Of a stretch of 64,000 nucleotides of DNA, positions 1-64,000 are shown piece after piece. Within the stretch, counting starts at the first letter, position 1, and each line of letters opens with the position of its first letter. The DNA is taken from positions 402,929 to 466,928 of the forward strand of contig CBDHGI010000006.1 of the NCBI GenBank assembly GCA_965263075.1. The letters are read 5' to 3'. The position numbers were made by a program, and so were the translations under genes. Below the pieces are notes generated by a model. It ran no database searches and was not told where the DNA came from. It saw only the letters and a list, made by a program, of their open reading frames with translations. This DNA comes from Chloroflexota bacterium. Its GTDB lineage: Bacteria > Chloroflexota > UBA11872.

Positions 1-1332
1 CGCCATGACGTCGCCGTGCCAGAACATGGCCAACCCGGCGGCCTCCTCGGCCACGCCGCGCGTTTCCGCGGCGCGATTCACAACGATGTTGTTGGTCTCG
101 TTGTGGTAACCGCGGAGCCCCGAGTAGGGCGACTTGTAGGGCCAGAACACGTGGAAGTCGAAGCGGCCACCGATGTTGTTCTTGGTGCCCCCGCCCGAGT
201 TGTACCCGAAGCCGGACATCCCGATCAGACCGGAGGCGAACAGGTTGCTCGAGCCTGAGGTATTGGCCGGCGACTCCAGCGTGGCCTGCACCTGGTCGGT
301 GTTTGGCGCCACGCCGTCTTCCCAGGCCAGGCTCCACCAGTCGGCGAAGGCCTCAACCGAGTTTCCGCCGGGCTGCGTGGCGATCGAGGCCGTGGAAGTC
401 TCGCTCGCGCTGTCGTACCAGGCGGCGCCTTCGCTCGAGAAGCGTTCGGCCCAACCCTGGTTCCAGGCGCCAGTCTGGCGCTCCAAGCCCCAGATCCCGG
501 CTTCCGGGTCACTCATCTGCGCTGCCAACTCGCGAAATTCGTCGAACTCGTAGTCCTTGCCGGGAATCGTGACGCCAAACTGTTCGACGAGGCTCAGGTT
601 GGCCATCATGGCGCCGACGTAGACGCCGTACGGCACCCCTCGGATGACCCCATCCTTGTCGACCAGATAGCCGTCATGCCACCAGAAGTCATCCTTCGTC
701 AACCCGGCCCGCTGCATGTGCGGCTCCAGGTCCAGGTTGTAGAGGTCAGCGTTCCACCACAGCTCGGACATCAATTCCGGCCCCGAACCGGCCACCAGCA
801 GGTTCGTGAGGATGCCCGCGTAACCAACCGCGGTGCTGCCGCCGGAACCCGAGATGATCAGGATGTCCACCGTGACGTGCGGGTTGACCTTGTTGTATTC
901 CGCGGCCATGTACTTGTGAGTGGCCGCGCGGACGCCCGAGCCCCAGTCGGTCGAGAACTCCAGCCGCACCGGCGGGCGCATCGGTTCGGCCTCCACCATT
1001 ACTTCCTTGACGACGGTCTTCTCGACGACCTTCTCGACCTCGACGACCTGGGTCACGATCTTCTGGACCTCGACCGGAACCTGGACTTCCTTGGTTACGA
1101 TCTTTTCCTGCGTGACGATGCGATCAACCGGGACTTCCTTGACCTCGGTTCTTGTCACAATCGTCTCGACGGGAACTTCCTTGATGACGGTGGTCTCGAC
1201 CGCGACTTCCTTGGTGATGACCGTTGGCTCCGTCTCGCCGCAGGCGGCCAACGCCGCGACGCCCGCCGCGCCGACACTCAGTCCGCCGGCGATGCGCAGC
1301 ATCCGACGTCGGGTCATGTTCGAACTGATTCC
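1..1332 (-). CDS. ABC transporter substrate-binding protein (extracellular solute-binding family 1, sugar-type); N-terminal Tat-like RRR motif plus lipobox Cys and a (T/K)EV-rich repeat linker; the 3' end runs off the left edge of the window
   Basis: Minus-strand frame open from 1332 to position 1; not in the ORF track because there is no in-window stop. The ATG at 1330-1332 has GGGGAGG 8 nt upstream, and a second in-frame ATG lies at 1312-1314 (MTRRRMLRIAGGLSVGAAGVAALAACG). The body has SBP_bac_1-like content (WWNADLYNLD, GIWGLERQTGAWNQGW). Confidence 0.75.
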
Positions 1333-1421
1333 CATACCGTGAGCCTCCCCTAGAGCGCGCCTCGTCCGCTCGGCGCCGCAGGCCAAAGTACCATGCAGGC
1401 CGAAAACGGTCATACCCCGAA

Positions 1422-2579
1422 GTGACGAAGCCCGTGTCGTTTGACCTGCTGATCACTGCCGGACAAGTTGTGGATCCAGCCCGTGGTCTCGCTGGGCCCG
1501 GCTTTGTCGCCACCAGCGGCGACCGAATTGCGGAGACTTCCGTTGGGTCCGCCGTAGACGGCAACCCGATCGCAGGGATTCGTCTCGACTATCCCGGTGG
1601 CGTGCTGCTGCCCGGCCTGGTTGATATGCACGCGCATCCGGCGGTCGAAGAGTCGAAGTACGGCATCGATCCTGACGAGCACTTCCTGCCGCGCGGCGTT
1701 ACGACCGTCATGTCTCAGGGCGACGCCGGCGCGCGAAACTGGGCGCGCTACCGGGAGCGGCTGATCGAAACCGCCCGCACACGCGTGCGGATGGCAATCA
1801 ATCTGTCGGCCTCCGGAGAATCCAGTCCCGGTCCCAGTCTTGGCGATCTGGCCGAGGCGGACGTGGACGCCTGCGTGAAGGCCATCCGCGACGGAGGCGA
1901 TTTGATCTGGGGCATTGCCATCAACGTGGCCGAAGCCGTCTGTGGCGACTGCGACCCACGCGAGATGTTGCGGCGGGCAATTCAGGTGGGCGAGGCGACG
2001 GACCGCCCGCTGCTCGTTGGCACGCGACACGCGGATGATTTTCCACTCGACGCGTTACTCGACGCGTTGCGACCCGGCGATGTCGTGACCTATTGCCTGC
2101 ACGGGCTCATCGACCGAATCGCGCGGGACGGCCATGTGCTCGACTGCGTGTGGAGGGCTCGGGAACGCGGCGTGCTATTCGACACGGGTCATGGGATGGG
2201 CTCGTTCGACTTCGAGGTCGCGAAGACCGTCGTCAAGGAGGGCTTTCTGCCGGACACCATTTCGACGGACCAATACCGGCGACACGTCGGCTCAAGCCCG
2301 CAGCACGACCTCCCGCTTACGGTGTCCAAGTTGCTGGCCGTTGGAATGCGCGCAGAGGATGCCTGGCCGCGCGTGACCTCGCGTCCGGCCGAGCTGCTTC
2401 ACCTGGCCGGCGAGGTTGGCACGCTGACGCCGGGCGCCTGCGCCGATCTGGTGGTGCTGACCGAATCAGAGAACGAAACCGCCTTGCGTGACGTCGGTGG
2501 CAATGAACGGCCGGGCAAGATCTGGAGCGCGAAGGCTGTGGTGCGCAACGGCGAGCTGGTAATCCCCGTCAGCGCTTAG
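1422..2579 (+). CDS. Metal-dependent amidohydrolase family protein
   Basis: 385-aa ORF with the DMHAHP metal-binding motif near the N-terminus and an ACADLVVL-type C-terminal motif typical of the amidohydrolase superfamily. Confidence 0.7.
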   Translation: MTKPVSFDLLITAGQVVDPARGLAGPGFVATSGDRIAETSVGSAVDGNPIAGIRLDYPGGVLLPGLVDMHAHPAVEESKYGIDPDEHFLPRGVTTVMSQGDAGARNWARYRERLIETARTRVRMAINLSASGESSPGPSLGDLAEADVDACVKAIRDGGDLIWGIAINVAEAVCGDCDPREMLRRAIQVGEATDRPLLVGTRHADDFPLDALLDALRPGDVVTYCLHGLIDRIARDGHVLDCVWRARERGVLFDTGHGMGSFDFEVAKTVVKEGFLPDTISTDQYRRHVGSSPQHDLPLTVSKLLAVGMRAEDAWPRVTSRPAELLHLAGEVGTLTPGACADLVVLTESENETALRDVGGNERPGKIWSAKAVVRNGELVIPVSA

Positions 2580-2668
2580 CACGGTTCTCGGCCCATTGGG
2601 GGCAGGCCTGGCGTCTTGCACTTGTCGCTGGATGCGCCGCCGTCTAGATTCTGAGCCAGTTCGCAGGC

Positions 2669-4267
2669 GTGAGTTCAGGTCGCACCGAGACCGGAGGCAA
2701 CGTGATCGCTCCTAAGTCGCGTGTTCCCGCATACACGTACCCGACGACGCTGGCCGAGCAGGAAGCCGCGCTAGCCTCGAATCCGCTGATGCAGCGCCTG
2801 CTGGCGTCGCGTGCGTCGTACGCCGGGCTGCGCCACCGGCCTGCCTATCACTACGTCAACCCGGAGTCGACGCTCAACGATCCGAACGGGCTTTGCTTCT
2901 GGCAAGGGCGCTGGCATCTGTTCTACCAGGCCTACCCGCCGGAGGATGATCGGCAGCACTGGGGCCACGCGGTGTCCGATGATCTGGTGCATTGGCGCGA
3001 TCTGCCCTATGCCATCTATCCCAGCCCCGAGGACAAGTGCTTTTCGGGCTCGACCCTGGTTGAGGACGACCGCGTGATTGCCATCTACCACGGCGTCGGC
3101 GCCGGCAACATGGTCGCGACCTCCAGCGATCCGCTGCTGCTGAACTGGGAGAAGGTCGCAAACAAGGCCGTGATCCCGAAGCCGGGCCCCAACGATCCTC
3201 CGGCACCCTACAACGTCTTCGATCCGTGCATATGGACAAAGGACGGCGTTTACTACTCGCTCTCCGCGGGAACTAAGCCCGAAGGCCCCGCCGGCATGCC
3301 GGTCCGGGCAAACTACCTTTTCCGGTCAGAGGACCTGGAGCACTGGGATTACCTGCATCCCTTCATTGAAGACGACCACTTCACAATGGTCGGCGACGAT
3401 GGCGCCTGTCCTTACTTCTGGCCCATTGGCGACCGCCACATGCTGCTCTTCTACAGCCACACGAGTGGTGGCCAATACCTGCTGGGCGACTACGACACCG
3501 AGCGAGACAAGTTTGTGGTGACCCACGGCGCGAAGTTCAACTTTGGGCCGTCAGGGCCATCCGGTCTTCACGCTCCGTCGGCGACGCCGGATGGCAAGGG
3601 CGGCCTGATCGTGATCTTCAACATGAACCCGGGCAAGCCCACGCCGCGCTGGAACCAGATCATGACCCTCCCCCGACGAGTCACGGTCGACGGAGACGCG
3701 GTGTTCATCGAACCGGTCGAGACGCTCACCTCGCTGCGGCAGGTCGAGCAAGACCTGGGTTCGCTACGCCTGCCGGCCAACGAGGAGGTTGTGCTGGACG
3801 GGACATCCGGCGACGCGCTGGAGCTCGAGCTGGAGGTCGAGCCATCCTCGGCGCCGATGGTTGAACTGAACGTCTTGCGCTCGTCAAACCGAGAAGAATT
3901 CACGCGCATCGCCTTCTACCGCGACCGTGGCTATCGCAGCAACCACTTCAACATGCGACTGATCGGACCGCTCGGGACCCACCTGAGCCAGATCTCGATC
4001 GACACCTCGTACTCGTCCATCGCCCCTGATGCGTTGTCGCGTGCGCCGGAGAATGCACAATTTCGAATTGCGCCCGACGAACCACTGCGGCTGCGCGTAT
4101 TCGTTGACCGAAGCGCAGTGGAGGTATTTGCGAACGGGCGGCAGGCCCTGGCCGTGCGCGTCTATCCGGAGCGTGAGGACAGCGTGGGCGTCTCGTTGCG
4201 ATCGCAGGGGGCCCCCAGCACCGTTCGGTCGTTGAAGGCCTGGCCGCTGGAGTCGCTCTGGGACTGA
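2669..4267 (+). CDS. Glycoside hydrolase family 32-like protein (beta-fructofuranosidase/levanase fold), cytoplasmic; the catalytic motifs look non-canonical
   Basis: YHYVNPESTLNDPNGLCFWQGRWHLFYQ (GH32 NDPNG nucleophile block), WGHAVSDDLVHW and FSGS blocks. No signal peptide. The RDP-equivalent reads VFDPC and the EC-equivalent reads GACPYFW in my alignment by eye. Confidence 0.7.
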   Translation: MSSGRTETGGNVIAPKSRVPAYTYPTTLAEQEAALASNPLMQRLLASRASYAGLRHRPAYHYVNPESTLNDPNGLCFWQGRWHLFYQAYPPEDDRQHWGHAVSDDLVHWRDLPYAIYPSPEDKCFSGSTLVEDDRVIAIYHGVGAGNMVATSSDPLLLNWEKVANKAVIPKPGPNDPPAPYNVFDPCIWTKDGVYYSLSAGTKPEGPAGMPVRANYLFRSEDLEHWDYLHPFIEDDHFTMVGDDGACPYFWPIGDRHMLLFYSHTSGGQYLLGDYDTERDKFVVTHGAKFNFGPSGPSGLHAPSATPDGKGGLIVIFNMNPGKPTPRWNQIMTLPRRVTVDGDAVFIEPVETLTSLRQVEQDLGSLRLPANEEVVLDGTSGDALELELEVEPSSAPMVELNVLRSSNREEFTRIAFYRDRGYRSNHFNMRLIGPLGTHLSQISIDTSYSSIAPDALSRAPENAQFRIAPDEPLRLRVFVDRSAVEVFANGRQALAVRVYPEREDSVGVSLRSQGAPSTVRSLKAWPLESLWD

Positions 4268-4286
4268 GTCGCAGAAGCCAGCGCGG

Positions 4287-5015
4287 TTAGCGGCCTTTCC
4301 AGTCCAGGTCGATGTCGGGCAGCATGGGCAGTTCCTCCATGAAGCGGTAGAAGCGCCCGGTCGGACCGCCATCCGGCAGCGACGCCAGCCAGACGGCCGT
4401 GGGCACGGCCTCGGACGGCGGCACGGTAGAGGTTGGGTTCATGTCGGTCCGAACCGATCCCGGGCTCATGGCGTTGACCAGCACGTTGGCGGCCTGAACC
4501 TCCTTGGACATCGCAATGGTGAGCGCGTTAACCGCGGCCTTGGACGCGGCGTAAGCCGATTCACCGGGGTTGCACATGATGGCGGAGCCGGAGGACACGT
4601 TGACGATGCGCCCGTAACCCGCCTCGATCATGTGCGGCAGAGCGGCGTGGCAGCAGGCGAAAAGGCCGATCAGGTTGACTGCCTGCACGCCGGCGAACGC
4701 TTCGGGCGAAACCTCGGCCACCGGCCCGCGAGCAGTGCTCACCCCGGCGTTGTTGCAGAGCACGTCCAACCGGCCATGACGGGCGACTACCCCGTCGATC
4801 ACCTGGCGCACCGCGTTCGCGTCGCTCACGTCCAGCGTCACGACTTCGGACGTGCCGGGCAGTTGCTCAATCTCGGCGGCAACCGCGGCCAGTCGTTCTT
4901 TGTCGCGCGCCGCCAGGACCACGTGCGCTCCGGCGCGCGCGAATCCCAGCGCGATCTCGCGCCCGATCCCCCGGCTGGCACCGGTGACCAGAGTCGTTCG
5001 ATTCGTGAGGTCCAT
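4287..5015 (-). CDS. SDR family oxidoreductase (short-chain dehydrogenase/reductase)
   Basis: TGASRGIGREIA Rossmann motif, NNAG, and the S...YxxxK catalytic motif (SAYAASKAA). 242 aa. Confidence 0.85.
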   Translation of the reverse strand: MDLTNRTTLVTGASRGIGREIALGFARAGAHVVLAARDKERLAAVAAEIEQLPGTSEVVTLDVSDANAVRQVIDGVVARHGRLDVLCNNAGVSTARGPVAEVSPEAFAGVQAVNLIGLFACCHAALPHMIEAGYGRIVNVSSGSAIMCNPGESAYAASKAAVNALTIAMSKEVQAANVLVNAMSPGSVRTDMNPTSTVPPSEAVPTAVWLASLPDGGPTGRFYRFMEELPMLPDIDLDWKGR

Positions 5016-5105
5016 CGGGGGCAGGCTCCAATCCGTACATGTCGCAACCGCCGGTCAGGCAAACCGTCAGTCCGCACCCCGGCCTCAACGACCTTGGCTA
5101 CCGAC

Positions 5106-5333
5106 TCAGCTGCCCTGACTAGCTTGCTTGGCTTGATCCAGACCCGAGCGACGGGCCTCGGCGTCTTTCTCATGATCGGTCGCGCCCACGCAGCCGCGGC
5201 CACAGCGTGCTGACGGCCGGAACTCAAACGAGTCGCTGTCAGCGCAGGCGCCCAACCCGAACACAACCGGCGTAACGATCAGCGCGCCGATCACCGCGCG
5301 CCTCCCCAGAACACGAGGAGCATGATTTGGCAT
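5106..5333 (-). CDS. Small putative lipoprotein (75 aa), hypothetical
   Basis: ORF with a hydrophobic N-terminus ending in LGAC (lipobox-like), followed by a Cys-containing hydrophilic tail. No homology recognised. Confidence 0.3.
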   Translation of the reverse strand: MPNHAPRVLGRRAVIGALIVTPVVFGLGACADSDSFEFRPSARCGRGCVGATDHEKDAEARRSGLDQAKQASQGS

Positions 5334-5429
5334 GGCCCTGGCTCACGGATGCCCATCAGGCCCAAGCATAACTCAGGCTGCCAGATCGGCTGTACCCGAG
5401 CGTTGCAAGCCCGGGTGGAGTCAGTGCGC

Positions 5430-7046
5430 CTATTGCACCTGCAACGGCCGTTGCAGCTTGACGGGAACGTCGATCAGCGACGGGCGATCCAGTTCCAACG
5501 CTTCGCGAAGCGTGGTTTCCAGCGTTTCCGGCGTTGCCCGCATGCCGACGGCTCCAAACGACTCGGCAAACTTCACAAAGTCGGGATTCCGCAAGTTCAC
5601 TTCGTAGTCGTCGTCGTAATCGCGCAAGAAGTCCTCTTTGATCGCGCCGTAGGCGTCGTCGTTGAAGATCACGACCGGAACGTTCAGTCCCTGCTGCACG
5701 GCGGTCGCCATTTCCTGCGCCGTAAAGAGGAAGCCGCCATCGCCGGTCAGCGAGACGACGGGTTGGTCGGGCGCCACCAGCTTGGCCCCCAGCGCCACGG
5801 GATACGAGTAGCCCAGCGTTCCGAACGCGAGACCGTAGAGCCAGGTCCGAGGTTCGTAGAACGGCAGATGCTCGCGGCTCCAGTAGCCGAGCAGATGCGG
5901 ATCGCTGGCCACTATGGTGTTGCGCGGGAGGGCGTTCCGAATGGCCCGCATGAGGCCCCACTCCAGCGGAGCGCGTTGCGCCAGTTCGGCGCGGACCTCG
6001 TCGCGCGCCGCGCGTCCGGCGTCAACCCACTCGTCGCGGTCGACTTCCGGTGCATCGGCGGTCGCTTCCACGAGGGCCGCAAGCGCCGGTTTCGCGTCCG
6101 CGTGCACACCGATCTCGGCTGGGAAGTTCTTCCCGGGCTGAGTTGGGTCGATGTCAATGTGTAGCAGGCGGTCCGGCACGGGCAGCGTCCAGCGTCCGCT
6201 CGAGAGGTATGAGAAGCGGGCGCCCACCGCCAGCATGACGTCCGCCCGCTCCATGAACCGTCGAATTGGGCCGTGTTGGTTCAGATTGCCGACCACGAGC
6301 GGGTGGTCCTCAGGCATCGCTCCTTTGCTGGTCGTGGTGAGCATGACCGGGATGTCCAGCGACTCGGCCAGCGTCCGAAGTTCCGCCGAAGCGCCGGACA
6401 TCATCACTCCACCGCCAGCCCAAATGAGGGGGCGCTCAGCCGTGGCCAGGATCGAGGCGATGCGTTCCAGGTCGGTCGAATCGCCCTGTGGCGGCTGATG
6501 TGACTCCGCTTGAAGCAACTTCACCTCGCCTTCGCCTTGAAAAACGTCGACTGGGATCTCGACGACGACCGGCCGAGGACGGTTGACCTGCATCCGGCGC
6601 AGACCCTCGTGGATCGCCGCGGGAATCTCACCGGGCGACATCGCCTGCCGGCTCCACTGGCTCAGCCGGCTGAAGACCCCGAACTGATCCTTGCTTTCGT
6701 GAACGATCCCGCGGTCCTGATACAGGTAGGCCGACATGTCCTCGGCCATGATGTTCAGCAGAGGGATGCCATCCCCATAGGCTTCGCCCATGGGTGTGGC
6801 CACGTTCAGAGCTCCCGGACCGGCCGTGCTAAGGATCGTGGCCGGCTTGCCAGTGACCCGCGCCGCGCCGATGGCCATGTACCCGGCGCCCTGCTCATGT
6901 CGCACCAGCACATGGCGGATCTTGTCCTGCCGCATCAGACGACCGTACAGGTGTTCGCTGTGATATCCGGGAATCCCGAACACCAGGTCAATGCCTTCGG
7001 CGATCAAACTCTGGACCACGGCGTCCGACCCGGTCATCACTGCCAT
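5430..7046 (-). CDS. Thiamine pyrophosphate-dependent enzyme, acetolactate synthase large subunit-like
   Basis: 538 aa. N-terminal GSDAVVQSLIAEGIDLVFGIPG and HEQGAGYMA blocks typical of the TPP_enzyme_N domain, plus central and C-terminal TPP-binding regions. Confidence 0.75.
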   Translation of the reverse strand: MAVMTGSDAVVQSLIAEGIDLVFGIPGYHSEHLYGRLMRQDKIRHVLVRHEQGAGYMAIGAARVTGKPATILSTAGPGALNVATPMGEAYGDGIPLLNIMAEDMSAYLYQDRGIVHESKDQFGVFSRLSQWSRQAMSPGEIPAAIHEGLRRMQVNRPRPVVVEIPVDVFQGEGEVKLLQAESHQPPQGDSTDLERIASILATAERPLIWAGGGVMMSGASAELRTLAESLDIPVMLTTTSKGAMPEDHPLVVGNLNQHGPIRRFMERADVMLAVGARFSYLSSGRWTLPVPDRLLHIDIDPTQPGKNFPAEIGVHADAKPALAALVEATADAPEVDRDEWVDAGRAARDEVRAELAQRAPLEWGLMRAIRNALPRNTIVASDPHLLGYWSREHLPFYEPRTWLYGLAFGTLGYSYPVALGAKLVAPDQPVVSLTGDGGFLFTAQEMATAVQQGLNVPVVIFNDDAYGAIKEDFLRDYDDDYEVNLRNPDFVKFAESFGAVGMRATPETLETTLREALELDRPSLIDVPVKLQRPLQVQ

Positions 7047-7090
7047 ACGGGATCTCCTGCGCGGCTCATGCGAGCGCTGATCGTAGCCGA

Positions 7091-8689
7091 CTATCCGTTC
7101 CTTCTACGGTCTGGCGACTTGCCGGTAGCGAGTCTTGCCTGAACCAAGTGCACCAGTTGCCGCACCTCAGGAACGCGCAGCAGTGCCAGCATTGCTATAT
7201 AGACAGCCGCGATTCCCGTGCCGCTCGCCAGAAGCACACGCCAGCCAGCCGCACCGTCAGGGGCCAACGTCGCTGAGGCCCATTCGCGCAGGACCAGACC
7301 GGTGACGACCGCAAGGCCACCGGCCGCGATAACGCGGGCCCCAAAGGACCAGAGTCCGGGATCACCAAAACCGCCCAGCCGTCGCCACAGCAACCAGCCC
7401 AGGACCGCGCCATGCAGGCTGTTCTGGACCGTATTGGCGGCAACCAGCCCAAACACGCCGAACGGTTCGACCAGGGCAAGCGCCACGACCAGGTACGCCA
7501 CCCCTCCGCCTACGCCCACCAGCACCGGCGTCAACGTATTGCGCGTCGCATAAAACGCCGCAATGAAGACCTGATCCAGCACGGTCAGGGGCAATTGAAT
7601 CGCATAGATCAGCAGCGCCAGACCGGTCAGGCCGGTAGCCGTCGCGTCGAATGCGCCGCGCTCGTAGACCACTCGAACTACCGGAACGCTCAATATGGTG
7701 AGGATGGCGGTGATCGGAACCATCAGGACGAAGGCGCTGCGCGCGGCGGTAACCAGTGCGGACTTGAACTCCGCCGCGTTCCTCAGCTCGCGCGGCTGCT
7801 CGGGCGCGCTTCGGGCCAGCACGGGCAGAAAGGCCAGCGCAATCGCCGTCCCGATTAGCCCCAGCGGGAACTGCTGCAAGCGGGTGGCAAAGCGCATGAT
7901 CGCCAGGCTGCCCTCACCGGTACGGGACGCGAGGTTGGTGTCCACAATCACCAGGGCCTGCGCCACGACCAGGCCGCCAGCGATCGGGAGATAGAGCCGC
8001 AGCGCGCGCGCCGTATCCGGGTTGTTCCGCCAGGCCGGCGCGGTCAGCCGCACCCGATCCCGAACCAGCGCGGGAATCTGAACCAGCAGATGCGCCCCCG
8101 CCCCCGCCAGATAGCCGATAGCCACGCCAGCCGGTCCGACGATGGGCGTGAGTGCGAGCGCCAGCACGATGAGGGTTCCGTTGAGCGTTGCCGGCCCGAA
8201 TGAGGGCGCGGCGAACCGATCACGGGCGTACAGACGCGCCGCCGTAACCGCGGATAGCCCCAGAAAGAGGACGGTGGGCAGGGTAATGCGCGTCATCACA
8301 ACCGCCATGGCGCGCGTCGCCGCGGGCAAGCCCGGTGCGGCCGCCGCCACCAACGGCTCCGCAAGCACCACCAGTACGACCGTCACGCCAACTAGCGCCA
8401 GGCCGACGGACGCGATCAAGGACGAGAAGGTTCGCGCCAGGCGGCGCTCGTCCGAGGCCATCTCGCTGAAGAGTGGAATCAGCACGCCGGAAACTGCGCC
8501 GCCAATTACCAGTTCATGCACGAGCTGCGGCAGGCGGGTGGCGACCTCGAATGCGTCGGTCGCGCCGGATACACCGAACAGGGCGGCGATAACCGGCTCG
8601 CGCACGAAGCCCAGTAGCCGGCTAATGATGTTGCCGGCCGCGACCAGCGCGACGGCCCTCGCCACCTGCCGGGTTGTCGCGGTGTTCAC
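7091..8689 (-). CDS. murJ: Lipid II flippase MurJ (MviN)
   Basis: 532-aa polytopic membrane protein. N-terminal GNIISRLLGFVRE and ALFG blocks are characteristic of MurJ/MviN. Confidence 0.85.
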   Translation of the reverse strand: MNTATTRQVARAVALVAAGNIISRLLGFVREPVIAALFGVSGATDAFEVATRLPQLVHELVIGGAVSGVLIPLFSEMASDERRLARTFSSLIASVGLALVGVTVVLVVLAEPLVAAAAPGLPAATRAMAVVMTRITLPTVLFLGLSAVTAARLYARDRFAAPSFGPATLNGTLIVLALALTPIVGPAGVAIGYLAGAGAHLLVQIPALVRDRVRLTAPAWRNNPDTARALRLYLPIAGGLVVAQALVIVDTNLASRTGEGSLAIMRFATRLQQFPLGLIGTAIALAFLPVLARSAPEQPRELRNAAEFKSALVTAARSAFVLMVPITAILTILSVPVVRVVYERGAFDATATGLTGLALLIYAIQLPLTVLDQVFIAAFYATRNTLTPVLVGVGGGVAYLVVALALVEPFGVFGLVAANTVQNSLHGAVLGWLLWRRLGGFGDPGLWSFGARVIAAGGLAVVTGLVLREWASATLAPDGAAGWRVLLASGTGIAAVYIAMLALLRVPEVRQLVHLVQARLATGKSPDRRRNG

Positions 8690-9231
8690 GTCGTGCGGCG
8701 GCTTCTCGCGATCAGGTCCCTGGAGGCCTGGCCCGGCGCCAACGGCACAAAGACGGCAGGAATCCCCAGGCGCCGGAGTGTGTCGGTCTCAGGAAGTGTG
8801 CGGCCACCCGCGGTCGGATCGTAGTCCGCGCCCTTGACATAATAATCCGGGCGCAGCTGCTCGATGAGCCGATCGGCAGTCTCCTCGCCGAACGGCGTTA
8901 CGACACTCACCCAGCGGATGGCCACCAACACAGTCAGTCGATCCACCAGCCGCATCAGGGGACGGTCCGCGCCCTTTAGCTTGCGGACACCAGCGTCGCT
9001 GTTGACGCCCACCACGAGGGTGTCACCGCGCGAGGCGGCGCCGCGCAGCAGCGCCACATGGCCCGGATGAATCAGGTCAAAGCAGCCGTTGGTCAGCACT
9101 AGCCGGCGGCCGGCGGCACGCTCTCGCGTGCCAAGATCCGCCAAGTCGTCCGGCTGGACGACCTCGGCCTCAGGCGTAGTGGTCACGGGCCTCGCACACG
9201 ATTTCGTCAGCCGACACCACCGCAACGCCAA
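8686..9231 (-). CDS. D-glycero-beta-D-manno-heptose 1-phosphate adenylyltransferase (stand-alone HldE domain II / RfaE2-like cytidylyltransferase)
   Basis: LTNGCFDLIHPGHV (HxGH nucleotidyltransferase motif). Stop overlaps the murJ start. The true start may be the GTG at 9184-9186 (166 aa) rather than the ATG at 9231, which would overlap the upstream kinase gene by 62 nt. Confidence 0.75.
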   Translation of the reverse strand: MALRWCRLTKSCARPVTTTPEAEVVQPDDLADLGTRERAAGRRLVLTNGCFDLIHPGHVALLRGAASRGDTLVVGVNSDAGVRKLKGADRPLMRLVDRLTVLVAIRWVSVVTPFGEETADRLIEQLRPDYYVKGADYDPTAGGRTLPETDTLRRLGIPAVFVPLAPGQASRDLIARSRRTT

Positions 9232-10195
9232 GTTGGCGCACCACGACGCGTGCCGCCAACGACGACAGCACCGCCGCCTCGCGCGGCGTGGCGCCGCCCA
9301 GCATGGCCGCGGTCATGGTTGCAGCCACGGTGTCCCCTGCGCCCGTCGGGTCAGCGAATCTGCCCACTTCGGCCGCCGGAATGAAGGCTTGTCCGTCAAT
9401 CTCAGCGTCCAATGCCATTCCCGACGCGCCAAGGGTGACCAATACGGCCTCGACTCCGACCGCCCGCCGAAGTTCACCGGCCGCGGCAAGCGCGTCGGCG
9501 GTTGAGGCGAACTCGCGTCCGAGCTCGGCTTCGGCCTCAGGCTGATTCGGCGTGAGGAGCGTTGTATTTCGGAATCTTGCCAGGTCGCCGTGCGCGTCGG
9601 CGGTGACCACGATTCCGGCGTCGCGCGCGGCGGGCAGTGCCACGTCCAACACTGACGAACTCACCACACCGGCTTCGTAATCAGAGATCACCAGAGCATC
9701 GGCCGTGGTCAGCGCAGTCTCCAGGTAGGAGGCCATTGCGTCGGTGGTCTCCGGCTTGACCGGAGACCGGTCCAACGTATCCACTCGTGCGATCATGCTC
9801 TGCGGACGCTGCCGGTCGCCGCCTGCCCAGATCCGCAGCTTTACCGCCGTTACCCGATCCGGGTCGCGAAACAAGCCTGCGGTGTGGATTCCACGTTGCG
9901 TCAGCTGCTCGTCCAGGCTGTCGGCCATTGCATCGGCGCCAACGACGCCGGTCACGGTCACGTCGCAGCCCAAACCTCGCAGGTTGGTTGCCACGTTCGT
10001 GGCCGCACCGGGTACCAGAAGGCGCTCTCGCTGCTCAATCACAGGAAGCGGCGCTTCGCGCGACAGGCGCCGGGCGGCCCCTATGACGTGCTCGTCGACC
10101 ACCATGTCGCCGAGCACAACGACGCGCTTGCCGGCCGCACGAGCGAAGACTTCGACCGCGCGCTGGTAATTGATCGTCGGGCCGGAGGCCCCCAT
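9170..10195 (-). CDS. D-glycero-beta-D-manno-heptose 7-phosphate kinase (stand-alone HldE domain I, PfkB/ribokinase family)
   Basis: 341 aa, PfkB-like (VVLGDMVVDEHV; C-terminal TGAGDT anion-hole motif). Sits immediately upstream of the adenylyltransferase gene. Confidence 0.75.
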   Translation of the reverse strand: MGASGPTINYQRAVEVFARAAGKRVVVLGDMVVDEHVIGAARRLSREAPLPVIEQRERLLVPGAATNVATNLRGLGCDVTVTGVVGADAMADSLDEQLTQRGIHTAGLFRDPDRVTAVKLRIWAGGDRQRPQSMIARVDTLDRSPVKPETTDAMASYLETALTTADALVISDYEAGVVSSSVLDVALPAARDAGIVVTADAHGDLARFRNTTLLTPNQPEAEAELGREFASTADALAAAGELRRAVGVEAVLVTLGASGMALDAEIDGQAFIPAAEVGRFADPTGAGDTVAATMTAAMLGGATPREAAVLSSLAARVVVRQLGVAVVSADEIVCEARDHYA

Positions 10196-10966
10196 CTATC
10201 CGCCGCGCGCCGCGCGAAGGTGCACGGCGCACTGGCGCAGGGCCTCGGCCGGATCGCCGCGCATGCTGCACTCCAGGGCCGTCGATCCGGTGTAGCCGAT
10301 GTCGCGAAGCGCGTCGTAGACCGCGGCGAAGTCAATTGAGCCCGTGCCGGGATGTGCCCGCTGGTTGTCCGCAAAGTGCACATGGCCGATCCAGTCGCCC
10401 GCCGCTCGGATGCTCGCGACCAGGTCGTCTTCCTCGATACTCATGTGGAAGACGTCGGCGAGAACTCTCACGCGTGGGCTTCCCACCCGCTTGGCGATAG
10501 CGATGCCGTCCGCGAGTGTGTTTATCAGGTGCATCTCATAACGATTCAGCGGCTCGACCGTTATCGTCACCCCCGCGGCCTCGGCATGCGGCGCCAGTTG
10601 GTCTAAGGCCCGCACGTAGCTGTCGGCCTCATCCTCTGCGAAAGTGTCGGAGGGCAGCGGGCCGCGCACCGGCACGGAAATCAGCGCGGTCACGCCCAGT
10701 TCGTGGCAGGCGTCGAGCGCACGTCGGGTCTGATCGATGCGTCGGCGCTGCGAATACTCGTCCGCCACCAGGTCCAGGCTCCGTCCAGCCGGACACATGC
10801 TCATGGCCGGAATCCCAGCCGCTTCGAGTGCGCTGCGGTATTCCGCCGCGCGATCAACCGCATCGCTGTGGAGTTCTACAGCCTCGTATCCCGCCGCGGC
10901 GAGGCAGGCGATCCGCTCCGCGACCGAGTCGCCGGGGGCCAGTCGAACCTGCGCGGATAGTTTCAT
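10196..10966 (-). CDS. Sugar phosphate isomerase/epimerase (xylose isomerase-like TIM barrel)
   Basis: 256 aa. AP-endonuclease-2/xylose-isomerase-like TIM-barrel pattern (VELHSD, HVHFAD). Its stop abuts the start of the kinase gene, consistent with an operon. Confidence 0.65.
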   Translation of the reverse strand: MKLSAQVRLAPGDSVAERIACLAAAGYEAVELHSDAVDRAAEYRSALEAAGIPAMSMCPAGRSLDLVADEYSQRRRIDQTRRALDACHELGVTALISVPVRGPLPSDTFAEDEADSYVRALDQLAPHAEAAGVTITVEPLNRYEMHLINTLADGIAIAKRVGSPRVRVLADVFHMSIEEDDLVASIRAAGDWIGHVHFADNQRAHPGTGSIDFAAVYDALRDIGYTGSTALECSMRGDPAEALRQCAVHLRAARGG

Positions 10967-11072
10967 CGTCGGGTCTCGCTTCTCCGGAGCGGCAGGGTAG
11001 CAGAGCTTGAATGCGTCCCTGCTATTATTTTCCTAGACCTTCAGTCAGCCAGAATCGGACGTACATCTCCTT

Positions 11073-11201
11073 ATGAATAAGCGTAAACGCGTGGCTTGGC
11101 GCAAGCACCGCCGTACCAAGAAACTCGTTCGGCTACGTCGCAAAGCTGAACGCGAAGCTAGCAGCCCGCCTGCCCGCCGACGGTCGCGTCAAAGCCCCTA
11201 G
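11073..11201 (+). CDS. Hypothetical 42-aa hyper-basic small protein (MNKRKRVAWRKHRRTKKLVRLRRKAEREASSPPARRRSRQSP)
   Basis: Not in the ORF track (<60 aa). ATG at 11073, stop at 11199-11201, 17 of 42 residues K/R. An unusually AT-rich segment (ctgctattattttcctagacc) precedes it in an otherwise GC-rich genome. No obvious Shine-Dalgarno. Confidence 0.25.
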   Translation: MNKRKRVAWRKHRRTKKLVRLRRKAEREASSPPARRRSRQSP

Positions 11202-11253
11202 CGGCCCGGCCGTCGAGCCGCCCGCCGTCCTGACGGCTCCCGCGTCCGCGGGC

Positions 11254-12522
11254 GTGCAGCGCACACTGTCGAACGGCATCAAGTTGTTCGCCACCCCTAT
11301 GCCGCACACGGCGGCTGTCAGCTTGCACGTTGCGTCCCGGGCCGGTTCGGGTAGCGAATCCGCCGAATGCGGCGGTGTTACTCACTTCGTTGAGCACATG
11401 TTGTTCCGGCAGCGCGCCCACGAGCCGGGCGCGTTTGCCAGCGCCATCGAGCGTCTCGGCGGCCAGATCAACGCCGCCACTGAACCGGAACTGACAGCCG
11501 TAGGCGCCAAGGTGCCCGCCGAAGCCTGGCCCGCGGCGCTCCAAGTGGTGGCGCGAATGGTGCGCGAGCCGGCCATGGATCCGGACGAGATCGAGAAGGA
11601 GCGCGCTGTCATCCTGGATGAGCTGGCGTTGCTGGAAGATCTGCCCGAAGAGTCCGCCCGTCGAGCGGTGCTGGCGAGCCTCTGGCCCGATCATCCCTTT
11701 GGGCGTGAGATCGCGGGCACCACGACGACCGTTCGTTCGCTGACCCGCGACGCGCTGCTTGCACGAGCTGAAGCAATGTTTGCCGGTCGTAACACCATCG
11801 TTAGCGTGGCGGGCGCGATCCGTCCTGTCGAGGCGCTGGACACGTTGACGCAAGCCTTCCAATCGTCCCCCACCGGCATCCGCGAGGCCTACCCGGACGT
11901 CCACCCCAACGGCCGCCAGCCGTCGAATGTTCAGATTGTCCGGCGTGAAGCCGAGCAAGCTTACTTTTCCATTGCGGGCTTCACGCCTGGCCGGACCAGT
12001 TCCGACCGCTACGCAATGGACCTGCTGGGTGCGGTGCTAGGCGCCGGGTTCGGCGCTCGGCTCGTTCTGGAGTTGCGCGAACGGCACGGACTGGCCTATG
12101 ACATCGGCGCCGATGTCGGGCACTGCGGCGACCAGGGCGTCCTCTCGATCGATGGAGCGACCGATCCGGACCTGCTGACGCAGGCGGTTGCCATCGTGCT
12201 GGGCGAGCTCTCGAATGTTGCCTCCCGTGGCGTGACGGCGGACGAGTTTGAGCGCGCTCGCGCCTATGCCGTTGGCGGCCTTGTGCGCTCGCTCGAGGAC
12301 TCCGCGGTTGTAGCGGCGTGGTATGCCCGCGAGCAGGCGCTGGAACCCTGCCCGCTCGCGCCGGACGAGTTGATCAGGCGTTTGCGCGCCTTGACTCACG
12401 ACGACGTCAACGCCGCTGCCCGCGCCTGCCTGACTCGGGACTGGCCGCTGATAGCTGTGGCCGGACCGTTAGACGGCAACGTCGATATCCCCAGCGAGTT
12501 GGCGCTGCATGGAGTTGGTTGA
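11254..12522 (+). CDS. M16 family zinc metallopeptidase (insulinase/pitrilysin-like)
   Basis: HFVEHMLF (HxxEH inverted zincin motif). 422 aa, GTG start. Its 3' end overlaps the downstream TPR gene by 14 nt. Confidence 0.8.
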   Translation: MQRTLSNGIKLFATPMPHTAAVSLHVASRAGSGSESAECGGVTHFVEHMLFRQRAHEPGAFASAIERLGGQINAATEPELTAVGAKVPAEAWPAALQVVARMVREPAMDPDEIEKERAVILDELALLEDLPEESARRAVLASLWPDHPFGREIAGTTTTVRSLTRDALLARAEAMFAGRNTIVSVAGAIRPVEALDTLTQAFQSSPTGIREAYPDVHPNGRQPSNVQIVRREAEQAYFSIAGFTPGRTSSDRYAMDLLGAVLGAGFGARLVLELRERHGLAYDIGADVGHCGDQGVLSIDGATDPDLLTQAVAIVLGELSNVASRGVTADEFERARAYAVGGLVRSLEDSAVVAAWYAREQALEPCPLAPDELIRRLRALTHDDVNAAARACLTRDWPLIAVAGPLDGNVDIPSELALHGVG

Positions 12523-13867
12523 CGTGCGTCCCAGCGAGGCCGCCGATTTGGCGCGTCAGGCGCTGGCTCAGGGCGACTCGACGCGCGCCCTGACAATCAC
12601 CGAGCGGCTGCTTGGCGAGTTCACTCGGTATCCGCCCGCACGGCTCGTGCGCGCGCTGCTAGCGGAACAAGCGAACAATACCGACGCCGCCCTGGACGAC
12701 TTGCGGGCGGTCACCTCCGCGGAACCCGCCAACGCCGAGGCCCGCGCCGCGCAGGCCCGTCTTTTCCAGCGCCGCGGCGACACGGACCGAGCTCGCATGG
12801 CCGCCCGACAGGCGCTGGAACTTATACCCACCGATCCGGATGTCCTGGAATCCGCGCTCGAAGTGCTAGATGTCAATGCCGTTGCACTTGACACCAGCAC
12901 CGCCGTGCTTGCGCGCGTCCATCTCAACTGCGGTTGGCCGGACCTGGCCGAGCGTCACGCGCGCGTGGCCGTGAGCGAAAGCCCGGAACGTGTGGACGTG
13001 CGCCTGACCTTGGCCGAAGCGCTTTGGCGGCTGGGTCGTCTCCCCGCTTGCGAGGCGGAATGCCGCGTGGTGGCCGATCAAGCCGAGGAATGCGTGCGCG
13101 CGGCCGTCATGCGCGCGCACATCCTCTCCGAACGGGGCCGCACGGCCGAGGGGCAGGAGTTGCTGGACCGGATTGGCCGCATCGATCCAGAGTTCCGAGA
13201 AGCTCGTGAACTCTTGGGCACCCTGGAAGTCCATCGCCTCGTGCTTCCGGCTGCGGCCGAAATCAGCCTGCCGCCGGATCTGCTTGGCCAGATTCACGGC
13301 GTCACGCCGTCTCCGGCCCAGCAATCCCGGCCGGATGAGACCCAGCCGACGCCTTTTATCTCGGATATCGCTACGGCGCCACGGGAAGCTCAACCAGACG
13401 ATGGCCTGGACGAGCCGGATGAATCGCCAGTCAGACAAGCCGAATCCGCCGCTTCGCCCCAGCAACTATCGCGCGACGAAGTTTCCGCGGAACCAGTTTC
13501 GCAAGAAGCTCCCGCACCGCCCGCCGACCAGGACGCGTCTATGCCAGCCGGCGCTGCGGCGCCTCCCATTGCGGAGTCAGACGAACCCGCAACGGCTGCA
13601 TCGTTTTCGACGTTTGACTGGGCGCGCCACCTGATCGAGCGGTCCGAGTGGACCGAAGCTGAGCGTGTATTAACCGACATCGTCACTGCCAACGACCCTG
13701 ACACCTCGCGCGTTGACGGCCTGCTGCTGCAAGCCGTGGCCCACCGGGAACTCCGCGGCTCGGCCTGGAAGTTACTGGGCGATCACTACATGCAGACGGG
13801 CCGTCCCCAGGCCGCCGCCGACGCCTATCTGCGGGCCGCAAACGTCGCAGGTCGATCGACTCAGTGA
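12509..13867 (+). CDS. TPR repeat-containing protein with an acidic Pro/Ala/Glu-rich central low-complexity region
   Basis: 452 aa. TPR-like helical repeats at the N- and C-termini (RLFQRRGDTDRARMAARQALEL; LLGDHYMQTGRPQAAADAYLRA). A disordered PDD/ESP-rich segment lies at residues ~260-360. Confidence 0.6.
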   Translation: MELVDVRPSEAADLARQALAQGDSTRALTITERLLGEFTRYPPARLVRALLAEQANNTDAALDDLRAVTSAEPANAEARAAQARLFQRRGDTDRARMAARQALELIPTDPDVLESALEVLDVNAVALDTSTAVLARVHLNCGWPDLAERHARVAVSESPERVDVRLTLAEALWRLGRLPACEAECRVVADQAEECVRAAVMRAHILSERGRTAEGQELLDRIGRIDPEFREARELLGTLEVHRLVLPAAAEISLPPDLLGQIHGVTPSPAQQSRPDETQPTPFISDIATAPREAQPDDGLDEPDESPVRQAESAASPQQLSRDEVSAEPVSQEAPAPPADQDASMPAGAAAPPIAESDEPATAASFSTFDWARHLIERSEWTEAERVLTDIVTANDPDTSRVDGLLLQAVAHRELRGSAWKLLGDHYMQTGRPQAAADAYLRAANVAGRSTQ

Positions 13868-14211
13868 CGCTGGCAGCCGGCCTGAACGCCGGAATCCGAC
13901 GCTTGCCGGGTGTCACAGGCACCGCGGTATGGAGGGCTGGCGACATTCCGTCCGGCGATCTGGGTGGACGCGGTGGACCGGTTGGTCCCGGCTTGCTCTC
14001 CGCCAGCATCGGCACGATGGAACAAGCCGTTGAGACGATGGGCCTGGGGGAGATTTCGGAGATTTGGTTCGTGACCGAGGACACCCAATGCCTGGCGGTT
14101 CGCTCGGGACAATGGCAGACCGTCGTGGTCGGCGGTCTTGACATGGACGTGGACAGCGTTCGCGACGGGCTGACCAGCCTGCTTGCGAAGAATGCCGAGA
14201 CCGACGCCTGA
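13864..14211 (+). CDS. Roadblock/LC7 domain protein (MglB-like)
   Basis: 115 aa, GTG start overlapping the TPR gene's TGA. Roadblock/LC7 pattern (GTAVWRAGDIPSGDL ... QCLAVRSGQWQTVVVGG). Confidence 0.6.
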   Translation: MTLAAGLNAGIRRLPGVTGTAVWRAGDIPSGDLGGRGGPVGPGLLSASIGTMEQAVETMGLGEISEIWFVTEDTQCLAVRSGQWQTVVVGGLDMDVDSVRDGLTSLLAKNAETDA

Positions 14212-14239
14212 CGACAGGCGTCCACAGAGAGGAAGCCGA

Positions 14240-14695
14240 ATGGAACGGACCCTAGTTCTGCTGAAGCCCGACGCCTTGCAGCGCTCGATCGCCATGCAGA
14301 TTCTGCAGCGCTTCGAACAGCGAGGCCTCAGGCTCGTCGGGCTAAAACTCGCGGCTGCCAGCGAAGAGCAGGCGAGCCAGCACTATGCGGAGCACGAGGG
14401 GAAGTTCTTCTTTGACGGCCTGGTTGCTCACCTGCAAAGCGGTCCGGTCGTGGCCGTCGTTCTTGAGGGCCCGGAGGCGATCTCCGTTGTGCGCGCGATG
14501 GTGGGCGCGACCCGCCCGCACGAGGCCGAGGCCGGCACGATCCGTGGCGACCTGGCGCTAGCCGGGTTGCGTAACCTGGTGCATGCCTCGGATTCGCCGG
14601 AGACTGCGACGCGCGAAATCGCGCATTGGTTTTCTCCGGACGAAGTGCTGAATTACGACCGTCCACTTGATCGCTGGATTCATGAATCCGACTGA
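14240..14695 (+). CDS. ndk: Nucleoside diphosphate kinase
   Basis: MERTLVLLKPDALQR ... the NLVHASDS active-site His region. The ATG at 14240 has GAGGAAG upstream. The ORF track starts earlier (14183) but the N-terminal extension is non-homologous. Confidence 0.9.
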   Translation: MERTLVLLKPDALQRSIAMQILQRFEQRGLRLVGLKLAAASEEQASQHYAEHEGKFFFDGLVAHLQSGPVVAVVLEGPEAISVVRAMVGATRPHEAEAGTIRGDLALAGLRNLVHASDSPETATREIAHWFSPDEVLNYDRPLDRWIHESD

Positions 14696-14740
14696 GCGCG
14701 CGCGCCTGTCCCGACCCACGGCCTTGACGGTGGCCGCCGA

Positions 14741-15871
14741 GTGAAGGTCCACGAACACGACGCCCGCGCGATCTTTCAACGCTATGGCTTGCCCGTCCCG
14801 GAGTCGCGTTTGGCCTCGTCCGCCGATGAAGCGGCCCAGGCAGCCGCCGCCTTCGCGGAGACAGTGGTCGTCAAGGCCCAAGTGCTGGCCGGCGGACGCG
14901 GCAAGGCCGGCGGCGTGAAGCTGGCGAATTCACCCAAGGAGGCCGGCGCGGTAGCCGGGCACATCCTGGGGCTGGAAATCGGCGGTGAGCAGGTGCGACG
15001 GGTGCTCGTCGCGCCCGCCGTCGAGATCGCCCGCGAGTTGTACCTGGGCGTTGTGATTGACCGCGCAGGGCAGTCGCTTGTGCTGATGGCCAGCGCCGAG
15101 GGTGGCGTCGAGATTGAGGAAGTTGCAGTCACGAACCCGTCGGCGATCATGCGGGTTAGCGTGGATCCATTAGCCGGCCTGCCCGACTGGGAGGCCCGGC
15201 AGCTCGGCTTCGAGCTTGGGCTGACCAGTAGCCAGGTCCGACAGTTCGTGGGCGTGGCGCAGGGGTTGATCGAGGCGTTCCTGGCTGTGGACGCGTCCTT
15301 GGCGGAAGTCAACCCGCTTGTCGTGGACGAGGCCGGCAATCTGCAAGCGATCGACGCCAAATTGAATATCGACGACAACGCGCTGGCCCGTCAGGCCGAG
15401 ATTGCGCAACTGCGCGACCCGCACGAGGAGAGCGAGGCTGAGCGGCGCGCGCGCGCCGCCGGGCTGAGCTACATCAAGCTGGACGGCACGATCGGCTGCA
15501 TGGTCAACGGCGCAGGACTCGCCATGGCCACCATGGACGTGATCAAGCACTACGGCGGGGAACCGGCCAACTTCCTCGATGTCGGCGGTGGAGCCGGCGT
15601 GGAGAAAATCACGACAGCATTCGAGATCATCCTGGAAGACCCGAACGTGCGTGCGGTCCTGGTCAACATCTTTGCCGGCATCACCCTCGCCGACGATGTG
15701 GCCGCCGGGGTGATTGCCGCGCGCGCGCGCCTTACGCAGGACATTCCGCTGGTCGTTCGAGTCGCGGGCACCCGCGAGGCCGAAGCGTTAGAACTCCTGG
15801 AACAGGCCGGCATCGGCGCGCAGCGTTCGATGGACACGGCCGCCGCACACGTCGTCGAGGCGGCCCGATGA
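14741..15871 (+). CDS. sucC: Succinate--CoA ligase [ADP-forming] beta subunit
   Basis: GTG start. [20 protein letters not shown] ... [17 protein letters not shown] (ATP-grasp), followed by the CoA-ligase domain. Confidence 0.9.
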
Positions 15872-16749
15872 GCATCCTGCTCGACGGGTCGACCCGCCTG
15901 CTGGTGCAGGGAATGACCGGCAGCCAGGGATCGTTCCACACCCGGCTCATGCGCGAGGCGGGTACTAACGTCGTAGCCGGCGTCACTCCTGGCCGTGTCG
16001 GGGCGCGGGTTGCGGGCCTGGAGAACGTGCCCGTATTCAACACGGTGGCCGAGGCCGTCAGCGAAACCCGTGCCAACGCCGCCTGCATCTTTGTGCCAGC
16101 GGCCTTTGCCGCCGACGCCATCCTGGAAGACGCCGCTGCCGGTCTGGACGTGATCGTCTGCCTGACCGAAGGCATCCCCGTCCTGGACATGCTGCGGGTG
16201 ATGCCGCGTGTGCGCGCGGCCGGCTCGCACCTCATCGGACCGAACTGTCCCGGCGTGACCACGCCCGGTGACGGTGTGAAGGTCGGCGTGATGCCGTGGA
16301 GCGTGCACTCGCCAGGGTCGGTCGGCGTCGTGAGTCGCAGCGGCACCCTGACCTATGAAGTCGTACAGCACCTGACCGATCTGGGCGCTGGGCAGAGCAC
16401 GACTGTCGGAATCGGCGGCGACCCCATCATCGGTACGCGCTTCACTGACGTTCTGGAAATGTTTGAGGCGGACCCCGAGACCAATGGAGTAGTCTTGTTG
16501 GGCGAGATTGGCGGTGACGACGAAGAACGAGCGGCCACGTATATTCGCGAACGAATGACGAAGCCCGTCACGTCGTTCATTGCTGGTAAGACCGCGCCCC
16601 CCGAACGACGGATGGGGCATGCGGGGGCCATAGTGTCCGGGTCGTCCGGCGCTGCGTCCGCCAAGGAAGCTGCGCTACGGGCCGCAGGTGTGCTGGTTGG
16701 AGAAACTCCGGGGCACGCCGCCCGCCTGTTGGTGGAACGGTTGCAATAG
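15868..16749 (+). CDS. sucD: Succinate--CoA ligase alpha subunit
   Basis: SRSGTLTYE and the phospho-His region ([13 protein letters not shown]). Overlaps the sucC stop by 4 nt. Confidence 0.9.
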
Positions 16750-16857
16750 GTAGGAGGACGCTGAGCTGGTGATAATGGAAGCGATGACAAAAGCTCTGGG
16801 GATGATGCACACACGCGCCCCTGCGACCTGCCGTGACCGGCGCCTGGTGCCCACGCG

Positions 16858-18717
16858 ATGAAGCAGAACGCCCTCTCGTGGATGATTGGCGGCCCCGCCC
16901 TTACCGGCGGCGTTAACAGATCAGCCGAAATCTTCGCTAAGGCCTGCGCCCGGGCTGGTCTCTACGTGTTCTCGAACATCGAGTACCACTCGAACATCAT
17001 GGGCCGCCACATTTCCTACCGGGTCCGGACCAGCGACACGCCTGTCCATTCCCACGTGGAGCAGGTTGATCTGCTGCTGGCGCTTGATGCCGAGACCTTG
17101 TTCGGTACCCCTGCTTACCAGGACTACCAGCGTCACGGCGGCCACCTGCACCGTCTGGCGCCGGACGGAGTCGTGATCCTGGACGCCAACGCCAAGATCG
17201 ACCGTGACGCCATCGAGCGTGACGACATTCACGTCGTCGCGCTTGCCTACGACGAGGTTGTCAGGGAGTCGGTTGAGGAGCTCGGCGTCGCCTACAACGC
17301 CCGTCGCCACAGCGTGATGCGCAACATGGTCCCGATTGGCGCCAGCTGCGCCCTGCTGGACTTTGACGTCAGCCACGTACTCAACCTGGTGGCAGAAGTT
17401 CTTCCTGCGCACCGCCAGGACATGGTGGAGATGAACCGCCACGTTCTGCAGCACGCCGCGGATCAGGCACGGCAGACTTACGCCAAGGAAGAGTTCCACG
17501 TCACACTGCGCCCGCGTCAGGAGCGGAACGGCAAGATGCTGATTAAGGGCGTCGACGCCGTGGGGATCGCGAAAATCCACGCCGGCTGCGGCTTCCAGAC
17601 CTACTACCCCATTGCCCCGGCCTCCGACGAAAGCGTGATGCTGGAGCGGCGCCAGAGCGAATACCCCATCGTCGTGCTGCAGGCCGAAGATGAGATCGCC
17701 TCCATGAACATGGCGGTCGGCGCGGCCCATGCGGGTTTGCGTGCGTCCACGTCAACTGCGGGCCCCGGTTTCATCCTCATGGCCGAGGGCATTGGATTCG
17801 CCTCCATTACCGAGGCCCCCGGCCCCGTCGTGGTGCTCTGGCAGCGCGGCGGGCCCAGCACCGGCTTGCCGACCCGACAGTCCCAGCAAGATCTGCGCTT
17901 CGCTTTGCAGCCGGCGCATGGCGAGTTTCCCCATATCGTCGTCGCGCCGGGCGACGCCCGCGAAGCCGCGCGCATCACGCACATGGCCTTCAACTGGGGA
18001 GACCGCTATCAGATGCCGGTGGTCGTGCTGGCGGACAAATTCATCGCCAACTCCCTCCTCACGTTGGACGACTTGGGCCTTGACGACCTGCCGGTTGACC
18101 GCGGTGAGTTCTGGACGTTAGAGATGAACGGCTCGGAACCCTATCGCCGCCACCGCCTCACCGAGTCCGGCATCAGTCCCCGCGCAACCTTTGGAACCCC
18201 GGGTGGGCAGTTCGTGACGACCAGCGACGAGCACACCGAGCGCGGCCGCATCGACGAGCAGATCGAAAACCGCATGGCGCAAATGGACAAGCGCATGCAG
18301 AAGCTGGACCTGGCCGCCAGCGAAATCCCCGCCGAATGGCAATACGAACTCGCCGGTCCGGACGACGCCGATGTAACGATTGTCGGCTGGGGATCGACCC
18401 GCGGGCCGATTCTGGACGCGCTCCCGGTGCTGGAGTCTGAGCACGGCATCACCGCCAACTTCCTGCAGATCCGGCTCTTGCGGCCATTCCCGGCCACGGT
18501 GGTGCGGGAGACGCTGAGTCGCGCCAAGCGCGCCGTATTGGTGGAAGAAAATTACATGGGCCAGTTGGGAATGCTGATCGCGGAGCAGACCGGAATAAAG
18601 CTTGAACGCATGGCGCTGAAGTACGACGGGCGCCCGTTCTCGCAGGATGAAGTCGTTGAAGCGGTATGCGAGCACAGCGCGGCCGATATTGGCCGGCTGG
18701 TGCTCTCGCATCCTTAG
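16858..18717 (+). CDS. korA: 2-oxoacid:ferredoxin oxidoreductase alpha subunit (2-oxoglutarate type, KorA; fused gamma-alpha domains)
   Basis: 619 aa. The N-terminal gamma-like domain followed by an alpha domain matches the architecture of actinobacterial/Chloroflexi KorA. Immediately upstream of the TPP-binding beta subunit. Confidence 0.8.
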   Translation: MKQNALSWMIGGPALTGGVNRSAEIFAKACARAGLYVFSNIEYHSNIMGRHISYRVRTSDTPVHSHVEQVDLLLALDAETLFGTPAYQDYQRHGGHLHRLAPDGVVILDANAKIDRDAIERDDIHVVALAYDEVVRESVEELGVAYNARRHSVMRNMVPIGASCALLDFDVSHVLNLVAEVLPAHRQDMVEMNRHVLQHAADQARQTYAKEEFHVTLRPRQERNGKMLIKGVDAVGIAKIHAGCGFQTYYPIAPASDESVMLERRQSEYPIVVLQAEDEIASMNMAVGAAHAGLRASTSTAGPGFILMAEGIGFASITEAPGPVVVLWQRGGPSTGLPTRQSQQDLRFALQPAHGEFPHIVVAPGDAREAARITHMAFNWGDRYQMPVVVLADKFIANSLLTLDDLGLDDLPVDRGEFWTLEMNGSEPYRRHRLTESGISPRATFGTPGGQFVTTSDEHTERGRIDEQIENRMAQMDKRMQKLDLAASEIPAEWQYELAGPDDADVTIVGWGSTRGPILDALPVLESEHGITANFLQIRLLRPFPATVVRETLSRAKRAVLVEENYMGQLGMLIAEQTGIKLERMALKYDGRPFSQDEVVEAVCEHSAADIGRLVLSHP

Positions 18718-18734
18718 GAAGGGCACGGACTGAC

Positions 18735-19682
18735 GTGGCAATTGCCGAAGCCGAACGACTGACGGCCAAGACCTTCGGGGTTGACGACTCGCATCCGGAC
18801 TGGTGCGGCGGCTGCGGTGATTTCGGGATCCTCAGCGCCGTCAAGCAGGCGCTGGCCCAGTTGGGCCGCCCGCCGCATGAAGTCGCCGTCATCTCCGGCA
18901 TCGGCTGCGCCGGCAAGCTCCCCCACTACATCAACGCCTACGGCCTGCACAGCCTGCACGGGCGCGCGCTCAACGTCGCCACCGGCGTCAAGCTTGCCAA
19001 CCAGAACCTTGAAGTCCTCGTAGCCGGCGGCGACGGCGATGGCTATGGCATCGGCGCGGGCTACTTCGTCAACTCGGGCCGCCGCAACCTCAACATCGCC
19101 TATCTCGTCCACAACAACGGCGTCTACGGTCTCACCAAAGGCCAGGCCGCTCCCACGATGCGCCGCGGCCAGAAGACCAAGGGCATGGCCGAAGCGGCTA
19201 TCCAGGAGAGCGTCAATCCCATCGGCCTGGCTATCGCATCTGGCTACACCTTCATCGCCCGCGGCTACGCCATGGCCCAGCCGGACCTCGTGAGCCTGAT
19301 CGTGCAAGCGATGCAGCACCGCGGAACCGCCCTGATCGACATCCTGCAACCCTGCCCGATCTACAACGACCTGATGACCATTGACTTCTTCCGCGGTCGG
19401 GACGTTGGCCACAACCGCATCTACCGGCTTGCCGACGAGGGTTTCGAAGGGCGTGTGCAGGACCCGAGCAATCCGGACGAGATCATTGCCAAGCAGCAGG
19501 CCGCGATCGCCAAGTCCTTCGAATGGGGGGACCGCATTCCCACCGGCGTGCTCTACCAGGTGGACACCCCGACCTATGAGGACGAACTGGCCGGCCGCCT
19601 ACCCGAACTGGCAACCACCAGCCTGGTGGACCTGGCAACCCCCGGCCGGGACGTCAGCCGCCTTCAGGACGCCTACCGCTAG
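18735..19682 (+). CDS. korB: 2-oxoacid:ferredoxin oxidoreductase beta subunit (TPP-binding, KorB)
   Basis: GVDDSHPDWCGGCGDFGIL ... GGDGDGYGIGAGYF TPP-binding motif. Likely GTG start at 18735 preceded by AGGAAGG. The ORF track shows a longer form overlapping korA. Confidence 0.85.
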   Translation: MAIAEAERLTAKTFGVDDSHPDWCGGCGDFGILSAVKQALAQLGRPPHEVAVISGIGCAGKLPHYINAYGLHSLHGRALNVATGVKLANQNLEVLVAGGDGDGYGIGAGYFVNSGRRNLNIAYLVHNNGVYGLTKGQAAPTMRRGQKTKGMAEAAIQESVNPIGLAIASGYTFIARGYAMAQPDLVSLIVQAMQHRGTALIDILQPCPIYNDLMTIDFFRGRDVGHNRIYRLADEGFEGRVQDPSNPDEIIAKQQAAIAKSFEWGDRIPTGVLYQVDTPTYEDELAGRLPELATTSLVDLATPGRDVSRLQDAYR

Positions 19683-19700
19683 GAGCTTTCCGCCAGCGGC

Positions 19701-21317
19701 TTAGCTGACTCGAAAATAGTCCGTTCGGACGTACCTGCCGTCCACGCTCAGGGTCACGGCCAGGGTTCCCGACGACTGCGAGCGGCCATCGGTGTTGTTC
19801 AACCTGACTTTCATGAAGCCGCCGAAGCACCAGGCGGCTAGAGACCTGCATTCCACCCTTGGTTCGGTCCGATCAACAGCACCGCCGGGCCAGTTCCACT
19901 GGGTCTCGACAGCCCAACCCGCCGGCCACCATCTGACGATATAGACGACACATGACAGCTCAGGCAGTGGGTCGCCCGGCAGCGACCCCAGCCACATTCC
20001 GGCCTCACGGCTGTCTGACGTGCAGTCGGAGTCCCGCAAGATTCCGGCTCCTTCAATCAAGGTTCCCGGAGGTGGCGGGGGATCGAGCGCCGGCGGCGGC
20101 GGGGGAGGCCGGGGTGGAATTGGCTCTCCGACCGGGGGAGGCGGCAGATTTCCGGCGCGGTGGCGCGTGATCCAGTCATCCACCTTTCGACGAACCGTGT
20201 CGCCGTCGAACAGGAAATTCGCGTTTTCAACTCCGCGTACTGCACCGCCGCCGAGCTTGGCGAATGCGACGCCAATCACTCCACCGCGGCTGTCCATGGC
20301 CGGTCCGCCACTGTTGCCCGGGTTCGCGGTGGCATCGGTCTGTAGCAGGTCGTCGTGACGAGCCGAGAAGATTCCGCGAGTGACGGTGAGCGTTTCCAGA
20401 CAAAGCGGGTAGCCGAGTACTACCAGGTCCGTCCCCAGCACCAGGTCCGACGAGTACCCAAAGGCGAGGAACGGGTGTGGCCCCTCACTTGGCAGCTTGA
20501 GCAGGGCGATATCGAGGTCGGAATCATCCGCCACGACCGTGGCCCGTTCCTCCGCACCTTCGTGGGTGCCTACATCTACTTGCCGCTCGCCGTTGAGAAC
20601 GTGGCTGTTGGTGACGAGGTAGCCGTCCGCCGTTACAACGAAGCCGCTGCCGCAGCCGTCCGGGGTGCGGAGGTAGCGAACCGCAGCCTGGGTTTGCTGT
20701 ACCAGTTGGTCGACTGGAAGCGGCGGGCCGCTGACGCTGACCGTTTGGATATCGAAGGCCCAGGCGAATACCTCGCGCACGTCAGTGCGGTGATCATCTC
20801 GGCACGTGGCTTCCGCGTCTTCGCCCAAGACGCGCTGGTAGATGCCGACGTTGTGCCCGTTTCCCACGTGACGCTCCACCAGGTTGTTGAGTTCCAGGCA
20901 CGTCGTCGGCCAGGCCATAGCCGGTGGTTTCTGGTCCATGATCGACGGGACTTCGTCGGTAGCCGGCGGGTCTACGTCGGCTGAGGGCTGCTCTTCGTCC
21001 GAGCGCGGTTGGTCGCCGTCTGCGGGCAGGCCGTCCGAGTCGGAGGCCGGGGATTCGGCGTCCATAGGCGGCATGGGATCGTGGAGCGCCCAGGCGAAGG
21101 TCTGACGAATGTCGTTGCGGTGGTCGCGTTGGCAGGCCGATTCGGCCTCGTCGCCAAAGACCCGCTGGTAAACGCCGACGTTCCAGACAAAGTCCAGTTG
21201 GCCTTCAACGATGTCGTTGAGTTCCACACAGACCGTTGGCCACTGGGCCAGCGCCGGCGGAACTAGCACCAGCGACGCAACCAAGGCGACGACCGCCGCC
21301 CGAAAGTTTCGGATCAA
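19701..21317 (-). CDS. Secreted trypsin-like serine protease (S1 family) with two tandem ~50-aa Cys-containing N-terminal modules, a poly-Pro linker and a Cys-rich C-terminal domain of unknown type
   Basis: Signal peptide (LVLVPPALAQ). Duplicated WPT(V/T)C(V/L)ELN...V(Y/I)QRV(F/L)G(D/E)(E/D)AE(S/A)(A/T)C(Q/R)(R/D)DHR(N/T)D(I/V)R(Q/E)(T/V)FAWA modules. Catalytic triad blocks TNSHVL / DLDIALLKL / GNSGGP. P-rich PPPPVGEPIPPRPPPPPPALDPPPPP linker. Confidence 0.8.
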   Translation of the reverse strand: MIRNFRAAVVALVASLVLVPPALAQWPTVCVELNDIVEGQLDFVWNVGVYQRVFGDEAESACQRDHRNDIRQTFAWALHDPMPPMDAESPASDSDGLPADGDQPRSDEEQPSADVDPPATDEVPSIMDQKPPAMAWPTTCLELNNLVERHVGNGHNVGIYQRVLGEDAEATCRDDHRTDVREVFAWAFDIQTVSVSGPPLPVDQLVQQTQAAVRYLRTPDGCGSGFVVTADGYLVTNSHVLNGERQVDVGTHEGAEERATVVADDSDLDIALLKLPSEGPHPFLAFGYSSDLVLGTDLVVLGYPLCLETLTVTRGIFSARHDDLLQTDATANPGNSGGPAMDSRGGVIGVAFAKLGGGAVRGVENANFLFDGDTVRRKVDDWITRHRAGNLPPPPVGEPIPPRPPPPPPALDPPPPPGTLIEGAGILRDSDCTSDSREAGMWLGSLPGDPLPELSCVVYIVRWWPAGWAVETQWNWPGGAVDRTEPRVECRSLAAWCFGGFMKVRLNNTDGRSQSSGTLAVTLSVDGRYVRTDYFRVS

Positions 21318-21432
21318 GGCCCAAGTTCTCTAGGGTCGCCGCAGTGGAGACCAACAGGCGTTAGCGGCAGCGTAGCAACCGCAGTTTGGCGACCGGATCA
21401 GCTCGGGCCAGCCTTGTGCCAGACTCGCGAAG

Positions 21433-21506
21433 GCCCCCGTAGCTCAGAGGATCAGAGCGACGGCCTTCTAAGCCGTGGGTCGCAGGTTCGAGTCCTGCCG
21501 GGGGCG
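21433..21506 (+). tRNA. tRNA-Arg (anticodon TCT)
   Basis: Cloverleaf folded by hand: acceptor GCCCCCG/CGGGGGC, D-arm GCTC..GAGC, anticodon stem ACGGC/GCCGT with loop CTTCTAA (U33, anticodon TCT), T-arm GCAGG TTCGAGT CCTGC, discriminator G. CCA is not encoded. Confidence 0.85.
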
Positions 21507-21759
21507 CCGCCAAACAGGTGCGCCGGGCGTCCTGAACCTGGAAACCAGCACCCGGACGGAAGCCGCAGACCGTGCCATTGCTCCTGGAAGGGGACACCGG
21601 CCAGCAAACTGGCCCAAACGCGGTTAGGCCGAGTCGCAGTCGTAGAGGGTGTCCAAGAGGCAACGGACAAAGTGCGGGTGGACACTCTCGCCGCCGACGA
21701 CGTCAAGGTCAGCGTCGGTCAGCCCTGGCTCCGCCATCTTCGTCACGTTGCCAGCCGCA

Positions 21760-22866
21760 TTACGCGATGACTTGGGGGGAGCGTCCGCTCTCGTAGTCGG
21801 TCAAAACCTCCCGGCCATCGTCGGTTACCAGAACCAGGTCCTCGATGTGGTATCCGGCGACGCCTGGGTCGAGGTAGGCCGGCTCAATGCACAGCACCAT
21901 GCCTGGCTGCAGCAGTTCATCCGTGGTGGGTTTGAGCATGGGGTGTTCGTGGAGGCCAAGGCCAAGCCCATGGCCGAGATGGGCCATTTGGAACGGGAGG
22001 CCGACCTTTTGATAGGCCGCCTCACAGATGGCATACAGATCGCCCGCCCGCAGGCCCGGCCGGACCGCCTCGAGCGTCTCGACGTGTGCCTGGAACAGCC
22101 GGTCGTAGATGTCGCGCTGGCGCGGGCTTGGACTGCCGACGAAGGCCGTTCTTGCCAAGTCTGACCAGTAGCCTGTGAAGTTGCCTGCGACGTCGGTGTG
22201 CAGCACGTGGCCCGCTTCCAGGCGCGTCGCACCGGGACGGGCGTGCCATTCAAATGACCGCGTCCCCGTGCCCAGGAACATGAAGTTGAGGACGTCGGCC
22301 CCGGCCGAGGTCACGCCGGCGGTGATTTCATCGGCAACCTTCTTTTCCGAGTCACCAATCGTTGCCCGCTCGAAGGCACCGCGAATCGCCAGGTCGGTCG
22401 CCCGGCCAGCTTGCGCGAGAGCATCTATCTCATCCGCAGTCTTGATCATCCTGGCCCGATCCATCAGATCGCCGCAGTCGACCAACGTGGCGCCCGGCAG
22501 CCGTTTCCGCAGCCGGTCTACGTATGCGGACGGCAGCGAGTGTTTCTCTAGGCCGAGTCGGCCTCTGGCGAGGCCCTTTTCAGCCACGATGTCGGCCAGG
22601 AGATCGACCGGGGAGGTGACGAACTCCGTGTAGGAGCGCATGTCCTCGATCCAACAGTCCGGCCGGCAAGCGACATCCTCGCCCCTACAGAGGACGATTG
22701 CCGGATCTCCCTGTCCCGGCCACAGGAGCAGGGCCAACCGGTCGGGGATGAGGCGCTGCATGACCATCCGAGCGCCCGAGAGATAGGAGACATTCTCCAG
22801 TGAGCTGGCGACTAAGGCGTCCAGTCCAGACTCCGCGAGAAGGTCTTCGAAGCGTTCGACGTTCAT
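21760..22866 (-). CDS. M24 family metallopeptidase (Xaa-Pro aminopeptidase/creatinase-like)
   Basis: 368 aa. HLGHGLGLGLHE metal-ligand block and a creatinase-like N-terminal domain. Confidence 0.8.
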   Translation of the reverse strand: MNVERFEDLLAESGLDALVASSLENVSYLSGARMVMQRLIPDRLALLLWPGQGDPAIVLCRGEDVACRPDCWIEDMRSYTEFVTSPVDLLADIVAEKGLARGRLGLEKHSLPSAYVDRLRKRLPGATLVDCGDLMDRARMIKTADEIDALAQAGRATDLAIRGAFERATIGDSEKKVADEITAGVTSAGADVLNFMFLGTGTRSFEWHARPGATRLEAGHVLHTDVAGNFTGYWSDLARTAFVGSPSPRQRDIYDRLFQAHVETLEAVRPGLRAGDLYAICEAAYQKVGLPFQMAHLGHGLGLGLHEHPMLKPTTDELLQPGMVLCIEPAYLDPGVAGYHIEDLVLVTDDGREVLTDYESGRSPQVIA

Positions 22867-22921
22867 GGCACGTCGCTCCTTAAAAGAGTTTGGTCAGCCT
22901 AGCCCGGCGGCGATTGCCACC

Positions 22922-23527
22922 TTAGCGCTGGACTTGGCCAGCGCTGGGTTGCGCGTCGCGTTGACCTACGAAGCTGTCGGCGCACGGCGTCCAATCGCGG
23001 CGAAAGATGCCGTAGTAGACCAGATCCACATGGTCTTGTCTCATCTTCCAATGGCCTCGCAGGACGCCCTCGCGAGTCATTCCCAGCTTCTCCATGACGC
23101 GCCACGACCGTCTGTTGCACACATGCGCTCGGGCGTAGACCTTGTGCAGGTTGAACCGTCCGAAACCCCAATCGACAACCGCGCGAGCTGCCTCGGTAGC
23201 GATTCCCTGTCCCCACCAGCGTATGCCCAGGAGATAGCCCAACTCTGCAGTCTCGTGCTCTGGATTTACGTGCAGGCTGATGCCGCCGATTACCCGCTGT
23301 CCAAGGGCAATGGCGAATGACGGATTCGTGGTCCAATCGGTGCGTATCTGGCTGTTTACGAATTCCAGCGCGTCGTTGCGGGTGTAGGGGTCGGGCAAAG
23401 GCCGAAACCGTGCGACCTCCGGATCCGCCGCGTAAGCCCACGCATCGTCGACATCCGAGATGTCGAACGGTCGCAGCAGCAGGCGCTTGGTTCGCAACAC
23501 GGCTCGCTCGTTCGGACTTTGGCGCAT
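22922..23527 (-). CDS. GNAT family N-acetyltransferase (RimJ/RimL-like)
   Basis: LLLRPFDISDVDDAWAYAADPEVARF ... RWWGQGIATEAARAV acetyl-CoA-binding block. The likely ATG start at 23527 (MRQSPNER) gives 201 aa. The ORF track extends to 23875 with a non-homologous Arg-rich extension. Confidence 0.7.
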   Translation of the reverse strand: MRQSPNERAVLRTKRLLLRPFDISDVDDAWAYAADPEVARFRPLPDPYTRNDALEFVNSQIRTDWTTNPSFAIALGQRVIGGISLHVNPEHETAELGYLLGIRWWGQGIATEAARAVVDWGFGRFNLHKVYARAHVCNRRSWRVMEKLGMTREGVLRGHWKMRQDHVDLVYYGIFRRDWTPCADSFVGQRDAQPSAGQVQR

Positions 23528-23959
23528 CTGTTCGCTTTCGTGTACAGGGCCAGCCTCGGGAGGAATCGAACTCGCAGCTAGCGAGGGCTTTGTGCCCGAT
23601 ATGATCCCAGACTGATTCTGCACTCTGCCCAGGGCACGTCGAGGTCGACGTGCCCTGGCCCAGCACGGTGGCCAGCCGCCACGGTCGGACACCGTATCGC
23701 ATCGAAAGAATCTACGCGTCGCCGGTGTTGACAGATCCCGCTGCGTGGATCTTGTTGATCCGTGGGGCGATTCCCGAAGTCCGCGGGAGCGGCGTTGAGC
23801 AGCGCGGATGGCCTGGGTCGCAGGGTCCAGATGGCCTAGTCGTGGTTCGACGGGTTCACCCGAACGGGAGCGCACGGTTCACCGCATGCGGGGGCGGGTA
23901 CCCGTGCGGCGGGGCGGCGTGCGAGACTCCCGCCAGTTAGCGCGGGTAGGACGGCTGCC

Positions 23960-25210
23960 ATGAAGATCGTTTCGGTTGAGCGGATTCCGGTCGATGCCGG
24001 GCACACCGAGCGCCCCGGTCGGCATATGCGCCGCAAGTGCGCGGACTGGTCGATCATTGAGGTGTGCAAGGTCACGACCGACACGGGTCTGGTTGGCTGG
24101 GGTGAGACCGTCCCGCACTACACCTGGGGTCGGGTCTCGGACGAGGCCGCCGAGCGGGCAATTGGACGCAATCCAGCGGAGTTGATGTGGGACGACAGCC
24201 TGGGCGCGGGGTTGCAGCAGGCGCTGTTCGACCTGACCGGAAAGGCGCTGGGCGTGCCGGCATACCGTCTGATCGGCCACAAGGTACGCGACTGGTGCCC
24301 GATTGCCTGGTGGTGCTGGGATATGCCGCCGGACGAGTGGGTTGGTGAGACGCAGGACGCGGTCGCGGACGGCTATGTCAGCTTCAAGCTGAAAGCACGG
24401 CCCTGGCATGACGTGCGGGCGGCGACGCAGGCGATCAGCGACGCGACGCCGGACCATTGTGTGTTCGACCTGGACTTCAACAGCTTGCTGGTGTCGGCGG
24501 GTCAGGCTCAGCACGTCTTGGCGGACCTGGAGGCGTTTCCGAAGGTGCATTTCTTCGAGACGCCGATTCCGCAGCACGACGTGGCAGGGAACCGCTCGCT
24601 GCGCGCGAAGCTGCGCCGGCCGGTGGCCATGCACTTTGATAATCCGCCGTTTCTGACGGCGGTGCAGGAAGACGTGTGCGACGGCTGGGTACTGAACCAA
24701 GGCGCGGCGCGCAATGTGCATCAGGCGGCGCTGGCGGACGAGGCGAACATGCCGCTGTGGCTGCAGTTGGTGGGCACGGGCATCACGACGGCATTTACCG
24801 CGCACCTTGGCGCCGTGCTGCGCGCGGCTCAGTGGCCTGCGATTACGTGTCTGAACACGTACCGCGACGACCTGATTTGCGAGCCGATGGAGATTCGCCG
24901 TGGCCACATGCAGGTTCCGGAAGCGCCGGGCCTGGGGATTGAGGTGGATGAGGACGCGCTGGAACGGCTGCGGCGACCGGACGTCTCACAGCCTGAACTT
25001 CCGCGCATGATTCACACGGTCAGATGGCCGGATGGCTCCTCGGTTTCGTATGCGGAACACGACGACATGGAAGCCGACTTTCTTGCAGGCAGCCGGCCGG
25101 CATTCGAACGGGGCGTGTCCCTGAACACCGATGAGGACGACGGAAGCGCAGCGTTCGACCAGGGGTGGCGGGACGTTAGTAATGCTGGGGTGCAGACGGC
25201 GTATGCCTAG
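23960..25210 (+). CDS. Enolase superfamily protein (mandelate racemase/muconate lactonizing enzyme family)
   Basis: N-terminal capping-domain GLVGWGET, the KxK motif (SFKLKARPW), and metal-ligand blocks FDLDFN / FFETPIP / MHFDN in canonical order. Confidence 0.7.
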   Translation: MKIVSVERIPVDAGHTERPGRHMRRKCADWSIIEVCKVTTDTGLVGWGETVPHYTWGRVSDEAAERAIGRNPAELMWDDSLGAGLQQALFDLTGKALGVPAYRLIGHKVRDWCPIAWWCWDMPPDEWVGETQDAVADGYVSFKLKARPWHDVRAATQAISDATPDHCVFDLDFNSLLVSAGQAQHVLADLEAFPKVHFFETPIPQHDVAGNRSLRAKLRRPVAMHFDNPPFLTAVQEDVCDGWVLNQGAARNVHQAALADEANMPLWLQLVGTGITTAFTAHLGAVLRAAQWPAITCLNTYRDDLICEPMEIRRGHMQVPEAPGLGIEVDEDALERLRRPDVSQPELPRMIHTVRWPDGSSVSYAEHDDMEADFLAGSRPAFERGVSLNTDEDDGSAAFDQGWRDVSNAGVQTAYA

Positions 25211-25673
25211 GCCAAGGATTACATAACGACTACAAGGGACGAAAACCCTCGGCGAGAGTCGACCAAGGGGGGACGACGAGGCCCCACGCCCCCTAGCAGC
25301 AGCCCAGCCCAACTGCCGTTGCCCATGAGCGAACTTTACATAACGTATTACTTGGACAGACTGTCGGACGGTACCACCCGCGCTACGTAGCCGAACACTC
25401 CTTCAACTCACCGGCGAGGCGGTAGCGCTGCAATCAGGTGGTTGACTCCGTCGACGACCCCAGGGGCAACCCAGAACCAGGCTTTGGATTCCCGCGCGAG
25501 AATTACAGTCTCAGAGACAAGAGTTGGGGTAACACGACGAATACGCCCGATTGGCCGGGTGCGCAGGCCTCAGCCCTGCCGGTCATTCGCCGACACGCCC
25601 AGCGTCGCGAACACTCGTTCCCGCGACGGGACATTGCTACGGGGGACATTGGCCCACGGCACTTGGCGAAACA

Positions 25674-25705
25674 TTAGTAGAACTAATACACATTAGTTCT
25701 ACTAA
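25674..25705. promoter_or_regulatory. Perfect AT-rich inverted repeat TTAGTAGAACTAAT-acac-ATTAGTTCTACTAA (14-bp arms, 4-bp spacer). Candidate protein-binding site, recombination site or operator, in a 1-kb non-coding tract upstream of a tyrosine recombinase gene.
   Basis: Read directly at 25674-25687 and 25692-25705. The surrounding region is GC-rich, so a 32-bp AT-rich perfect palindrome stands out. Confidence 0.5.
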
Positions 25706-26209
25706 TACGATTTGGCTGTGCCGACGGGAGGCGGTGGACAGGATTGAACGCGGGGCGACTTGGCGGGCAGCCTGGAACCGGGCGCTGTTCGAGGGGGGTG
25801 GCCGATGTCCTGGCGATGGCGGACGGTTGGGCAGGTTGCCCGCCACCCGCACCGTTGAGCTGGTGCAGGCGTTGGGCCGATTGGCGGACACGCAGGTGAC
25901 GGCTGTCTGTCGGGAGGTCCGTCAGTTGCCGTAACCGACGCTGGCTGTCGGGCAGGTTGGCTGGCGCGCTCGGACGACTGACGAGGACATCCACCAGCGC
26001 ATTTGGCTGGCTCGACGAGTGGCCTTGGACAATAAGGACTGTGGCGGATGGAGGCGGTCGAGCCGGCGGCTGGACAACGTCGCGATGTGTCGGGGGATGG
26101 TACGGGCTCGAAAAAACTGGTGACAACTGTGGCTCTGGGCGCTAGATTCAGAGTTCCCACAGTGCCGTGGGAGTGTCAACGGTGTACTTGTGATGCCAAG
26201 CTGCGATTT

Positions 26210-27217
26210 ATGAGCCTAACCCTACAGGCCGCGACCGCGGACTTTCTGGCGGCCATGCGCGCCAAATCGCCGAGCACTCGCGCGACGTACGGTACGGGGC
26301 TGCGGCGTTTCGTGGCTTGGCGCGGGCCCGAGACGACACTGGCCGAGCTGGACGACGGACTCCTGGAGCGCTTTTACCTGGACTTGGTCGACGAGTTCGG
26401 ACGTGAGCGTCAGGCCACGATTTCGACCTACCTGGCGGCGGTTCGGGCCTTTCTGCGGCACTGCCTGCGTTCCGGCTCGCTGGGTGGGCTGGAGCTAGAG
26501 CGGGCCGTGGAGCGCCTGCGCGCCGTACGCGACAAGCCGGGCTACCGCACGCCGCGCGTCGAGAACGGCTTGGCGCTGATAGTTGATTATGTCAAGAACG
26601 AGTTGCCGAGTCTTGTCGCGGATTCGGCTTCGGCGGATGTCCGCCTGCGCGTGTACAGGGATCGGGCCTTGTTGCTGCTGCTGTTCACAACCGGCATGCG
26701 ACGGCGCGAGGTGGCACGGCTCGATCGGCGAGACGTTGACGACGGTCGAGCCCGACAGGCGCTGATTACCGGCAAAGGCGACCGGGAGCGGGTGGTGTTC
26801 TTTGACGACGACGCGCGCGAGGCAATTCGCGGTTACCTGGACGCGCGGCACGACGCGTACGCGCCGCTGTTCATCCGCCACCACGGCAAGCCGAAGAACC
26901 CGGGGCGGGCGGGCGAGCGCTTGCGTCTGTCGCCGCAGTCGATATGGAAGATCGTAAAGACATACGGGGCGGCCGTGGGCGTGCCGGCGACGACGCATGA
27001 CTTTCGGCATCTGAAGGCCACGTCCCTATTGAATCGCGGGGCGAACCTGTCGGAGGTTCAGGACATCCTGGGACACGCCTCGCCGGATACGACCAAGCGC
27101 ATCTACGCGCATTACGAGACCGCCAGATTGCGCGAGGCGTTTGACCGCTACAGCCCGACAGTGGAAGAGGCCGCGGCGGCGGCGCGGCAGACGCGGACGC
27201 CGGCGGGGTCACGGTAG
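26210..27217 (+). CDS. Tyrosine-type site-specific recombinase/integrase (XerC/XerD-phage integrase family)
   Basis: C-terminal catalytic blocks HDFRHLKAT ... LGHASPDTTKRIYAHY (R-H-R-Y signature) and an N-terminal SAM-like core-binding domain. The likely start is the ATG at 26210 (MSLTLQAATADFLAAMR). The ORF track extends to 26048. Confidence 0.85.
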   Translation: MSLTLQAATADFLAAMRAKSPSTRATYGTGLRRFVAWRGPETTLAELDDGLLERFYLDLVDEFGRERQATISTYLAAVRAFLRHCLRSGSLGGLELERAVERLRAVRDKPGYRTPRVENGLALIVDYVKNELPSLVADSASADVRLRVYRDRALLLLLFTTGMRRREVARLDRRDVDDGRARQALITGKGDRERVVFFDDDAREAIRGYLDARHDAYAPLFIRHHGKPKNPGRAGERLRLSPQSIWKIVKTYGAAVGVPATTHDFRHLKATSLLNRGANLSEVQDILGHASPDTTKRIYAHYETARLREAFDRYSPTVEEAAAAARQTRTPAGSR

Positions 27218-27221
27218 TGCG

Positions 27222-27566
27222 ATGACCGCCGACCACCACCGTCACGTCAGAAGCCTGACAACGAAGGCCTCGGTCCCGCGCAGCACTGTCTGGATGTGCC
27301 GGGTGTGTCACCGGACCAATGGGCGGGGCTGGCAGGTGTGCCGGGCGTGCGGGGCGGCGCCGCCGGGACGGCGCGCGTGGATGCAGGCGCGGCCGGTTCG
27401 TTCGCTGGGGTTACTGCTGACGGCTATCGGCAGCGCGGCGATTGGGGTTGTAGTGCTGAACGGGTGGGGCGAAGTGATCAGCGGACCCTGGGTGCTGCCG
27501 GCAATTGGGGTGTGGGTGCTGGGTTCTATCACCGTTCCATTGGTTGCCTGGATCCGGAGGTCATAG
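27222..27566 (+). CDS. Small zinc-ribbon membrane protein (CxxC...CxxC followed by two TM helices), hypothetical
   Basis: MCRVCHRTNGRGWQVCRACG zinc-ribbon, then hydrophobic segments LGLLLTAIGSAAIGVVVL and VLPAIGVWVLGSITVPLVAWI. Starts 5 nt after the integrase stop. Confidence 0.45.
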   Translation: MTADHHRHVRSLTTKASVPRSTVWMCRVCHRTNGRGWQVCRACGAAPPGRRAWMQARPVRSLGLLLTAIGSAAIGVVVLNGWGEVISGPWVLPAIGVWVLGSITVPLVAWIRRS

Positions 27567-27575
27567 AGAAGCGGC

Positions 27576-28892
27576 TCAGTCGGCGGGGAAGAGTTGGCCG
27601 ATTGAGTTCAGCGCGGCGGCGCGGAGGTTGTCGCCGCTAACCGGATCCCAGGCGGCGGGGTGGCCATACCAGCGGTAGGCGTCGTCGACCTCGTAACCGC
27701 CGGTGGCCATAGCGCGGCGGGTTGGCGTGTAGCCGACGAGACCGTTGCTCCAGCCCGCGACCACAAGCTCAGGCGATGGGGTCTTGGCACGCAGGGTGCG
27801 GCCGTCGGCCGAGAAGAACTCGGACGGGATGGCTACCAGCGCGAGGTCCCCGATCCGCAGCGCCTGGATGTCGACCGTGAGGTGGGGGCCGCTGGGCGGT
27901 TGCCAATTCAGCACCCGATGGGCGAAGTCGACCTGGTGCCACTGGATGCGCAGGCGCTGCGCGGTTCCGCTCGTGGACGCCAAGGCGCGCTGGCCCTCGG
28001 TGAGGATTCGGCGAGCGGCGGACTCGGTGATTGGCGGGGCGTAGTGGAGGTCGGCGGGCGCTGAGGCAGCAGCCGCACGGGCGGTTGCGGAGGGGCGCAT
28101 TTCGGACCGCAAGCCAAGGACGGTCCGACCCAGGGCTACCCCGTGCCGGTGGGCGCTGGCCACGCTGCGATGACCGCTGCTGTCGAAACGTTGATTGACG
28201 TCGCCGCCGGCGCCGTTGACATACATGCAGGGCGCGCCGGTCGCGCCACTGACGGTGCGCCGCATATGGCCAGGGTAGTCGGAGGTGCTGACGCTTTCGC
28301 GGGATCCGGTTGGGTGGCAGCTGTAATTCACCAGGGTGACGATCGGATCCCCGTCGGGGTTTCGAAACTCGGCCGCCACGACAGTGGGGTCCATGTCATC
28401 GATGTGGCCGTCCTCGGGTCCGCCTGGACGGAAGACAGCGGACCGGCGGTTGGCGCCGATGTAGGACTCGCCGCGGGCCAGCCAAAGGTCCGCCGGCGTC
28501 AGAAGTTCCAGCGCCTCGCGGGCCGCGGCGAGTGCCGATTGCTCCACCGAGGCCAGATAGTCAGGGTCAATTTCGCCCATGCCTGGGAGCACGCCTGTTT
28601 CAGGCCCCCCGTGGGTGTGGGTGCAGGTCCACATCTGGCTTGAACCGAGCACGTTGGTGGCTTCGGCTGTTCGCGAGCGGAGACCGGCCAGATGCTCGAG
28701 GGTAAGGCCGATCAGATCGAAGCTGAACAGCAAGACTGTTTGGTCTCCGTCGCTGACGGCGAGCGCGCCGACTTCCAGGGGTTCGAGAGACCCGAGGCTG
28801 GCGCCAAAGCGAAATCCGAAGCCGCTAAGGTCGATGCCGGGAACCGGGGTGATGTCGCGGCATGCGAAGCCGACCCGTAAGCGTCCGCTCAT
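27576..28892 (-). CDS. Neutral/alkaline ceramidase-like hydrolase family protein
   Basis: N-terminal VGFACRDITPVPG ... ALAVSDGDQTVLLFSFDLIGL resembles the neutral ceramidase N-domain. 438 aa. Its start overlaps the hflX stop by 4 nt. Confidence 0.5.
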   Translation of the reverse strand: MSGRLRVGFACRDITPVPGIDLSGFGFRFGASLGSLEPLEVGALAVSDGDQTVLLFSFDLIGLTLEHLAGLRSRTAEATNVLGSSQMWTCTHTHGGPETGVLPGMGEIDPDYLASVEQSALAAAREALELLTPADLWLARGESYIGANRRSAVFRPGGPEDGHIDDMDPTVVAAEFRNPDGDPIVTLVNYSCHPTGSRESVSTSDYPGHMRRTVSGATGAPCMYVNGAGGDVNQRFDSSGHRSVASAHRHGVALGRTVLGLRSEMRPSATARAAAASAPADLHYAPPITESAARRILTEGQRALASTSGTAQRLRIQWHQVDFAHRVLNWQPPSGPHLTVDIQALRIGDLALVAIPSEFFSADGRTLRAKTPSPELVVAGWSNGLVGYTPTRRAMATGGYEVDDAYRWYGHPAAWDPVSGDNLRAAALNSIGQLFPAD

Positions 28893-30298
28893 TGGGAAGC
28901 CGCCGGTTCGACGCGGTAGGAATCGAAGCGGCCGGCCAGGGCGGCCGGCACGGCGCCGCGCAGGCGGGTTCCGAACTGCCCAAACGACTCGGTTTCCACG
29001 CTGCCGTGTTCGTGAAAGAGCGCGACCAGGCGGCTGGCGTCGTAGGGAATCTCAACCTCGATGTCGATCGTGCGGATTCGATGAATCTCGGCCAGCCGCT
29101 GCAGCAGATCCTGGAGACCTTCGCCCGTGGCGGCCGAGACGGCCACAGCGTTGGGGTACTCGGCCAGGTCCGGCGCGGACGCAATATCCACCTTGTTTAG
29201 CGCCGTGACGACCGGCCGCCGCGCGGCTCCGATGTCGCGCAGGGTGTCGTGCACGACCTGTACCTGACGCTCGAAAGCGGGATTCGCCAGGTCGACGACG
29301 TGAATCATCACGTCGGCTTCCAAAGCCTCTTCCAGCGTTCCGCGGAAGGCCTGGACCAGGCGGGTGGGCAGGCGCTGGATGAAGCCGACCGTGTCGGTAA
29401 TCAGTATCGCGCCACCTTCTGGCAGGGCGACGCTGCGTGTCGTGGGGTCCAGCGTGGCGAAAAGGCGATCTTCCGTGTGGACGTCGGCGCCGCTGAGGGC
29501 GTTGAGCAGACTGCTCTTGCCGGCGTTCGTGTAGCCGACCAGGGCCGCGGTCATGAATCCCGCCTCGCGCCTCCGGGCGCGGCCCCTGGCCCGGCGCGCT
29601 CGCACCGAGGCCAACCGCTGGTCCAGCATTGCCATCCGTCCCCGGTAGAGGCGACGGTCGGTTTCGATCTGGGTTTCGCCCGGACCTCGGAAGGGTCCGA
29701 TGCCGCCGCGCTGTCGCGAGTATTGGGCCCATAGCTCTGACAGTCGGGGCAACAGGTACTCCAGCTGGGCACGCTCGACCTGCAGGTGACCTTCCACCGT
29801 GCGGGCACGGGCGGCAAAGATGTCGAGGATCACGCCGGTACGGTCAAGGACCTTGCCCTTGAACGTATTCTCCAAGTTGCGCTGCTGGCGGGGCTTCAGG
29901 TCGGCGTCGATCATCAGGACGTCGGCGTCGTGAGCGCGGGCAAGGGCGATCACTTCGTCCAGCTGACCCGTGCCCATCAGCGTTGCGGCCTGCGGTCGGC
30001 GAATGCGCAGAAGGGTGCGGCCCACGACCTCGGCGCCCGCGGTCTCGACCAGTTGCACCAGTTCGTCAAGGGAAGTGTCCGCGGGCCAATCGCCAAGTTC
30101 GGGCAGACCGTCCAGGCCGACCAGAAACGCGCGTTCGGGACGCGCGTCCAACAGCCGTCCGCTGACATTCGTTTCCGACGGCCCGGTTTGCGGGCGGCCG
30201 TTAGAAGCGGACGGTGGCAATGCGCTCCAGCGCTTCGTCAAGCCGGTCGTCGGGGGTGGTGAGCGAGATGCGGAAGTGGCCCTCGCCCGCCGGGCCAA
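28889..30298 (-). CDS. hflX: GTPase HflX
   Basis: HflX N-domain (ERAFLVGL...) and G-domain GYTNAGKSSLLNAL, DTVGF, NKVD. The ORF-track start (30298) would overlap the upstream aminotransferase gene by 98 nt. The real start is probably an internal TTG/CTG near 30160. Confidence 0.8.
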   Translation of the reverse strand: MARRARATSASRSPPPTTGLTKRWSALPPSASNGRPQTGPSETNVSGRLLDARPERAFLVGLDGLPELGDWPADTSLDELVQLVETAGAEVVGRTLLRIRRPQAATLMGTGQLDEVIALARAHDADVLMIDADLKPRQQRNLENTFKGKVLDRTGVILDIFAARARTVEGHLQVERAQLEYLLPRLSELWAQYSRQRGGIGPFRGPGETQIETDRRLYRGRMAMLDQRLASVRARRARGRARRREAGFMTAALVGYTNAGKSSLLNALSGADVHTEDRLFATLDPTTRSVALPEGGAILITDTVGFIQRLPTRLVQAFRGTLEEALEADVMIHVVDLANPAFERQVQVVHDTLRDIGAARRPVVTALNKVDIASAPDLAEYPNAVAVSAATGEGLQDLLQRLAEIHRIRTIDIEVEIPYDASRLVALFHEHGSVETESFGQFGTRLRGAVPAALAGRFDSYRVEPAASQ

Positions 30299-31379
30299 AG
30301 CCCACGCCCGGCGTCACGATGACTCCAACCTCGTCGATCAGGCGTGTCGCAAACTCAACCGAGGACATACCGCCGGGAGTCGGGCTCCAGACGTAGAGGC
30401 TGGCCTTGGAGATCTCTGCCGCGACCCCGACGTTCCGCAAGGCGCTCACGACGCGGTCGCGACGGTCCTGCAGGTGGGCGTTGCGAGCGTCGATCCAGTC
30501 CTGATCGATGTCGAGGGCCGTGATCGCGGCGTGCTGTACGGCCTGGAAGATGCCCGAGTCGACGTTGGTTTTCACCCGTCCCAAGGCTTCGACCACCTCG
30601 GGGTTGCCGGCCATCCAGCCAACGCGCCAGCCGGTCATGTTGTAGGTCTTGGACAGCGAGTGGAACTCAACGGCGACGTCTCGGGCTTCTGGGATCTCGA
30701 GGATGCTGCGGCAGCGGTAGCCGTCGAACGCAACCTCCGAGTAGGCCGCGTCCTGCGCCAGGACCAGGTTGTTGGCACGGGCGAACTCGACCGCCTCCTC
30801 GAAGAACTCGAACGGAGCGACGGCCGCCGTGGGGTTGCCGGGATAGCAAAGCCAAAGCAGACGGGCATTGGCCAGCGCGTCGGCAGGAACGGCGTCGAGG
30901 TCGGGAACCCAGCCGCGTTCCGCCGTGAGGGGCAGGGAGTGGGACACTCCGCCGGCCAGCATGGCGCCGATGGCGTACACCGGATAGCCCGGGTCGGTCA
31001 TCAGCACGGTGTCGCCGGGATTGACGAGCGCCAGCGGCAGGTGGGCAATGCCCTCCTTGGATCCGATGAGCGGGACGATCTCGGTGGCGGGATCGAGGCT
31101 GACCTCGAACCGGCGCGCGTACCAGGCGGCGATGGCCTCGCGCAGTTCGTCCAAGCCGTAGTACTCGGGATAGCGGTGATTGACCGGATCGCGCGCGGCC
31201 CGTTCCAGAGCCTCGATGATTGGTTCGGGCGTGGGGAGGTCCGGGTCGCCGATGCCGAGGCTGATGACGTCCACGCCCTTGGCCCGCTTGGCGTCGCGCA
31301 GCTTGTCGAGCTCCGCGAAGAGGTAGGGCGGGAGGTTGGAAATGCGGTCGGCGAATTTGATCGTGGACTGGCTTGTCAC
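30201..31379 (-). CDS. dapL: Class I/II pyridoxal-phosphate aminotransferase, LL-diaminopimelate aminotransferase (DapL)-like
   Basis: KFADRISNLPPYLFAELDK N-terminal block and the PLP lysine region SLSKTYNMTGWRVG. Likely GTG start at 31377-31379, 1 nt from the dapF stop. The ORF track extends to 31445. Confidence 0.6.
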   Translation of the reverse strand: MTSQSTIKFADRISNLPPYLFAELDKLRDAKRAKGVDVISLGIGDPDLPTPEPIIEALERAARDPVNHRYPEYYGLDELREAIAAWYARRFEVSLDPATEIVPLIGSKEGIAHLPLALVNPGDTVLMTDPGYPVYAIGAMLAGGVSHSLPLTAERGWVPDLDAVPADALANARLLWLCYPGNPTAAVAPFEFFEEAVEFARANNLVLAQDAAYSEVAFDGYRCRSILEIPEARDVAVEFHSLSKTYNMTGWRVGWMAGNPEVVEALGRVKTNVDSGIFQAVQHAAITALDIDQDWIDARNAHLQDRRDRVVSALRNVGVAAEISKASLYVWSPTPGGMSSVEFATRLIDEVGVIVTPGVGFGPAGEGHFRISLTTPDDRLDEALERIATVRF

Positions 31380-31380
31380 T

Positions 31381-32241
31381 TCAGCGGACCTCCGCCGTGT
31401 TGTTGCTCGGCCATGCGCCTTCGAAAACCGTGGCCGCTGGTCCACGCAGAATCAGTTCGTGGCCCGGACCGTCCCAAACGACCCGCAGCCTGCCGCCCGG
31501 CATGTCGAGCTCAATCGCGCCAGGATCGATTCGGCCCTCAAGCACGGCCGCAGCCACGCAGGCGGACGCGCCGGTTCCGCAGGCCAGGGTGATGCCGGCG
31601 CCGCGTTCCCAGACGCGCGCTCTGAGATGGTTGGGGCCAACGACTTGCACGATCTCAAAGTTCACGCGTTCAGGAAAGGTTGGGTCGTGCTCGACGAGAG
31701 GTCCGATGTGCTCGAGCGGGAAGTCGTCCACAGATTCCTGGAACGTTACGGCGTGCGGGTTGCCCATGGAGACACCGGTAACCGTGAGCGTCAGACCGTC
31801 GGGTTGCAGGGTGGCGCGGCTGCCGGGACCGTCGGTCCGCATGGGGATGTTGGCGGGCTCGAAGTCGGGTACGCCCATGCCAACGGCGGCCTCGAACAAG
31901 CCGTTGACGTAGCCGCCGATCTCGAGGCGACGCGGTCCGCCGGCCGTTTCCACGATGACCGGGCCACTGGACAGCTCGCCCTGGTCGAAGAGCCACTTGG
32001 CAAAGCAGCGAATGCCGTTGCCGCACATCTCGGCGAGGGAGCCATCGGAATTCCAGATTTCCATGTGGTACGGGTGGGACGCGCCGGGACGGACGACCAG
32101 CAACTGGTCGAATCCGACGCCCATGTGCCGGTCGCCGATGGCACAAGCGATTTCGTCCAACTCCGCCGGCACGCCGTCGCGTCCGTCGAGGAGCACGAAG
32201 TCGTTGCCCGCGCCGTGCATTTTGGTGAAGGAGAGGCTCAT
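31381..32241 (-). CDS. dapF: Diaminopimelate epimerase
   Basis: FTKMHGAGNDFVLLD and the catalytic Cys blocks (MCGNGIRC ... ACGTGASA). The ATG at 32241 (MSLSFTK) gives 287 aa. The ORF track has a non-homologous N-terminal extension. Confidence 0.85.
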   Translation of the reverse strand: MSLSFTKMHGAGNDFVLLDGRDGVPAELDEIACAIGDRHMGVGFDQLLVVRPGASHPYHMEIWNSDGSLAEMCGNGIRCFAKWLFDQGELSSGPVIVETAGGPRRLEIGGYVNGLFEAAVGMGVPDFEPANIPMRTDGPGSRATLQPDGLTLTVTGVSMGNPHAVTFQESVDDFPLEHIGPLVEHDPTFPERVNFEIVQVVGPNHLRARVWERGAGITLACGTGASACVAAAVLEGRIDPGAIELDMPGGRLRVVWDGPGHELILRGPAATVFEGAWPSNNTAEVR

Positions 32242-32392
32242 GAACCGCCGTGACTTCCGCGAGTGCCGGTGCCGCTCGAAGCGAGAACCGGGATGCTCCA
32301 GCATGCGGGACTCAGCTTTTGCATGGCCAGCCTACTTGGTGACCGGACGACTGCGCGGGCAAGGGCCATAAATCCGGCGTCCTTGCGCGTAT

Positions 32393-32416
32393 AAGAGTTT
32401 TTTCCAAAAAACTCTT
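32393..32416. promoter_or_regulatory. Perfect AT-rich palindrome AAGAGTTTTTT-cc-AAAAAACTCTT in the divergent intergenic region between dapF and the VanZ-like genes. Candidate operator or binding site.
   Basis: Read directly from the sequence. Preceded by TATAAG. It is the only strongly AT-rich element in a ~470-bp GC-rich intergenic region. Confidence 0.45.
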
Positions 32417-32713
32417 GAGGTAATTCGGGGCGCTTTGGGCCGATGAATCGCGACGCTGGGCGAGGGTTGATGGGTCCTGGCACGGCACGGCGTCGCCGGG
32501 CGAGGGTTTCGGCGACGCCCTTCGACAGGCTCAGGGCGAACGGGGGGTGGGCGGGAGGCATCCGGAATTGAGGTTGCGGGGACATCGAGGTTATTGTACA
32601 CTAGTAGTGGACACAACGCAATCACCGTGTCCGCGGGCAGTCGGCGAGGGCTGCCGGAAGGGCAGGGCCCGTCATGTCGCGGCTGCTGACGGCAGCCGGC
32701 GTGGAGTGACGCC

Positions 32714-33286
32714 ATGAGGTTGTTCGCATCCCGGCGGGAGCGGCGGTTGTGGTTGTGGACGCTGGCAGTGGTCGTGGCGATCTACTCGACGCTGGGGCTG
32801 ACGGGCACGCTTGCCGAGTGGCTGCGGGAGCACGGTTTTTTGGACGCCGCCGTGTTCTTTCTGCTTGGCATGTTCCTGGTGGGCGCCACGATCATCACGC
32901 AAGGGGTCAGGGTACGGATCGGCAAAGCCGAGATCGCCGTGGCGATGGGAGTTGTGGCCGCGTATCTGATGGTGTTCACAAGAATGGCGATCCTGGAAGA
33001 GCGCTCGCACCTGATCGAATACGGAGTGCTAGGCGTGTTCATCCACGAGGCGCTGGCCGAGCGGGTGAGGCAGGGTCGGCGAGTGCCTCTGCCGCCGCTG
33101 CTGGCCGTCCTGGCGACAGCAACTCTGGGGGTAATCGACGAGGGCATTCAGTGGTTTCTGCCCACCCGTGTGTTCGATCCGCAGGACATCCTGTTCAACC
33201 TGCTGGCGGGCACGATGGCGATTGGCGCCGTCATGGTCCTGGCATGGGCGCGGCGGCGAACGAGTCGCGCCAGACGCGGCACGTAG
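32714..33286 (+). CDS. VanZ-like family membrane protein (paralog 1)
   Basis: 190 aa, 4 TM. VanZ-type block VIDEGIQWFLPTRVFDPQDILFNLLAG. Confidence 0.65.
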   Translation: MRLFASRRERRLWLWTLAVVVAIYSTLGLTGTLAEWLREHGFLDAAVFFLLGMFLVGATIITQGVRVRIGKAEIAVAMGVVAAYLMVFTRMAILEERSHLIEYGVLGVFIHEALAERVRQGRRVPLPPLLAVLATATLGVIDEGIQWFLPTRVFDPQDILFNLLAGTMAIGAVMVLAWARRRTSRARRGT

Positions 33287-33289
33287 ACC

Positions 33290-33907
33290 ATGAACTGGTT
33301 TTCCTCGCCTCGGGAACGGCGCCTGTGGCTGTGGAGTGCTGCTGTCGTGGCGGCGATCTACTCCACGCTCGGACTGGCGGGGACGCTAGCCGAGACCCTC
33401 CGCGAATACGAGCTGCTGGACGCCTCGGCCCTGGTCCTGTTTGCCATGTTCCTGCTGGGGGCAACGATCTTCACGCTGGGCATCAGGATGCGGCCCCGCG
33501 GGGCGGAGATCGCAGTGCTCCTCGGCCTCACATTCGTTTACCTGCTGCTGTTCCTGCGCACTACGGTGAGTCCGGCGGAGCGCACGCACCTGATGGAGTA
33601 CGGCGTGCTGGGCGTGTTCATTCACGAAGCGCTGGTCGAGCGGGCAAGCCAGGGGCGGCGCGTTCCCGTTCCCGCGGTGGTGGCTGTGGTCTCGGCCGCG
33701 GCAATTGGTGTGGTGGACGAGGGGATCCAATGGTTCTTGCCGAATCGAGTGTTCGACCCAGTGGACATGCTGTTCAACTTTTTGGCGGCTACGACGTCGG
33801 TAGCGGCGGTTGTCGCGCTGGCGTGGGCTCGGAGGTGGACCTTGCGACGACTCCGACGCCCAGGGGCCAGCGGTGGTCGGCGGCGAGGTGGTGGAGGGCG
33901 GCGTTGA
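33290..33907 (+). CDS. VanZ-like family membrane protein (paralog 2; the C-terminal Arg/Gly tail is encoded antisense to a miaA remnant)
   Basis: 205 aa and collinear with paralog 1 (VVDEGIQWFLPNRVFDPVDMLFNFLAA). Separated from it by 3 nt. Confidence 0.65.
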   Translation: MNWFSSPRERRLWLWSAAVVAAIYSTLGLAGTLAETLREYELLDASALVLFAMFLLGATIFTLGIRMRPRGAEIAVLLGLTFVYLLLFLRTTVSPAERTHLMEYGVLGVFIHEALVERASQGRRVPVPAVVAVVSAAAIGVVDEGIQWFLPNRVFDPVDMLFNFLAATTSVAAVVALAWARRWTLRRLRRPGASGGRRRGGGGRR

Positions 33908-34210
33908 AGTCGATGGCGGCGGCGCGGTCGGGGGCGAGTGGCGGGGCGCCGAGCGGGGGGCTCGTCAGCAGGGACTGGATGTAGACGCCGGTGCCGCCGA
34001 CGCCGACCGGAACCTTTCGGCGGGGCTTGATAGCAGCGCGGGCGATGCCTGCCGACCGGGGCGTGCTGAAGACTTAGAGTGGGCCATTTATGTCAACCAG
34101 ATGGTGGGGTACGCGTCTTCGTTCGGCGACTGGTGGCGTGGCGGTGCCGATGTCGAGGCCGCGGTAGAGCTTGCGGGCGGTGGGATGACGCGGTGGGTGG
34201 AATTGCCAAG
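33880..34210 (-). pseudogene. miaA (tRNA dimethylallyltransferase) remnant, copy 1. Internally deleted, with the N-terminal third joined to the last ~20 codons.
   Basis: DNA-level similarity to the intact miaA. 33880-33960 matches 35200-35280, 33960-34030 matches 35770-35850, and 34040-34200 matches 35890-36010 (e.g. tatgtcaaccagatggtggggtacgcg vs tatgtcaactaggtgatggggtagacg). No intact frame. Confidence 0.6.
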
Positions 34211-34652
34211 GCGGCGTGGATGGGCTCGTCGGACTCCGCACCGGCAATCCGAGGAACCCGGCTCCGCGCAGACAAGGCCAGCGGCCACAAGTGACAGGGA
34301 ATGGCCGGGTTAACGTGGTGATGCAGTCAACGTGAGCTTTAGTTCACGCTGAGGTCTGGCGGAAAGGACCCTGTGAAGGGACGGACGCGGTCGGCGTGGC
34401 GCGCGACATCGACGGCACTCAGGTTCTAGCCGATCGCCGTTGCGGTATTTTTGGCGGCGGCACTGGGGGCGGCGGCCTGCGGACCGGGTGAACGAGATGA
34501 TGTCGAATCGCCTAATCGCGGAAAGCCTGACGGACGAGGAACTTCAGTGCTCTCAATCGAAGCTGTGGAAGTACGCGGAGGTCGTGCACTAGCGTCGAAG
34601 AGCCGCGTAAGGTCAGGCGAACAGACGGCGTTCGTTACCCACGGAGGAAGCG

Positions 34653-34895
34653 ATGCGAAAGTCGATTGGCGCGGCTACGGCTGCGTTGGTGGTGGCCGGG
34701 ACGGCCTTCATGGCGTGCGGGGGCACGTCGGAAGACGAGTGGGCACGCGAACAGGTTTACCGGCACTCGCATACCCATGCCGTGATCAATTGCGTTCAGA
34801 CAGAGATGCATCTGCGCGGTCGGCAGGGTCTTGAGGTGACCGACGAAGACCGCTGGACGATCGAGGTGGAGTGCAGAGGCAGGCTCAAACGATAA
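34653..34895 (+). CDS. Small secreted/lipoprotein-like hypothetical protein (80 aa), possibly the 5' part of a disrupted larger gene
   Basis: Strong Shine-Dalgarno GGAGGAAG 4 nt upstream of the ATG. Signal peptide MRKSIGAATAALVVAGTAFMACGG. Stops 4 nt before a cadherin-like ORF fragment in another frame. Confidence 0.4.
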   Translation: MRKSIGAATAALVVAGTAFMACGGTSEDEWAREQVYRHSHTHAVINCVQTEMHLRGRQGLEVTDEDRWTIEVECRGRLKR

Positions 34896-34899
34896 GCCA

Positions 34900-35193
34900 G
34901 TGAGCCGCGAGATCAACCGCGACTACGCACCCGTGGGATCCGCGGCACCCGACGCCACCGTGGCGGCGGGCGCGCTGGATCATGACTCCACGTCGACCTA
35001 TGCCCTGACGCTGACGGCGACCGACGCCCACCGCGGCACGGCCACCACCACAGTGAGCGTGGCGGTGACGGACGTGCCGCCCGCGCCGGAACTCGGGGCG
35101 GCCAGCTACGCCTTCACGGTGGCCGAGGACACGGCCGTCGCCACCCAGGTCGGGACGATCCGGGCCACGGTCGCCGTGACCAGCGGGGGCTGA
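34900..35193 (+). pseudogene. Fragment of a cadherin-repeat surface protein gene (no start codon; truncated)
   Basis: YALTLTATDAHRGTATTTVSVAVTDVPPAPE ... ASYAFTVAEDTAVATQVGTIRATV matches the cadherin repeat consensus (Y.L.V.A.D..G...T..V.I.V.DVND..P.F....Y...V.E....G..V..V.A.D). The frame opens without an initiator. Confidence 0.5.
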
Positions 35194-35199
35194 TTGGGG

Positions 35200-36138
35200 C
35201 TACCGGAGGTCGGCGGCGAGGTGGTGGAGGGCGGTCTTGAGTGCGGTGTCGGGTGGGTGCCAGTGGGTGGGGAGTTGGTGGCGGAACCAGGTGCGTTGGC
35301 GGCGGGCGTATTGGCGGGTGCGGATGGTGGTGCGTTCGATGGCCTCGGACAATGTGAGCTGGCCGTCGAGGTGGGCCAGCGTTTCGGCGTAGCCGACGCC
35401 GGTCAGGGCCGGGAGGGTGCGGTCGTAGCCCTGATCGCGGAGCCGGCGGGCTTCGTCGAGGAGGCCGTTCTGGAACATGTGCGCGGTGCGCTGGGCGATG
35501 CGGTCGGCCAGCGTTGCGGGTTCGACTTCCAAGCCGAGGACATAAGCCGGGATGGGACGAGTGGCCGAGGGCTGGCTTTCGGGCGCGGTCTCGTGGCGCC
35601 GGGACTCTGCGATTTCCAGGGCACGGATCAGGCGGCGGGGGTTGTTGAGGTCGATGGAGGCGGCACGGTCGGGGGCAATTTCGCGCAGGCGGTCGATCAG
35701 GAGTTCAGGTCCCTCGGCTTGGAGTTGGCACGTCAGGCGTTGGCGTAGCTCGGGATCGGGCGGTGTCGCGCCGAGCGGGGAGCCGGTGAGCAGGGCCTGG
35801 ATGTAGAAGCCGGTGCCGCCGACGAGGACCGGAATGGCTCGCCGTGACCTGATTGCATTGATTGCCGTGCGTGCGATGCGGGCAAAGCGGTGAGCGCTGA
35901 ATGATTGGTCAGGGTCGATTATGTCAACTAGGTGATGGGGTAGACGCCGCCGCTCGGCCCGCGTGGGTTTGGCCGTGCCCACGTCCAGGCCTCGGTAGAC
36001 CTGCCGGGAGTCGGCGGAGATGACTTCGATGGACGCGTGTTCGGTCAGCTCCAGGGTAAGGCTGGTTTTGCCGGTGGCGGTGGGTCCGGCGATGACGAGG
36101 AGCGGCGGACGTTGGACGTCCTGAGTTACGTGCAGCAA
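35200..36138 (-). CDS. miaA: tRNA dimethylallyltransferase (tRNA delta(2)-isopentenylpyrophosphate transferase)
   Basis: LLVIAGPTATGKTSLTLELTEHASIEVISADSRQVYRGLDVGTAKPT (P-loop and MiaA signature). 312 aa, intact. Confidence 0.9.
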   Translation of the reverse strand: MLHVTQDVQRPPLLVIAGPTATGKTSLTLELTEHASIEVISADSRQVYRGLDVGTAKPTRAERRRLPHHLVDIIDPDQSFSAHRFARIARTAINAIRSRRAIPVLVGGTGFYIQALLTGSPLGATPPDPELRQRLTCQLQAEGPELLIDRLREIAPDRAASIDLNNPRRLIRALEIAESRRHETAPESQPSATRPIPAYVLGLEVEPATLADRIAQRTAHMFQNGLLDEARRLRDQGYDRTLPALTGVGYAETLAHLDGQLTLSEAIERTTIRTRQYARRQRTWFRHQLPTHWHPPDTALKTALHHLAADLR

Positions 36139-36309
36139 GGCACCTCCACCTTGTATCGAGTCATGGGCAGGAGTCAGATTCCGGATGTTCCCACGGCTTT
36201 GAGCTATCCGACGAGGCCTCAGACGTCGGGTCGTGAGTGCTCGTTGGCGACGGGTGCTTCAAATGGACTGTAACGTCGGATTGGGCCCTTCGGCTGGAGC
36301 CATTGACGT

Positions 36310-39300
36310 CTAGCGTTGGCTCTGGCCGTTATTCCTGATCTGGGTGCCGAATTCCTCCCAACTCGCCTGTCCATCTCCATCAAAGTCCACAGTGAGAGAC
36401 GGGTACTGACTGGCCGAGCCAAAGTCCCAAACATCCGTCAGTTCAGCGGCCATTGGATACGCAAAGATCGGAATCCCAGGTCCGACTGAGTGGCGCCACG
36501 GCGCATATATCCCTGCGTAATCCGTGGGCTCCTGCAACTCCGAGCCGGTCTTGCCGACGATTTGCACATTTCCGTCCCACCACCGCCTGGGAAAATGGGC
36601 AGCATTGGTTGGTTCATTCCTGCCGAACCCAACTGACTGACCCGTTGCCTGCGTGTCCCATAAACTGTTTATCACAGCGCTCAGATTCACTCCAACCAGG
36701 CCTCCCACCAGGTCGTCTCCTACGACATAGGCCGTGGTATAGCTGTCGATGATCACAGCGGGCCTCTGGCTCCCCCCGTTCCAACCCACGAGTCCGCCAA
36801 CATGCCGCTGGCCGGAGACGCTACCCATGGAATAGCTGACAAGGACGTCGTACCCATTGTTTCCGACCAGTCCACCCACGGTTTCGCCACCAGACACTTC
36901 GGTGTTCGCGTAGCTTGAATCTATCGTGTCGAAGTTGTATCCAACCAGTCCGCCAACTGACTCCCTACCCGTCACCTGTCCGGTCGCGTAGCTGGCGCGC
37001 ACCTTGCCTCCATTCCCGCCGACTAGGCCGCCAACAACCTCGTCTCCAGCGACGATTCCGGAAGCGTATGTTGCATGGAGCGTTCCATACAGCAGTCCGA
37101 TGAGGCCTCCCACATAGTCTGTGCCTTTGACATCCACCTCTGCGTAACTTGATTCTATTTGCCATCCCTGAATAGCATTCTCCGAGTCCTGGTTGTACCC
37201 CACAAGTCCGCCAACGTGGGTAGTTCCTGATACCAGGCCGGTGGCATAGCTATGACTGATGATGCCCCGATTCTCTCCGACCAAAGAGCCTACCGACGCC
37301 AGGCCAGTGACGAGCACATCATTGAGGCCAATACCGCGAATGACCGCGGAAGAACCTGTGAACCCGAAGAGTCCGGCTGCCCCGGCATCTTCCAGAAACG
37401 TCGTTCTGTTGACGAAGAGACTCCGAATGGTATGTCCATTGCCTTCAAACGTGGCAGAAAACGAAGTCTCGCTTGATCCAACCCCTATGGGTAACCAACC
37501 ACTGCCCCTTGTCCACAGAGGGTTTACCACGCCGTACGAATAGCTTTCGAGATCTTGAAAATCAAGCGGCCGGGTCAATTCGTAACCATTGCACCCGCTG
37601 CAAGGATTGGTTTCCGCAGCGGGAAAAGCCGACGCGTAAGCCTTGTCCCCGGCGCCATCGGGGATCCCATTGCCATCTAAATCGAAGCGGACGGCATTCA
37701 GCTGCTCTAGATTCGAGACTTCGATCAGTCCGTCCGAGTCAGTATCGAGACTCTGGCTAGCTGGCACGGTCGCTACCGGGGTCGTGACGGGCGCAGGTGT
37801 ATCCGGGGGCGCGGCGGACGGGGCCGTTGACGACGGTTCCCGCCCTTGCTCACCGAATTCCTGCCAGGTTGCAACGCCGTCGCCATCGAATTCGGCTTTG
37901 AGCACCGGGTACTGTTGGCTGGTACCAAAGTCCCAAAAGTCACCGGCTCCCGTTTCCAAGGTATAGTCACCATCAGCATTGTCCAGATCGATGTTCCAGG
38001 CACTGAAGACTCCAGTGAATCCGGCGGGCGATTGAAGCTCGGCCGTGGTCTTGCCAGAATTCGTCGGGACATTGCCATCGCCAGTGCCGTTGGACTGACC
38101 GGATACGTCGATGTCCCAAAAACTGAGGATTAGCCGCCCAGGATTTCGTCCGGTGAGTCCGCCGACGGAAGTCTCGCCGCTCACGAACGCGGCGGCGTAG
38201 CTCGCAATTACCGTTCCCGGGCCGCCTTCGTCCCATCGGTCAACCCACGGCATCGAATTGTCACCGACGAGACCTCCAACGACCACTGATCCCGACACGC
38301 TTCCGGTGGCAAAGCTGGCGATGATAGACCCTGAATTGGCTCCGGCGATACCTCCAGCAGCTTCGTGTCCCGACACATCCCCGGTGGCGTAACTGGCCGT
38401 GACGTTGCTCGGATCGTTACCCGCGGCGTTGACTCCGACGAGACCGCCTACCCTGGAGCGTCCAGCCACGGGCCCCTTTGCATACGTGAAGGCGACATGA
38501 CCTTCTTCGTTACGGCCGACCAGGCCACCAACCTCAGAGCCGCCGGTCACGTTCGCGGTGGCAAAGCTGGCGGTAACTGACGCCTTCTGGCCACGCCAAC
38601 CCTCGGTGTTCCATCCGACCAGTCCTCCTATCCGTGACTCGCCGGACGTTTCGGTTGCGGAGTGGCTAAACCTGATGAGGCGACGGTTGGTCCCAACCAA
38701 TCCACCCACATTGTTCTTGCCGCTTACCCTGCCGGTGGTGTATGAATTGAAAACGTCACCCTCGTTCGTAGCGGCCAAACCACCCACATTGTTCCCGCCA
38801 GTGATGTCTACGTTTATGACGCCAATATTTCGAATCACGCTGTCCTCTTGCACATGCGCGAAGAGTCCCGATGCCTCATTGGTACGATCGTCGAGATCCG
38901 TGACCTTGACGTAGAGGTTACTAATGACATGCTCGTTGCCATCGAATGTGGCTGGAGAGCGAAAATAGCCAAGGTCTTCAGGCTGCCAGCCTATGCCGCT
39001 CCGCCAATCCGCGTTCACGACTCCGGTCGCGTAGCTACTCGGATCTGCAAAGTCCAGCGAGCGCGTGAGCTCATATCCAAAGCAAAAGTCGCAGACCTCT
39101 TCATTGTCCTTGATGGGAAACGCTGCGTAAAACGGCTTTCGCACCGCAGGATAGTCGGGGCGTCCGTTGCCGGCCCTATCCATACCCATTGCAGCTAACT
39201 GCTCCAAATTGGAGACTTCAATCAGCCCATCGGCATCCTTGTCGTAGTTACCGTTGTCGCGTTGGATCCCAGCGATTCGACCCTGAGGGCCAAACTCCTC

Positions 39301-40908
39301 CCACGTAGCAGTCCCATCTCGGTTGGCGTCGACTTTCAGTGCCGGATACTGATTTAGTCGACCAAAGTCCCAGACATCGTCAACGCCGGTGTCGCGATTG
39401 TCATCCGCGTCTGCGTTGTCGACGTCCAGCTGCCAGTTCTCGAATGGGCCGCTGTAGTCGGTGGTACCCTGAAGCACAGAGGTTGGAACGCTGCGACTGC
39501 TGGACGGATTACCCTCACCAACATCGTTCAATTGACCCGAGACGTGAGTATCCCAGACGCTATCCAGGACAACCACTGTCTCCCAATCACTATACGGTAC
39601 GTTTCTTCCTATCAGAGCACCGACAATGCCGTTGCTTTCGACGTGACCGACACCGAAGGTGGCTCGCACGGTACCAGCCTCGTTTGATCCGATAATACCG
39701 CCGACAATCGTACCGCCCGAGACGTTGCCAAGGGCGTACGCTGCGATTATGTCACCAATGTTCATCCCGACCAGACCGCCGGCAGAGTCAATCCTATCCC
39801 GCACCGATCCCGCGGCGTAGCTTACCGTTACGACGCCGCTGTTGGAACCGATCAGGCCACCGATGTCCTCTGCTCCGACGATCCGTCCGGTCGCGTAGCT
39901 CTTAGAAATGTTCCCATCATTCGCACCAACCAAGCCGCCAGCCTGCCAGATTCCCAGCACATTTCCGCTAGCGTAGCTCTCGACAATGTCCCCGTGATTG
40001 CCCCCTATCAGTCCCCCACAGCGACTATCGGCGCAGGCTACACTGCCTGTAGCGTAGCTGCTTGCGACGCTACCCCGGCTGAAGCCGACCAGAGCTCCAA
40101 TTTCGTACTCTCCGGAAGCGCCGCCGTTCGCATGACTGCCCAGGATCGAACCATAGTTGGTTCCGACAAGACTGCCAATCTGGGACCAGCCGAGTACCCG
40201 TGCCGACGACCGACTATCTTGAATGACACCGTGGTTCTCTCCGACGAGACCTCCAATCTGGTCGATTCCGTCGACATTTCCGGAGGCGTGGCTGCGCTCA
40301 ATCATCCCCCGGCTGTAGCCGGCCAGGGCTCCGACCAATCTGAAGCCTGTGACGTCCGCCTTCAGGTCATCTACTCGCGCGACAACTGCCGTGCTATCCA
40401 AATAGCCAAAGAGTCCTACTGGTCGCGGATCAACGCTCTCTTCAAGCCGAAGAATGTAGAGGTTGGAGACGACGTGCTCGTTGCCCTCGAACGTTGCCGC
40501 AAAGGGACTGACTTCCGTGCCGATAGGCGTCCATCCCTCACCGGTTCTCCACGCTCTGTTCGTCGCGCTTGACGCGTAGCTATCCGGGTCGGAGAAATCC
40601 AAATCTCTGGCCAGTTCATATCCCTGGCACGTGGGTGTGCATGCAACCCGTAACGAGGTCTGCGAAAAGGCCCTGTAAAAAGCTTCCTCGGCACGAGACC
40701 CGTCGGGCTTTCCGTCGCCATTGAGATCATTTCGAATGGCGTCGAACTGTTCGAGATTATTGATCTCAATGAGACCGTCGTCATCCAGATCGTGATCGCC
40801 GCTGACCGCTCGGACAGTGGTGGCAGCGCTGCAAGCCAGAACAGCGAAGAGCATGACGAGCCATAGCAAGTTTGACACCAGCGGAGTGCTGGCCCGGCTC
40901 GGAATCAT
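36310..40908 (-). CDS. Giant secreted repeat protein (about 1532 aa mature-length ORF). It has a signal peptide and three tandem ~470-aa units, each with a DxDxDGLIE(V/I)xNLEQ calcium-loop-like motif, a GYELTR/ATFEGNxH block, 8-10 GLUG-like (GGLVGxNxGxI..SYATGxVSG) beta-helix repeats and a DFWDFG..QYP.LK.DFDGDG..W.EFG terminal block. Function unknown; candidate adhesin or surface-layer component.
   Basis: ORF track 36310..41139. The first 77 codons are Arg-rich without homology, and the ATG at 40906-40908 gives the classic signal peptide MIPSRASTPLVSNLLWLVMLFAVLACSA. The internal triplication is visible in the protein (DHDLDDDGLIEINNLEQ / DKDADGLIEVSNLEQ / DTDSDGLIEVSNLEQ). Confidence 0.85.
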   Translation of the reverse strand: MIPSRASTPLVSNLLWLVMLFAVLACSAATTVRAVSGDHDLDDDGLIEINNLEQFDAIRNDLNGDGKPDGSRAEEAFYRAFSQTSLRVACTPTCQGYELARDLDFSDPDSYASSATNRAWRTGEGWTPIGTEVSPFAATFEGNEHVVSNLYILRLEESVDPRPVGLFGYLDSTAVVARVDDLKADVTGFRLVGALAGYSRGMIERSHASGNVDGIDQIGGLVGENHGVIQDSRSSARVLGWSQIGSLVGTNYGSILGSHANGGASGEYEIGALVGFSRGSVASSYATGSVACADSRCGGLIGGNHGDIVESYASGNVLGIWQAGGLVGANDGNISKSYATGRIVGAEDIGGLIGSNSGVVTVSYAAGSVRDRIDSAGGLVGMNIGDIIAAYALGNVSGGTIVGGIIGSNEAGTVRATFGVGHVESNGIVGALIGRNVPYSDWETVVVLDSVWDTHVSGQLNDVGEGNPSSSRSVPTSVLQGTTDYSGPFENWQLDVDNADADDNRDTGVDDVWDFGRLNQYPALKVDANRDGTATWEEFGPQGRIAGIQRDNGNYDKDADGLIEVSNLEQLAAMGMDRAGNGRPDYPAVRKPFYAAFPIKDNEEVCDFCFGYELTRSLDFADPSSYATGVVNADWRSGIGWQPEDLGYFRSPATFDGNEHVISNLYVKVTDLDDRTNEASGLFAHVQEDSVIRNIGVINVDITGGNNVGGLAATNEGDVFNSYTTGRVSGKNNVGGLVGTNRRLIRFSHSATETSGESRIGGLVGWNTEGWRGQKASVTASFATANVTGGSEVGGLVGRNEEGHVAFTYAKGPVAGRSRVGGLVGVNAAGNDPSNVTASYATGDVSGHEAAGGIAGANSGSIIASFATGSVSGSVVVGGLVGDNSMPWVDRWDEGGPGTVIASYAAAFVSGETSVGGLTGRNPGRLILSFWDIDVSGQSNGTGDGNVPTNSGKTTAELQSPAGFTGVFSAWNIDLDNADGDYTLETGAGDFWDFGTSQQYPVLKAEFDGDGVATWQEFGEQGREPSSTAPSAAPPDTPAPVTTPVATVPASQSLDTDSDGLIEVSNLEQLNAVRFDLDGNGIPDGAGDKAYASAFPAAETNPCSGCNGYELTRPLDFQDLESYSYGVVNPLWTRGSGWLPIGVGSSETSFSATFEGNGHTIRSLFVNRTTFLEDAGAAGLFGFTGSSAVIRGIGLNDVLVTGLASVGSLVGENRGIISHSYATGLVSGTTHVGGLVGYNQDSENAIQGWQIESSYAEVDVKGTDYVGGLIGLLYGTLHATYASGIVAGDEVVGGLVGGNGGKVRASYATGQVTGRESVGGLVGYNFDTIDSSYANTEVSGGETVGGLVGNNGYDVLVSYSMGSVSGQRHVGGLVGWNGGSQRPAVIIDSYTTAYVVGDDLVGGLVGVNLSAVINSLWDTQATGQSVGFGRNEPTNAAHFPRRWWDGNVQIVGKTGSELQEPTDYAGIYAPWRHSVGPGIPIFAYPMAAELTDVWDFGSASQYPSLTVDFDGDGQASWEEFGTQIRNNGQSQR

Positions 40909-41610
40909 GGCCGCCCAACTGTCAGGGTTCAAATTGGGGTATCCCGGGTGACCACGCAAGGGCCGATTCCCTGGTCCAAGAACTGTGGCGGCGTCCCGCC
41001 AGGCGCGTGGGCCCGCCGTGGCCAGTTGTGACTTTCGAGCCGTGGCGCCGGCAGCTCGCCGGCCGGGGAAATTCGTCCAGGCAGCCGCACGCGTAGAGGT
41101 ACGCATGGGGTGGCTCTGCCGGTTGCCACGGCTCGACACGCCTGAAATCTGCGTCGAGGCTCAACACGCCAGCGGCCTCGCTTCGCCCGGGCTAGCATGA
41201 GCCCAATGTGCCAAGTGTGCGTGGCTTGATGCAGCACCTGCGTCACGTTTCCCTCTGGCGCGCCAGAGACTACGAAGAGACGTACATGGTATTCGGCGAG
41301 AACGTAGAGTTTTGCATACAGCCATTCCGATATGGAGTGCTGGGCGACACAGCTAGCTGCTCGTGCCCGGGCAACTGTTGGTCCCAGTAGACGGCGGCGG
41401 CGCGCGCCAGGCTTTGTTTGAACGATTAGATATCTACTCGGCGGTCCGTCTCTCGGTATCGAGCGCGCCCGGAGTCGTATTGGTCGGGAAGGCTGTCTGG
41501 CAAGAATTGCCACTACTGTTCTCGCCATCCAAGCTGTGTCCCCTCTCACCGCGACGGCACGCGCAGGCTTGGAGACCAACGGCGATTACGGCCGAGGGTC
41601 GAATGGGGCA

Positions 41611-42396
41611 TCAGCGAGAGGCGGCTAAGCCCAAGATCTCGAGTTGCCCTTGCGAAGCCGACTCTCGGCTGCGGCGAGGCTTGGGCACGGACCCGACCGA
41701 CCTCGGCTGCCCCGTCCAACCGTGGATCAAGTGAGATTTCGGTTTACCTGTAGGTATCACGACCGTGGGGATGCGCTTCCAACGGGTGTGCAGGCTTGAT
41801 CGCCAACTGTCCCCCTTCGCCGCGGAGGGTAATGCGAACCATGCGCTCGGTGCGTTGGGCGATGCGCTTGGCCAATGTCGCGGGTTCGACCTGCAGGCCG
41901 AGGATGTAGGCCGGGATGGACCGGTTGGTTGCGGGCTGGTGGCGTTGGGATTCGGCGATTTCGAGGGCGCGGATGAGGCGGCTGCGTGTTCGGGGTCGGG
42001 CGGCGTGGCGCCGAGCGGGGAGGCTGTGAGCAGCGCCTTGATGTAGAAGCCGGTGCCGCCGACGACAAGCGGGATGGCCCGCCGCGCCCGGATCTCGTCG
42101 ATCGCGGCGTGCGCTATGCGTACAAAGCGGTGTGCGTTGAAGACCTGGTCGGGGTTGATTATGTCAATGAGGTGGTGTGGCGCACGTCGCCGCTCGGCCG
42201 GCGTGGGCTTGGCCGTGCCGATGTCCAGTCCGCGATAGACCTGCCGGGAGTCGGCGGAGATGACTTCGATCGGCAGATGCTCCGCGAGCTCGAGCGCCAG
42301 GCTGGTCCTGCCGCTGGCGGTGGGTCCGCCGATAACGAGCAGTGGCCGCTCAGGCATTGCCGCGGGCTCCTCGCGATACCATGGGCGACGCCCCAA
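41611..42396 (-). pseudogene. miaA remnant, copy 3. The N-terminal ~125 codons are intact, then a ~100-nt internal deletion/frameshift, and the C-terminus is missing.
   Basis: MPERPLLVIGGPTASGRTSLALELAEHLPIEVISADSRQVYRGLDIGTAKPT ... GATPPDPE, then the frame changes. DNA 41760-42010 aligns to 35480-35830 of the intact miaA with a deletion. The antisense peptide GGVAPSGE is shared. Confidence 0.65.
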
Positions 42397-42421
42397 CCTT
42401 CACGCAGGGTCCCTTGCGCGC

Positions 42422-43426
42422 ATGACCCAGGCCGAACCCGACGACGCGCCCGTCGCGACATCCGCGGGTCCGTACAGCAACCTGCAGGCGGTGTTGGAGG
42501 CCGGTGAGTTTGCGGTTACCTGCGAGCTGGGTCCGCCGCGGGCGCCGGACGCGGCCGACGTGCTGAAGAAGGTCGGGATCATCCGTGGATACGTGGATGC
42601 GGCCAGTTGCACCGATAACCAAGGCGCGGCGCTGAAGATGGCCAACTGGGGCGCGGCGCTGCTGTGCCTCCAGGGCGGGGTGGAGCCGATCATGCAGCTT
42701 TCCTGCCGCGACCGGAACCGGCTGGCCATCCAATCCGACGTGATTGCGGCGCAAGCGTTCGGCGTGCGTAATTTTATGTCAATCAGCGGCGATTCCCTGG
42801 TGCTTGGCGATCATCCCATGGCCAAGCCGGTATTCGATCTACAGGGTGTGCAACTTGTGCGTCTGCTGCGCCGGCTGCGTGACGAAGGCCGAACGGCCGC
42901 CGGCGATCCGATAGCAGGCGAGTTTGGCTATTTGATTGGCGGCGCGGCCAATCCCTTCGCGCCGCCCTACGGCTGGCGTCCGCTGCGTCTGCTGAAGAAG
43001 GCCGAGGCGGGCCAGGAGTTCGCCCTGACGCAGATGATCTTCAACGTGGACCGCTTTGCCGACTGGATGTCATACGTGCGCGACGAAGGTCTGGATAAAC
43101 GTGTGCACATCTTCGCGGGCGTGGGACCGCTGAAGTCCGCCCGCATGGCCGAATTCATGAAGTTCAAGATCGCGGGCATGGAAGTGCCGGACGCCGTGGT
43201 GGAACGGATGCGGGCGGCCAAGAAGCCGCGCACCGAGGGCGTGAAGATTTGCCTGGAGATTATCGAGCAGGTGCGTGAGATTCCGGGCGTGCACGGGATT
43301 CACATCATGGCCATCGACTGGGAACGGGCCGTCCCGCGCATCGTGAAAGCGGCCGGCTTGAAGCTGCCCAGGCCCGTTCCCGAACCGTCGCTGGCGCCTG
43401 GGCTGCCCGCGGCGGCTATTGCCTGA
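42422..43426 (+). CDS. metF: 5,10-methylenetetrahydrofolate reductase (MetF family)
   Basis: FAVTCELGPP ... SCTDNQGA ... MQLSCRDRNRLA ... FNVDRF blocks. The likely ATG at 42422 (MTQAEPDD) gives 334 aa. The ORF track starts at 42260. Confidence 0.8.
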   Translation: MTQAEPDDAPVATSAGPYSNLQAVLEAGEFAVTCELGPPRAPDAADVLKKVGIIRGYVDAASCTDNQGAALKMANWGAALLCLQGGVEPIMQLSCRDRNRLAIQSDVIAAQAFGVRNFMSISGDSLVLGDHPMAKPVFDLQGVQLVRLLRRLRDEGRTAAGDPIAGEFGYLIGGAANPFAPPYGWRPLRLLKKAEAGQEFALTQMIFNVDRFADWMSYVRDEGLDKRVHIFAGVGPLKSARMAEFMKFKIAGMEVPDAVVERMRAAKKPRTEGVKICLEIIEQVREIPGVHGIHIMAIDWERAVPRIVKAAGLKLPRPVPEPSLAPGLPAAAIA

Positions 43427-44060
43427 CGTGGAGGCGTCCACCGGCGACTCGCTGGCCGAGTTTCTGGACGCCCTGGGCTCCTCACAACCCACGCCGGGCG
43501 GCGGAGCGGGCGCGGCGGTGGCGCTGGGGATGGGAGCGGCGCTGGTTGGCATGACGGCGCGGCTGACGACAGGACGCCGCCGGTTTCGGGCGGTGCAGGC
43601 GGACATGGAACGGGTGATCGAGCGCTGCGACACGATTCGGGCGTCGGCGCTGGAACTGGCCGCGGCGGACGCCGCGGCCTATGGGGACGTGATGGCGGCG
43701 TACGCGCTGTCGCGTGGAACCGAGGCCGAGCGGCGCGCGCGTCGCACGACGATTGCCCGCGCCGCCGAGCACGCAAGCCGGGTTCCACTACAGGTTGCAG
43801 GCACCGCCGCCAAGGTGATCGAGCTAGCCGCGGAGACCGCCACGAAGGGCAACCCCAGCGTGATCAGCGACGCCGGGGCCGGGGCAGCGCTGGCGCGCAC
43901 GGCGATCCGAATCAGCGAGATGAATGTGCAGGCGAATCTGGGGTCGATCGACGACGCAGCGATTCGCGCCGAACTGGCGGCGGAACTGGACGAAGCCCGA
44001 GCGGCGCGCGACGCGGCGGACAACGTGGTTGATGCCGTGCTGAGTCAGAGTTCGGCATGA
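43419..44060 (+). CDS. fchA: Methenyltetrahydrofolate cyclohydrolase / formiminotransferase-cyclodeaminase C-domain family protein (FchA-like)
   Basis: LGSSQPTPGGGAGAAVALGMGAALVGM signature of the FTCD_C/cyclodeaminase family. 213 aa. Confidence 0.7.
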   Translation: MPDVEASTGDSLAEFLDALGSSQPTPGGGAGAAVALGMGAALVGMTARLTTGRRRFRAVQADMERVIERCDTIRASALELAAADAAAYGDVMAAYALSRGTEAERRARRTTIARAAEHASRVPLQVAGTAAKVIELAAETATKGNPSVISDAGAGAALARTAIRISEMNVQANLGSIDDAAIRAELAAELDEARAARDAADNVVDAVLSQSSA

Positions 44061-44920
44061 GTCGAGCGGAAGTCTGGTCGGGCCGCGGGCCGGCGCGGGC
44101 GCTACGGGCAGCCGTACAGGCACGTGTCGAGGCACTCGCCGATGCCGGTCCACTCGCGCTGCACATGATTCGGGTCGGGGACGACCCGTCGGCAAGGGGA
44201 TACGCCCGGGCCGTACAGCGCGCGTGCAATCGCGTGGGCGTGCGGGCGGCGATGGGCAACTTGCCTGCCGACTCCTCAACCGGCTCTGTGGTGGACCACG
44301 TGAAGGCGTTGAACGCGGACGGCGGCGTGCACGGCATCCTGTTGGGGTTTCCGCTGGCGGCACATCTGGACGTGGCTGCGATCGCCGACGCCATCGACCC
44401 GGCGAAGGACGTGGACCGGGTAACCACGGCTGCGATCGGCGAATTGTTTGCCGGTCGTACGCAGCTTGGACCGGCCACGGCGGCAGCGGTTATCGCGCTA
44501 CTGGACTTCTACGAGGAGCCAATTGCCGGCCGCGAGGTCGTGGTGGTTGGACGCAGCAACGTGGTGGGCAAACCACTGTGGGCCATGCTGCTGGCTCGTA
44601 ACGCAACAACGACGGTGTGTCATTCACGCACCGTCGATCTTCCGGCGGTGACTTCGCAGGCTGAGATCCTGGTGGTGGCCACGGGTAGCCCCGGCCTGAT
44701 TGGGGCGGAACACGTCGGCCCGGACGCTGTGGTCGTTGACGTCGGCACGACGTACCAAAACGGCAAGGTGGTGGGCGATGTGGACTTTGAAGCCGTCGCC
44801 GCGCGCGCCCGCGCGGTTACGCCCGTGCCGGGCGGGATCGGCCCGATTACGAACTACTGCCTAATGCGCAACCTCGTGGAGCTTGTCGAATGCCGCCACC
44901 AGTCACCGGAGACCGCATGA
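44057..44920 (+). CDS. folD: Bifunctional 5,10-methylene-THF dehydrogenase / 5,10-methenyl-THF cyclohydrolase
   Basis: VVVVGRSNVVGKPLWAMLL ... PVPGGIGPIT blocks. Overlaps neighbours by 4 nt on both sides. Confidence 0.85.
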   Translation: MSRAEVWSGRGPARALRAAVQARVEALADAGPLALHMIRVGDDPSARGYARAVQRACNRVGVRAAMGNLPADSSTGSVVDHVKALNADGGVHGILLGFPLAAHLDVAAIADAIDPAKDVDRVTTAAIGELFAGRTQLGPATAAAVIALLDFYEEPIAGREVVVVGRSNVVGKPLWAMLLARNATTTVCHSRTVDLPAVTSQAEILVVATGSPGLIGAEHVGPDAVVVDVGTTYQNGKVVGDVDFEAVAARARAVTPVPGGIGPITNYCLMRNLVELVECRHQSPETA

Positions 44921-46599
44921 GCCCCTCGCAACCGCCGGACATCGAAATCGCGCAAAGCGCCGCTCTGAAGCCGATCGAGGAGGTCGCGGCCAGCCTTGAG
45001 CTTGCCGCCGACGAGATCGATCCGTATGGGCGGACCAAGGCCAAGATCACGAGGGCCGCCATCGATGCGCGGCGCGCCGTGCCGGACGGCGATCTGATCC
45101 TGGTTACAGCCATCACCCCGACGCCGGCCGGGGAAGGCAAGACCACGACCACGATCGGGCTGACGCAGGCGTTGCAGCGGCTGGGTCACCGAGCGATCAG
45201 CGCCACGCGGGAACCGTCGCTGGGTCCAGTGTTTGGCGTGAAGGGCGGGGCGGCGGGCGGCGGCTACGCGCAGGTGCTGCCGATGGAGGACATCAACCTG
45301 CATTTCACCGGCGACTTCGCGGCGATCAGCGCGGCGCACAACCTGCTGGCGGCGATGCTGGACAACCATCTGCACCAGGGGAACGCGCTGGGGATCGACG
45401 CGCGTCGGGTGCTGTGGCGGCGCGTCATCGACATGAACGATCGCGCGCTGCACAGCATGGTCATCGGCCTGGGCGGACGCACGCGCGGGGTGCCTCGGGA
45501 GTCGGGGTTCGACATCACGCCGGCCTCGGAAGTGATGGCGGTGCTGTGCCTGGCGCACGATCTAGCTGATCTGAAAGCCCGCTTTGCGCGGATTGCGGTA
45601 GCCGAGCGCAAGCCCGGTGACTACGTGACCGCAGCCGATCTGACCGCGCATCCGGCGATGGCGATCCTGATGCGCGAGGCGGTGCTTCCCAACCTGGTGC
45701 AGAATCTGGAGGGCGGCCCGGCGCTAATCCATGGCGGCCCGTTCGGCAACATTGCGCACGGCTGCAATTCCCTGATTGCCACGCAACTGGCGTTGAAGCT
45801 GGCCGACCTGGTGGTGACGGAAGCCGGCTTTGGGGCCGACCTGGGCGCCGAGAAGTTCTTCAATATCAAGTGTCCGGCGGGGGGGCTGCGCCCGCGGGTG
45901 GCGGTGCTGGTGGCGACGGTTCGGGCACTGAAGCTGCACGGCGGTGCGAACAGGCGCGACCTGGCCAGCGAGGATCTCGACGCGTTGCGTGCGGGCAGGC
46001 CCAACCTGGCAGCGCACTCGGAAAACCTGCGGAAGTTCGGCGTGCCCGTGGTGATTGCCGTGAATCGTTTTCCGACAGACACCGATGCCGAGGTTGATGC
46101 GGTGATGGCGGCGGCAGAGCAGCTCGGCGCGCCGGCGGCGGTGTCGACCGTCTTCAGCGACGGCGGCGCGGGCGGCGAAGACCTGGCGCGGAAGGTCGTG
46201 GCGACGCTGGAGGCGGGCGAGGACGACTTCAAGCCGTTGTACGAGCCGGCGGCGTCGTTGACCGAGAAGATCGAGACGGTCGCGCGCGAGATCTATGGCG
46301 CCGACGGGGTGGATTACGCGGCGGGCGTGGCGCGACGGTTGCGTCGGCTGGACCGCGGCGCGGCGCGGGGATTCCCGATCTGCATGGCCAAGACGCAGTA
46401 CTCGCTGTCGGACAATCCGGCGTTGCTGGGTCGCCCGAGCGGCTTCCGCGTTACCGTCCGCGACGTACGCCTGTCGGCCGGCGCGGGCTTCGTAGTGCCG
46501 CTGACGGGCGACATATTGACCATGCCGGGGCTGCCGCGGCGGCCGTTTGCCGAGGACATGGACGTGGCTCAAGACGGGACGATTTCGGGCCTGGCGTAG
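44917..46599 (+). CDS. fhs: Formate--tetrahydrofolate ligase
   Basis: TPTPAGEGKTTTTIGL P-loop and FDITPASEVMA / GGPFGNIAHG blocks. The ATG at 44917 overlaps the folD stop (ATGA). Confidence 0.9.
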   Translation: MSPSQPPDIEIAQSAALKPIEEVAASLELAADEIDPYGRTKAKITRAAIDARRAVPDGDLILVTAITPTPAGEGKTTTTIGLTQALQRLGHRAISATREPSLGPVFGVKGGAAGGGYAQVLPMEDINLHFTGDFAAISAAHNLLAAMLDNHLHQGNALGIDARRVLWRRVIDMNDRALHSMVIGLGGRTRGVPRESGFDITPASEVMAVLCLAHDLADLKARFARIAVAERKPGDYVTAADLTAHPAMAILMREAVLPNLVQNLEGGPALIHGGPFGNIAHGCNSLIATQLALKLADLVVTEAGFGADLGAEKFFNIKCPAGGLRPRVAVLVATVRALKLHGGANRRDLASEDLDALRAGRPNLAAHSENLRKFGVPVVIAVNRFPTDTDAEVDAVMAAAEQLGAPAAVSTVFSDGGAGGEDLARKVVATLEAGEDDFKPLYEPAASLTEKIETVAREIYGADGVDYAAGVARRLRRLDRGAARGFPICMAKTQYSLSDNPALLGRPSGFRVTVRDVRLSAGAGFVVPLTGDILTMPGLPRRPFAEDMDVAQDGTISGLA

Positions 46600-46668
46600 G
46601 GTGGCCGGTGCCACCTGGCAGCTCGCCAGCGGATAGGCGAGATTAGACGCTTGCCATATGCCCGGCTT

Positions 46669-47901
46669 TCAAGCGGACGCCGCGGCTGTCCTGCGGGGCC
46701 GTCCAAGGATCGCGAAAGCGATCACGACTGGCAGCAGGACGATCGCGGAGGCAATGAATCCAGCGCGCAGCGACAGTCCGAACGCGAGTGCGCCTAAGAG
46801 TGGTCCGCCGATCATCTGGCCAACGGCATCCAGCTGCCCTCCGAGGGATAGGACCGTGGCCCGAACGCGCGAGGGCACGTAGCGGTTCCGCCAAGCGTCC
46901 AGAAGCGGGCCGCTGGCGTGTCGCAAGGGCATTCGAGCCCAGAACATCGCCATGGCGAATGCAAACCCCGTCGCCATGCCAAAGGCCACCAGGCTGCCGA
47001 GGTGGAGGGCCTGCAGCGCCAAAAGCGAGCGAGCCACGCTGCGGTCGCTGGACGTATGCACGGTCCGCCTGACGACTTCCAGTAAGACGAACCCTAGTCC
47101 CAGCCCTATGTAGTTGCTGAGCCCAAACCACGCCACGGGGTCCAAAGGTCCGAGCCGCGGCAGGGTGATGGTCTGCAGGAGAAACGGCGTGGTCAGTCGA
47201 TCCGGAACTTCGCTCGCCGCGCCAAACAGGAACGGCACCATCACGATCAGTAACAAGACCCGTCGCTGGCGGATCACCCGCAGGGCCTGCTGCAGTGTGC
47301 GCCCCATGGTCCTGAAGGTCTCGCGCTCGTGCGCCGGCAGGCGCTGGAATCCACGCTCGGGCATGGTGAGCGCCGAGAATGCGGCCAGTCCGAGATACAT
47401 GGATCCCCCAACGAGGAGGGGCAGGCTGCGATCCAGGCTGGCCAGCGCGACGGACAAGGCGGCGCCCACCAGACCTCCCACAAGACTGGCTTGCGAACCT
47501 CGCACCAGCGCGTGTGGCAGCCGCTGCGTCCCGATTTCGTCGGCCAGCCAGGCGGTTCTGGCCCCGCTGCGGAACGTTATCCCGAGCCCCCAGACGACTT
47601 GGGCGGCAAGCACCGTGGCAAACATGGGGATGGCCCCCTCGAGGATGAATCCGGCGCCGGTAAGAGCCAGCCCGATCACAACCGAGAGGCGGCGGCTGAA
47701 GACGTCGGCGACGACACCGGTGGGGATCTCAAAGGTGAATTCGGTTACTTCGACGGCGGTGCCAACCAAGATCAGCTGGAGGGCGTTGAGACCGACGGCC
47801 TCGACCTGATAGACGAGGTTGGTGGTGACGACGGTCAGGAAGGCAAGCCCCTCGACGGCCGACATGCCAACGGACAGTGGGTAGGCGGGGAGCCGCTCCA
47901 T
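46669..47901 (-). CDS. MFS transporter
   Basis: 410 aa, ~12 predicted TM segments, with MFS-type loop motifs. Confidence 0.65.
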   Translation of the reverse strand: MERLPAYPLSVGMSAVEGLAFLTVVTTNLVYQVEAVGLNALQLILVGTAVEVTEFTFEIPTGVVADVFSRRLSVVIGLALTGAGFILEGAIPMFATVLAAQVVWGLGITFRSGARTAWLADEIGTQRLPHALVRGSQASLVGGLVGAALSVALASLDRSLPLLVGGSMYLGLAAFSALTMPERGFQRLPAHERETFRTMGRTLQQALRVIRQRRVLLLIVMVPFLFGAASEVPDRLTTPFLLQTITLPRLGPLDPVAWFGLSNYIGLGLGFVLLEVVRRTVHTSSDRSVARSLLALQALHLGSLVAFGMATGFAFAMAMFWARMPLRHASGPLLDAWRNRYVPSRVRATVLSLGGQLDAVGQMIGGPLLGALAFGLSLRAGFIASAIVLLPVVIAFAILGRPRRTAAASA

Positions 47902-48554
47902 TGAAGAGTTGTCCCCGTGCGGCGCTTACTGGCTGACGGGGGGCGAATGGCAGACAAGTACACGGAGTGGGCCTCCTGTTTTCACGATTCAAAGGGTTAC
48001 TGGGGAGGCCGGCACGAATCACAGCCACAACCAGACGCAGTCAAACTGCAGTCGCCGTGGACGGTTGGCGGTTAGCCGGGGCGCAACACCACTACGTTCG
48101 CGCGCCTAAAGGCGCGGCGTGTGGGGTATGTCTAGCTGACGGCGCTTTGCGGCGCCAAACTCCCCAGGGGAATCAGCGGCGTGGCTGTGTGACGTTTCAA
48201 TTGGGCGCCCCGCAGAAGAAAGGAGACGTGGCCGGAGACGCGGGAATCTTACCAGACGCTTGAAGAGGAATCACGACCACCACGACAGGCGCCGCCTCTT
48301 TGAGTTGATTGACTGCGGCGGCGCGAACCGCCCTCTCTCACGATTTCAGGTTAGGCGCAAGCAGCTGGACTGACGTGAGTCCATTCATCACCTGTCGCGG
48401 CAACCGTCACGTTGAGCGACCTGACGGCCCAGCGCAGCGCCGCCACGACTGACTATGCCACTCGACCGGACTTTCCGCTGGAATTGGCGGCACGCATAAC
48501 CGTTGGCGCGGCTATCCCGAGGAGCCACGCCTCCCAACGTGTCCGGCCAGCAGG

Positions 48555-49142
48555 CTACGCGTCCCCGGCTGGCGAAGGCCCCGGCCGGACTTCATCGACC
48601 GCCCAATACAGCGCGGCCAGGATCATCAGCGGGTCGAGGATCTGCCAGATGGTTCCGCTCTGGAGAAAATTGGCGTTGACCAAGTCGATGGCGCCAAACG
48701 CGATCGCCAGCACCGAGCCGACGCGATATGCCGTCCCACCACGCTGCCAAAGGGTGAGCGCCCCAGCAACGCTGAAGCCCACGACCAAGGCGTGAATGCT
48801 CTCCCAGACGGTTTGGGTGTTGTCGCCGAACGGCGAGGCCGAGAAGTCGGAGGAGTGGTCGCCGTAGGTGTTGACGAACACGACGACGGCAAAGCCCGTA
48901 AGGATGAGTGCCCACGCGGATGGGACATTGCGCGTGTTGCGCCATATCCACCAGACGCCGGGTACGGCGATCAACAGCGCGGCGAATTGCCAGATCTTCC
49001 AACCCCAGCTGTCGACGTTGAGCCGGGTTTCGGAAACCACGGTGCCGGCATCGATCCAGGCATAGAGCATGGCCGCCACAACGGCCGCCGCGGCCAGGGA
49101 ACCGGCAACACCAAGATTCTGTCGTTCAAGCCAGCACTTCAT
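48555..49142 (-). CDS. 4-TM membrane protein of unknown family (paralog A of three)
   Basis: Shares conserved blocks with the two neighbouring genes: WxWxxWQxxALLxAxPGxWWxW, VFVNTYGD, FINAxFxxxGTIWxxLDPL. Likely start MKCWLE at 49142, 4 nt after the paralog B stop. Confidence 0.6.
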   Translation of the reverse strand: MKCWLERQNLGVAGSLAAAAVVAAMLYAWIDAGTVVSETRLNVDSWGWKIWQFAALLIAVPGVWWIWRNTRNVPSAWALILTGFAVVVFVNTYGDHSSDFSASPFGDNTQTVWESIHALVVGFSVAGALTLWQRGGTAYRVGSVLAIAFGAIDLVNANFLQSGTIWQILDPLMILAALYWAVDEVRPGPSPAGDA

Positions 49143-49146
49143 CGAC

Positions 49147-49725
49147 CTACCCTCCCATCTCCTCGCGGCGCTGCGCGCGTCTCGCGAGCGCCGCACCGGA
49201 CCACACCAACAAGGTCAGAATCCGCAAGGGATCCAGGGCGTCCCAGATCGTGCCGTTGTTGACGAAATAGGCGTTGATGAACAGGACGACACCCTGTGCG
49301 CCCACGAAGAAGGCCAGGATCCGTGCGTTCAGGTCTCCCCGTGCCCAAAGCACCGGAACGGCAATGAGCGTGCAGCCAAGAAAGATTGGATTGGTTGCTT
49401 TCCAAACGTCGCCGACGTGGCCGTCGAAGAATCCGTTGCCGTAAACGTTGAGAAAGACGGCAAGAGCGAGCACCCCCAACGCCGCGCCACGCGTCCAGAC
49501 CACTCGCCGGGTCCCGAGCCACAGCCACCAGACGCCCGGAATGCCCATGAGCAACGCGCCGACCTGCCAGAGCCGCCAGGCCCAGTTGTCGGTGGACGCC
49601 AGGCCCTCTCGGCTGAACATGTCGGTTGAGGCGCCCCAGGCGAAGAGCGCGACGAAGAGGATGGCGGCGCTGAGCAGGGCTTCGGCGGCGCCCAAGTCAC
49701 GAGGGCGAATCGGATTACGCATCAC
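49147..49725 (-). CDS. 4-TM membrane protein of unknown family (paralog B)
   Basis: Same conserved blocks (WAWRLWQVGALLMGIPGVWWLW; VFLNVYGNGF; FINAYFVNNGTIWDALDPL). Confidence 0.6.
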   Translation of the reverse strand: MMRNPIRPRDLGAAEALLSAAILFVALFAWGASTDMFSREGLASTDNWAWRLWQVGALLMGIPGVWWLWLGTRRVVWTRGAALGVLALAVFLNVYGNGFFDGHVGDVWKATNPIFLGCTLIAVPVLWARGDLNARILAFFVGAQGVVLFINAYFVNNGTIWDALDPLRILTLLVWSGAALARRAQRREEMGG

Positions 49726-49801
49726 TCTCCCTCCTCATTGGGCCGTTCACGCTATCGCCGGCAGCAGATCTGAATCAGCGGACTGCTGACAAAGTTTGCT
49801 G

Positions 49802-50371
49802 TCAATCACTTCCCGCCGGCGCGCCGACCGTGGGGCTGAGCGCGGCGGCGGCCCAGATGAGTGTGAGCAGCATCATCACCGGGTCAAGGGCGCTCCAGAG
49901 GGTCTCGTTGTTGACGAACAGATTGTTGATGAACACCAGAATGCCGGTGACTGCGGAGATGACGGTTACGACCCGGCCGCTGGCACAACCGCAACGCCAT
50001 AGCGAGTAGCCCGCGACGGCGGAGAGGGCAATGACCAGGCCGTTGATGACTTCCCAGACGGTGCCCAGGTGGTCGCCGAAGATCTCCTCGGTGTAGGTGT
50101 TGAGAAAGATGACCAGGGCGAGAACAACCATCGCCAGGGTTCGGACACGGGGTTGGCTTTGGCCGTTGGTCCAGAACCAGCAGGCGCCGGCGGCGGCGAT
50201 GACGAGGGTGCCGATCTGCCACAGCTGCCAGCGCCAGTTTTCGCTGCCGACGCGATCGGGATCGACGACGATCGATTGCTGGTTCCAGGCGAAGAGCGCG
50301 ACGACGATGAATGCGGCCCCTATGAGGAGCTCGATGGCGCTCAGGTTTCGGCGTTGGAACAAGTACTGCAT
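49802..50371 (-). CDS. 4-TM membrane protein of unknown family (paralog C)
   Basis: Same blocks (WRWQLWQIGTLVIAAAGACWFW; IFLNTYTEEIFGDH; FINNLFVNNETLWSALDPV). Confidence 0.6.
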   Translation of the reverse strand: MQYLFQRRNLSAIELLIGAAFIVVALFAWNQQSIVVDPDRVGSENWRWQLWQIGTLVIAAAGACWFWTNGQSQPRVRTLAMVVLALVIFLNTYTEEIFGDHLGTVWEVINGLVIALSAVAGYSLWRCGCASGRVVTVISAVTGILVFINNLFVNNETLWSALDPVMMLLTLIWAAAALSPTVGAPAGSD

Positions 50372-50496
50372 GGGTGAGCCTCCTTACCGAAGCCTCAACA
50401 CCCACGCCGCCCTTGCGTGGGCGAGCCGACTCAACTGCTGGGAGTCTAGCCCGAGGTAGTCTGGGTGTCGCCTCGCGCCGCTCGCACGAGTCTGGG

Positions 50497-52215
50497 CTAG
50501 GTCCGGCCGAACTCGCGGTCGAGCAGCTCGCGGCTGAGGAGGATGACGGTTGGGCGGCCGTGGGGGCAGGTCTTGCCGAGGTCGCAGGCTTCGAGGTCGC
50601 GGATCAGGGCCGACATTTCGTCGAAGGCCAGGTCGGCGCCGGACTTGACAGCGGCCCGGCAGGCGAGGGTCCAGCGGAGGCGTTCGGTGGCGGCCAGGCG
50701 CTGGAAGTCGGGTGTTTGGGCCTCCGCGACGACTTCGCGCAGGTAGCTGGCGCCGTCGATCTGGCCAAGCGCGGCTGGAACCGCGCGCAGCAGCCAGGCG
50801 TCGGGGCCGAAGGGGGATACATCGAAGCCCAGGCGCTGGAGGTCGTCCGCGTGCGAACCGACCCAGTCGCTCTCCTCGGCGCTGAGTTCGACGCTGGCCG
50901 GATCAAGGAGGCTTTGCGTTGGGGCGTCGCCATCCGCGGTCAGGCGCTCGAACAGGACGCGCTCGTGGGCGGCGTGCTGGTCGATGAGATAGAGGCCGCG
51001 GGGTCCGGCGGCGACGATGTAGGTGTGCTCGACCTGGCCGAGCGGGCGCATGACGGGGGAGCGCAGGCCGGGGGCGCCTTCGGACGGCTCGTCGTCGGCC
51101 CTGGTGGTTGGCGATCCGCCGGCGCCCAGGTTACGGCTGGGCGGCGGCGGGCCGGTTTCCCAGCGGGCGCCGCCGCTGGGGAAGAAGAACTGATCGACGA
51201 CGGGGCGGTCGAGGCGGGCGGGCGCGATCTCGGTGGAGGACGCCAGGGCGCGGCGCACGGTGGCGGAAAGGCGGCGGAAGACCTCGCCCGAGCGCCGGAA
51301 GCGGACCTCGGCCTTGGAGGGATGCACGTTAACGTCGACTTCCTGTGGCGGAATCGTCAAGTTCAGCACCACCACTGGATACCGACCGGTGGGCATGACG
51401 CTGCGGTAGGCCTCGCTGATGGCGGCCGAGAGGAGCCGGTCGCTGACCCAGCGGCCGTTGACGTAGAGCGCGATGTCGGCCCGCGAGGATCGCTGCAGGT
51501 GGGGCTGGGAGATGAAGCCGTCGATTCCGAGCGTCGCGCCGGGCGGGAGTTCGATCAGGTCGTCGACAAAGGCGGGGCCGTAGATGGCGCGCAGGGCGTG
51601 GCGCAACTCGCCGTCGCCAGGTGTGCGCAGGCGCTCGCGGGCGCCATCGTGCAGCGTGAAGGCGACGTGGGGATGGCCGAGGGCGGCGCGGGTGACGGCG
51701 GCGATGATGTGGCCGAGTTCGGTGCGCTCGGCTTTGAGGAACTCGAGGCGCGCGGGGATCGATTGGAAGAGTCCGCGGACAGTGGCGCGGGTGCCGCGTG
51801 CGCCGCCGACGGGGCGTTCCTCGATCAGGCGCTCGTCGCTCGCCAGGACCTCACGGCCGGGCCGGCCCTCGCCGGTGACGGAGCGCAGCCGAAGTTCCGC
51901 CACCGCGGCGATGCTGGCCAGCGCCTCCCCGCGGAACCCTAGAGTTTGGATGCGGGCGAGGTCGTCGACGGTGGTCAACTTGCTGGTGCTGTGGCGTTCG
52001 ACGGCCACGGCCACTTCGTCGGCGGGGATGCCGCAGCCGTCGTCGGTGACGTCGATCAGTGCCTTGCCGCCCCGCTCCACCGCAACGTCGACGCGACGGG
52101 CGCCGGCGTCCAGCGCGTTGTCCAGCAGTTCGCGCACCACCGAGGCCGGGCGCTCGATCACCTCGCCCGCAGCGATCTTGCCGCTGATCTCCGGCGGCAG
52201 GCGCCGGATGCTCAC
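50497..52215 (-). CDS. mutL: DNA mismatch repair protein MutL
   Basis: GHKL ATPase blocks ELLDNALDAGA, DDGCGI, and the C-terminal dimerisation domain. Overlaps the mutS stop. Confidence 0.9.
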   Translation of the reverse strand: MSIRRLPPEISGKIAAGEVIERPASVVRELLDNALDAGARRVDVAVERGGKALIDVTDDGCGIPADEVAVAVERHSTSKLTTVDDLARIQTLGFRGEALASIAAVAELRLRSVTGEGRPGREVLASDERLIEERPVGGARGTRATVRGLFQSIPARLEFLKAERTELGHIIAAVTRAALGHPHVAFTLHDGARERLRTPGDGELRHALRAIYGPAFVDDLIELPPGATLGIDGFISQPHLQRSSRADIALYVNGRWVSDRLLSAAISEAYRSVMPTGRYPVVVLNLTIPPQEVDVNVHPSKAEVRFRRSGEVFRRLSATVRRALASSTEIAPARLDRPVVDQFFFPSGGARWETGPPPPSRNLGAGGSPTTRADDEPSEGAPGLRSPVMRPLGQVEHTYIVAAGPRGLYLIDQHAAHERVLFERLTADGDAPTQSLLDPASVELSAEESDWVGSHADDLQRLGFDVSPFGPDAWLLRAVPAALGQIDGASYLREVVAEAQTPDFQRLAATERLRWTLACRAAVKSGADLAFDEMSALIRDLEACDLGKTCPHGRPTVILLSRELLDREFGRT

Positions 52216-54755
52216 CTTCGGAGCGCCCGCTGCAGCTCGTACAGCGCCGTCAGCGCGTCAAGCGGCGCGAGCTGCTCGAGGTCCAGCGCCCGCAGGTCGT
52301 CCAGCACCGGGTGTTCGGGCGGAGGGAGCAGGCTGAGTTGGGTAAGAGCTGCCCGGCCGTTGGTCTGGCTCTCCAAGTCGCTGAGAATCGCGGCGGCACG
52401 CCGGATGATGGTGGATGGCAAGCCGGCCATTTCGGCCACGTGTACGCCAAAGCTGCGGTCGGCTGAGCCCGGCGTAACGCGCCGCAGGAATACCACCTGG
52501 CCGTCCTGCTCGATGGCCGCCGCGTTGAGGTTATGGACACGCGGCAGCAGATCGGCCACTGCCGTCAGCTCGTGGTAGTGGGTGGCAAAGATCGTGCGTG
52601 CGCGCAGGCGCGGATGGTTGTGCAGGTGCTCGATCACGGCGCGGGCCACCGAGATGCCGTCGTAGGTGCTGGTACCGCGGCCGATTTCGTCCAGCACGAT
52701 GAGGCTGCGGGGCGTGGCCTGGGAGAGGATGGCGGCTAGTTCCAGCATTTCGACCATGAATGTGCTGGCGCCGGCGCTGAGGTCGTCGTGCGCGCCAACG
52801 CGCGTGAAGATACGGTCGACAATCCCGATCGAAGCGCGGGCGGCCGGCACGAAGCTGCCGATCTGGGCCATGAGGACGATGAGGGCTACCTGTCGCAGAT
52901 AGGTGGATTTGCCGGCCATGTTGGGGCCGGTGAGCACGGCGATCTGGCGCTCGGCGGTATCAAGGAACGAGTCGTTCGGTACGAAGCGCTCGTGCTGACC
53001 GAGTTCGACGACGGGATGACGTCCGGCCTCTATTTCCAGGCAGTCACCGTCGTTCAACTCGGGTCGCACGTAGCCCTGGCGTTCGGCCACCTCGGCCAGG
53101 CAGGCGGCCACGTCCAGTGCGGCCAGCGCCTGTGCGGTGCGTTGGAGGGAGGGGCCGTCGGCACTTAGCCGCTCGACCACTTCGTCGAACAGGGCGCGCT
53201 CCAGTTCGGCGATGCGTTCCTCGGCCCCGAGCACGCGGGACTCGTATTCCTTGAGCTCCGGCGTGACGTAGCGCTCGGCGTTGGCCAGGGTCTGACGGCG
53301 CTGGTAGGACTCCGGCACCTGCTCGCTGTAGGCGCGGCCTATTTCCAGGTAGTAGCCGAAGACGCGGTTGTAGCCGACCTTGAGCCCGCGCAGGCCGGTG
53401 GTTTCGCGCTCACGGCGTTCGAGGCCGGCGATCCAGCCCTTGGCTTCGGTCGCCGAGGCCACGACCCGGTCGAGTTCGGCGCTGTAGCCAGTGCGGATTA
53501 CCCTCTCGCCACGCTCGGTGATGGCGCGCTCGATAAGGGCGCGAGCCTCCGAGCAGGGGTCCAGCACGTCGCGCATGGCGTGTAGGGCCGGCTGACCGTC
53601 ATTCAGTGACTGGCGCAGGTCGCCCACGGCGTCCAGAGCGGCGGCCAGGTGACGCACGTCCGACGCCGAGACCGCGCGGCGCACGATGCGGTTGGCCAGC
53701 CGTTCCAGATCACCCACGCGGTCGAGGGCGGCCTGCGTGCGGGCGCGCAGGCTTGGGTCGTCGAGCAGGGCCTGCACGCGGTCCAGCCGCGTCTCCAGGC
53801 GGTCGCGGTCAAGAAGCGGACGGCTGATCTGTTCGCGCAGGCGGCGGGCACCCATGGGGGTGTGGGTGCGGTCGAGGACCGCCAGCAGGCTGCCCTCGCG
53901 GCGGGCGTCGCGCCCGGCGGTCTCGAGTTCCAGGTTGCGGCGGGTGAAGGCGTCCAACTCCATGAAATCGGCCGTGCCGTAGACGTGGACGCCGGTAAGG
54001 ACGTGCAGGGCGGCGGGGTCGGTGTCCTCGACGTAGCGCAGAAGGACGCCGACCGCGTGGGTGGCCAACGGGCGACCTTGCAGGCCCAGGCCTTCGAGGT
54101 CGTGAACCTGGAAGTGGCGGGTGACCATCTCGCGGGCAGCGGCGGGATCGCGTAGCCAGGCCTGGTCGTCCTGGGCAACGCCATCCGCGACTTCGCCGTC
54201 CGGAAGTCCCAGGGTGAGGGTTTCGCGGGCGCCGATGCGGGCAAGTTCGCGGGTCATCGCTTCTCGAGTGACTTCGCAGGCGGCCAGGTCGCCAGTGGTG
54301 ATGTCCGCGTGGGCCAGACCGCGGGCGTCGCCGTCGCCTACGGCGACCGCGAGGTAGTTGTTGGCTTCGGGTTGCAGCCAGTCCTCGTCGACCACGGTGC
54401 CGGGAGTGATGACGCGCGTGACCCTGCGCTCCACGAGGCCGCGGCCGACCTCACCGACCTGGTCGCAGACGGCGACCCGCAGACCGGCTTCAATCAGACG
54501 TCCGATATAGGTGGGGGCAGCGTGGTAGGGCACGCCGCACATGGGGATGCGCTGGCCTTTGCCGAACTCGCGGGAGGTTAGGACGATCTGGAGGACGGCG
54601 GCGGCGCGTTCGGCGTCTTCGCCGAACATCTCGTAGAAGTCGCCAAGGCGAAACAGCAGGATTGCGTCGGGCTGCTGTTGTTTTATGTCAAGAAACTGAC
54701 GCCGCAGGGGCGTCAGTTTCGGCTCGGTTGCCGTCGGGCGCCTCCCCTCACGCAC
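52212..54755 (-). CDS. mutS: DNA mismatch repair protein MutS
   Basis: GDFYEMF mismatch-recognition motif, GPNMAGKSTYLRQ Walker A, and DEIGRGTSTYDG. Confidence 0.9.
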   Translation of the reverse strand: MREGRRPTATEPKLTPLRRQFLDIKQQQPDAILLFRLGDFYEMFGEDAERAAAVLQIVLTSREFGKGQRIPMCGVPYHAAPTYIGRLIEAGLRVAVCDQVGEVGRGLVERRVTRVITPGTVVDEDWLQPEANNYLAVAVGDGDARGLAHADITTGDLAACEVTREAMTRELARIGARETLTLGLPDGEVADGVAQDDQAWLRDPAAAREMVTRHFQVHDLEGLGLQGRPLATHAVGVLLRYVEDTDPAALHVLTGVHVYGTADFMELDAFTRRNLELETAGRDARREGSLLAVLDRTHTPMGARRLREQISRPLLDRDRLETRLDRVQALLDDPSLRARTQAALDRVGDLERLANRIVRRAVSASDVRHLAAALDAVGDLRQSLNDGQPALHAMRDVLDPCSEARALIERAITERGERVIRTGYSAELDRVVASATEAKGWIAGLERRERETTGLRGLKVGYNRVFGYYLEIGRAYSEQVPESYQRRQTLANAERYVTPELKEYESRVLGAEERIAELERALFDEVVERLSADGPSLQRTAQALAALDVAACLAEVAERQGYVRPELNDGDCLEIEAGRHPVVELGQHERFVPNDSFLDTAERQIAVLTGPNMAGKSTYLRQVALIVLMAQIGSFVPAARASIGIVDRIFTRVGAHDDLSAGASTFMVEMLELAAILSQATPRSLIVLDEIGRGTSTYDGISVARAVIEHLHNHPRLRARTIFATHYHELTAVADLLPRVHNLNAAAIEQDGQVVFLRRVTPGSADRSFGVHVAEMAGLPSTIIRRAAAILSDLESQTNGRAALTQLSLLPPPEHPVLDDLRALDLEQLAPLDALTALYELQRALRR

Positions 54756-54827
54756 TGCCGGACAAAAACCGAACTTCGGATCAGCCTAGCACCGACCGAA
54801 TTGTCGCCATTTCCGCCCGGATACGTC

Positions 54828-55637
54828 TCAGCTGTCTATCAGCCCGCGCAGGTAGTCGTGCGCCTGGGCGGCGTAGGTGAGCGGGTCCAGACCGTCGAAG
54901 TTGGGGCTGTGCATCACCAGCCAGCCGTCGTAGCCGATGGCTTTCAGGCTGGCCACGACGCCCGGAATGTCCACGCCGCGCGGGTCGTCCACGCGCAGGT
55001 TCTGGTATTGGACGTATCCGCCCTGCGCGCTAATGGGGATGCCCTCGTCCTTCCCGACCAGGAGCATGTTCTGCACTTCGGCGTGCTTGATGTGCGGGGC
55101 CAGCGCCCGCACCGCCGCCAGCCCGTAGTCCCGGCCTTCGATGTAGAGGTTGGCAGCCTCAAAGACCAGCCCCACGTTGCTCCGGTTCACGCGTCGCAGC
55201 ATGTCCAAAGAGCCGGCCACGGAGTTAAACGGGGTGCCGTGGTGGGTGAACTGCACCAGGTCAACACCGAAGGCCGCGGCCCTGTCGGCGGCCTCTCGAA
55301 CCAGCGAGATCTGCGCGATGGAGCCGATGCTTGGCCGAATGCGTTGCGCGCCGATTCGAAGGGCGAGATCCAGGTACTCGTCGAACCGCGGCGAGAAACG
55401 TCCCTCGGTGGCGGAATCGGCAACCAAGCAACAGGCCGCCAGGCCATTTTCGTCCAGGGCTTGCCGCACTTCGAAGACGCGGGCCGCAGAGGCGCCGGCA
55501 TCGAGCTGCGAGTTTCGGACTTCGAGGGCTTCGTAACCGATGCGCGCGGCGGCCTCGGCAAGTTCCGGCAGATCGATCAGCGCCTGAGTCTTTTCATGCG
55601 GGGCCTCGGCGATCCGACCGGACAACGCCAGCTTCAT
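54828..55637 (-). CDS. Sugar phosphate isomerase/epimerase (xylose isomerase-like TIM barrel)
   Basis: 269 aa. TIM-barrel AP-endonuclease-2-like pattern. Confidence 0.6.
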   Translation of the reverse strand: MKLALSGRIAEAPHEKTQALIDLPELAEAAARIGYEALEVRNSQLDAGASAARVFEVRQALDENGLAACCLVADSATEGRFSPRFDEYLDLALRIGAQRIRPSIGSIAQISLVREAADRAAAFGVDLVQFTHHGTPFNSVAGSLDMLRRVNRSNVGLVFEAANLYIEGRDYGLAAVRALAPHIKHAEVQNMLLVGKDEGIPISAQGGYVQYQNLRVDDPRGVDIPGVVASLKAIGYDGWLVMHSPNFDGLDPLTYAAQAHDYLRGLIDS

Positions 55638-55715
55638 CTCCGACTCCTGACACTGTGAGGCCGCGAACTCGGCGGCTGGCCAGTGGTAGCGACCTGGGGC
55701 ACTGCCCTGCGGGAG

Positions 55716-56756
55716 CTACGCATCCGTGTCCAGCAGAACTTTTCCGCACTGGCCGCTTTGGACGGTAGTCATTGCGTTCTCAAACTGCGCCAGTGGAAAC
55801 GTGTGGGTGAGCATGGGATCCAGCGCATCGCCGTGGCGGATCAGAAACGCTTCCGTCCGGTACCAAGTGTCCCAGATCAGGCGGCCGGTCACGCCATAGA
55901 CCTCCAGCCCCTTGAAGAGCACGTCGTCCGCCAGATCAATTGTCACCGGCTCCGGCGGAATGCCCAGCAACACCACCTTACCGGCGTTGGCCGACAGGCG
56001 CAGCGCTTGCCTGAAAGCATCCGGATGGCCGGACATTTCCAAGCTGACTGTTGGGTGCGATCCCAAAGCGTCGACGAGGTCGTCCCCGAACGTTGGCGAG
56101 GTTGCTTCAAGCGTGGCGTGGGCGCCCATCGCCTCGGCGAGCCCGCGCCGATAGGCGGAGACGTCGCTGGCCACGATCGGGTAGGCGCCCACGGAGTGCG
56201 CAACGGCAATTGCCATCAGTCCCATCGGACCGCAGCCGTAGACGGCGATCGGTTGTCCCGAGACGTCGTACCGCATGGCGGCGTGCACGGCGTTCCCCAG
56301 CGGCTCGAAGAGGACGGCGCGCTCAATGGGGATTTCGGGGCGCACTCTCCAGGCGACGCGCGAGGGCACGCGGACGTGCTCGGCAAACCCGCCATCGACG
56401 TCGATGCCAAGAATGCGCAGGTTCTCGCAGACGTGGGCGTTGCCTGTCCGGCACGCACGACAAACCCCGTCGAAGATGTGACTCTCGACGGCCACGATTT
56501 CACCCTCGGCGAAGCCAGTAACGGCTGTACCCATCGCCGCGACCTCGCCCACGATTTCGTGTCCAAGCGTGAAGGGCGTCGGGAAGTTCAGCTCCGCCCA
56601 GGAGTCCCAGGCATAGAGGTGCCGATCCGAACCGCAGATACCGGCTCGGCGCACGCGCAGCAGGAGCTCGTCGGGCCCGGGTTCCGGTCGCGCGACGTGG
56701 GCCACTTCCACTCCGCGTTCGGGGCGGGCCTTACGAATGGCAAGCATGGTTCGCAT
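55716..56756 (-). CDS. Zinc-dependent medium-chain alcohol/polyol dehydrogenase (threonine/sorbitol dehydrogenase-like)
   Basis: GICGSDRHLY ... GHEIVGEV zinc-ligand blocks and GCGPMGLMAIAVA Rossmann motif. Confidence 0.8.
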   Translation of the reverse strand: MRTMLAIRKARPERGVEVAHVARPEPGPDELLLRVRRAGICGSDRHLYAWDSWAELNFPTPFTLGHEIVGEVAAMGTAVTGFAEGEIVAVESHIFDGVCRACRTGNAHVCENLRILGIDVDGGFAEHVRVPSRVAWRVRPEIPIERAVLFEPLGNAVHAAMRYDVSGQPIAVYGCGPMGLMAIAVAHSVGAYPIVASDVSAYRRGLAEAMGAHATLEATSPTFGDDLVDALGSHPTVSLEMSGHPDAFRQALRLSANAGKVVLLGIPPEPVTIDLADDVLFKGLEVYGVTGRLIWDTWYRTEAFLIRHGDALDPMLTHTFPLAQFENAMTTVQSGQCGKVLLDTDA

Positions 56757-56819
56757 CGTGGTCTGACACCGGTATGCCGTTCGGCGCCCTCATTCGCCGC
56801 GCCGTCGGGACCGGAGCGT

Positions 56820-57920
56820 CTACGAGACCTCCGCGGTCTCGGCCATTTCCACTTCCAGCTTGGCGATCTCGTCGGTCAGCACGGGCAGCATGTCGGCTTC
56901 GTCCACGGTCTGCAGAATCTTGCCGTGGCGAAAGATCACCGCGCGGCCCTTGCCGCCGGCGATGCCCAGGTCGGCGTCCATTGCTTCGCCCGGTCCATTA
57001 ACCACACAGCCCATTACGGCGACCTTCATGGGCTGCTTGATGCCCTTCATCACGTCTTCGACGGCGTCGGCGAGACCGTAGAGATCAATCTCGCAGCGAC
57101 CGCAGGACGGACACGAAACCATCGTGGGACCGACAGTCTTGAGACCCAGGACCTTGAGAATCTCGTTCGCGACCCTGACTTCCTCGACTGGATCCGTCGT
57201 GAGCGAGACGCGCATCGTGTCGCCGTAGCCGTCCCAAAGCAGGCTGCCCAGCCCCACCGAGGAGCGAATGATCCCGGTGCTTGGCGGTCCGGCCTCGGTG
57301 ATGCCGATGTGGAACGGATACATCACCAACTGCGCCAGTTCCTTGTAGGCGTTGATGGTGACGTCCACCTCGAAGGACTTCATGGAGATCTTGATCTGGT
57401 CGAAGTTCATGTCCTCCAGGATCTTCACGTGCTCGACGGCGTCCTCGACCATGAGTTCGACGAGCGCGTCGCCTTCGGGTCGACCGTCGAACTTCTTGGA
57501 CCAGGCTTCCTGGATCGATCCAGAGTTCACGCCGATGCGGATCGGGATGTCGCGTTCCTTGCAGGCGCGGACGACCGCTTCCACATTCTCGCGTCCACCG
57601 ATGTTGCCGGGGTTGATGCGGAGGCAGTCGAATTCGGCTTCAGCCGCCATGAGGGCAAGTCGGTAATCGAAGTGGATGTCGGCAACCAGCGGCGCGTCGG
57701 TGCGAGCGCGGATGTCCTTCAGGGCCGCCCCGGCGTACTTGTCGGGCACCGCCAGGCGGACGATGTCGCAGCCGTGTTCCATCAGCCGCTCGATCTGCGC
57801 CACGGTGGCATCGACATCGCGCGTATCGGTGATGGTCATCGACTGGACCGCGACCGGTGCGCCCCCGCCAATCGGTACGTCCCGCACCTTGATTTGGTAG
57901 GACCCGCGTCGCTTGATCAT
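56820..57920 (-). CDS. ispG: 4-hydroxy-3-methylbut-2-en-1-yl diphosphate synthase (flavodoxin)
   Basis: IGGGAPVAVQSMT ... and the CPSCGRC [4Fe-4S] ligand block. The ATG at 57920 (MIKRRGSYQIKVR) gives 366 aa. The ORF track has a 93-codon non-homologous extension. Confidence 0.9.
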   Translation of the reverse strand: MIKRRGSYQIKVRDVPIGGGAPVAVQSMTITDTRDVDATVAQIERLMEHGCDIVRLAVPDKYAGAALKDIRARTDAPLVADIHFDYRLALMAAEAEFDCLRINPGNIGGRENVEAVVRACKERDIPIRIGVNSGSIQEAWSKKFDGRPEGDALVELMVEDAVEHVKILEDMNFDQIKISMKSFEVDVTINAYKELAQLVMYPFHIGITEAGPPSTGIIRSSVGLGSLLWDGYGDTMRVSLTTDPVEEVRVANEILKVLGLKTVGPTMVSCPSCGRCEIDLYGLADAVEDVMKGIKQPMKVAVMGCVVNGPGEAMDADLGIAGGKGRAVIFRHGKILQTVDEADMLPVLTDEIAKLEVEMAETAEVS

Positions 57921-58328
57921 GGGCTCACGCTCCGCGTCGTGGCGTGGGGTCGTTCTTCGAAGCGTACCCCGGAATCCGCGCCCAGACCAGAACGCGCCGG
58001 GCGGCCTGCGAAAGGCGTCGGCGCGGATCCAGGCCCTGCAGCCGACCGGAAGAGTATTGGAAGCTAGCGAGGGGTACGAGCGCACGGCTTCCTGGCCAAG
58101 ACCGATGCGCTGGACGCCCAGCTCCTGGACCGCTTCGTAAGCGATGTGCCATCCCGAAAGCCATCTGTCCAGCCCGGCGGTGGATCGCCTGCAGGGCATA
58201 AGCCTGCGGCGTCAACTGGTGGGGCTGCGGGTGGCCGATCCGAACCGGCCCCACCACCACACGCGCCCGACGCCAGCCGCGTCTACCGCGGCTGGCGTCG
58301 GAACTGGACGGGGCGCGCTTGGCCAGCG

Positions 58329-58988
58329 CTACATCATCATGTCCATCATCGACATCTTGTTGATCTCGTCTTCCGAGATCCCGATGCCGTAGAGCACGCC
58401 GGCGTCGGTTCCCGCCAGGAACTCCTTCTCGGTACCTCGACCGATCACGTCAGCCGCGATGCGGTACGGCAGGCCCATAGTCATGTCCATGTCCTGGTCC
58501 ATGTCCATGTCCTGATCCATGTCCATGTCCTGATCCATGTCCATGTCCTGATCCATGTCCATGTCCTGATCCATGTCCATGTCCTGGTCCATGTCCGAAT
58601 CCGTGTCCATGTCCGAGTCCATGTCCATGTCCATGTCCGAATCCATGCCCATGCCCATGCCCATGTCCATGTCCATCGAGGCAGCTATACGCGCTTTGGC
58701 CACGGCGACGATGCGGTGGTAGTAGTGGAGATCCTTGTTGTGTTCTTCGATCCACTTAGCCTCGGCATCGGCGCCATAAACGGCGCGATAGGCGGACTGC
58801 ACATCAGCCGACTGGTCTTCAAGCCGCTGGCCGTCTGTGGCGGCCGGATGCATATCCGCCAGTGCCGGAGCCAGTGTTGTGAGGGCCAATGCACTCACGA
58901 GGATCAGAAGCATCAGCACACGCAATGGTGCGGGCAGAGAGATTGAACGAAGCACGGGAACGTGCCTTTCGTTAGAGTGACCCGCCAT
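58329..58988 (-). CDS. Exported Met/Asp-rich repeat protein. It has a signal peptide, an ~80-aa N-domain, an (Asp-Met)-rich tract MDMDMGMGMGMDSDMDMDMDSDMDTDSDMDQDMDMDQDMDMDQDMDMDQDMDMDQDMDM, and a C-terminal MSMMDMMM. Candidate Cu(I)/Ag(I) ligand or methionine oxidant sink.
   Basis: Minus-strand reading uses GC-preferred codons (GAC, CAG, ATG) across the repeat. The plus-strand reading is (HVHVLI)n, encoded only by CAT-His. Signal peptide MAGHSNERHVPVLRSISLPAPLRVLMLLILVSALALTTLAPALA. The start is uncertain: ATG at 58988, or the internal ATG of MLLILV. Confidence 0.65.
   Translation of the reverse strand: MAGHSNERHVPVLRSISLPAPLRVLMLLILVSALALTTLAPALADMHPAATDGQRLEDQSADVQSAYRAVYGADAEAKWIEEHNKDLHYYHRIVAVAKARIAASMDMDMGMGMGMDSDMDMDMDSDMDTDSDMDQDMDMDQDMDMDQDMDMDQDMDMDQDMDMDQDMDMTMGLPYRIAADVIGRGTEKEFLAGTDAGVLYGIGISEDEINKMSMMDMMM
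58478..58678. repeat. 18-nt tandem DNA repeat (catgtccatgtcctgatc, about 5 perfect plus degenerate flanking copies) encoding the DQDMDM repeats
   Basis: Read directly from lines 58441-58680. Confidence 0.9.
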
Positions 58989-59341
58989 CGTGACGGGCGA
59001 AGTCTGCCGACAGTCTTCTACGGATCCGTATGATCCGTCAAATTCGCATGGTGGACGGTAGACAACTCCGGTGTCCGTGCCGCCCGGCCTTTCGACAGCC
59101 TGAGGGATGACAACTGGCCTTGTGCGGCACCGGTGCCTGACACGACTCCACCCGGTTGCCGAGGACCGCGAAACCATGTTGACCGGCCTCATGACCAGGG
59201 AGCCTTACGGGATTGTTAGGCGCTGGGGCGGGGGCGGGAGCTACCCGGTTCCGTTTACCTCGGGCATGGGGGTGGGGCGGACAATGGATTGCCGCTCGCC
59301 GATTGCGCGGGGACAAGCTTCGCAGGAAGGACGGAGGGATT

Positions 59342-59473
59342 ATGCGAAAGTCCAATTTGGACGAGCGCGGGCACGATCACGGCGGCATGGTCGATCTCAG
59401 CCGTCCATCCAGTAGTCCCGAATCTCGATCTGGACGCGGGCTGTGGGGGCGCCGCATGCGCTTGCCGGTGTAA
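59342..59473 (+). CDS. Hypothetical 44-aa peptide (MRKSNLDERGHDHGGMVDLSRPSSSPESRSGRGLWGRRMRLPV) with a strong ribosome-binding site
   Basis: GGAGGG 3 nt upstream of the ATG at 59342. Lies in the divergent region between the Met/Asp-rich gene and the molybdoenzyme gene. Not in the ORF track as such (it is embedded in the 59213..59473 ORF). Confidence 0.35.
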   Translation: MRKSNLDERGHDHGGMVDLSRPSSSPESRSGRGLWGRRMRLPV

Positions 59474-59801
59474 ACGCAGGCTTGCGGTCCGTCCATTTGC
59501 TGGCGGCCACCAGTCACGCTGCGCTCCGCGAGCGCTGGGATGGCGCGCCGCGCCGACCGTGGGATCGCTTCCACAAATTGGCCCGAGCTGATCGAACACG
59601 CCATAGAATGGCGTGCGGATGTTGAGAGGTCGGTTGCCTGTGTTTTCGCAGGCTGATGCCGTGCATTGACCGGGCGTTGGGATACGGAGAGGATCCTGCC
59701 CGCAACAAGCTGAGCATCGACGACATGCGGCGGACTTGGCACCCGGTCCGGCCACATGCGCCTCTGAATATATGCGAGCACTGTGCGCCTAGGAGGAACG
59801 G

Positions 59802-61892
59802 ATGGCTGACGAAAGCGACGGGCGGCTGGTCCCAAATTTGAACTCCCTGGCACGAGGCGGTCTGGCAGGGCTCTTGTCCGGGCTGCTGACTGTGGGTGTG
59901 AGCGAACTGTACGCGGGAATCTTCGGTGGTTTGCCGTCGCTCCTCGTCTCCATGAGCGGCCGGATCGTCGACCTGAGTCCGCGGGCCATGGAAGAGTTCG
60001 CTATTAGCGTATTCGGCACCAGCGACAAGCTTGCCCTCGTCATCTTTCTTGTGGTGCTCAGCGGAATATTCGGCGCCACCCTCGGCGTCGTGGCACTGCG
60101 GTCTCGACCGGCGGCGGTGGCGGGATTTGCGGCATTCGGAATCCTGGCAGGTCTGGCGAACGCAGTCGACGCCCAATCAACGCCGGCCCATGCGGCGGCC
60201 GCGGCTGCAGTTTCGGTGGCGGCGGCGGTGGCGGCGCTCTTGTGGCTCATCCGCATGACCCGGGAGCCGACGCGTGCCACTGAGGCGGCGTCGGCCATCC
60301 AGATGCAGCGACAGCGACGGCTCTTTCTTGGCACAGCCACGCTAGTTGCCGCGACCTCAGTCGTTACCGGTGTCTTAGGACGCAATTTGATCGAGCGCGC
60401 CAAGGTGGGCGTCGCCAATCGCGAGGATGTGGTGCTGCCTGCCGTACGCAGCCGCGCGGCGGTGACGCTCCCGACGCCGGCGGCCAGCACCGCCGAGACG
60501 CTCGCGCCTCCGGCACCGCCGACGGTCGCGGCGATCCCGACGCCCAGCTCCATAGCGCCCCCCACGCCCGCGGCGACCCCGTCGCCCGTCACGACAGCGT
60601 CTCCCACGCCCGTGACCGTGGCCAGCGCCGCCGAGACGGCCACGCCCACGGCACCTCCGACGGTCGTGGCGACCCACTCTCCCACGCCCGAGTCGACGCC
60701 GGAGCCCACGCCCGAGCCCACGCCGGAATCGACGCCGGAATCGACGCCGGAGCCCACACCCCAGCCAACGCCCGTGACCGTGGCCAGCGCCGCCGAGACG
60801 GCCGCGCCTACGGCACCTCCGACGGTCGCGGCGACACCGCCACCCACGCCCGAGCCGACGCCGGAGCCCACGCCCGAGCCCACGCCTGAGCCCACGCCCG
60901 AGCCGACGCCCGAGCCCACGCCTGAGCTGACGCCCGAGCCGACGCCGGAGCCGACGCCGGAGCCAGCCCGGCCGCTGACGACGACGACAGTTGGCGTGGA
61001 CGGGATGCCGCCGCTCGTCACGCCCAACAACGACTTCTACCGCATTGACACCGCGTTCTCGATTCCACGCGTGGACGTCAATGACTGGCGGCTCAACATC
61101 ACGGGCCTGGTGGAGCGTCCCTACAGCATTTCCTTCGCCGAGCTGCTCGGGCTCTCGGTCTTTGAGGAATTCATAACGCTGTGCTGCGTCTCCAACGAAG
61201 TGGGCGGAGAACTGATCGGCAATGCCACGTGGCAGGGGGTGCCGATATGGCACCTGGTTAATCATGCCGGGGTGAAGAGTGAAGCCACCCAAATCGTTGG
61301 ACGGTCCGTTGACGGCTTTACGGTCGGGTTTCCGCGCGATGTGGCGTTCGATGGACGTCCGGCGCTGGTCGCCGTGGGCATGAACGGCGAGCCGCTACCG
61401 TTCGAGCACGGCTTTCCGGCGCGCATGATTGTGTCAGGCCTCTATGGCTATGTGTCCGCCACGAAGTGGCTGCAGGAAATTGAACTCACAACCTGGGAAG
61501 GGTTCAACGGCTACTGGATCCCGCGAGGGTGGTCCAAGCAAGGTCCCGTCAAGACGCAATCCCGGATCGACGTTCCCAGGCCCTCATCGACGGGTATCAA
61601 GCCTGGCTTGCAGGCCATTGCCGGTGTGGCGTGGGCGCAGAACCGCGGCATCAGCAATGTGGAGGTGCAGATCGACGGCGGCGACTGGAATGAAGCAAGG
61701 CTCGCCTTGCCGATCAGCCAGCACACCTGGGTGCAGTGGCTGTCGGAGTGGGAGGCCACCCCGGGCCCGCACGTTGCCAGGGTGCGCGCGACCGACGCCA
61801 ACGGCGAGCTGCAAGCCGAGGGTCCCAGGCCACCAGCGCCGAACGGCGCCGAGGGCTGGCATCAAATCAACTTCCAGGTCGCTGACCAGTGA
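59802..61892 (+). CDS. Sulfite-oxidase-family molybdopterin oxidoreductase with an N-terminal ~150-aa 4-TM domain, an internal Tat-like motif (QRRLFLGTATLVAATSVV), a Pro/Thr/Glu-rich (PTPE)n linker, a Mo-binding domain and a C-terminal Ig-like dimerisation-type domain
   Basis: AGGAGG 6 nt upstream of the ATG at 59802. Mo-domain blocks PLVTPNNDFYRID, W.L.I.GLVERP.SISFAEL and CVSNEVGG. An internal in-frame ATG at 60255 gives MTREPTRATEAASAIQMQRQRRLFLG, which looks like a stand-alone Tat signal. Confidence 0.75.
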   Translation: MADESDGRLVPNLNSLARGGLAGLLSGLLTVGVSELYAGIFGGLPSLLVSMSGRIVDLSPRAMEEFAISVFGTSDKLALVIFLVVLSGIFGATLGVVALRSRPAAVAGFAAFGILAGLANAVDAQSTPAHAAAAAAVSVAAAVAALLWLIRMTREPTRATEAASAIQMQRQRRLFLGTATLVAATSVVTGVLGRNLIERAKVGVANREDVVLPAVRSRAAVTLPTPAASTAETLAPPAPPTVAAIPTPSSIAPPTPAATPSPVTTASPTPVTVASAAETATPTAPPTVVATHSPTPESTPEPTPEPTPESTPESTPEPTPQPTPVTVASAAETAAPTAPPTVAATPPPTPEPTPEPTPEPTPEPTPEPTPEPTPELTPEPTPEPTPEPARPLTTTTVGVDGMPPLVTPNNDFYRIDTAFSIPRVDVNDWRLNITGLVERPYSISFAELLGLSVFEEFITLCCVSNEVGGELIGNATWQGVPIWHLVNHAGVKSEATQIVGRSVDGFTVGFPRDVAFDGRPALVAVGMNGEPLPFEHGFPARMIVSGLYGYVSATKWLQEIELTTWEGFNGYWIPRGWSKQGPVKTQSRIDVPRPSSTGIKPGLQAIAGVAWAQNRGISNVEVQIDGGDWNEARLALPISQHTWVQWLSEWEATPGPHVARVRATDANGELQAEGPRPPAPNGAEGWHQINFQVADQ
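60590..60962. repeat. Nested coding tandem repeats: 2 x ~190-nt unit (PVTVASAAETA.PTAPPTV.AT) each followed by a 12-nt (ccc acg ccc gag = PTPE) array, about 20 copies in total
   Basis: Read directly, for example 60841-60960 acgcccgagccgacgccggagcccacgcccgagcccacgcctgagcccacgcccgagccgacg... Confidence 0.85.
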
Positions 61893-62252
61893 GCGCCGCC
61901 GTGCGAAACCACGTTGGCGGCGGCGCTCCGCACGGCTCTGACGTAAATGGACGGCGCCTCCTCGGCACGTAAGACCACGCGGCGCCCTCGAGCGCGAGGG
62001 TGAGCCTTGGTCAACGCGCGCGAAGCGTCGGAACGCCGGCGGAAACCAGGGCGCGGCGCACTTGGTTGGGCAGGCGATGGGGCGGCAGTGAGTCGTGGAC
62101 AGTTGAGCGTGGGATCCGGGTGTTGGGCGGAGGGATGGGGATCGGAGGTGGCCGGTTCGGGCATGGGGGCGGTGGAGGGCAGCAGATGGATTCCCGCTTC
62201 CCGCCTGCGCGGGGACAGGCTTGGCGGAAAGACGGGATCGGGGCGGAGGTGC

Positions 62253-63671
62253 TTAGGTACCGGCAATCCGCTGAACATCGCCTACGGTGATGAAGAGAAC
62301 GAGCGTCAACAGCACCACGATCCCCACGAAATGGAAGGCGGCTTCGCGGCGGGGCGGCACGCGGCGTCTCGTCAGCAGTTCGACCACGACGAAGATCAGC
62401 CGTCCGCCGTCCAGTCCCGGCCAGGGCGCCAGGTTAAGCAGTCCGATCTGCGCGGTGAGGAAGGCGGCCAGGATAAATACGATCTCGGGTCCCTGCCGGG
62501 CCGCGACGCCCACGGTTTGAACAATGCCGACCGGGCCGGCCAGCTCCAGCGGCTGGACACCGGCCACCGCCTCTCCGATTACTCGCGGCAGAAGGAGCAG
62601 GGCGTCCCACGTGCGCTGCAGAGCGCGCGGAATGGCCACGTGAATGGGAGCGGGACCTACGGTCGCTCGTAGCTGGATGCCCAGCGCACCCTGCCCCGGC
62701 GGCGGATTCAGACGAGGGGTGGCGACGAGGGAAAGCTCGGCCTCCTGACGGCTGACGACGATGGTCACTTCCCGACCGGCGGCGGTCCGAACGGCGTCTC
62801 GAACGTCGGTCGGCGAGACGATGTCTCGCTCGCCGATGCGCAACAACTGGTCGCCCGCCTGCAATCCCGAATGGGCGGCCGGCGAGTCCGGAACGATGCC
62901 AGTTACCAGGCTGCCGGTGACGTCCGCAATCATGGCCGCGACCAGGAAGAGGAGCGGCGTCAGCAAGACGTTCATCAGCGGTCCGGCCAACAGAATGAGG
63001 CCGCGCTGCCAGGCCGGACGGGTCATGAAGCTGCCTGGCGCGTCGAACTCCTCGCTTTCGCCGGTCATGCGCACGTAGCCGCCCAGCGGCACCAGGTTCA
63101 GGGCAAACCGCGTGGCGCCAATGCGCACGCGCGTCTCGTGCTGGCCGTCCGCATTGCGACACGTCTCGATGGCGGCTTCGCGGCCGGCGGCGTCGGTGAG
63201 AATATTCACCGCGTCAGAACGGCTGACGCCGACCACCGGGATAGGCATTGCCGCAAGGTCGGTCGCATCTTCGATGGACAGGGGTTCAGCGACGACCAGT
63301 CCAGCAGCTGAACTCGCGGCCGCGTGGGCGGCGTCAGCCCGCAAGTAGGCGCCTTCGCCGTCGAGGACGACGATTGCTTTTGCGAGGTTTGAAGCCGGAT
63401 CGCCGCTCCAGAGGCGAACCAGGCGACCGTCCAGATCGATCGGATCCTGCGTAAGCGGAACCGCGTCGTAGGCGTTCCCGCCGCGCAGAACGGACCTAAG
63501 TCGCGGTGGGAATCCGATGGCGAACTCTTTGACGTGGACGCCGAAGCGCCTCGCAGCCAAGAAATGGCCGAGTTCGTGAACGAAGACGATGACGCTTAGG
63601 AGACCGAGCGCCAGCGGGAGCGTGACCAGCAGGCCCGCCTCGCTATTGAGGAGGGCCGCGATCGGATTCAT
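62253..63671 (-). CDS. rseP: RIP metalloprotease RseP (site-2 protease, M50 family) with PDZ domain
   Basis: HELGHFLAARRFG (HExxH) at the N-terminus, central PDZ, and the C-terminal LDGG motif (NLAPWPGLDGGRL). Confidence 0.85.
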   Translation of the reverse strand: MNPIAALLNSEAGLLVTLPLALGLLSVIVFVHELGHFLAARRFGVHVKEFAIGFPPRLRSVLRGGNAYDAVPLTQDPIDLDGRLVRLWSGDPASNLAKAIVVLDGEGAYLRADAAHAAASSAAGLVVAEPLSIEDATDLAAMPIPVVGVSRSDAVNILTDAAGREAAIETCRNADGQHETRVRIGATRFALNLVPLGGYVRMTGESEEFDAPGSFMTRPAWQRGLILLAGPLMNVLLTPLLFLVAAMIADVTGSLVTGIVPDSPAAHSGLQAGDQLLRIGERDIVSPTDVRDAVRTAAGREVTIVVSRQEAELSLVATPRLNPPPGQGALGIQLRATVGPAPIHVAIPRALQRTWDALLLLPRVIGEAVAGVQPLELAGPVGIVQTVGVAARQGPEIVFILAAFLTAQIGLLNLAPWPGLDGGRLIFVVVELLTRRRVPPRREAAFHFVGIVVLLTLVLFITVGDVQRIAGT

Positions 63672-64000
63672 GCCTCCGCCAGGCGCGCCTGAACGAATTC
63701 GAACCCACGCCGGTGCGCGGCCAACGCTGCACCCAAGTCGTCAAGCGGGTCCGGTGGAATCGCGTCCATGGCGGCTTGGATGGCGTCGGTCATCTCGCCA
63801 AACGGGCCGCCCCCATCGATGAACCAGGCCGTCGCGGCATCGTCCGCGCCGCAGAGTGTGGCGGGCGCTGTGCCGCCCGCCGCGCCAGCAGCGCGCGCGA
63901 GCGCCAACAGGGGAAACCGTCGCTCGTCCGGCTGCTCGAAGGTCAGGCGCGAAAGCGTTCGCAGGTCCAGGGGCGCGTGCGCCTCCGGCAGGCGCTCGGG
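63668..64000 (-). CDS. dxr: 1-deoxy-D-xylulose 5-phosphate reductoisomerase, C-terminal part (5' end beyond the window edge)
   Basis: Minus frame open from 64000 down to the stop at 63668. LTFEQPDERRFPLLALARAAG ... LCGADDAATAWFIDGGGPFGEM matches the Dxr C-terminal region (LTFE.PD...FP ... LNAANE.AV.AFL). Overlaps the rseP start by 4 nt. Confidence 0.75.
   Translation of the reverse strand, partial: PERLPEAHAPLDLRTLSRLTFEQPDERRFPLLALARAAGAAGGTAPATLCGADDAATAWFIDGGGPFGEMTDAIQAAMDAIPPDPLDDLGAALAAHRRGFEFVQARLAEA

Follow-up and report, generated by a model that had tools for sequence, protein, structure and literature searches.

The 64,000-nt stretch of Chloroflexota DNA analysed here (the window) holds three segments resembling miaA, all in one orientation around a giant gene for a surface protein. 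This raises the question of whether the segments arose by duplication within one genome and decayed in place, or whether they were left behind by exchange of DNA with other lineages. We addressed it by comparing the window with 16 related Chloroflexota loci.

One intact miaA and two miaA pseudogenes

The 64-kb window contains one intact miaA and two miaA pseudogenes, here called remC and remA, all on the minus strand and spanning 8.5 kb:

33863-34189, minus strand: remA, an older miaA pseudogene (blastn, alignment, dN/dS and six contigs)
35200-36138, minus strand: intact miaA (tRNA dimethylallyltransferase), 312 aa, presumably functional from its Pfam and NCBIfam matches
41790-42357 (approximate), minus strand: remC, a 5' miaA pseudogene (blastn against the intact copy, synteny, relatives L086 and L095)

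The product of the intact gene matches Pfam IPPT (PF01715) with E=3e-80, covering profile positions 1-243 of 243, and scores 265 bits with NCBIfam TIGR00174 against a cutoff of 148.65, which identifies it as a full-length MiaA; it is 93% identical to protein P0001 of the related locus L081, whereas look-ups by exact sequence with this MiaA and with protein P0012 gave no match. The three same-strand segments proposed in a first-pass annotation were confirmed at their positions by blastn against the intact copy, Pfam and TIGR00174. The DNA similarity that it had seen by eye is equally real: the 30-mer it quoted occurs three times at ≤2 mismatches, against 0 occurrences expected by chance, and pairwise blastn identity among the copies is 70-80%.

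Blastn aligned remC with the intact copy in two segments, at 79.8% identity over 372 nt (41976-42346, E=5e-92) and at 72% over 188 nt (41815-41982, E=1.5e-22). Its start is likely the ATG at 42357. Codons 1 to about 130 are intact, after which come a 106-nt frameshifting deletion near 41976-41984 and an 18-nt deletion; miaA homology stops near codon 233-238 and the C-terminus is absent. With the reading frame broken across the domain and no homology past codon about 238, remC does not qualify as a functional MiaA. The ORF initially described as this remnant (41611-42396) does carry real homology but extends beyond it.

The second pseudogene, remA, aligned with the intact copy at 69.8% over 275 nt (33928-34189, E=5e-29). 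Its first about 40 codons are gone and codons about 44-130 are kept; there are large internal deletions, a 46-nt piece at 33890-33935 that matches miaA codons about 157-168, and a 3' piece at 33863-33907 that corresponds to the last 15 miaA codons at 89% identity. Its dN/dS is 0.67-0.93 and it contains one in-frame stop, which, together with the lost N-terminal codons and the internal deletions, leaves it short of a functional MiaA. The blastn matches, deletions and frameshift substantiate the initial view of both remnants as genuine miaA homologues in decay. A deletion shared by remA and remC, as expected had a pre-existing pseudogene been duplicated, was considered and rejected, since the end points differ and codons about 157-168 are present in remA but not in remC.

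A giant gene conserved next to miaA, and the remnants upstream of it

Between the intact copy and remC lie the following features:

36310-40908, minus strand: gene for a giant secreted GLUG-repeat protein, 1532 aa with three internal modules (Pfam Glug 2e-38)
40909-41386, minus strand: conserved leader/promoter region of the giant gene (identity to relatives' leaders)
41387-41404, minus strand: 18-nt scrap CGCGCCGCCGCCGTCTAC, probably a fourth miaA piece (comparison with L081/L085)
41405-41789, minus strand: filler of about 390 nt between remC and the leader

The giant gene most likely starts at 40908, as called in relatives, and not at 41139. Its leader is 97-99% identical to those of L081/L082, 83% to that of L087 and 76% to that of L088, and the gap between gene and miaA is as short as first described (171 nt). 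Orthologues with 77-95% identity stand directly upstream of miaA in L081, L082, L085, L086, L087, L088 and L089-L094. In the syntenic comparison suggested at the outset, the surface gene is wholly absent from four loci (L001, L002, L083 and L084) but otherwise clade-conserved next to miaA. No match to the giant protein was found outside its gene in a tblastn search of the window (including 33900-35200 and 41140-41800), and Rfam at a permissive E-value gave no match in 32000-44000. The GC content of the giant gene (57-59% versus 64-70% in the flanks) could suggest a recent foreign insertion between miaA copies; conservation of the giant-miaA pair throughout the clade led us to reject this. Nor was the gene inserted between the copies of an old duplication, since the pair is clade-wide (78-95% protein identity) and is present in L088 without any remnant.

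On the far side of the leader, remC is collinear with the MTHFR flank, as is the single miaA of L002. Its structure is shared by L086 at 96% identity, and in L095 this copy is found with neither the 106-nt nor the 18-nt deletion. The filler is present in both of these loci at >96% identity; a search with 41380-41830 found no match to it in the window and, beyond L086 and L095, none in the related loci compared. When remC of the window is compared with that of L086, identity drops to 67% over a 100-nt patch, and a run of 27 nt is common to the L086 remnant and the intact miaA of L086 itself. As to the 18-nt scrap, the same sequence in L081/L085 runs on directly from miaA codons 10-160, and in the window unrelated DNA precedes it; from this comparison it probably represents the end (codons about 161-166) of an older 5' remnant like those that L081/L082/L085 still carry.

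A haplotype-specific insertion downstream of miaA

The region around remA contains:

33290-33907, plus strand: VanZ2, its last about 15 codons encoded antisense to the 3' end of miaA that survives in remA
33920-35195, no strand: insertion of about 1.3 kb that separates miaA from VanZ2 and is specific to this haplotype, absent from relatives
34190-34503: 315 nt of unmatched DNA within this insertion, which also holds the 5' part of remA
34504-34974: module with an 80-aa lipoprotein-like ORF (34653-34895, plus strand), within the insertion
34900-35193, plus strand: cadherin-repeat fragment, within the insertion
35196-35252, minus strand: left copy of a 57-nt direct repeat, the 3' end of intact miaA (repeat family D10)

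The tail of VanZ2, ASGGRRRGGGGRR, matches the VanZ tail of L081/L085, where VanZ overlaps the intact miaA, and the 3' end of remA continues the VanZ flank exactly as the intact gene does in those loci. The VanZ2 tail is encoded antisense to the remA 3' end, as first noticed, and the last codons of remA would survive because they overlap the VanZ2 coding sequence. The two copies of the 57-nt repeat (35196-35252 and 33863-33919) are 82% identical to each other, and each aligns with the one miaA/VanZ overlap present in L081 (95% and 90%).

The insertion is absent from L081, L082, L083, L085, L086 and L088, in which miaA abuts VanZ. Together with remA it is confined to the window's haplotype, which three samples yielded on six independent contigs, at 96-98% identity. 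The cadherin-repeat fragment and the 80-aa ORF, both read initially from the letters of the window, hold up: the 97-aa ORF gives a weak Cadherin match (E=8e-5, below cutoff) and its DNA matches repeats of a 1360-aa cadherin gene in L084 at 68-79%, while conservation of the 80-aa ORF extends to L084, L087 and L002, where sequence immediately downstream of miaA is 83-85% identical to its module. For 34190-34503, a search with 34180-34520 found no homologue in the window or close loci. Beyond the 80-aa module, L087 and L002 carry a 99-nt repeat made up of the last 45 nt of miaA and 55 nt downstream, with copies 97% identical in L087. No more than about 6 nt of miaA separates the start of this repeat from the junction of the remA 3' piece, a closeness that could hint at a specific site.

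Variation within the region is unevenly distributed. Segment 33920-36138 has 0-3 segregating sites, versus 6.5-13% in the flanks; among seven haplotypes the insertion accounts for 0-1 and the intact miaA for three. Compared with L081/L082, the intact gene is a mosaic of blocks at 100% and at 82% identity. These blocks, the divergent patch in remC, the 27-nt run in L086 and the low diversity of 33920-36138 point to ongoing recombination. The slots on both sides of miaA carry different cargo among the 16 related loci: PIN toxin-antitoxin pairs, a methyltransferase, the GLUG giant, and clusters of 80-aa ORF, cadherin, PD40-LRR and fn3 genes. Between MTHFR and miaA, relatives have an array of small toxin-antitoxin modules in mixed orientations, with cargo that varies from strain to strain. 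The early impression of a locus under structural turnover around cell-surface genes is well founded in these differences.

The miaA copies have distinct allelic origins

Over the N-terminal 354 nt, the intact copy and remC are 80.2% identical, and either is 79-83% identical to L001/L002. The copies are as divergent as orthologues from different species, with dS about 0.65 and dN/dS about 0.2; for remC against the other copies, dS is 0.65 and dN/dS 0.18-0.19, compared with 0.22-0.30 for orthologue pairs (dS being estimated from about 120 codons). Pairwise alignment thus upholds homology (70-80%) but not recent duplication. In neighbour-joining trees, remC forms a separate branch and remA lies near L085, L002 and L088, its nearest alleles, and not near the window's own copies. 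C2 and C3, two 5' remnants of relatives, group with the intact copy of L086 and L001, and with the intact copies of the window and L081, respectively. For every remnant, intact alleles of other genomes are at least as similar as the copies in the window. Recent intragenomic duplication predicts otherwise: the copies are not mutual closest relatives, and the cargo flanking them differs. In addition, the remnants of the window and of L081/L082 are only 77.7% identical, although the adjacent giant leaders are 97-99% identical.

An old tandem duplication of miaA within one genome, with spare copies decaying in place and cargo inserted later, would account for the common orientation of all copies within 8.5 kb and for a progressive series of deletions from L095 to the window and L086. 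It would also suit the joining of three remnant types to the giant leader within 23 nt, as from a single founding junction. We nevertheless regard it as unlikely, because the copies are no closer to one another than to orthologues in other genomes, remC and C2 have dN/dS of 0.18-0.28, and remnants differ by 22% where their flanks differ by 1-3%. The protein of the L086 remnant is 97% identical to the N-terminus of full-length MiaA from other genomes (P0060/P0042/P0037), which, together with the orthologue-like dN/dS of 0.18 for remC, runs against duplication followed by decay in place as first put forward. The cargo does not consist of repeated modules, the giant-miaA pair occurs in L088 without an accompanying remnant, and close relatives have neither remA nor its insertion. 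Another early suggestion, that an ancestor had surface gene plus miaA in a tandem array, is not supported either, as the cargo between the copies is unrelated and the copies are not closest relatives.

Remnants as probable scars of recombination between lineages

We consider it moderately probable that remC and remA are scars of separate inter-lineage recombination events within one Chloroflexota group, rather than products of duplication and decay in place. Homology, differing allelic origins, presence or absence across genomes, stages of decay and mosaic recombination are shown directly by the comparisons; how the joints formed, in what sequence the events took place and by what route DNA came in we infer as follows. 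Incoming DNA would consist of a complete miaA with adjacent cargo. Its link to the chromosome would rest on a single homologous crossover in conserved flanking genes together with a single illegitimate joint that falls within the resident miaA. The DNA could be linear, as in homology-facilitated illegitimate recombination, or circularised, in which case the fragment would enter through a single crossover. One working miaA would be kept, and the resident copy would be left truncated beyond the cargo. Upstream cargo (the GLUG giant with its leader) would leave a 5' fragment beside MTHFR, as remC and, in relatives, C2 and C3; downstream cargo (the cadherin fragment with the 80-aa ORF module) would leave a 3'-retaining copy beside VanZ, as remA. 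The scars would later shrink by deletions between short GC-rich repeats, and their homologous parts would be repeatedly overwritten by alleles of other strains or by the intact copy.

The polarity of the scars fits this model: those upstream retain the 5' end, and those downstream (remA and the 99-nt repeat of L087/L002) retain the 3' end. The novel joints are one-sided, with remC collinear with the MTHFR flank, remA with the VanZ flank, and the fillers (41405-41789 and 34190-34503) on the opposite sides, and they lie in GC-rich short repeats (CGCGCCG, GCCGCC). Stages of decay are visible in L095, in which the 106-nt and 18-nt deletions are absent, in the window and L086, which have both, and in remA with its stop and dN/dS of 0.67-0.93. 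Against the model, the giant-leader-side joints of C2 and C3 are only 23 nt apart, a spacing more readily explained by one founding event with later deletions, or by a preferred site, than by joints that formed independently and at random. Also against it, no donor with the order miaA-cadherin fragment-80-aa ORF-315 nt, or with the arrangement containing the 390-nt filler, was found in the window or close loci. The first-pass suggestion of recombination with miaA as homology arm comes close to this best explanation.

The scars may have a further role. It is a tentative and rather unlikely idea that the miaA fragments are not inert but act as standing homology arms of a cassette-exchange locus. 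If so, with a 5' piece of miaA retained upstream of the adhesin-like giant gene and a 3' piece on the far side of the downstream module, the miaA region of any strain could recombine in or out, surface-protein genes could be added, swapped or deleted with a working miaA always regenerated, and exchanged blocks could sweep through co-occurring strains; a near-invariant 2.2-kb block (33920-36138) in polymorphic flanks and remnant 5' parts resembling functional alleles would be its signatures. On the main reading above, the locus offers a clear natural record, from an uncultured Chloroflexota population, of a housekeeping gene serving as anchor for the swapping of strain-specific surface genes, with several stages of pseudogene decay visible among co-occurring strains.

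Integrase-driven islands and comparison with known systems

Alternatively, miaA could be the attachment site of integrase-driven islands that carry a partial miaA restoring the gene, in the manner of islands at tRNA or tmRNA genes, so that fragments accumulate. Direct repeats of the miaA 3' end do flank small modules (57 nt in the window; 99 nt at 97% identity in L087), the two 3' junctions are within about 6 nt, and at a distance of about 8 kb there is a gene for a tyrosine recombinase (26048-27217). That recombinase, however, is Xer-like, scores below every family cutoff and occupies the same place in all loci whatever their cargo, and no recombinase domain occurs in 33920-35195, in 36139-41800 or in any inserted segment. 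Remnant extents vary at both gene ends (22-99 nt at the 3' end; 108, 166 and about 238 codons at the 5' end), repeat extents differ, and the 5' remnants do not fit such islands. There is no tRNA-type attachment site nearby, because a tRNA scan found only tRNA-Arg at 21433, and none of the papers searched reports miaA as an island integration site. We therefore judge this explanation improbable.

The favoured process, one homologous and one illegitimate joint, is of a known kind, and the locus is a tidy example of it rather than a new kind of genetic element. Homology-facilitated illegitimate recombination, or single crossover of a circularised fragment, has been described in Acinetobacter, Streptococcus pneumoniae, Pseudomonas stutzeri and E. 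coli conjugation (PMC3240628); the one-homologous/one-illegitimate-joint process is documented experimentally and has been invoked for arrays of orphan genes (PMC3240628, PMC5361080). The miaA locus shares with it the pairing of a homologous anchor with an illegitimate joint, the gain of foreign cargo, and the displacement or duplication of part of the resident sequence, and the polarity of its scars is as that process predicts. The known system is experimental, whereas ours is reconstructed from natural genomes of uncultured Chloroflexota; here, moreover, the anchor gene itself would arrive on the incoming DNA, so that truncated paralogues pile up. The same displacement mechanism has been proposed for the orphan arrays of Rhs, CDI and T6SS effector-immunity genes (PMC5361080 and works cited there). 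Like those arrays, the miaA locus shows successive displacement at a conserved gene and truncated pieces in the same orientation beside variable surface or competition genes. What is displaced there is variable toxin tips and immunity genes, which possibly stay functional; the pieces at miaA belong to a housekeeping tRNA-modification gene unrelated to the cargo and lie on both sides of the gene.

Genomic islands at the 3' ends of tRNA or tmRNA genes also repeat the end of their target, as in the tandem ssrA-linked islands of Dehalococcoides. The resemblance lies in 3'-end direct repeats that bracket strain-specific DNA (57 nt in the window; 99 nt in L087/L002); the miaA locus differs in having no integrase and apparently no constant core in the inserted DNA, in leaving 5' fragments and in varying repeat lengths. 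The toxin-antitoxin modules between MTHFR and miaA in relatives recall chromosomal integron arrays, as does the change of cargo from strain to strain. Integron-integrase models, however, scored far below their cutoffs, with no integron integrase adjacent and no attC-like repeat in the window, and cassettes are in mixed orientation. A 25-nt motif near the relatives' cassettes was considered as an attC- or REP-like boundary element and rejected, being absent from the window; it occurs mainly within the 99-nt repeat, with weaker matches near cassettes in L081/L082/L085.

Retention of the 5' remnants

A third alternative is that the 5' remnants are kept because they are useful, either as an N-terminal (P-loop) MiaA fragment or through a miaA promoter possibly driving the giant gene. 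In four genome types the giant leader is indeed immediately preceded by a 5' remnant, and remC and C2 are stop-free over 130-160 codons with dN/dS of 0.18-0.28. Against this, C3 has one in-frame stop, the truncation points (codons 1-108, 1-166 and 1 to about 238) and the frameshifted tails differ, dN/dS between remC of the window and remC of L086 is 0.5, and the giant-gene locus of L088 manages without a remnant. Since overwriting with functional alleles would explain the low dN/dS of the truncated copies, we find retained usefulness very unlikely; low dN/dS in a truncated copy can reflect recombinational overwriting rather than retained function.

False duplication during assembly, conceivable in a metagenome-derived sequence and raised in the first-pass annotation, has a negligible chance of explaining the extra copies, which are only 70-80% identical and so too divergent, with the remC structure recurring in L086 and L095 from other samples and the remA haplotype in its six contigs. 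Finally, the ORFs of 188-261 aa annotated as 'IPPT' in these genomes are miaA remnants and not paralogous enzymes.

A miaA locus with one intact and two decayed copies

The region has a GC content of ~65% and carries the following features around miaA.

Features around miaA in the window
28889–30298, minus strand, hflX
30201–31445, minus strand, aminotransferase gene
31381–32304, minus strand, dapF
32714–33286, plus strand, first VanZ gene
33290–33907, plus strand, second VanZ gene (VanZ2)
33863–34189, minus strand, miaA pseudogene (remA)
35200–36138, minus strand, intact miaA
36310–40908, minus strand, giant GLUG-repeat surface-protein gene
~41790–42357, minus strand, 5' miaA pseudogene (remC)
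42422 (likely start)–43426, plus strand, MTHFR
Beyond the miaA and giant-gene features on the MTHFR side, plus strand, FTCD_C gene

The intact miaA matches the equivalog TIGR00174 over its full length (265 bits, cutoff 148.65), and also PF01715 (3e-80). The first-pass annotation had described one intact and two decayed copies at this locus, and pairwise DNA alignment of the three segments bears this out. Compared with the intact copy by blastn in the window, remC is 79.8% identical over 372 nt and 72% over 188 nt, and remA is 69.8% identical over 275 nt with identities of 83% and 89% in two short 3' pieces; E-values run from 5e-92 to 1e-10. A 30-mer picked out by that annotation occurs three times at ≤2 mismatches against 0 expected. 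Its description was accurate; adjustment is needed only in where remC ends on its outer side and where the giant gene starts. In the alignment of the three copies, remC keeps ~130 intact codons, followed by a 106-nt frameshifting deletion and an 18-nt deletion, and its homology to miaA is gone after codon ~233–238. The other pseudogene, remA, lacks the first ~40 codons and keeps codons ~44–130, a short piece around codons 157–168 and the final 15 codons. Although the deletions of the two pseudogenes overlap, their end points differ.

Variable slots beside miaA in related loci

Protein searches, together with a genome scan, yielded 16 informative loci in metagenome assemblies of Chloroflexota. 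They share a backbone of MTHFR, miaA, VanZ, dapF, aminotransferase, hflX, a ceramidase-like gene and an Xer-like recombinase, and both slots beside miaA are variable. The MTHFR–miaA slot holds PIN toxin–antitoxin pairs, a nucleotidyltransferase/HEPN pair, a methyltransferase or a 164-aa ORF; many genomes have the giant GLUG gene there. The miaA–VanZ slot is either empty, with miaA and VanZ overlapping tail to tail, or contains an 80-aa ORF followed by cadherin, PD40/LRR and fn3 surface-protein genes. Because the cargo of both slots varies, the locus is a structural hot spot around surface genes, as had been proposed from the window. The toxin–antitoxin/nucleotidyltransferase–HEPN/methyltransferase array itself varies among relatives (L081, 467–3102; L082, 2498–3198; L083, 5550–8775; L084, 7533–9947; L085, 212–2979; L087, 5969–9175); the window has none of it, and just 64 nt separate the starts of MTHFR and remC.

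The giant gene encodes three similar modules of ~480 aa, each with an N-terminal Asp-rich, calcium-binding-like DxDxDGLIE motif, GLUG repeats and a C-terminal DFDGDG. Its GC content (57–59%) is 6–10 points below the flanks, and inter-strain identity ranges from 80% to 100% along it. Orthologues (77–95% protein identity) lie directly upstream of intact miaA in L081, L082, L085–L088 and L089–L094; L088 has the giant–miaA pair with no remnant at all, and L001, L002, L083 and L084 have neither giant gene nor remnant. Insertion of the giant gene between two miaA copies is ruled out by these orthologues and by the remnant-free L088.

Where a remnant does occur upstream of the giant gene, it is always a 5' piece right before a conserved leader, and its form varies. 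C2 remnants (L081, L082 and L085) cover codons 10–166; the C3 remnant (L087) covers codons 1–108, contains an in-frame stop and is not called as a gene; and the remC type (window, L086 and L095) covers codons 1 to ~238 plus a 390-nt filler. The C2–leader joint corresponds to window positions 41404–41387, and the C3 joint lies 23 nt further in. Since the window still has the last 18 nt of a C2-type junction (41387–41404), a second event may have brought in its remC and displaced most of an older remnant. In L095 the truncation and filler are the same but the 106-nt and 18-nt deletions are missing, and the window and L086 have remC at a later stage of decay. The leader region (40909–41404) is 97–99% identical to L081/L082, against 88–97% over the bulk of the coding region. 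Nothing in Rfam matches the leader, and mechanically called ORFs (40929–41579) overlap it.

The miaA copies probably have different allelic origins

In the N-terminal 354 nt common to the copies, the intact copy and remC are 80.2% identical, and each is 79–83% identical to the L001/L002 orthologues; the pair is thus no closer than either copy is to those orthologues. Against every other copy, remC gives a dS of 0.6–0.7 and a dN/dS of 0.18–0.19, compared with 0.22–0.30 for functional orthologue pairs; for C2 and the intact allele closest to it the ratio is 0.28. The remnants fall into no single clade in neighbour-joining trees: C2 groups with L001 and the L086 intact copy, C3 with the intact copies of the window and L081, and remA lies near L085, L002 and L088. 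We consider it likely, more firmly than the recombination-scar reading given below, that the miaA copies derive from different alleles and did not arise by recent duplication. An old duplication of miaA in place is unlikely: neither the trees nor the dN/dS values fit it, and nor does the presence/absence pattern. The ancestral tandem array and the simple duplication with decay suggested earlier are not supported.

Although the leader is 97–99% identical between the window and L081/L082, the adjoining remnants are just 77.7% identical, and remC of L086 shares 97% protein identity with the N-terminus of full-length 305-aa MiaA proteins of other genomes. Decay of a pseudogene in place cannot give rise to this pattern. 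It can arise if functional alleles replace the homologous 5' part by recombination, which is possible because remC sits beside MTHFR, where the functional miaA sits in genomes such as L002.

In the window, L081 and L082, blocks of 100% and ~82% identity alternate within miaA and along its flanks. Between the window and L086, identity is 96% from MTHFR up to and including the giant gene and drops to only 80% across miaA and VanZ. Within remC, a 100-nt patch (42076–42175) is only 67% identical between these haplotypes, which are otherwise 92–100% identical; the L086 patch includes a 27-nt run identical to its own intact miaA, suggestive of short-patch ectopic gene conversion. Recombination at miaA, an earlier proposal, is supported by the mosaic blocks and differing allelic origins, and is pervasive.

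An insertion between miaA and VanZ

In close relatives miaA abuts VanZ, and the window has an extra 1.3 kb (33920–35195) bounded by a direct repeat of 57 nt of the miaA 3' end/VanZ tail (82% identical). The insertion consists, in this order, of a cadherin-repeat fragment, an 80-aa ORF module 83–85% identical to DNA just downstream of miaA in L002, L084 and L087, 315 nt for which no homologue was found, and the 5'-truncated remA. VanZ2 ends in the same tail as its counterpart in L081 and L085, and in those genomes that tail overlaps the intact miaA. The remA 3' end is therefore the original miaA/VanZ overlap, probably kept because part of VanZ2 is encoded there. With a dN/dS of 0.67–0.93, one in-frame stop and several deletions, remA is the oldest copy.

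A 99-nt direct repeat, made up of the final 45 nt of miaA and 55 nt of downstream DNA, brackets the 80-aa module of L087 and L002; its copies are 97% identical in L087. The repeat lies at 15691–15789 and 16373–16471 in L087, 6440–6540 in L002 and 11582–11606 in L084. The repeat is a very short 3' scar of the remA type, and the module looks like an inserted unit bearing such a scar.

Probable recombination scars and alternative explanations

A common layout emerges, with a complete miaA beside the cargo and a truncated copy on the cargo's far side; upstream scars keep the 5' end and downstream scars the 3' end. One homologous crossover in a conserved flank combined with one illegitimate joint inside the resident miaA would fit, because the expected product matches both the far-side truncation and the scar polarity. 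The incoming DNA could be linear (homology-facilitated illegitimate recombination) or a circularised fragment integrated by a single crossover; both routes have been shown experimentally (PMC3240628). That there is always exactly one intact copy left is explained by selection for a working miaA. A mechanism of this kind has also been put forward for orphan arrays at T6SS and Rhs loci, which the miaA locus resembles in this respect (PMC5361080). On balance we favour this recombination-scar reading, under which the miaA feature is a well-documented new instance of an already known kind of process. No donor with the exact incoming arrangement was found among the related loci, nor homologues of the fillers (41405–41789 and 34190–34503) in the window and close loci. 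The C2 and C3 joints lie 23 nt apart and the two 3' junctions ~6 nt apart. One founding event followed by deletions could explain this closeness, as could a preferred site, or selection preserving the VanZ coding sequence and the promoter of the giant gene.

Integrase-driven integration at miaA would account for the direct repeats of the miaA 3' end. It is quite unlikely, however: no integrase lies within the inserts, a constant core was not found, the sole nearby recombinase is Xer-like and universally conserved, and the 5' remnants are left unexplained. Retention of the remnants for a function is very improbable given the C3 stop codon, the variable frameshifted tails and the absence of a remnant from L088. 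An assembly artefact can be dismissed: over 28.6–40.9 kb the window is collinear, at 96–98% identity, with six contigs that come from three samples, and the haplotype is real. What is supported at the miaA locus is recombination and turnover around surface genes, not a tandem array or simple duplication with decay.

Across seven haplotypes from three samples (the window and L089–L094), the 2.2-kb block spanning remA, the insertion and intact miaA (33920–36138) has 0–3 segregating sites, compared with 6.5–13% segregating sites in VanZ, dapF and the giant gene. Either a recent spread of the block (local sweep) or suppressed recombination across the insertion, with DNA imported from lineages without it unable to cross the block, could be responsible.

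Other variable stretches

The VanZ genes are tandem paralogues of variable copy number, with two in the window (32714–33907) and three in L082 (10947–12981) and L088 (15705–17442); in L083 (10947–13910) an LRR gene fragment lies between two VanZ genes. The tandem is a further unstable spot adjoining the miaA locus. The Xer-like tyrosine recombinase gene (26048–27217) scores below all NCBIfam cutoffs and is conserved in position in all the related loci, always following the ceramidase-like gene; just past it, near 25673, the window loses synteny with L081, L082 and L085. Finally, ~51900–53400 gives many staggered 65–70% matches to a 2.5-kb stretch upstream of L001 miaA and to places in other loci, suggesting a repeat-rich gene family common to several loci.

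Follow-up and report, generated by a model that had tools for sequence, protein, structure and literature searches.

Thousands of proteins carry annotated GLUG helices, and the only studied examples that we found are gating domains of IgA1 proteases. In the M26 IgA1 metalloproteases of G. haemolysans (7UVK) and S. pneumoniae (7JGJ/6XJA), the NTD2 beta-helix is present as a single copy within a zinc protease of ~2000 aa, where it gates the active site, and an adhesin role has not been described for it (PMC9637739). BACOVA_03286 of Bacteroides ovatus (PDB 3N6Z), a structural-genomics entry named 'putative IgA1 protease', consists of a single 339-residue module. Beta-solenoid adhesins such as the SRRP binding region of L. 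reuteri (5NXK) and the Vag8 passenger of Bordetella (7AKV) also possess one helix and are anchored or secreted by LPXTG or autotransporter routes. The calcium-binding loops of EF-hand proteins (calmodulin, Entamoeba CaBP1, dockerins) comprise 12 residues, of which positions 1, 3 and 5 are Asp and position 6 is Gly, and DxDxDG loops are found in many unrelated structural contexts. Finally, cadherin and fn3 genes are enriched in sponge symbionts and have been read as attachment factors (PMC8163846; COS2_bin_4 study). Literature searches for GLUG combined with beta-helix, Chloroflexi or sponge retrieved nothing relevant.

Here, a GLUG gene of an uncultured Chloroflexota lineage is compared with these systems. 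It is located in a window of 64,000 nt, i.e. the whole stretch of DNA that was analyzed, and with 1532 aa it is indeed the largest gene there, as an earlier note made from the sequence had stated, followed by a gene of 847 aa (Table 1). The minus-strand frame is open from its stop at 36310 up to 41139; the start was placed at the ATG at 40908, with an in-frame TTG at 40932 as the alternative that some orthologs use. An upstream ORF of 216 codons (40929-41579) that overlaps the leader was rejected as a gene because it shows neither a Pfam match nor a coding-type GC3 pattern, and a scan for promoter and terminator consensus sequences performed no better than on shuffled sequence.

Table 1. Features of the GLUG locus in window coordinates, with residue numbers of the 1532-aa protein
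Feature	Residues (aa)	Position	Strand	Basis
Decayed second miaA copy (pseudogene), upstream of the GLUG gene		41611-42396	-	partial IPPT match
Non-coding leader of ~500 nt, travelling with the gene		40909..41404	-	nucleotide identity among loci
CDS of the GLUG protein, stop included	1-1532	36310..40908	-	ORF list and translation, Pfam Glug, dN/dS
Putative signal peptide with lipobox-like AVLAC (Cys26)	1-26	40831..40908	-	hydrophobic core LLWLVMLFAVLA, conserved Cys
Unit 1	38-547	39268..40797	-	self-alignment and motif positions
Unit 1 parts: N-cap; helix (10-11 coils); C-tail	~38-150; ~151-455; 456-547
Unit 1 N-cap double loops DLDDDGLIEINN and DLNGDGKPDGSR, helix between	40-51; 61-72	40693..40791	-	regex scan
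Unit 1 C-terminal EF-hand-like loop DANRDGTATWEE	527-538	39295..39330	-	sub-cutoff Pfam EF-hand_1
Unit 2 (chosen for structure modelling)	554-1026	37831..39249	-
Unit 2 parts: N-cap; helix; C-tail	~554-665; ~666-935; 936-1026
Unit 2 N-cap loops DKDADGLIEVSN and DRAGNGRPDYPA (degenerate)	556-567; 577-588	39145..39243	-	regex, Pfam
Unit 2 C-terminal loop EFDGDGVATWQE	1006-1017	37858..37893	-	sequence
Pro/Thr/Ala-rich flexible linker between units 2 and 3	1027-1052	37753..37830	-	sequence
Unit 3	1053-1528	36325..37752	-	self-alignment and motif positions
Unit 3 parts: N-cap; helix; C-tail	~1053-1165; ~1166-1420; 1421-1528
Unit 3 N-cap loops DTDSDGLIEVSN and DLDGNGIPDGAG	1055-1066; 1076-1087	37648..37746	-	regex, Pfam, profile
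Unit 3 C-terminal canonical EF-hand-type loop DFDGDGQASWEE	1508-1519	36352..36387	-	Pfam, below cutoff
Intact miaA, 172 nt downstream of the GLUG gene		35200-36138	-	full-length IPPT match, E 3e-80

The protein is built from three paralogous units of 510, 473 and 476 aa, whose pairwise alignments span the full unit length with 37-42% identity; E-values of 1e-82 to 1e-93 in self-alignment place the triplication far beyond chance, and the identities fall inside the 35-50% that the earlier note had claimed. All sequence blocks quoted there (DxDxDGLIE..NLEQ, GYEL..LDF, ATF(E/D)GN.H, the VGGLVG repeats and WDFG..QYP.LK..DGDG..W.EFG.Q) were recovered, and in the units a C-x2-3-C pair precedes the GYEL..LDF block. 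The repeats are present as described, but their modal period is 26 residues (78 nt, visible in protein and DNA) and not the ~23 residues proposed, yielding ~9-11 coils per unit. Each unit is closer to the unit at the same position in proteins of 46-62% identity than to its own sister units, which agrees with the old triplication suggested for this gene and indicates, at the level of sequence, that the three module types are ancient and kept by position. Insertions specific to a module type occur in unit 2 (DNSMPWVDRWDEGG) and unit 3 (HFPRRWWDGNVQ). Linker lengths range from 4 to 53 aa across the family, and the linker between units 2 and 3 shows a dN/dS of ~0.9-1.5, i.e. it evolves about neutrally and is unconstrained.

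The assignment to GLUG stands on a Pfam match to PF07581 (Glug) with an E-value of 5e-39 and a score of 130.5 bits (cutoff 20.5), distributed over 12 stretches. For unit 2, structure prediction returned a right-handed parallel beta-helix like that of solved GLUG-containing structures, the fold that had been anticipated for a single unit. Sequence searches against PDB chains, using either the whole protein or a profile of 22 modules, gave nothing meaningful; the module is linked to solved GLUG helices by structure comparison only. Among solved structures, the NTD2 gating helices of the M26 proteases come closest, with 18-22% identity to the module and no sequence-level match even by profile search. 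Similarly, the 3N6Z sequence was not retrieved by the 22-module profile, and no sequence relationship to the beta-solenoid adhesins was detectable. The architecture differs as well: in contrast to the single NTD2 copy of M26 enzymes, the protein presents three stand-alone helices without a protease domain, and its modules add a Cys-pair loop and, at either end, DxDxDG loops. Unlike the one-helix adhesins, it consists of tandem capped modules, and its family uses a lipobox or a transmembrane helix as putative anchor.

The acidic loops had been likened to calcium sites of the thrombospondin type 3, EF-hand or dockerin type, and of this proposal the likeness to EF-hand loop sequences holds. The N-cap loops carry the same Asp-Asp-Asp-Gly pattern (positions 1, 3, 5 and 6), the second loop of unit 2 being degenerate (MDRAGNGRPDY), while the three C-terminal loops (family consensus D.DGDG.ATWQEFG) are 12-residue DxDxDGxxxxxE-type loops that also share the Glu at position 12 with EF-hands. 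Module alignments show little or no variation at the Asp and Gly positions of the loops and at the two cysteines of the pair. When an N-cap profile was compared with PDB sequences, the significant matches were EF-hand calcium-binding proteins (best E 2.4e-5), whose printed alignments cover only the 12-residue loops. On the other hand, Pfam EF-hand scores are sub-threshold on both caps (12-21.6 bits against cutoffs of 25-30), as seen for the C-terminal loops of unit 1 (EF-hand_1, E 3.3e-4, 20.4 bits, cutoff 25.4) and unit 3 (EF-hand_6, E 0.024 with the whole protein; EF-hand_1, E 0.023 with the segment). TSP_3 gave no match at E up to 10 on the eight junction and cap segments scanned, and Dockerin_1 none on the segments of the window protein, its sole match being a homolog junction (E 0.025, 15.2 bits, cutoff 22.9). 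The unit 2 N-cap loops were modelled with a pLDDT of 85-90 within the unit, and the unit 3 N-cap alone with 80.6; structure comparison of the isolated N-cap model yielded no EF-hand or dockerin match. Since the first N-cap loop is predicted to lie between an unstructured lead-in and a beta-strand, it does not form the helix-loop-helix of EF-hand proteins, and the models identify the N-cap as a beta-helix cap rather than an EF-hand, dockerin or TSP3 domain. Judged by their sequence, the loops most likely bind Ca2+. A paired EF-hand, made of the C-terminal loop of one unit and the next N-cap, was judged unlikely because of the variable length and neutral evolution of the linkers.

At the N-terminus, Cys26 is kept in nearly all close orthologs that have a complete N-terminus (lipobox-like consensus AV[LS][AS]C), and similar motifs occur in other homologs (LLLAC in P0014, VVGC in P0017 and, by eye, VLTC in P0024). 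The Leu at lipobox position -2 is atypical and fits only a relaxed pattern devised for this analysis. The conserved cysteine suggests that the protein is probably lipid-anchored at Cys26, with type I cleavage after VRA as the alternative. A motif scan of the 1532 aa detected neither LPxTG nor RTX motifs, and in other members of the family a C-terminal transmembrane anchor takes the place of the lipobox.

The protein belongs to a large, unnamed family of putative surface proteins. The N-cap motif is found in about 3300 protein clusters, with proteins of up to 7362 aa and at most 12 N-caps confirmed in one protein. In homologs, the partner domains of the module are cadherin, fn3, LRR, PPC and Calx-beta, and a complete catalytic domain is not among them; the neighborhoods of three distant homologs contain no shared partner genes. 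One orthologous locus (L002) resides in COS2_bin_4, a symbiont MAG of class UBA2235 from the sponge Coscinoderma matthewsi and the sole ortholog-bearing MAG traced to a sponge. A cadherin-repeat gene of ~1200 aa adjoins miaA in this locus and in L005.

Together, the gene is real and conserved and encodes what is probably a lipid-anchored surface protein, and we rate it at slightly better than an even call that this protein is a non-enzymatic, calcium-stabilized cell-surface fibril or adhesin, in line with the adhesin or surface scaffold that the earlier note had hypothesized. It would be exported by the Sec pathway via its signal peptide and then lipidated at Cys26. Outside the cell, the three modules of ~470-510 aa would each fold into a GLUG beta-helix of 9-11 coils of 26 residues. 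A strand-helix cap, bearing a pair of DxDxDG loops as well as a small, possibly disulfide-bonded Cys-x2-3-Cys loop, would close the N-terminal end of each helix, and the WDFG..QYP segment followed by the EF-hand-type loop would complete the C-terminal end. Ca2+, most likely bound by the loops, would rigidify the caps once the chain is extracellular. As the resulting rods would be strung together by Pro/Thr-rich flexible linkers, they are expected to project from the membrane through the wall, where the three positionally conserved module types would present different surface loops that most likely bind host matrix, other cells or polymers. Attachment is the most likely function of the unnamed family to which the protein belongs.

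An unlikely rival to this fibril or adhesin is a structural component of the envelope, either an S-layer-like spacer or a wall-spanning strut of monoderm Chloroflexota with a mechanical or protective role and no specific adhesion. The same anatomy of membrane anchor, rigid rods and flexible linkers would suit such a part, and Pfam recognized no ligand-binding domain. Additionally, the position of the gene is conserved across six orthologous loci and its overall dN/dS is 0.22-0.32 (across six orthologous loci, the window gene being compared with five), so that it is functional, under purifying selection and not hypervariable. However, Pfam and motif scans detected no SLH or other wall-binding motif in the protein, and the partner domains of homologs are of the adhesion type. 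Across the family, the count of modules per protein (from 2 up to 12 or more) and genomic position vary widely and mobile elements are often adjacent, which is typical of accessory surface proteins and not of core envelope parts.

It is improbable that the helices bind or cleave carbohydrates of sponge or algal origin in the manner of pectin-lyase-fold lyases, hydrolases and depolymerases. Matches to pectin-lyase-fold structures share 5-13% identity, reflecting the common fold, and an enzyme would not usually occur as three divergent copies in tandem. The impression that no enzymatic motif is visible was sustained: HExxH is absent from the entire protein, no catalytic or CAZyme-type domain was matched in Pfam or NCBIfam, the latter giving no family match at all, and among 22 diverse modules the invariant helix columns contain only Gly, Leu, Val, Phe or Ala. 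No conserved catalytic acidic or basic helix residue was thus found among these modules, a weak test given that active sites can be lineage-specific. A still fainter prospect is that the protein serves as an accessory or substrate-gating part of an M26 IgA1-like protease system whose catalytic partner is encoded elsewhere. The structural proximity to NTD2 and the Pfam Peptidase_M26_N region of some distant homologs point in this direction, but besides lacking HExxH the protein has no Peptidase_M26_N or Peptidase_M26_C match at E up to 1, and no peptidase gene adjoins it or the examined homologs.

The surroundings of the gene bear out the rearranged miaA locus described earlier, with an intact copy downstream and a decayed copy upstream. 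The pseudogene covers only positions 1-79 of the IPPT profile and matches the intact copy at 80% identity over 119 aa, with a further, shifted match of 125 nt. The leader shows 75-81% nucleotide identity in L001, L002, L004 and L005 and 96% in L006, over a conserved stretch of ~220 nt (L001) to ~500 nt (L005, L006), and contains no Rfam match. The dS of the GLUG gene and miaA (0.41-0.52) is somewhat below that of flanking genes (0.57-1.3), a contrast that is unsafe to interpret because of the NG86 method and differing GC3. Recent horizontal transfer into the source genome was rejected as an explanation of the low GC, because low GC and synteny are common to all orthologous loci. That the gene is a decaying acquisition or an assembly artefact without current function is most unlikely: its GC of 58% and GC3 of 0.63 do depart from its neighbors (65-68%, ~0.8) and a pseudogene lies next to it, but the low GC recurs in all orthologs checked, selection is purifying, and the reading frame runs uninterrupted for ~1500 or more codons in the window and in each of five independent assemblies (L001, L002, L004, L005, L006) and for 1425 codons in L003, up to the end of the contig.

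This locus exemplifies, in clean and conserved form, another use of GLUG helices, as tandem, self-contained modules with calcium-type loops at both ends. If the modules neither bind calcium nor mediate attachment, the protein would still be an unremarkable representative of a large group of uncharacterized surface proteins. More tentatively than the fibril or adhesin itself, we suggest that the capped module may represent an undescribed and widespread extracellular building block that folds or rigidifies only on contact with extracellular Ca2+ and forms long calcium-dependent fibrils for attachment to host matrix in sponge-associated Chloroflexota and other uncultured bacteria. Such fibrils would be the bacterial analogue of cadherin-type adhesion, with a beta-helix as the structural basis. 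For sponge symbionts, host-association factors are now inferred among cadherin, fibronectin-III and repeat proteins. Should the modules be calcium-binding attachment elements, they would form a further, new class of such candidates, and their N-cap motif of ~50 residues would also offer an annotation handle for the nameless protein clusters that carry it.

The minus-strand open reading frame encoding the GLUG protein, named for its GLUG beta-helix modules, ends at position 36310 and stays open as far as 41139. An ATG at 40908 gives a 1532-residue product on translation, while an in-frame TTG at 40932 is the counterpart of the start used in some orthologs; the hydrophobic N-terminus is identical with either. 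The gene is the largest in the window, as an earlier note had stated (runner-up, 847 aa). In a Pfam scan of the protein, Glug (PF07581) reached 130.5 bits (cutoff 20.5) over 12 stretches and was the only family above threshold, which bears out the GLUG assignment; an NCBIfam scan returned no family. With DGLIE and EFG.Q as landmarks, the protein divides into three units (see table), pairwise 37-42% identical over their full length (E 1e-82 to 1e-93), so that the proposed internal triplication holds, and every motif block quoted for it is found. Each unit contains 9-11 coils, with a modal period of 26 residues (78 nt in DNA repeats) in place of the roughly 23 residues first suggested. For unit 2, structure prediction (pLDDT 85, pTM 0.89) yields the anticipated beta-helix, modelled as right-handed from about residue 107 to 398. 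Its N-terminal cap is predicted confidently as one strand, two helices and an additional short helix, and the C-terminal tail at lower confidence. PDB sequence searches with the whole protein and with the module profile gave no meaningful chain match. The equivalent helix of IgA1 proteases is the NTD2 domain, which gates the active site and is itself non-catalytic (PMC9637739).

Coordinates of the GLUG gene, its units (residues) and neighbouring features
Feature	Position	Strand	Remark
tRNA-Arg	21433-21508	plus	only tRNA gene in the window
Tyrosine recombinase (phage-integrase family)	26048-27217	plus	few kb from tRNA-Arg
Two tandem VanZ-family paralogs	32714-33907	plus	
97-aa ORF	34900-35193	plus	sub-threshold Cadherin match
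Intact miaA	35200-36138	minus	downstream of GLUG gene
GLUG gene	36310-40908	minus	
Unit 1	aa 38-547	minus	DGLIE / EFG.Q landmarks
Unit 2	aa 554-1026	minus	DGLIE / EFG.Q landmarks
Unit 3	aa 1053-1528	minus	DGLIE / EFG.Q landmarks
Non-coding leader	40909-41404	minus	~500 nt directly upstream of GLUG gene
Decayed miaA copy	41611-42396	minus	upstream of GLUG gene
Compact one-carbon/folate cluster	42260-46599	plus	MTHFR, FTCD_C (cyclodeaminase-like), FolD, formate-tetrahydrofolate ligase

Among the 120 best homologs, the N-cap follows the consensus YDxDxDGLIE(V/I)xxL(E/A)QLxA(I/V/M)R(Y/H/W)DL(D/N)G(D/N)G (334 distinct instances) and the C-tail WDFGxxxQYPxLKxDxDGDGxxTWxEFGxQ. When 20-22 diverse modules are aligned, both Cys preceding GYEL and several of the Asp and Gly residues in the loops are invariant; the second acidic loop of unit 2 is degenerate. 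When a 53-position N-cap profile was compared with all PDB sequences, the significant matches were EF-hand calcium-binding proteins (Entamoeba CaBP, calmodulin, CaBP1/4, ALG-2 and calbindin; best E 2.4e-5), with the printed alignments confined to the 12-residue loops. Pfam scans of native junction segments recurrently matched EF-hand_1, EF-hand_5 and EF-hand_6, all sub-threshold (12-21.6 bits versus 25), Dockerin_1 gave a single weak match in one homolog, and TSP_3 had no match on the scanned junction and cap segments. The calcium-loop reading of the caps thus stands for the loops, which are EF-hand-like by sequence, and falls for a complete EF-hand, dockerin or TSP3 domain. From sequence, each cap is therefore best described as an ordinary beta-helix cap onto which EF-hand-like loops of the calcium type have been grafted, with putative Ca2+ binding.

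The whole-protein query retrieved more than 4000 matching proteins, none of them named. The N-cap profile alone recovered 3335 representative proteins at E <=1e-3 and 2064 at <=1e-10 among 1.84 billion, the longest having 7362 residues; remote search gave up to 16 matched stretches in one protein, for which a stricter local rescan confirmed 12 caps. Of the 691 caps in the 133 best new representatives, 82% precede three or more GLUG-like motifs and 71% precede the C-tail motif; the median spacing is 474 residues. Partner domains include cadherin, fn3, LRR, PPC, Calx-beta and similar extracellular modules, and no complete catalytic domain occurs in the homologs' architectures. Three distant homologs share no common neighbour genes, and their surroundings often contain transposases, resolvases and toxin-antitoxin pairs. 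Large as it is, the family resembles ordinary accessory surface proteins. The GLUG helix itself is of an already known kind. Neither Pfam nor NCBIfam nor any solved structure covers the tandem module that is capped at both ends and has EF-hand-type loops, and no paper on it was found in the literature on GLUG proteins.

Five Chloroflexota MAGs and one more contig carry orthologs that are 79-90% identical. The rearranged miaA locus described previously is confirmed, the GLUG gene being bracketed by an intact and a decayed miaA copy. In the window, the copies share 80% identity over 119 aa and a 125-nt match offset by 124 nt. The same order is found in five orthologous loci (L001, L002, L004, L005 and L006), and the miaA insertion or duplication is thus ancestral to the clade; the upstream fragment has decayed unequally, to between 13 and 188 aa. 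The contig of the sixth locus, L003, begins within the GLUG gene, placing its upstream side outside the comparison, and has cadherin-like sequence between GLUG gene and miaA. MTHFR occupies the upstream side in L001, L002, L004 and L005. In L006, the contig of the 90%-identical relative P0002, PIN and HEPN/nucleotidyltransferase toxin-antitoxin genes (212-2979) lie upstream of the miaA fragment, at the position of MTHFR in the window; this junction is an insertion hot spot. The folate cluster is highly conserved in related MAGs (dN/dS 0.05-0.2). Next come cadherin-repeat ORFs, VanZ genes and an aminotransferase, in combinations that differ between the orthologous loci. VanZ copy number varies between relatives, with three copies in L004. 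A cadherin-repeat gene of about 1200-1270 aa adjoins miaA in L002 (~16100-18400) and L005 (~18900-21200), and the 97-aa ORF looks like the 3' remnant of such a gene, largely lost from the window. A recombinase similar to that of the window sits at the equivalent position in L006, so that of the window may have an Xer-type housekeeping role and be no mobile-element marker. The leader is 75-81% identical in nucleotides across orthologous loci (96% in L006), over a stretch of between ~220 nt (L001) and ~500 nt (L005, L006). It shows no coding signature, matches nothing in Pfam or Rfam, and may serve as a promoter or 5' UTR or encode a regulatory RNA not yet described.

Over ~1500 codons, the GLUG gene has a pairwise dN/dS of 0.22-0.32; the values are 0.29-0.37 in miaA and 0.05-0.11 in MTHFR, FolD and FTHFS. 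Purifying selection therefore acts on the gene, in the relaxed form that surface proteins commonly show. As the earlier note proposed, the triplication is old: each unit is closest to the same-position unit of proteins only 46-62% identical overall, and two-unit relatives consist of unit-2-type and unit-3-type modules; the three module types are thus maintained separately. In contrast to this fixed arrangement, module number is labile in the family: near-identical tandem modules in the homologs P0020 and P0032 point to recent duplication, and P0131 (6018 aa) contains 12 or more modules, spaced ~455 aa apart. The GLUG gene has 58% GC and a GC3 of 0.63 (58-59% and 0.62-0.64 in L001, L002, L004, L005 and L006), against flanks of 62-71% GC and a GC3 of ~0.8 in neighbouring genes. 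Recent arrival was rejected as the cause, since the low GC is common to all orthologous loci checked, persisting despite ~20% protein divergence, and gives no sign of recent arrival in the window genome. Across L001-L006, dS of the GLUG gene and miaA is 0.41-0.52 versus 0.57-1.3 for most flanking genes in the same genome pairs, which could mean that clade members exchanged this segment later on, or could be an artefact of method and composition.

The protein begins with a charged start and a 12-residue hydrophobic core followed by AVLAC, a lipobox-like motif atypical at position -2. Nearly all close orthologs whose N-terminus is complete keep its Cys, similar motifs occur in more distant relatives (e.g. 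LLLAC in P0014, VVGC in P0017), and some other members have a C-terminal transmembrane helix instead; these features support surface tethering, most likely by lipidation. The Pro/Thr/Ala-rich inter-module linkers are between 4 and 53 residues long, and dN/dS is ~1 in the unit 2-3 linker, versus 0.11-0.44 for caps and helices in the two more distant comparisons, so the modules are read as rods joined by flexible linkers. The best-supported reading is that the three beta-helix rods would form a calcium-stabilised, non-enzymatic, membrane-tethered fibril serving attachment or surface organisation. A purely structural role in the cell envelope would fit the same module anatomy and is unlikely given the accessory-type distribution of the family. 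That the helix is carbohydrate-active, suggested by resemblance of fold and nothing more, is quite improbable, as alignment A1, which combines 22 diverse modules of this protein and its homologs, has no conserved catalytic residues there; the earlier impression that enzymatic motifs are missing fits this, the Pfam result and the absence of HExxH. This absence, with no peptidase gene adjoining, makes a role as accessory to a protease very improbable, and a dead or artefactual gene, contradicted by conservation and dN/dS, can practically be discarded.

Locus L002 belongs to MAG COS2_bin_4, recovered from the sponge Coscinoderma matthewsi and classified as Chloroflexota, class UBA2235, order UBA11872 (supplement of PMC8163846). 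In sponge symbionts, cadherin and fibronectin-III genes are reported to be enriched and laterally transferred, and have been read as attachment factors (PMC8163846). The window is closely syntenic with this MAG and so likely derives from a related sponge-associated lineage.

Follow-up and report, generated by a model that had tools for sequence, protein, structure and literature searches.

The window (64,000 nt of a Chloroflexota bacterium contig) contains a gene for a secreted Met/Asp-rich protein, here called DM, on the minus strand, lying back-to-back with a molybdoenzyme (Mo) gene on the plus strand (Table 1). The DM start is GTG 58955 and not ATG 59192, so that the divergent spacer is 846 bp; the first-pass annotation gave 810 bp. 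Start codons (GTG, TTG or ATG) align at 58955 in 10 loci, with a GAAAGG Shine–Dalgarno (SD) sequence 9 nt upstream. Two other starts were rejected: ATG 58988 falls within a conserved 5′-UTR hairpin, and ATG 59192 lies further upstream than the aligned position.

Table 1. Features of the DM/Mo locus, with positions in the window.
Feature	Position	Strand	Basis
GC-rich perfect 15-bp hairpin	58267–58301	.	28 bp 3′ of DM stop; stem in cmscan alignments
DM protein gene	58329–58955	-	start aligned in 10 loci, conserved GAAAGG SD, ~25 homologues
Met-rich C-terminal tail KMSMMDMMM	58332–58358	-	Met-rich tail in all full-length family members
Met/Asp tract, mature residues 61–128	58473–58676	-	TRF repeat, family comparison, AF2
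Scaffold domain, N-terminal half (DMHPAATDGQRLEDQ...VAVAKARIAAS)	58677–58856	-	profile search, alignment
5′-UTR hairpin/palindrome CCCGYCA-nnn-TGGCGGG	58981–58997	-	directly upstream of DM SD; conserved in 10 loci
DM promoter-like element	59005–59031	-	TTGACG (59031–59026), 15-nt spacer, TAGAAG (59010–59005)
Mo gene leader/promoter region, ~200 nt	59599–59801	+	conserved in 10 loci; ends at AGGAGG SD
Membrane-tethered sulfite-oxidase-clade molybdoenzyme gene, 696 aa	59802–61892	+	PF00174 E 6e-39; NCBIfam, PDB searches
Membrane domain, five hydrophobic segments	59802–60452	+	hydropathy and charge analysis
Pro/Thr/Ala/Glu-rich tether, ~175 aa	60453–60977	+	composition; TRF
Moco-binding domain and SUOX-type C-terminal Ig-like (dimerisation) domain	60978–61892	+	aligned to SorA residues 44–350

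The first-pass annotation had allowed that the Met-rich ORF might lie on the other strand, but the DM frame was upheld. GC3 of the DM gene was 0.77 overall and 0.87 in the repeat, where four of the five other frames gave 0.20–0.59. The plus-strand MSMS frame tied with the DM frame (0.86), but it is interrupted by stop codons, and only the DM frame links a signal peptide to flanks conserved in ~25 homologues. We concluded from GC3 and from this joining of signal peptide and conserved flanks that the DM reading frame is correct. A scan of 965 kb (the window and fetched loci) for ORFs in which Met makes up 25% or more of a 40-aa stretch returned, with one exception, DM family members or their antisense frames; thus, the Met density of DM is not a product of chance. 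The single exception was a borderline Ser/Thr/Pro-rich ORF at the end of locus L031, which looks spurious.

The 208-aa DM precursor is predicted to comprise a 33-aa Sec signal peptide (cleavage between ALA and DMH) and a 175-aa mature protein containing 17.7% Met and 22.3% Asp. An exported minus-strand protein with an Asp/Met tract and a Met-rich tail, as first described, was therefore borne out. The N-terminal half of the DM scaffold shares homology with the N-terminal domain found in He_PIG surface proteins; a profile search gave 164 representatives at E ≤ 1e-3, and He_PIG repeats are present in the scaffold paralogues. The predicted mature N-terminus, Asp-Met-His, is ATCUN-like. X-X-His follows the cleavage site predicted by the −3,−1 rule in seven of nine diverse members, and predicted mature N-termini in the wider scaffold family are DMH, DSH, DGH, QGH, TGH and SGH.

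Family comparison indicated that the Met/Asp tract (SMDMDMGMGMGMDSDMDMDMDSDMDTDSDMDQDMDM(DQDMDM)x5...TMG) is an insertion between scaffold helices, missing from scaffold paralogues. It is 68 aa long, with 35% Met, 43% Asp and no His, Cys or aromatic residues, and its DNA is an 18-bp repeat in 10.7 copies (58482–58674, TRF). AF2 gave pLDDT <50 at DM residues 62–127, and the tract is predicted to be disordered. Across the family its length varies from 14 to 68 aa while Met is kept at 32–40%, the remainder being Asp, Gly, Ser, Lys or Gln; Lys stands in place of Asp in some tracts, His and Cys are absent, and an M-x-M register holds 50–75% of the tract Met. The drift at steady Met, the Lys-for-Asp replacements and the lack of His and Cys suggest that exposed, soluble Met has been selected, and not a fixed metal site.

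The sulfite-oxidase fold and dimerisation domain assigned earlier to the divergent gene were confirmed by its PF00174 match and by alignment to SorA and chicken SUOX; the family profile covers chicken SUOX residues 128–466, through the dimerisation domain. Profile matches were strongest to SorA (1e-37), followed by SoxC (1e-26), plant and animal SUOX (1e-21) and YedY (E 1e-5), so that a comparison proposed in the first-pass annotation, MsrP/YedY versus SorA/SUOX, places the enzyme with SorA. NCBIfam SoxC and SorA models matched at ~1e-31, where 109 bits fell far below the family cut-offs of 420–600, and the MsrP model gave 35 bits against a cut-off of 207. Cys462 (61185–61187) lies opposite the Mo-ligand Cys of SorA, C104, and is retained as in SorA, SoxC and SUOX. 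In contrast, SorA R55, H57 and Y236 are replaced by I415, T417 and W577, replacements that are invariant in the family, and the CSGNSRG loop after the Cys is deleted; the sulfite anion pocket is therefore gone, and a bona fide sulfite dehydrogenase is unlikely. Also unlike SorA, SoxC and SUOX, the enzyme is membrane-anchored and has no cytochrome subunit or haem domain. By these alignments the enzyme is not a canonical sulfite dehydrogenase, and it is not an MsrP either, SorA/SUOX being much nearer than MsrP.

The membrane domain carries twin arginines R172-R173 (60315–60320, motif QRRLFLG) immediately before TM5, the least hydrophobic segment, and R/K/R after it; R172, R173 and F175 are invariant in the Mo family, and the AF2 helices have pLDDT 66–84. 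This layout fits the dual Sec/Tat insertion signature, with the C-terminus predicted to lie outside the cell. Dual Sec/Tat-inserted polytopic Moco proteins of the Sco3746 family have been reported in Actinobacteria, Firmicutes, Chloroflexi and Euryarchaeota (Tooke et al. 2017, PMC5449189). By layout rather than direct comparison, the Mo enzyme shares with them five TM segments, a twin-arginine before a weakly hydrophobic TM5, positive charges after it and a C-terminal extracytoplasmic Moco domain, so the architecture is less novel than first supposed. It differs in that the TM histidines conserved in Sco3746, put forward as ligands of two b haems, are missing throughout the Mo family here. Indeed, no His, Cys or Met of the membrane domain is conserved, and we found neither an MsrQ/Ferric_reduct match nor a conserved adjoining redox partner gene; with haem ligands absent, no electron donor is identifiable. 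The tether (33% Pro, 23% Thr; tandem repeats with TRF periods of 12, 24, 36 and 162 bp) is long only in the DM-linked group, measures ~80 aa in a group of 75% identity and is absent from the rest of the family. Neither a long PT tether nor a Met-rich partner is described in that account of the Sco3746 family (PMC5449189).

These properties bear on whether the Mo enzyme might instead work oxidatively on a non-anionic substrate, such as a thioether (DMS or the Met of proteins) or some other compound of S, As or N, passing electrons to O2 or a soluble cytochrome, with DM as a Met shield against the H2O2 produced or as the Met substrate itself. The nearest solved relatives (SorA, SoxC, SUOX) are all oxidases or dehydrogenases, and an electron-donor module is absent. 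The wider Mo family (at least 8000 members) is mostly encoded by a stand-alone gene without a recurrent partner, which fits a self-sufficient, O2-linked enzyme. However, the enzyme retains none of the three defining residues of sulfite oxidation, a cytochrome c gene adjoins the Mo gene in only one of 10 loci (L087), and a shield would need neither the tight genetic linkage described below nor a long tether. We know of no precedent for oxidation of protein Met by a Mo enzyme, and we regard this explanation as rather improbable.

All sources of the ~25 DM homologues were Chloroflexota-like metagenomes. The proposed co-occurrence with a sulfite-oxidase-family gene proved strict: the divergent DM/Mo pair was present in 10 of 10 DM loci examined, in three genomic contexts, although eight of these loci share one syntenic context, so that the independent observations of linkage number only ~3. 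In the eight loci, from closely related genomes, the pair lies between rseP and ispG; in L001 it is next to GH32 and a recombinase, and in L087 next to cytochrome c, a PIN/Phd toxin-antitoxin pair and an integrase fragment. Mo orthologues adjoining each DM gene examined are 85–97% identical; among syntenic loci ispG is 97–99% identical. Across the three contexts DM diverges to ~64%. Within 6 kb of 80 more distant Mo loci there was no scaffold homologue and no Met-rich ORF, save the one in L031. Three loci of the nearest Mo paralogue group (75% identity) had neither a Met-rich neighbour nor a scaffold homologue, and three scaffold paralogues with Ig (He_PIG) repeats had no Mo neighbour.

The non-coding elements are likewise conserved. 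Both hexamers of the putative DM promoter are kept across 10 loci; a consensus promoter scan missed the element owing to its 15-nt spacer. The Mo leader opens with a palindrome, CGCCATAGAATGGCG (59599–59613), that contains a TAGAAT −10-like hexamer; its covariation is weak, and searches of the leader gave no conserved uORF, Rfam match or Moco riboswitch. No operator shared by the divergent genes could be shown. The hairpin 3′ of DM is likely a terminator or insulator before ispG. A 44-aa ORF in the spacer (59342–59473), counted in the first-pass annotation as an SD-driven peptide of the module, drops out: outside the window it occurs in just the two closest relatives, L003 and L004, is missing from L001, L002, L005 and L006, and is a mere relic in L087, and its SD sits in an ~80-bp dispersed repeat with a second copy at 62157–62235.

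Could the adjacency be without functional meaning, the two genes being passengers on a single small segment, mobile or prone to indels, within one clade? Most of the loci come from closely related genomes and are syntenic with one another, recombinase, integrase and toxin-antitoxin genes are found close to the two copies that are not, and in the lineage of the window the Mo gene has dispersed repeats on its flanks. Against this, the back-to-back layout, both promoter-like regions and the Mo leader are kept in all three contexts despite the divergence of DM, both products are predicted from their export signals to be extracytoplasmic, as first proposed, and the long tether and the Met insert, both derived, are restricted to exactly the same set of genomes. 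We consider mere co-travel very doubtful. The sequence comparisons are best explained if DM and Mo make up a two-gene extracytoplasmic module specific to this lineage, a small clade of uncultured Chloroflexota.

What such a module might do can be approached through known systems. MrpX, of the MrpX/YedY1 (MsrP)/YedZ1 hypochlorite-scavenging system of Azospira suillum, has 20% Met, 44% charged residues and a signal peptide (Melnyk et al. 2015, PMC4436054). DM resembles it in kind as a small exported protein of Met and charged residues whose gene is linked to that of a sulfite-oxidase-superfamily molybdoenzyme located outside the cytoplasm, and to this extent the Met-rich/YedY-type logic proposed earlier stands. 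Its enzyme half does not, since the Mo enzyme falls in the SorA/SUOX clade, carries a dimerisation domain and is fused to its own five-TM anchor, without a haem-b YedZ/MsrQ. Further differences are that the genes are divergent rather than in one operon, that SigF/NrsF regulators are not nearby, that DM is built on a scaffold common to He_PIG surface proteins, and that the host is a Chloroflexota lineage and not a proteobacterium.

The main rival to a methionine-redox role is copper binding alone, with DM chiefly an extracytoplasmic buffer or chaperone for copper (Cu(I)/Cu(II)) or Ag, through MxM and neighbouring Asp for Cu(I) and the X-X-His N-terminus for Cu(II) in ATCUN fashion; the Mo link would then be indirect, for example keeping copper off the dithiolene cofactor, or non-functional. 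Like the CueO Met-rich insert, PcoE/SilE and CopM, DM is exported, flexible and Met-dense with MxM/MxxM spacing, and MxM predominates in the tract. The Cu5 substrate site of CueO uses two Met and two Asp, and Met-rich domains recruit Cu(I) (PMC11494321). Predicted X-X-His N-termini are conserved across the wider scaffold family, further members of which carry Met/Asp loops or tails, e.g. (MMDDD)x9 in P0186. However, PcoE, SilE and CopM differ in having His, which the tract lacks; Lys takes the place of Asp in some members, and Pfam and NCBIfam searches gave no homology to these copper-binding segments. DM also stands alone, partnered by a Mo enzyme rather than a multicopper oxidase or efflux system, and the DM neighbourhood in the window, like all 10 loci, contains no gene for a copper ATPase, multicopper oxidase, CopC/D, CusF or copper regulator. 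The ATCUN-like N-terminus, common to He_PIG paralogues without a Mo neighbour, does not explain the pairing, and copper binding leaves the strict, translocating linkage to the Mo enzyme unexplained. We judge copper binding alone unlikely.

We tentatively favour a methionine-redox couple that resembles MrpX/MsrP by convergence and may be tied to copper. The first gene would supply a small Sec-exported protein with a He_PIG-derived helical scaffold, a disordered Met-rich insert and a Met-rich tail; the second would anchor itself by four Sec-type TM helices and a Tat-inserted fifth, holding its Moco and dimerisation domains outside the cell on the Pro/Thr tether. Exposed DM thioethers would take up oxidants, becoming Met-sulfoxide, and may hold Cu(I) too; the tethered Mo domain would strip the oxygen atom (Mo(IV) to Mo(VI)=O), regenerating DM. 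Met-sulfoxide as the substrate, and the direction of catalysis, we infer. The logic would be that of MrpX/MsrP, or of MsrP repairing CusF, with an independent origin from an SO-clade enzyme and an unrelated Met-rich protein. This methionine-redox reading is favoured by the exclusive pairing in 10 of 10 loci and three contexts, the tract drift at steady Met with predicted disorder, the parallel with MrpX, the Sec/Tat signature with the Mo-Cys kept and the sulfite residues lost, the restriction of the long tether to the DM-linked group, and the known MsrP repair of a Met-dependent copper protein (PMC9302797). It is weakened by the position of the enzyme outside the MsrP/YedY clade, the lack of an identifiable electron donor, divergent genes without a demonstrable shared operator, and the few independent observations of linkage. 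To our knowledge, no SO-clade enzyme with a dimerisation domain reduces Met-sulfoxide.

We concluded that the first-pass annotation was partly confirmed in its observations and partly supported in its interpretation. The oxidant-sink and copper readings of DM would be reconciled by the precedent of E. coli MsrPQ, a Mo-dependent extracytoplasmic reductase that repairs the copper chaperone CusF by keeping its Met ligands reduced (Vergnes et al. 2022, PMC9302797), although there the link is regulatory (CusSR) rather than a gene pair, MsrP is of another enzyme clade, and CusF folds into a beta-barrel that has a defined Met2His site, whereas the DM tract is predicted to be disordered. The constant DM/Mo pairing is suggestive, though not proof, of a new pair for methionine redox and/or copper buffering, and it offers a first lead to the function of a very large family of orphan enzymes.

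The gene for the Met/Asp-rich secreted protein (hereafter the DM protein) lay divergent to an orthologue of the membrane-tethered sulfite-oxidase-clade molybdoenzyme (the Mo enzyme; 684–728 aa) at all ten DM loci: the window, L001–L006 and L087–L089. Catalytic-domain identity among these orthologues was 86–98% where compared. The co-occurrence of a Met-rich gene with a sulfite-oxidase-family gene, which the first-pass annotation had proposed to check, was thus borne out. Eight of the ten pairs were located between rseP and ispG, the L001 pair sat amid GH32 and recombinase genes, and the L087 pair was found beside a cytochrome c gene, a PIN/Phd toxin–antitoxin pair and an integrase fragment. 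In each of these three contexts, the promoter-like regions of the two genes and the ~200-nt Mo leader were conserved.

Linkage also held when it was viewed from the other side. Within 6 kb of 80 other Mo-family genome loci (40–64% identity), we found no homologue of the conserved helical domain that surrounds the DM tract (the scaffold) and no Met-rich ORF save one at the more distant locus L031, which was just at the Met threshold and looks spurious. The nearest group of paralogues or orthologues (~75% identity, with a ~80-aa tether) adjoins a DUF1761 gene instead, and among the 86 analysed Mo-enzyme loci no partner gene was shared by more than 12. Three scaffold paralogues with He_PIG repeats had no Mo neighbour, and a metagenome scan for scaffold relatives returned only three loci, all distant and from soil, at which no Mo enzyme was close by. 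Because the linkage was exclusive in both directions, the Met insert and the long tether, both derived features, occur in one and the same set of genomes, and the two genes move together. We concluded that the two extracytoplasmic proteins very probably work together; hitch-hiking of two genes with no functional tie is highly unlikely.

Features of the window, with positions in nucleotides
Feature	Position	Strand	Description
DM gene	58329–58955	-	208-aa precursor
Hairpin/palindrome in the 5'-UTR of the DM gene	58981–58997	-	CCCGYCA-nnn-TGGCGGG; between the promoter-like element and the DM Shine–Dalgarno sequence; kept in 10 loci
Direct repeats of ~80 bp	59260–59334 and 62157–62235	+	79% identical; core ATGGATTSCCGCT..CCG..TGCGCGGGGACARGCTT
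44-aa ORF	59342–59473		in the divergent spacer
Upstream region of the Mo gene, ~200 nt	59599–59801	+	conserved in 10/10 loci; starts at palindrome CGCCATAGAATGGCG with TAGAAT -10-like hexamer
Mo gene	59802–61892	+	696-aa product
Nested tether repeats	60606–60964	+	162-bp unit x1.9 at 89% identity, plus 12/24/36-bp TPEP units
GLUG-motif protein	36310–41139	-	1609 aa; in a ~6-kb low-GC segment (58% vs 65%)
miaA sequences bracketing the GLUG segment	35200–36138, 41611–42396		complete miaA (IPPT) and truncated miaA-like N-terminal fragment
Folate one-carbon cluster	42260–46599	+	MTHFR-like, FolD, formate–tetrahydrofolate ligase
Three ORFs	48555–50371		~190–210 aa; no Pfam match

Elsewhere in the window, the GLUG segment seems to have been inserted into miaA or beside it. 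The habitat may be a marine sponge, as record names alone suggest.

At the DNA level the DM tract is an 18-bp repeat of 10.7 copies that is open in four frames. The DM frame had a GC3 of 0.87, as expected for the genome (window GC ~65%), against 0.20–0.59 in four of the other five frames; the plus-strand MSMS frame tied with it at 0.86 and is interrupted by stop codons. The conserved flanks are continuous with the DM frame only. The antisense and alternative repeat frames (HVHV, GHGH, MSMS) were rejected on GC3 or internal stops, and for want of such context. The DM start is the GTG at 58955, where GTG, TTG and ATG share one column of the ten-locus alignment, with a GAAAGG Shine–Dalgarno sequence 9 nt upstream; the product is therefore 208 aa long. 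An ATG at 58988 was discarded as the start because it falls in the loop/stem of the conserved 5'-UTR hairpin and is not itself conserved in the 10 loci. Upstream, a promoter-like TTGACG-N15-TAGAAG was conserved in the same alignment, and a perfect 15-bp hairpin follows 28 bp 3' of the stop codon. The encoded protein consists of a hydrophobic signal peptide (33 aa, predicted cleavage ALA|DMH), a conserved segment of ~60 aa, a 68-aa tract with the sequence MDMDMGMGMGMDSDMDMDMDSDMDTDSDMDQDMDM(DQDMDM)x5TMG, a second conserved segment of ~40 aa, and the tail KMSMMDMMM. The mature protein of 175 aa contains 17.7% Met and 22.3% Asp.

When 5.8 billion proteins were searched with a word index, ~25 DM homologues came up, all in metagenomes or MAGs labelled Chloroflexi/Chloroflexota and none with a Pfam domain. 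The flanks had 43 invariant columns across 19 sequences. The tract ranged from 14 to 68 aa and differed in its units (DQDMDM, MGDDMS/K, DKDKGM), with great differences in length between members whose flanks are near-identical. Tract composition was held family-wide at 32–40% Met and 27–47% Asp, with Lys reaching 16% in some members and no His, Cys or aromatic residue in any of the family's tracts; an M-x-M register covered 50–75% of tract Met. The DM protein is thus a real, conserved, fast-evolving family. Judged from these sequences, the tract appears to be selected for exposed, soluble Met, rather than for a particular sequence or a fixed ligand set. Database versions P0002 and P0011–P0014 shift inside the repeat into GHGHG or TWTWIR frames, and the variation in repeat length and the frameshifts fit replication slippage at a hypervariable repeat, assembly error, or both. 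An AlphaFold model of low confidence (pLDDT 51), too poor for structural follow-up, showed a helical hairpin at 17–66, short helices towards the C-terminus and disorder across the tract. NCBIfam matches to MSCRAMM SD-repeat adhesins were dismissed as low-complexity artefacts (~30 bits vs cut-offs of at least 999).

The likely origin of the scaffold emerged from an exhaustive profile search, which found 164 representatives of scaffold relatives at E<=1e-3. Many of these are 430–560 aa long and carry a signal peptide, a ~120-aa domain in which the two flanks are contiguous, a Gly/Ser/Pro linker, and He_PIG ‘putative Ig’ repeats. Because the flanks are contiguous in these relatives, the alignment indicates that the Met/Asp tract is an insertion between ‘IVAVAKAR’ and ‘LPYRIAADVI’ of the scaffold, and that the Ig repeats were lost in the DM protein. 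In other scaffold members, Met-rich loops follow ‘HNAAIG’ (MSMMDDMMMGDMSMDD), and one relative, P0186, ends in a (MMDDD)x9 tail. The wider family is secreted and unannotated (P0149–P0168, P0186; L093–L095) and has the ~120-aa domain in common at the N-terminus, usually with the He_PIG Ig-like repeats after it; this domain has no Pfam entry, many members carry Met-rich loops, and for most the mature N-terminus is predicted to be X-X-His. By the -3,-1 cleavage rule, the predicted mature N-terminus was X-X-His in 7/9 diverse members (DMH, DSH, DGH, QGH, TGH, SGH), a sequence that resembles the ATCUN motif for Cu(II)/Ni(II).

Between the two genes, the 44-aa ORF that the first-pass annotation had taken as a small peptide of the module with its own strong Shine–Dalgarno sequence did not survive comparison. 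Four of the ten intergenic regions lacked it, and three others had it only in reduced or truncated form. It lies inside a ~400-bp segment that, apart from a relic in L087, the window shares with L003 and L004 alone, and its Shine–Dalgarno sequence belongs to the upstream copy of a ~80-bp repeat. Both copies of this repeat were also present in L003 and L004 and in no other DM locus; because the second copy lies beyond the Mo gene, that gene is flanked by direct repeats. A stretch 73% identical to window positions 59361–59477 was also found upstream of the ~75%-identity Mo genes (L084–L086, about 5606–5722, between DUF1761 and the Mo gene). There, DNA was better conserved (73%) than the peptide (63% aa identity), so the region is probably non-coding. 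This suggests that the ORF-like stretch is an old non-coding element that accompanies these Mo genes, lost from several DM-linked loci.

The conserved stretch just 5' of the Mo gene may act as a long leader or bind a regulator. A uORF was excluded there by stop codons in L002, L006 and L087, RNA structure was unsupported (covariation term -0.08), and a scan of the spacer for Moco or other riboswitches gave no Rfam match beyond a GC hairpin. A shared operator, CGCCA-N3-5-TGGCG, was also rejected: it is not rare (4 found vs 0.9 expected) and the window's DM-side hairpin mismatches it.

The Mo enzyme matched PF00174 at residues 420–572 (E = 6e-39). Like the sulfite dehydrogenases and oxidases SorA, SorT, SoxC and SUOX, it has the Moco domain, the Mo-ligand Cys and the dimerisation domain, the match extending to SorA residue 350 and chicken SUOX residue 466. 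Its NCBIfam scores for this group fell below the curated cut-offs (SoxC 109.5 bits vs 420, SorA 108.8 vs 600, SorT 76.7 vs 570). The first-pass annotation had favoured the logic of MsrP/YedY systems; membership of the enzyme in that clade was contradicted by the score against MsrP NF003767 (35.4 bits, cut-off 207) and by the family profile, which against PDB sequences gave SorA 1e-37, SoxC 1e-26, SorT and animal and plant SUOX ~1e-21, nitrate reductase 2e-9 and YedY/MsrP (1xdq) only 1e-5.

In the SorA alignment, Mo-ligand Cys104 corresponds to Cys462, whereas the pocket residues are replaced: Arg55, His57 and Tyr236 stand opposite Ile415, Thr417 and Trp577 (positions cross-checked with the R55M and H57A variant chains 2ca3 and 2ca4), and the loop after the Mo-ligand Cys is deleted. 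Cys462, Ile415, Thr417 and Trp577 were invariant among 15 homologues down to 50% identity. The cationic sulfite pocket has thus given way to Ile/Thr/Trp, which would fit a neutral sulfoxide or thioether substrate. The clade to which the Mo enzyme belongs is otherwise oxidative, nitrate reductase excepted, and this counts against a reductase; that the Mo enzyme is itself oxidative, with the DM protein as its shield or substrate, is nonetheless decidedly unlikely in our judgement.

The N-terminal ~200 aa of the Mo enzyme contain five hydrophobic segments. The fifth is the least hydrophobic (mean KD 1.17), with QRRLFLG before it and R/K/R after it, and the twin arginines (RRxF) were invariant in the Mo family. 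This layout of five TM segments, twin arginines before a weakly hydrophobic TM5 and then positive charges, matches the published description of Sco3746-type Moco proteins, in which the same signature was demonstrated experimentally for Sec/Tat dual insertion with the Moco domain outside the cell (PMC5449189). For the Mo enzyme, dual insertion and an external Moco domain are predictions only. The Sco3746-type proteins differ in having conserved His in TM2–4, predicted by Tooke 2017 to bind two b haems (PMC5449189). Alignment columns 1–200 of 15 diverse homologues held no invariant or nearly invariant TM His, so that a b-haem relay is unlikely; the TM domain gave no match to Ferric_reduct or any other Pfam family. 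Between anchor and catalytic domain runs a 175-aa Pro/Thr/Ala/Glu tether of tandem repeats, the length of which varies among the orthologues. The full-length AF2 model was too poor for use (pLDDT 48, catalytic domain <50). The wider Mo family comprises at least 8000 database clusters at E<1e-20, its members being typically 510–525 aa long and without the tether, and five-TM-anchored sulfite-oxidase-fold enzymes are very common in Actinobacteria and Chloroflexota.

From these features we infer how the two proteins cooperate: they would best fit a methionine redox couple. MrpX is an exported protein of 20% Met and 44% charged residues; HOCl oxidises it, and a YedY-type enzyme reduces it again (PMC4436054). 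The DM protein is likewise small and exported and combines Met with charged residues; because the apparent selection of its tract for exposed Met matches MrpX, we favour a couple in which the Mo enzyme would act as a Met-sulfoxide reductase, a reading that is plausible rather than probable. The two systems differ in that the Mo enzyme is no YedY/MsrP orthologue and has a dimerisation-type domain absent from YedY, and in that the two genes here diverge, each from a promoter-like region of its own, instead of forming a single operon. From the MrpX/YedY-type system suggested by the first-pass annotation, the small exported Met/charged protein therefore stood, whereas the YedY orthologue, the haem partner and the single operon with SigF/NrsF did not: no YedZ/MsrQ-type haem-b gene was present in the ten DM loci, and no SigF/NrsF-type sigma/anti-sigma pair among the neighbours, which were rseP, ispG, an ADH and others. 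As for the electron acceptor of sulfite dehydrogenases, neither a subunit of the cytochrome c type nor a fused haem domain occurred in the window, and nine of the ten loci had none. Against a redox couple also stand the failure to find an electron donor and the small number of independent linkage events. In L087 alone, a 149-aa cytochrome c gene (2881–3330) is convergent to the Mo gene, and its product could be the electron partner of the Mo enzyme.

Copper buffering as the primary role of the DM protein is somewhat unlikely by our estimate. In its favour, the substrate site of CueO is Met2Asp2 (PMC11494321), and the scaffold has the predicted ATCUN-like N-terminus. The DM protein also resembles the Met-rich copper proteins (CueO insert, PcoE/SilE, CopM, CusF) in having an exported, Met-dense MxM/MxxM segment; it differs from them in lacking a Pfam match, a meaningful NCBIfam match and tract His, and no copper genes were found in the DM neighbourhoods. 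Copper may also belong to the same story as Met redox: in E. coli, copper induces MsrPQ, which repairs CusF at its Met ligands (PMC9302797).

No description of the DM/Mo-enzyme pair was found in the searchable literature, and targeted literature searches found no paper that assigns a function to the five-TM sulfite-oxidase-fold family. The anchor with its twin-arginine layout is already known, save for the missing haem-ligand His, and the logic resembles MrpX/MsrP; what differs from MrpX/MsrP is the clade of the enzyme, its fused anchor without haem, its long tether and the scaffold of the DM protein. The pairing with the DM protein might even reveal which class of substrate is used throughout the orphan Mo family, the five-TM-anchored, haem-less, sulfite-oxidase-clade enzymes of Actinobacteria, Acidimicrobiia and Chloroflexota. 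These would then be a monoderm counterpart of MsrPQ, surface-tethered protein-Met-sulfoxide reductases with a new electron route, to which the Chloroflexota clade added a rapidly evolving Met/Asp ‘redox and copper sponge’, a rechargeable extracellular antioxidant; we think this extension unlikely.

Both proteins are small enough for direct biochemistry. If the DM protein is a copper buffer, it would provide a new scaffold for Met/Asp copper binding. If the Met-sulfoxide couple is true, two different branches of the superfamily would have arrived independently at the MrpX/MsrP strategy, protein-Met repair or scavenging would extend to monoderm envelopes, and the Mo enzyme would work on a long tether with no haem partner. 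Among genomic leads to what this very large orphan family of Mo enzymes does, the obligate Met-rich partner is the only strong one that emerged.
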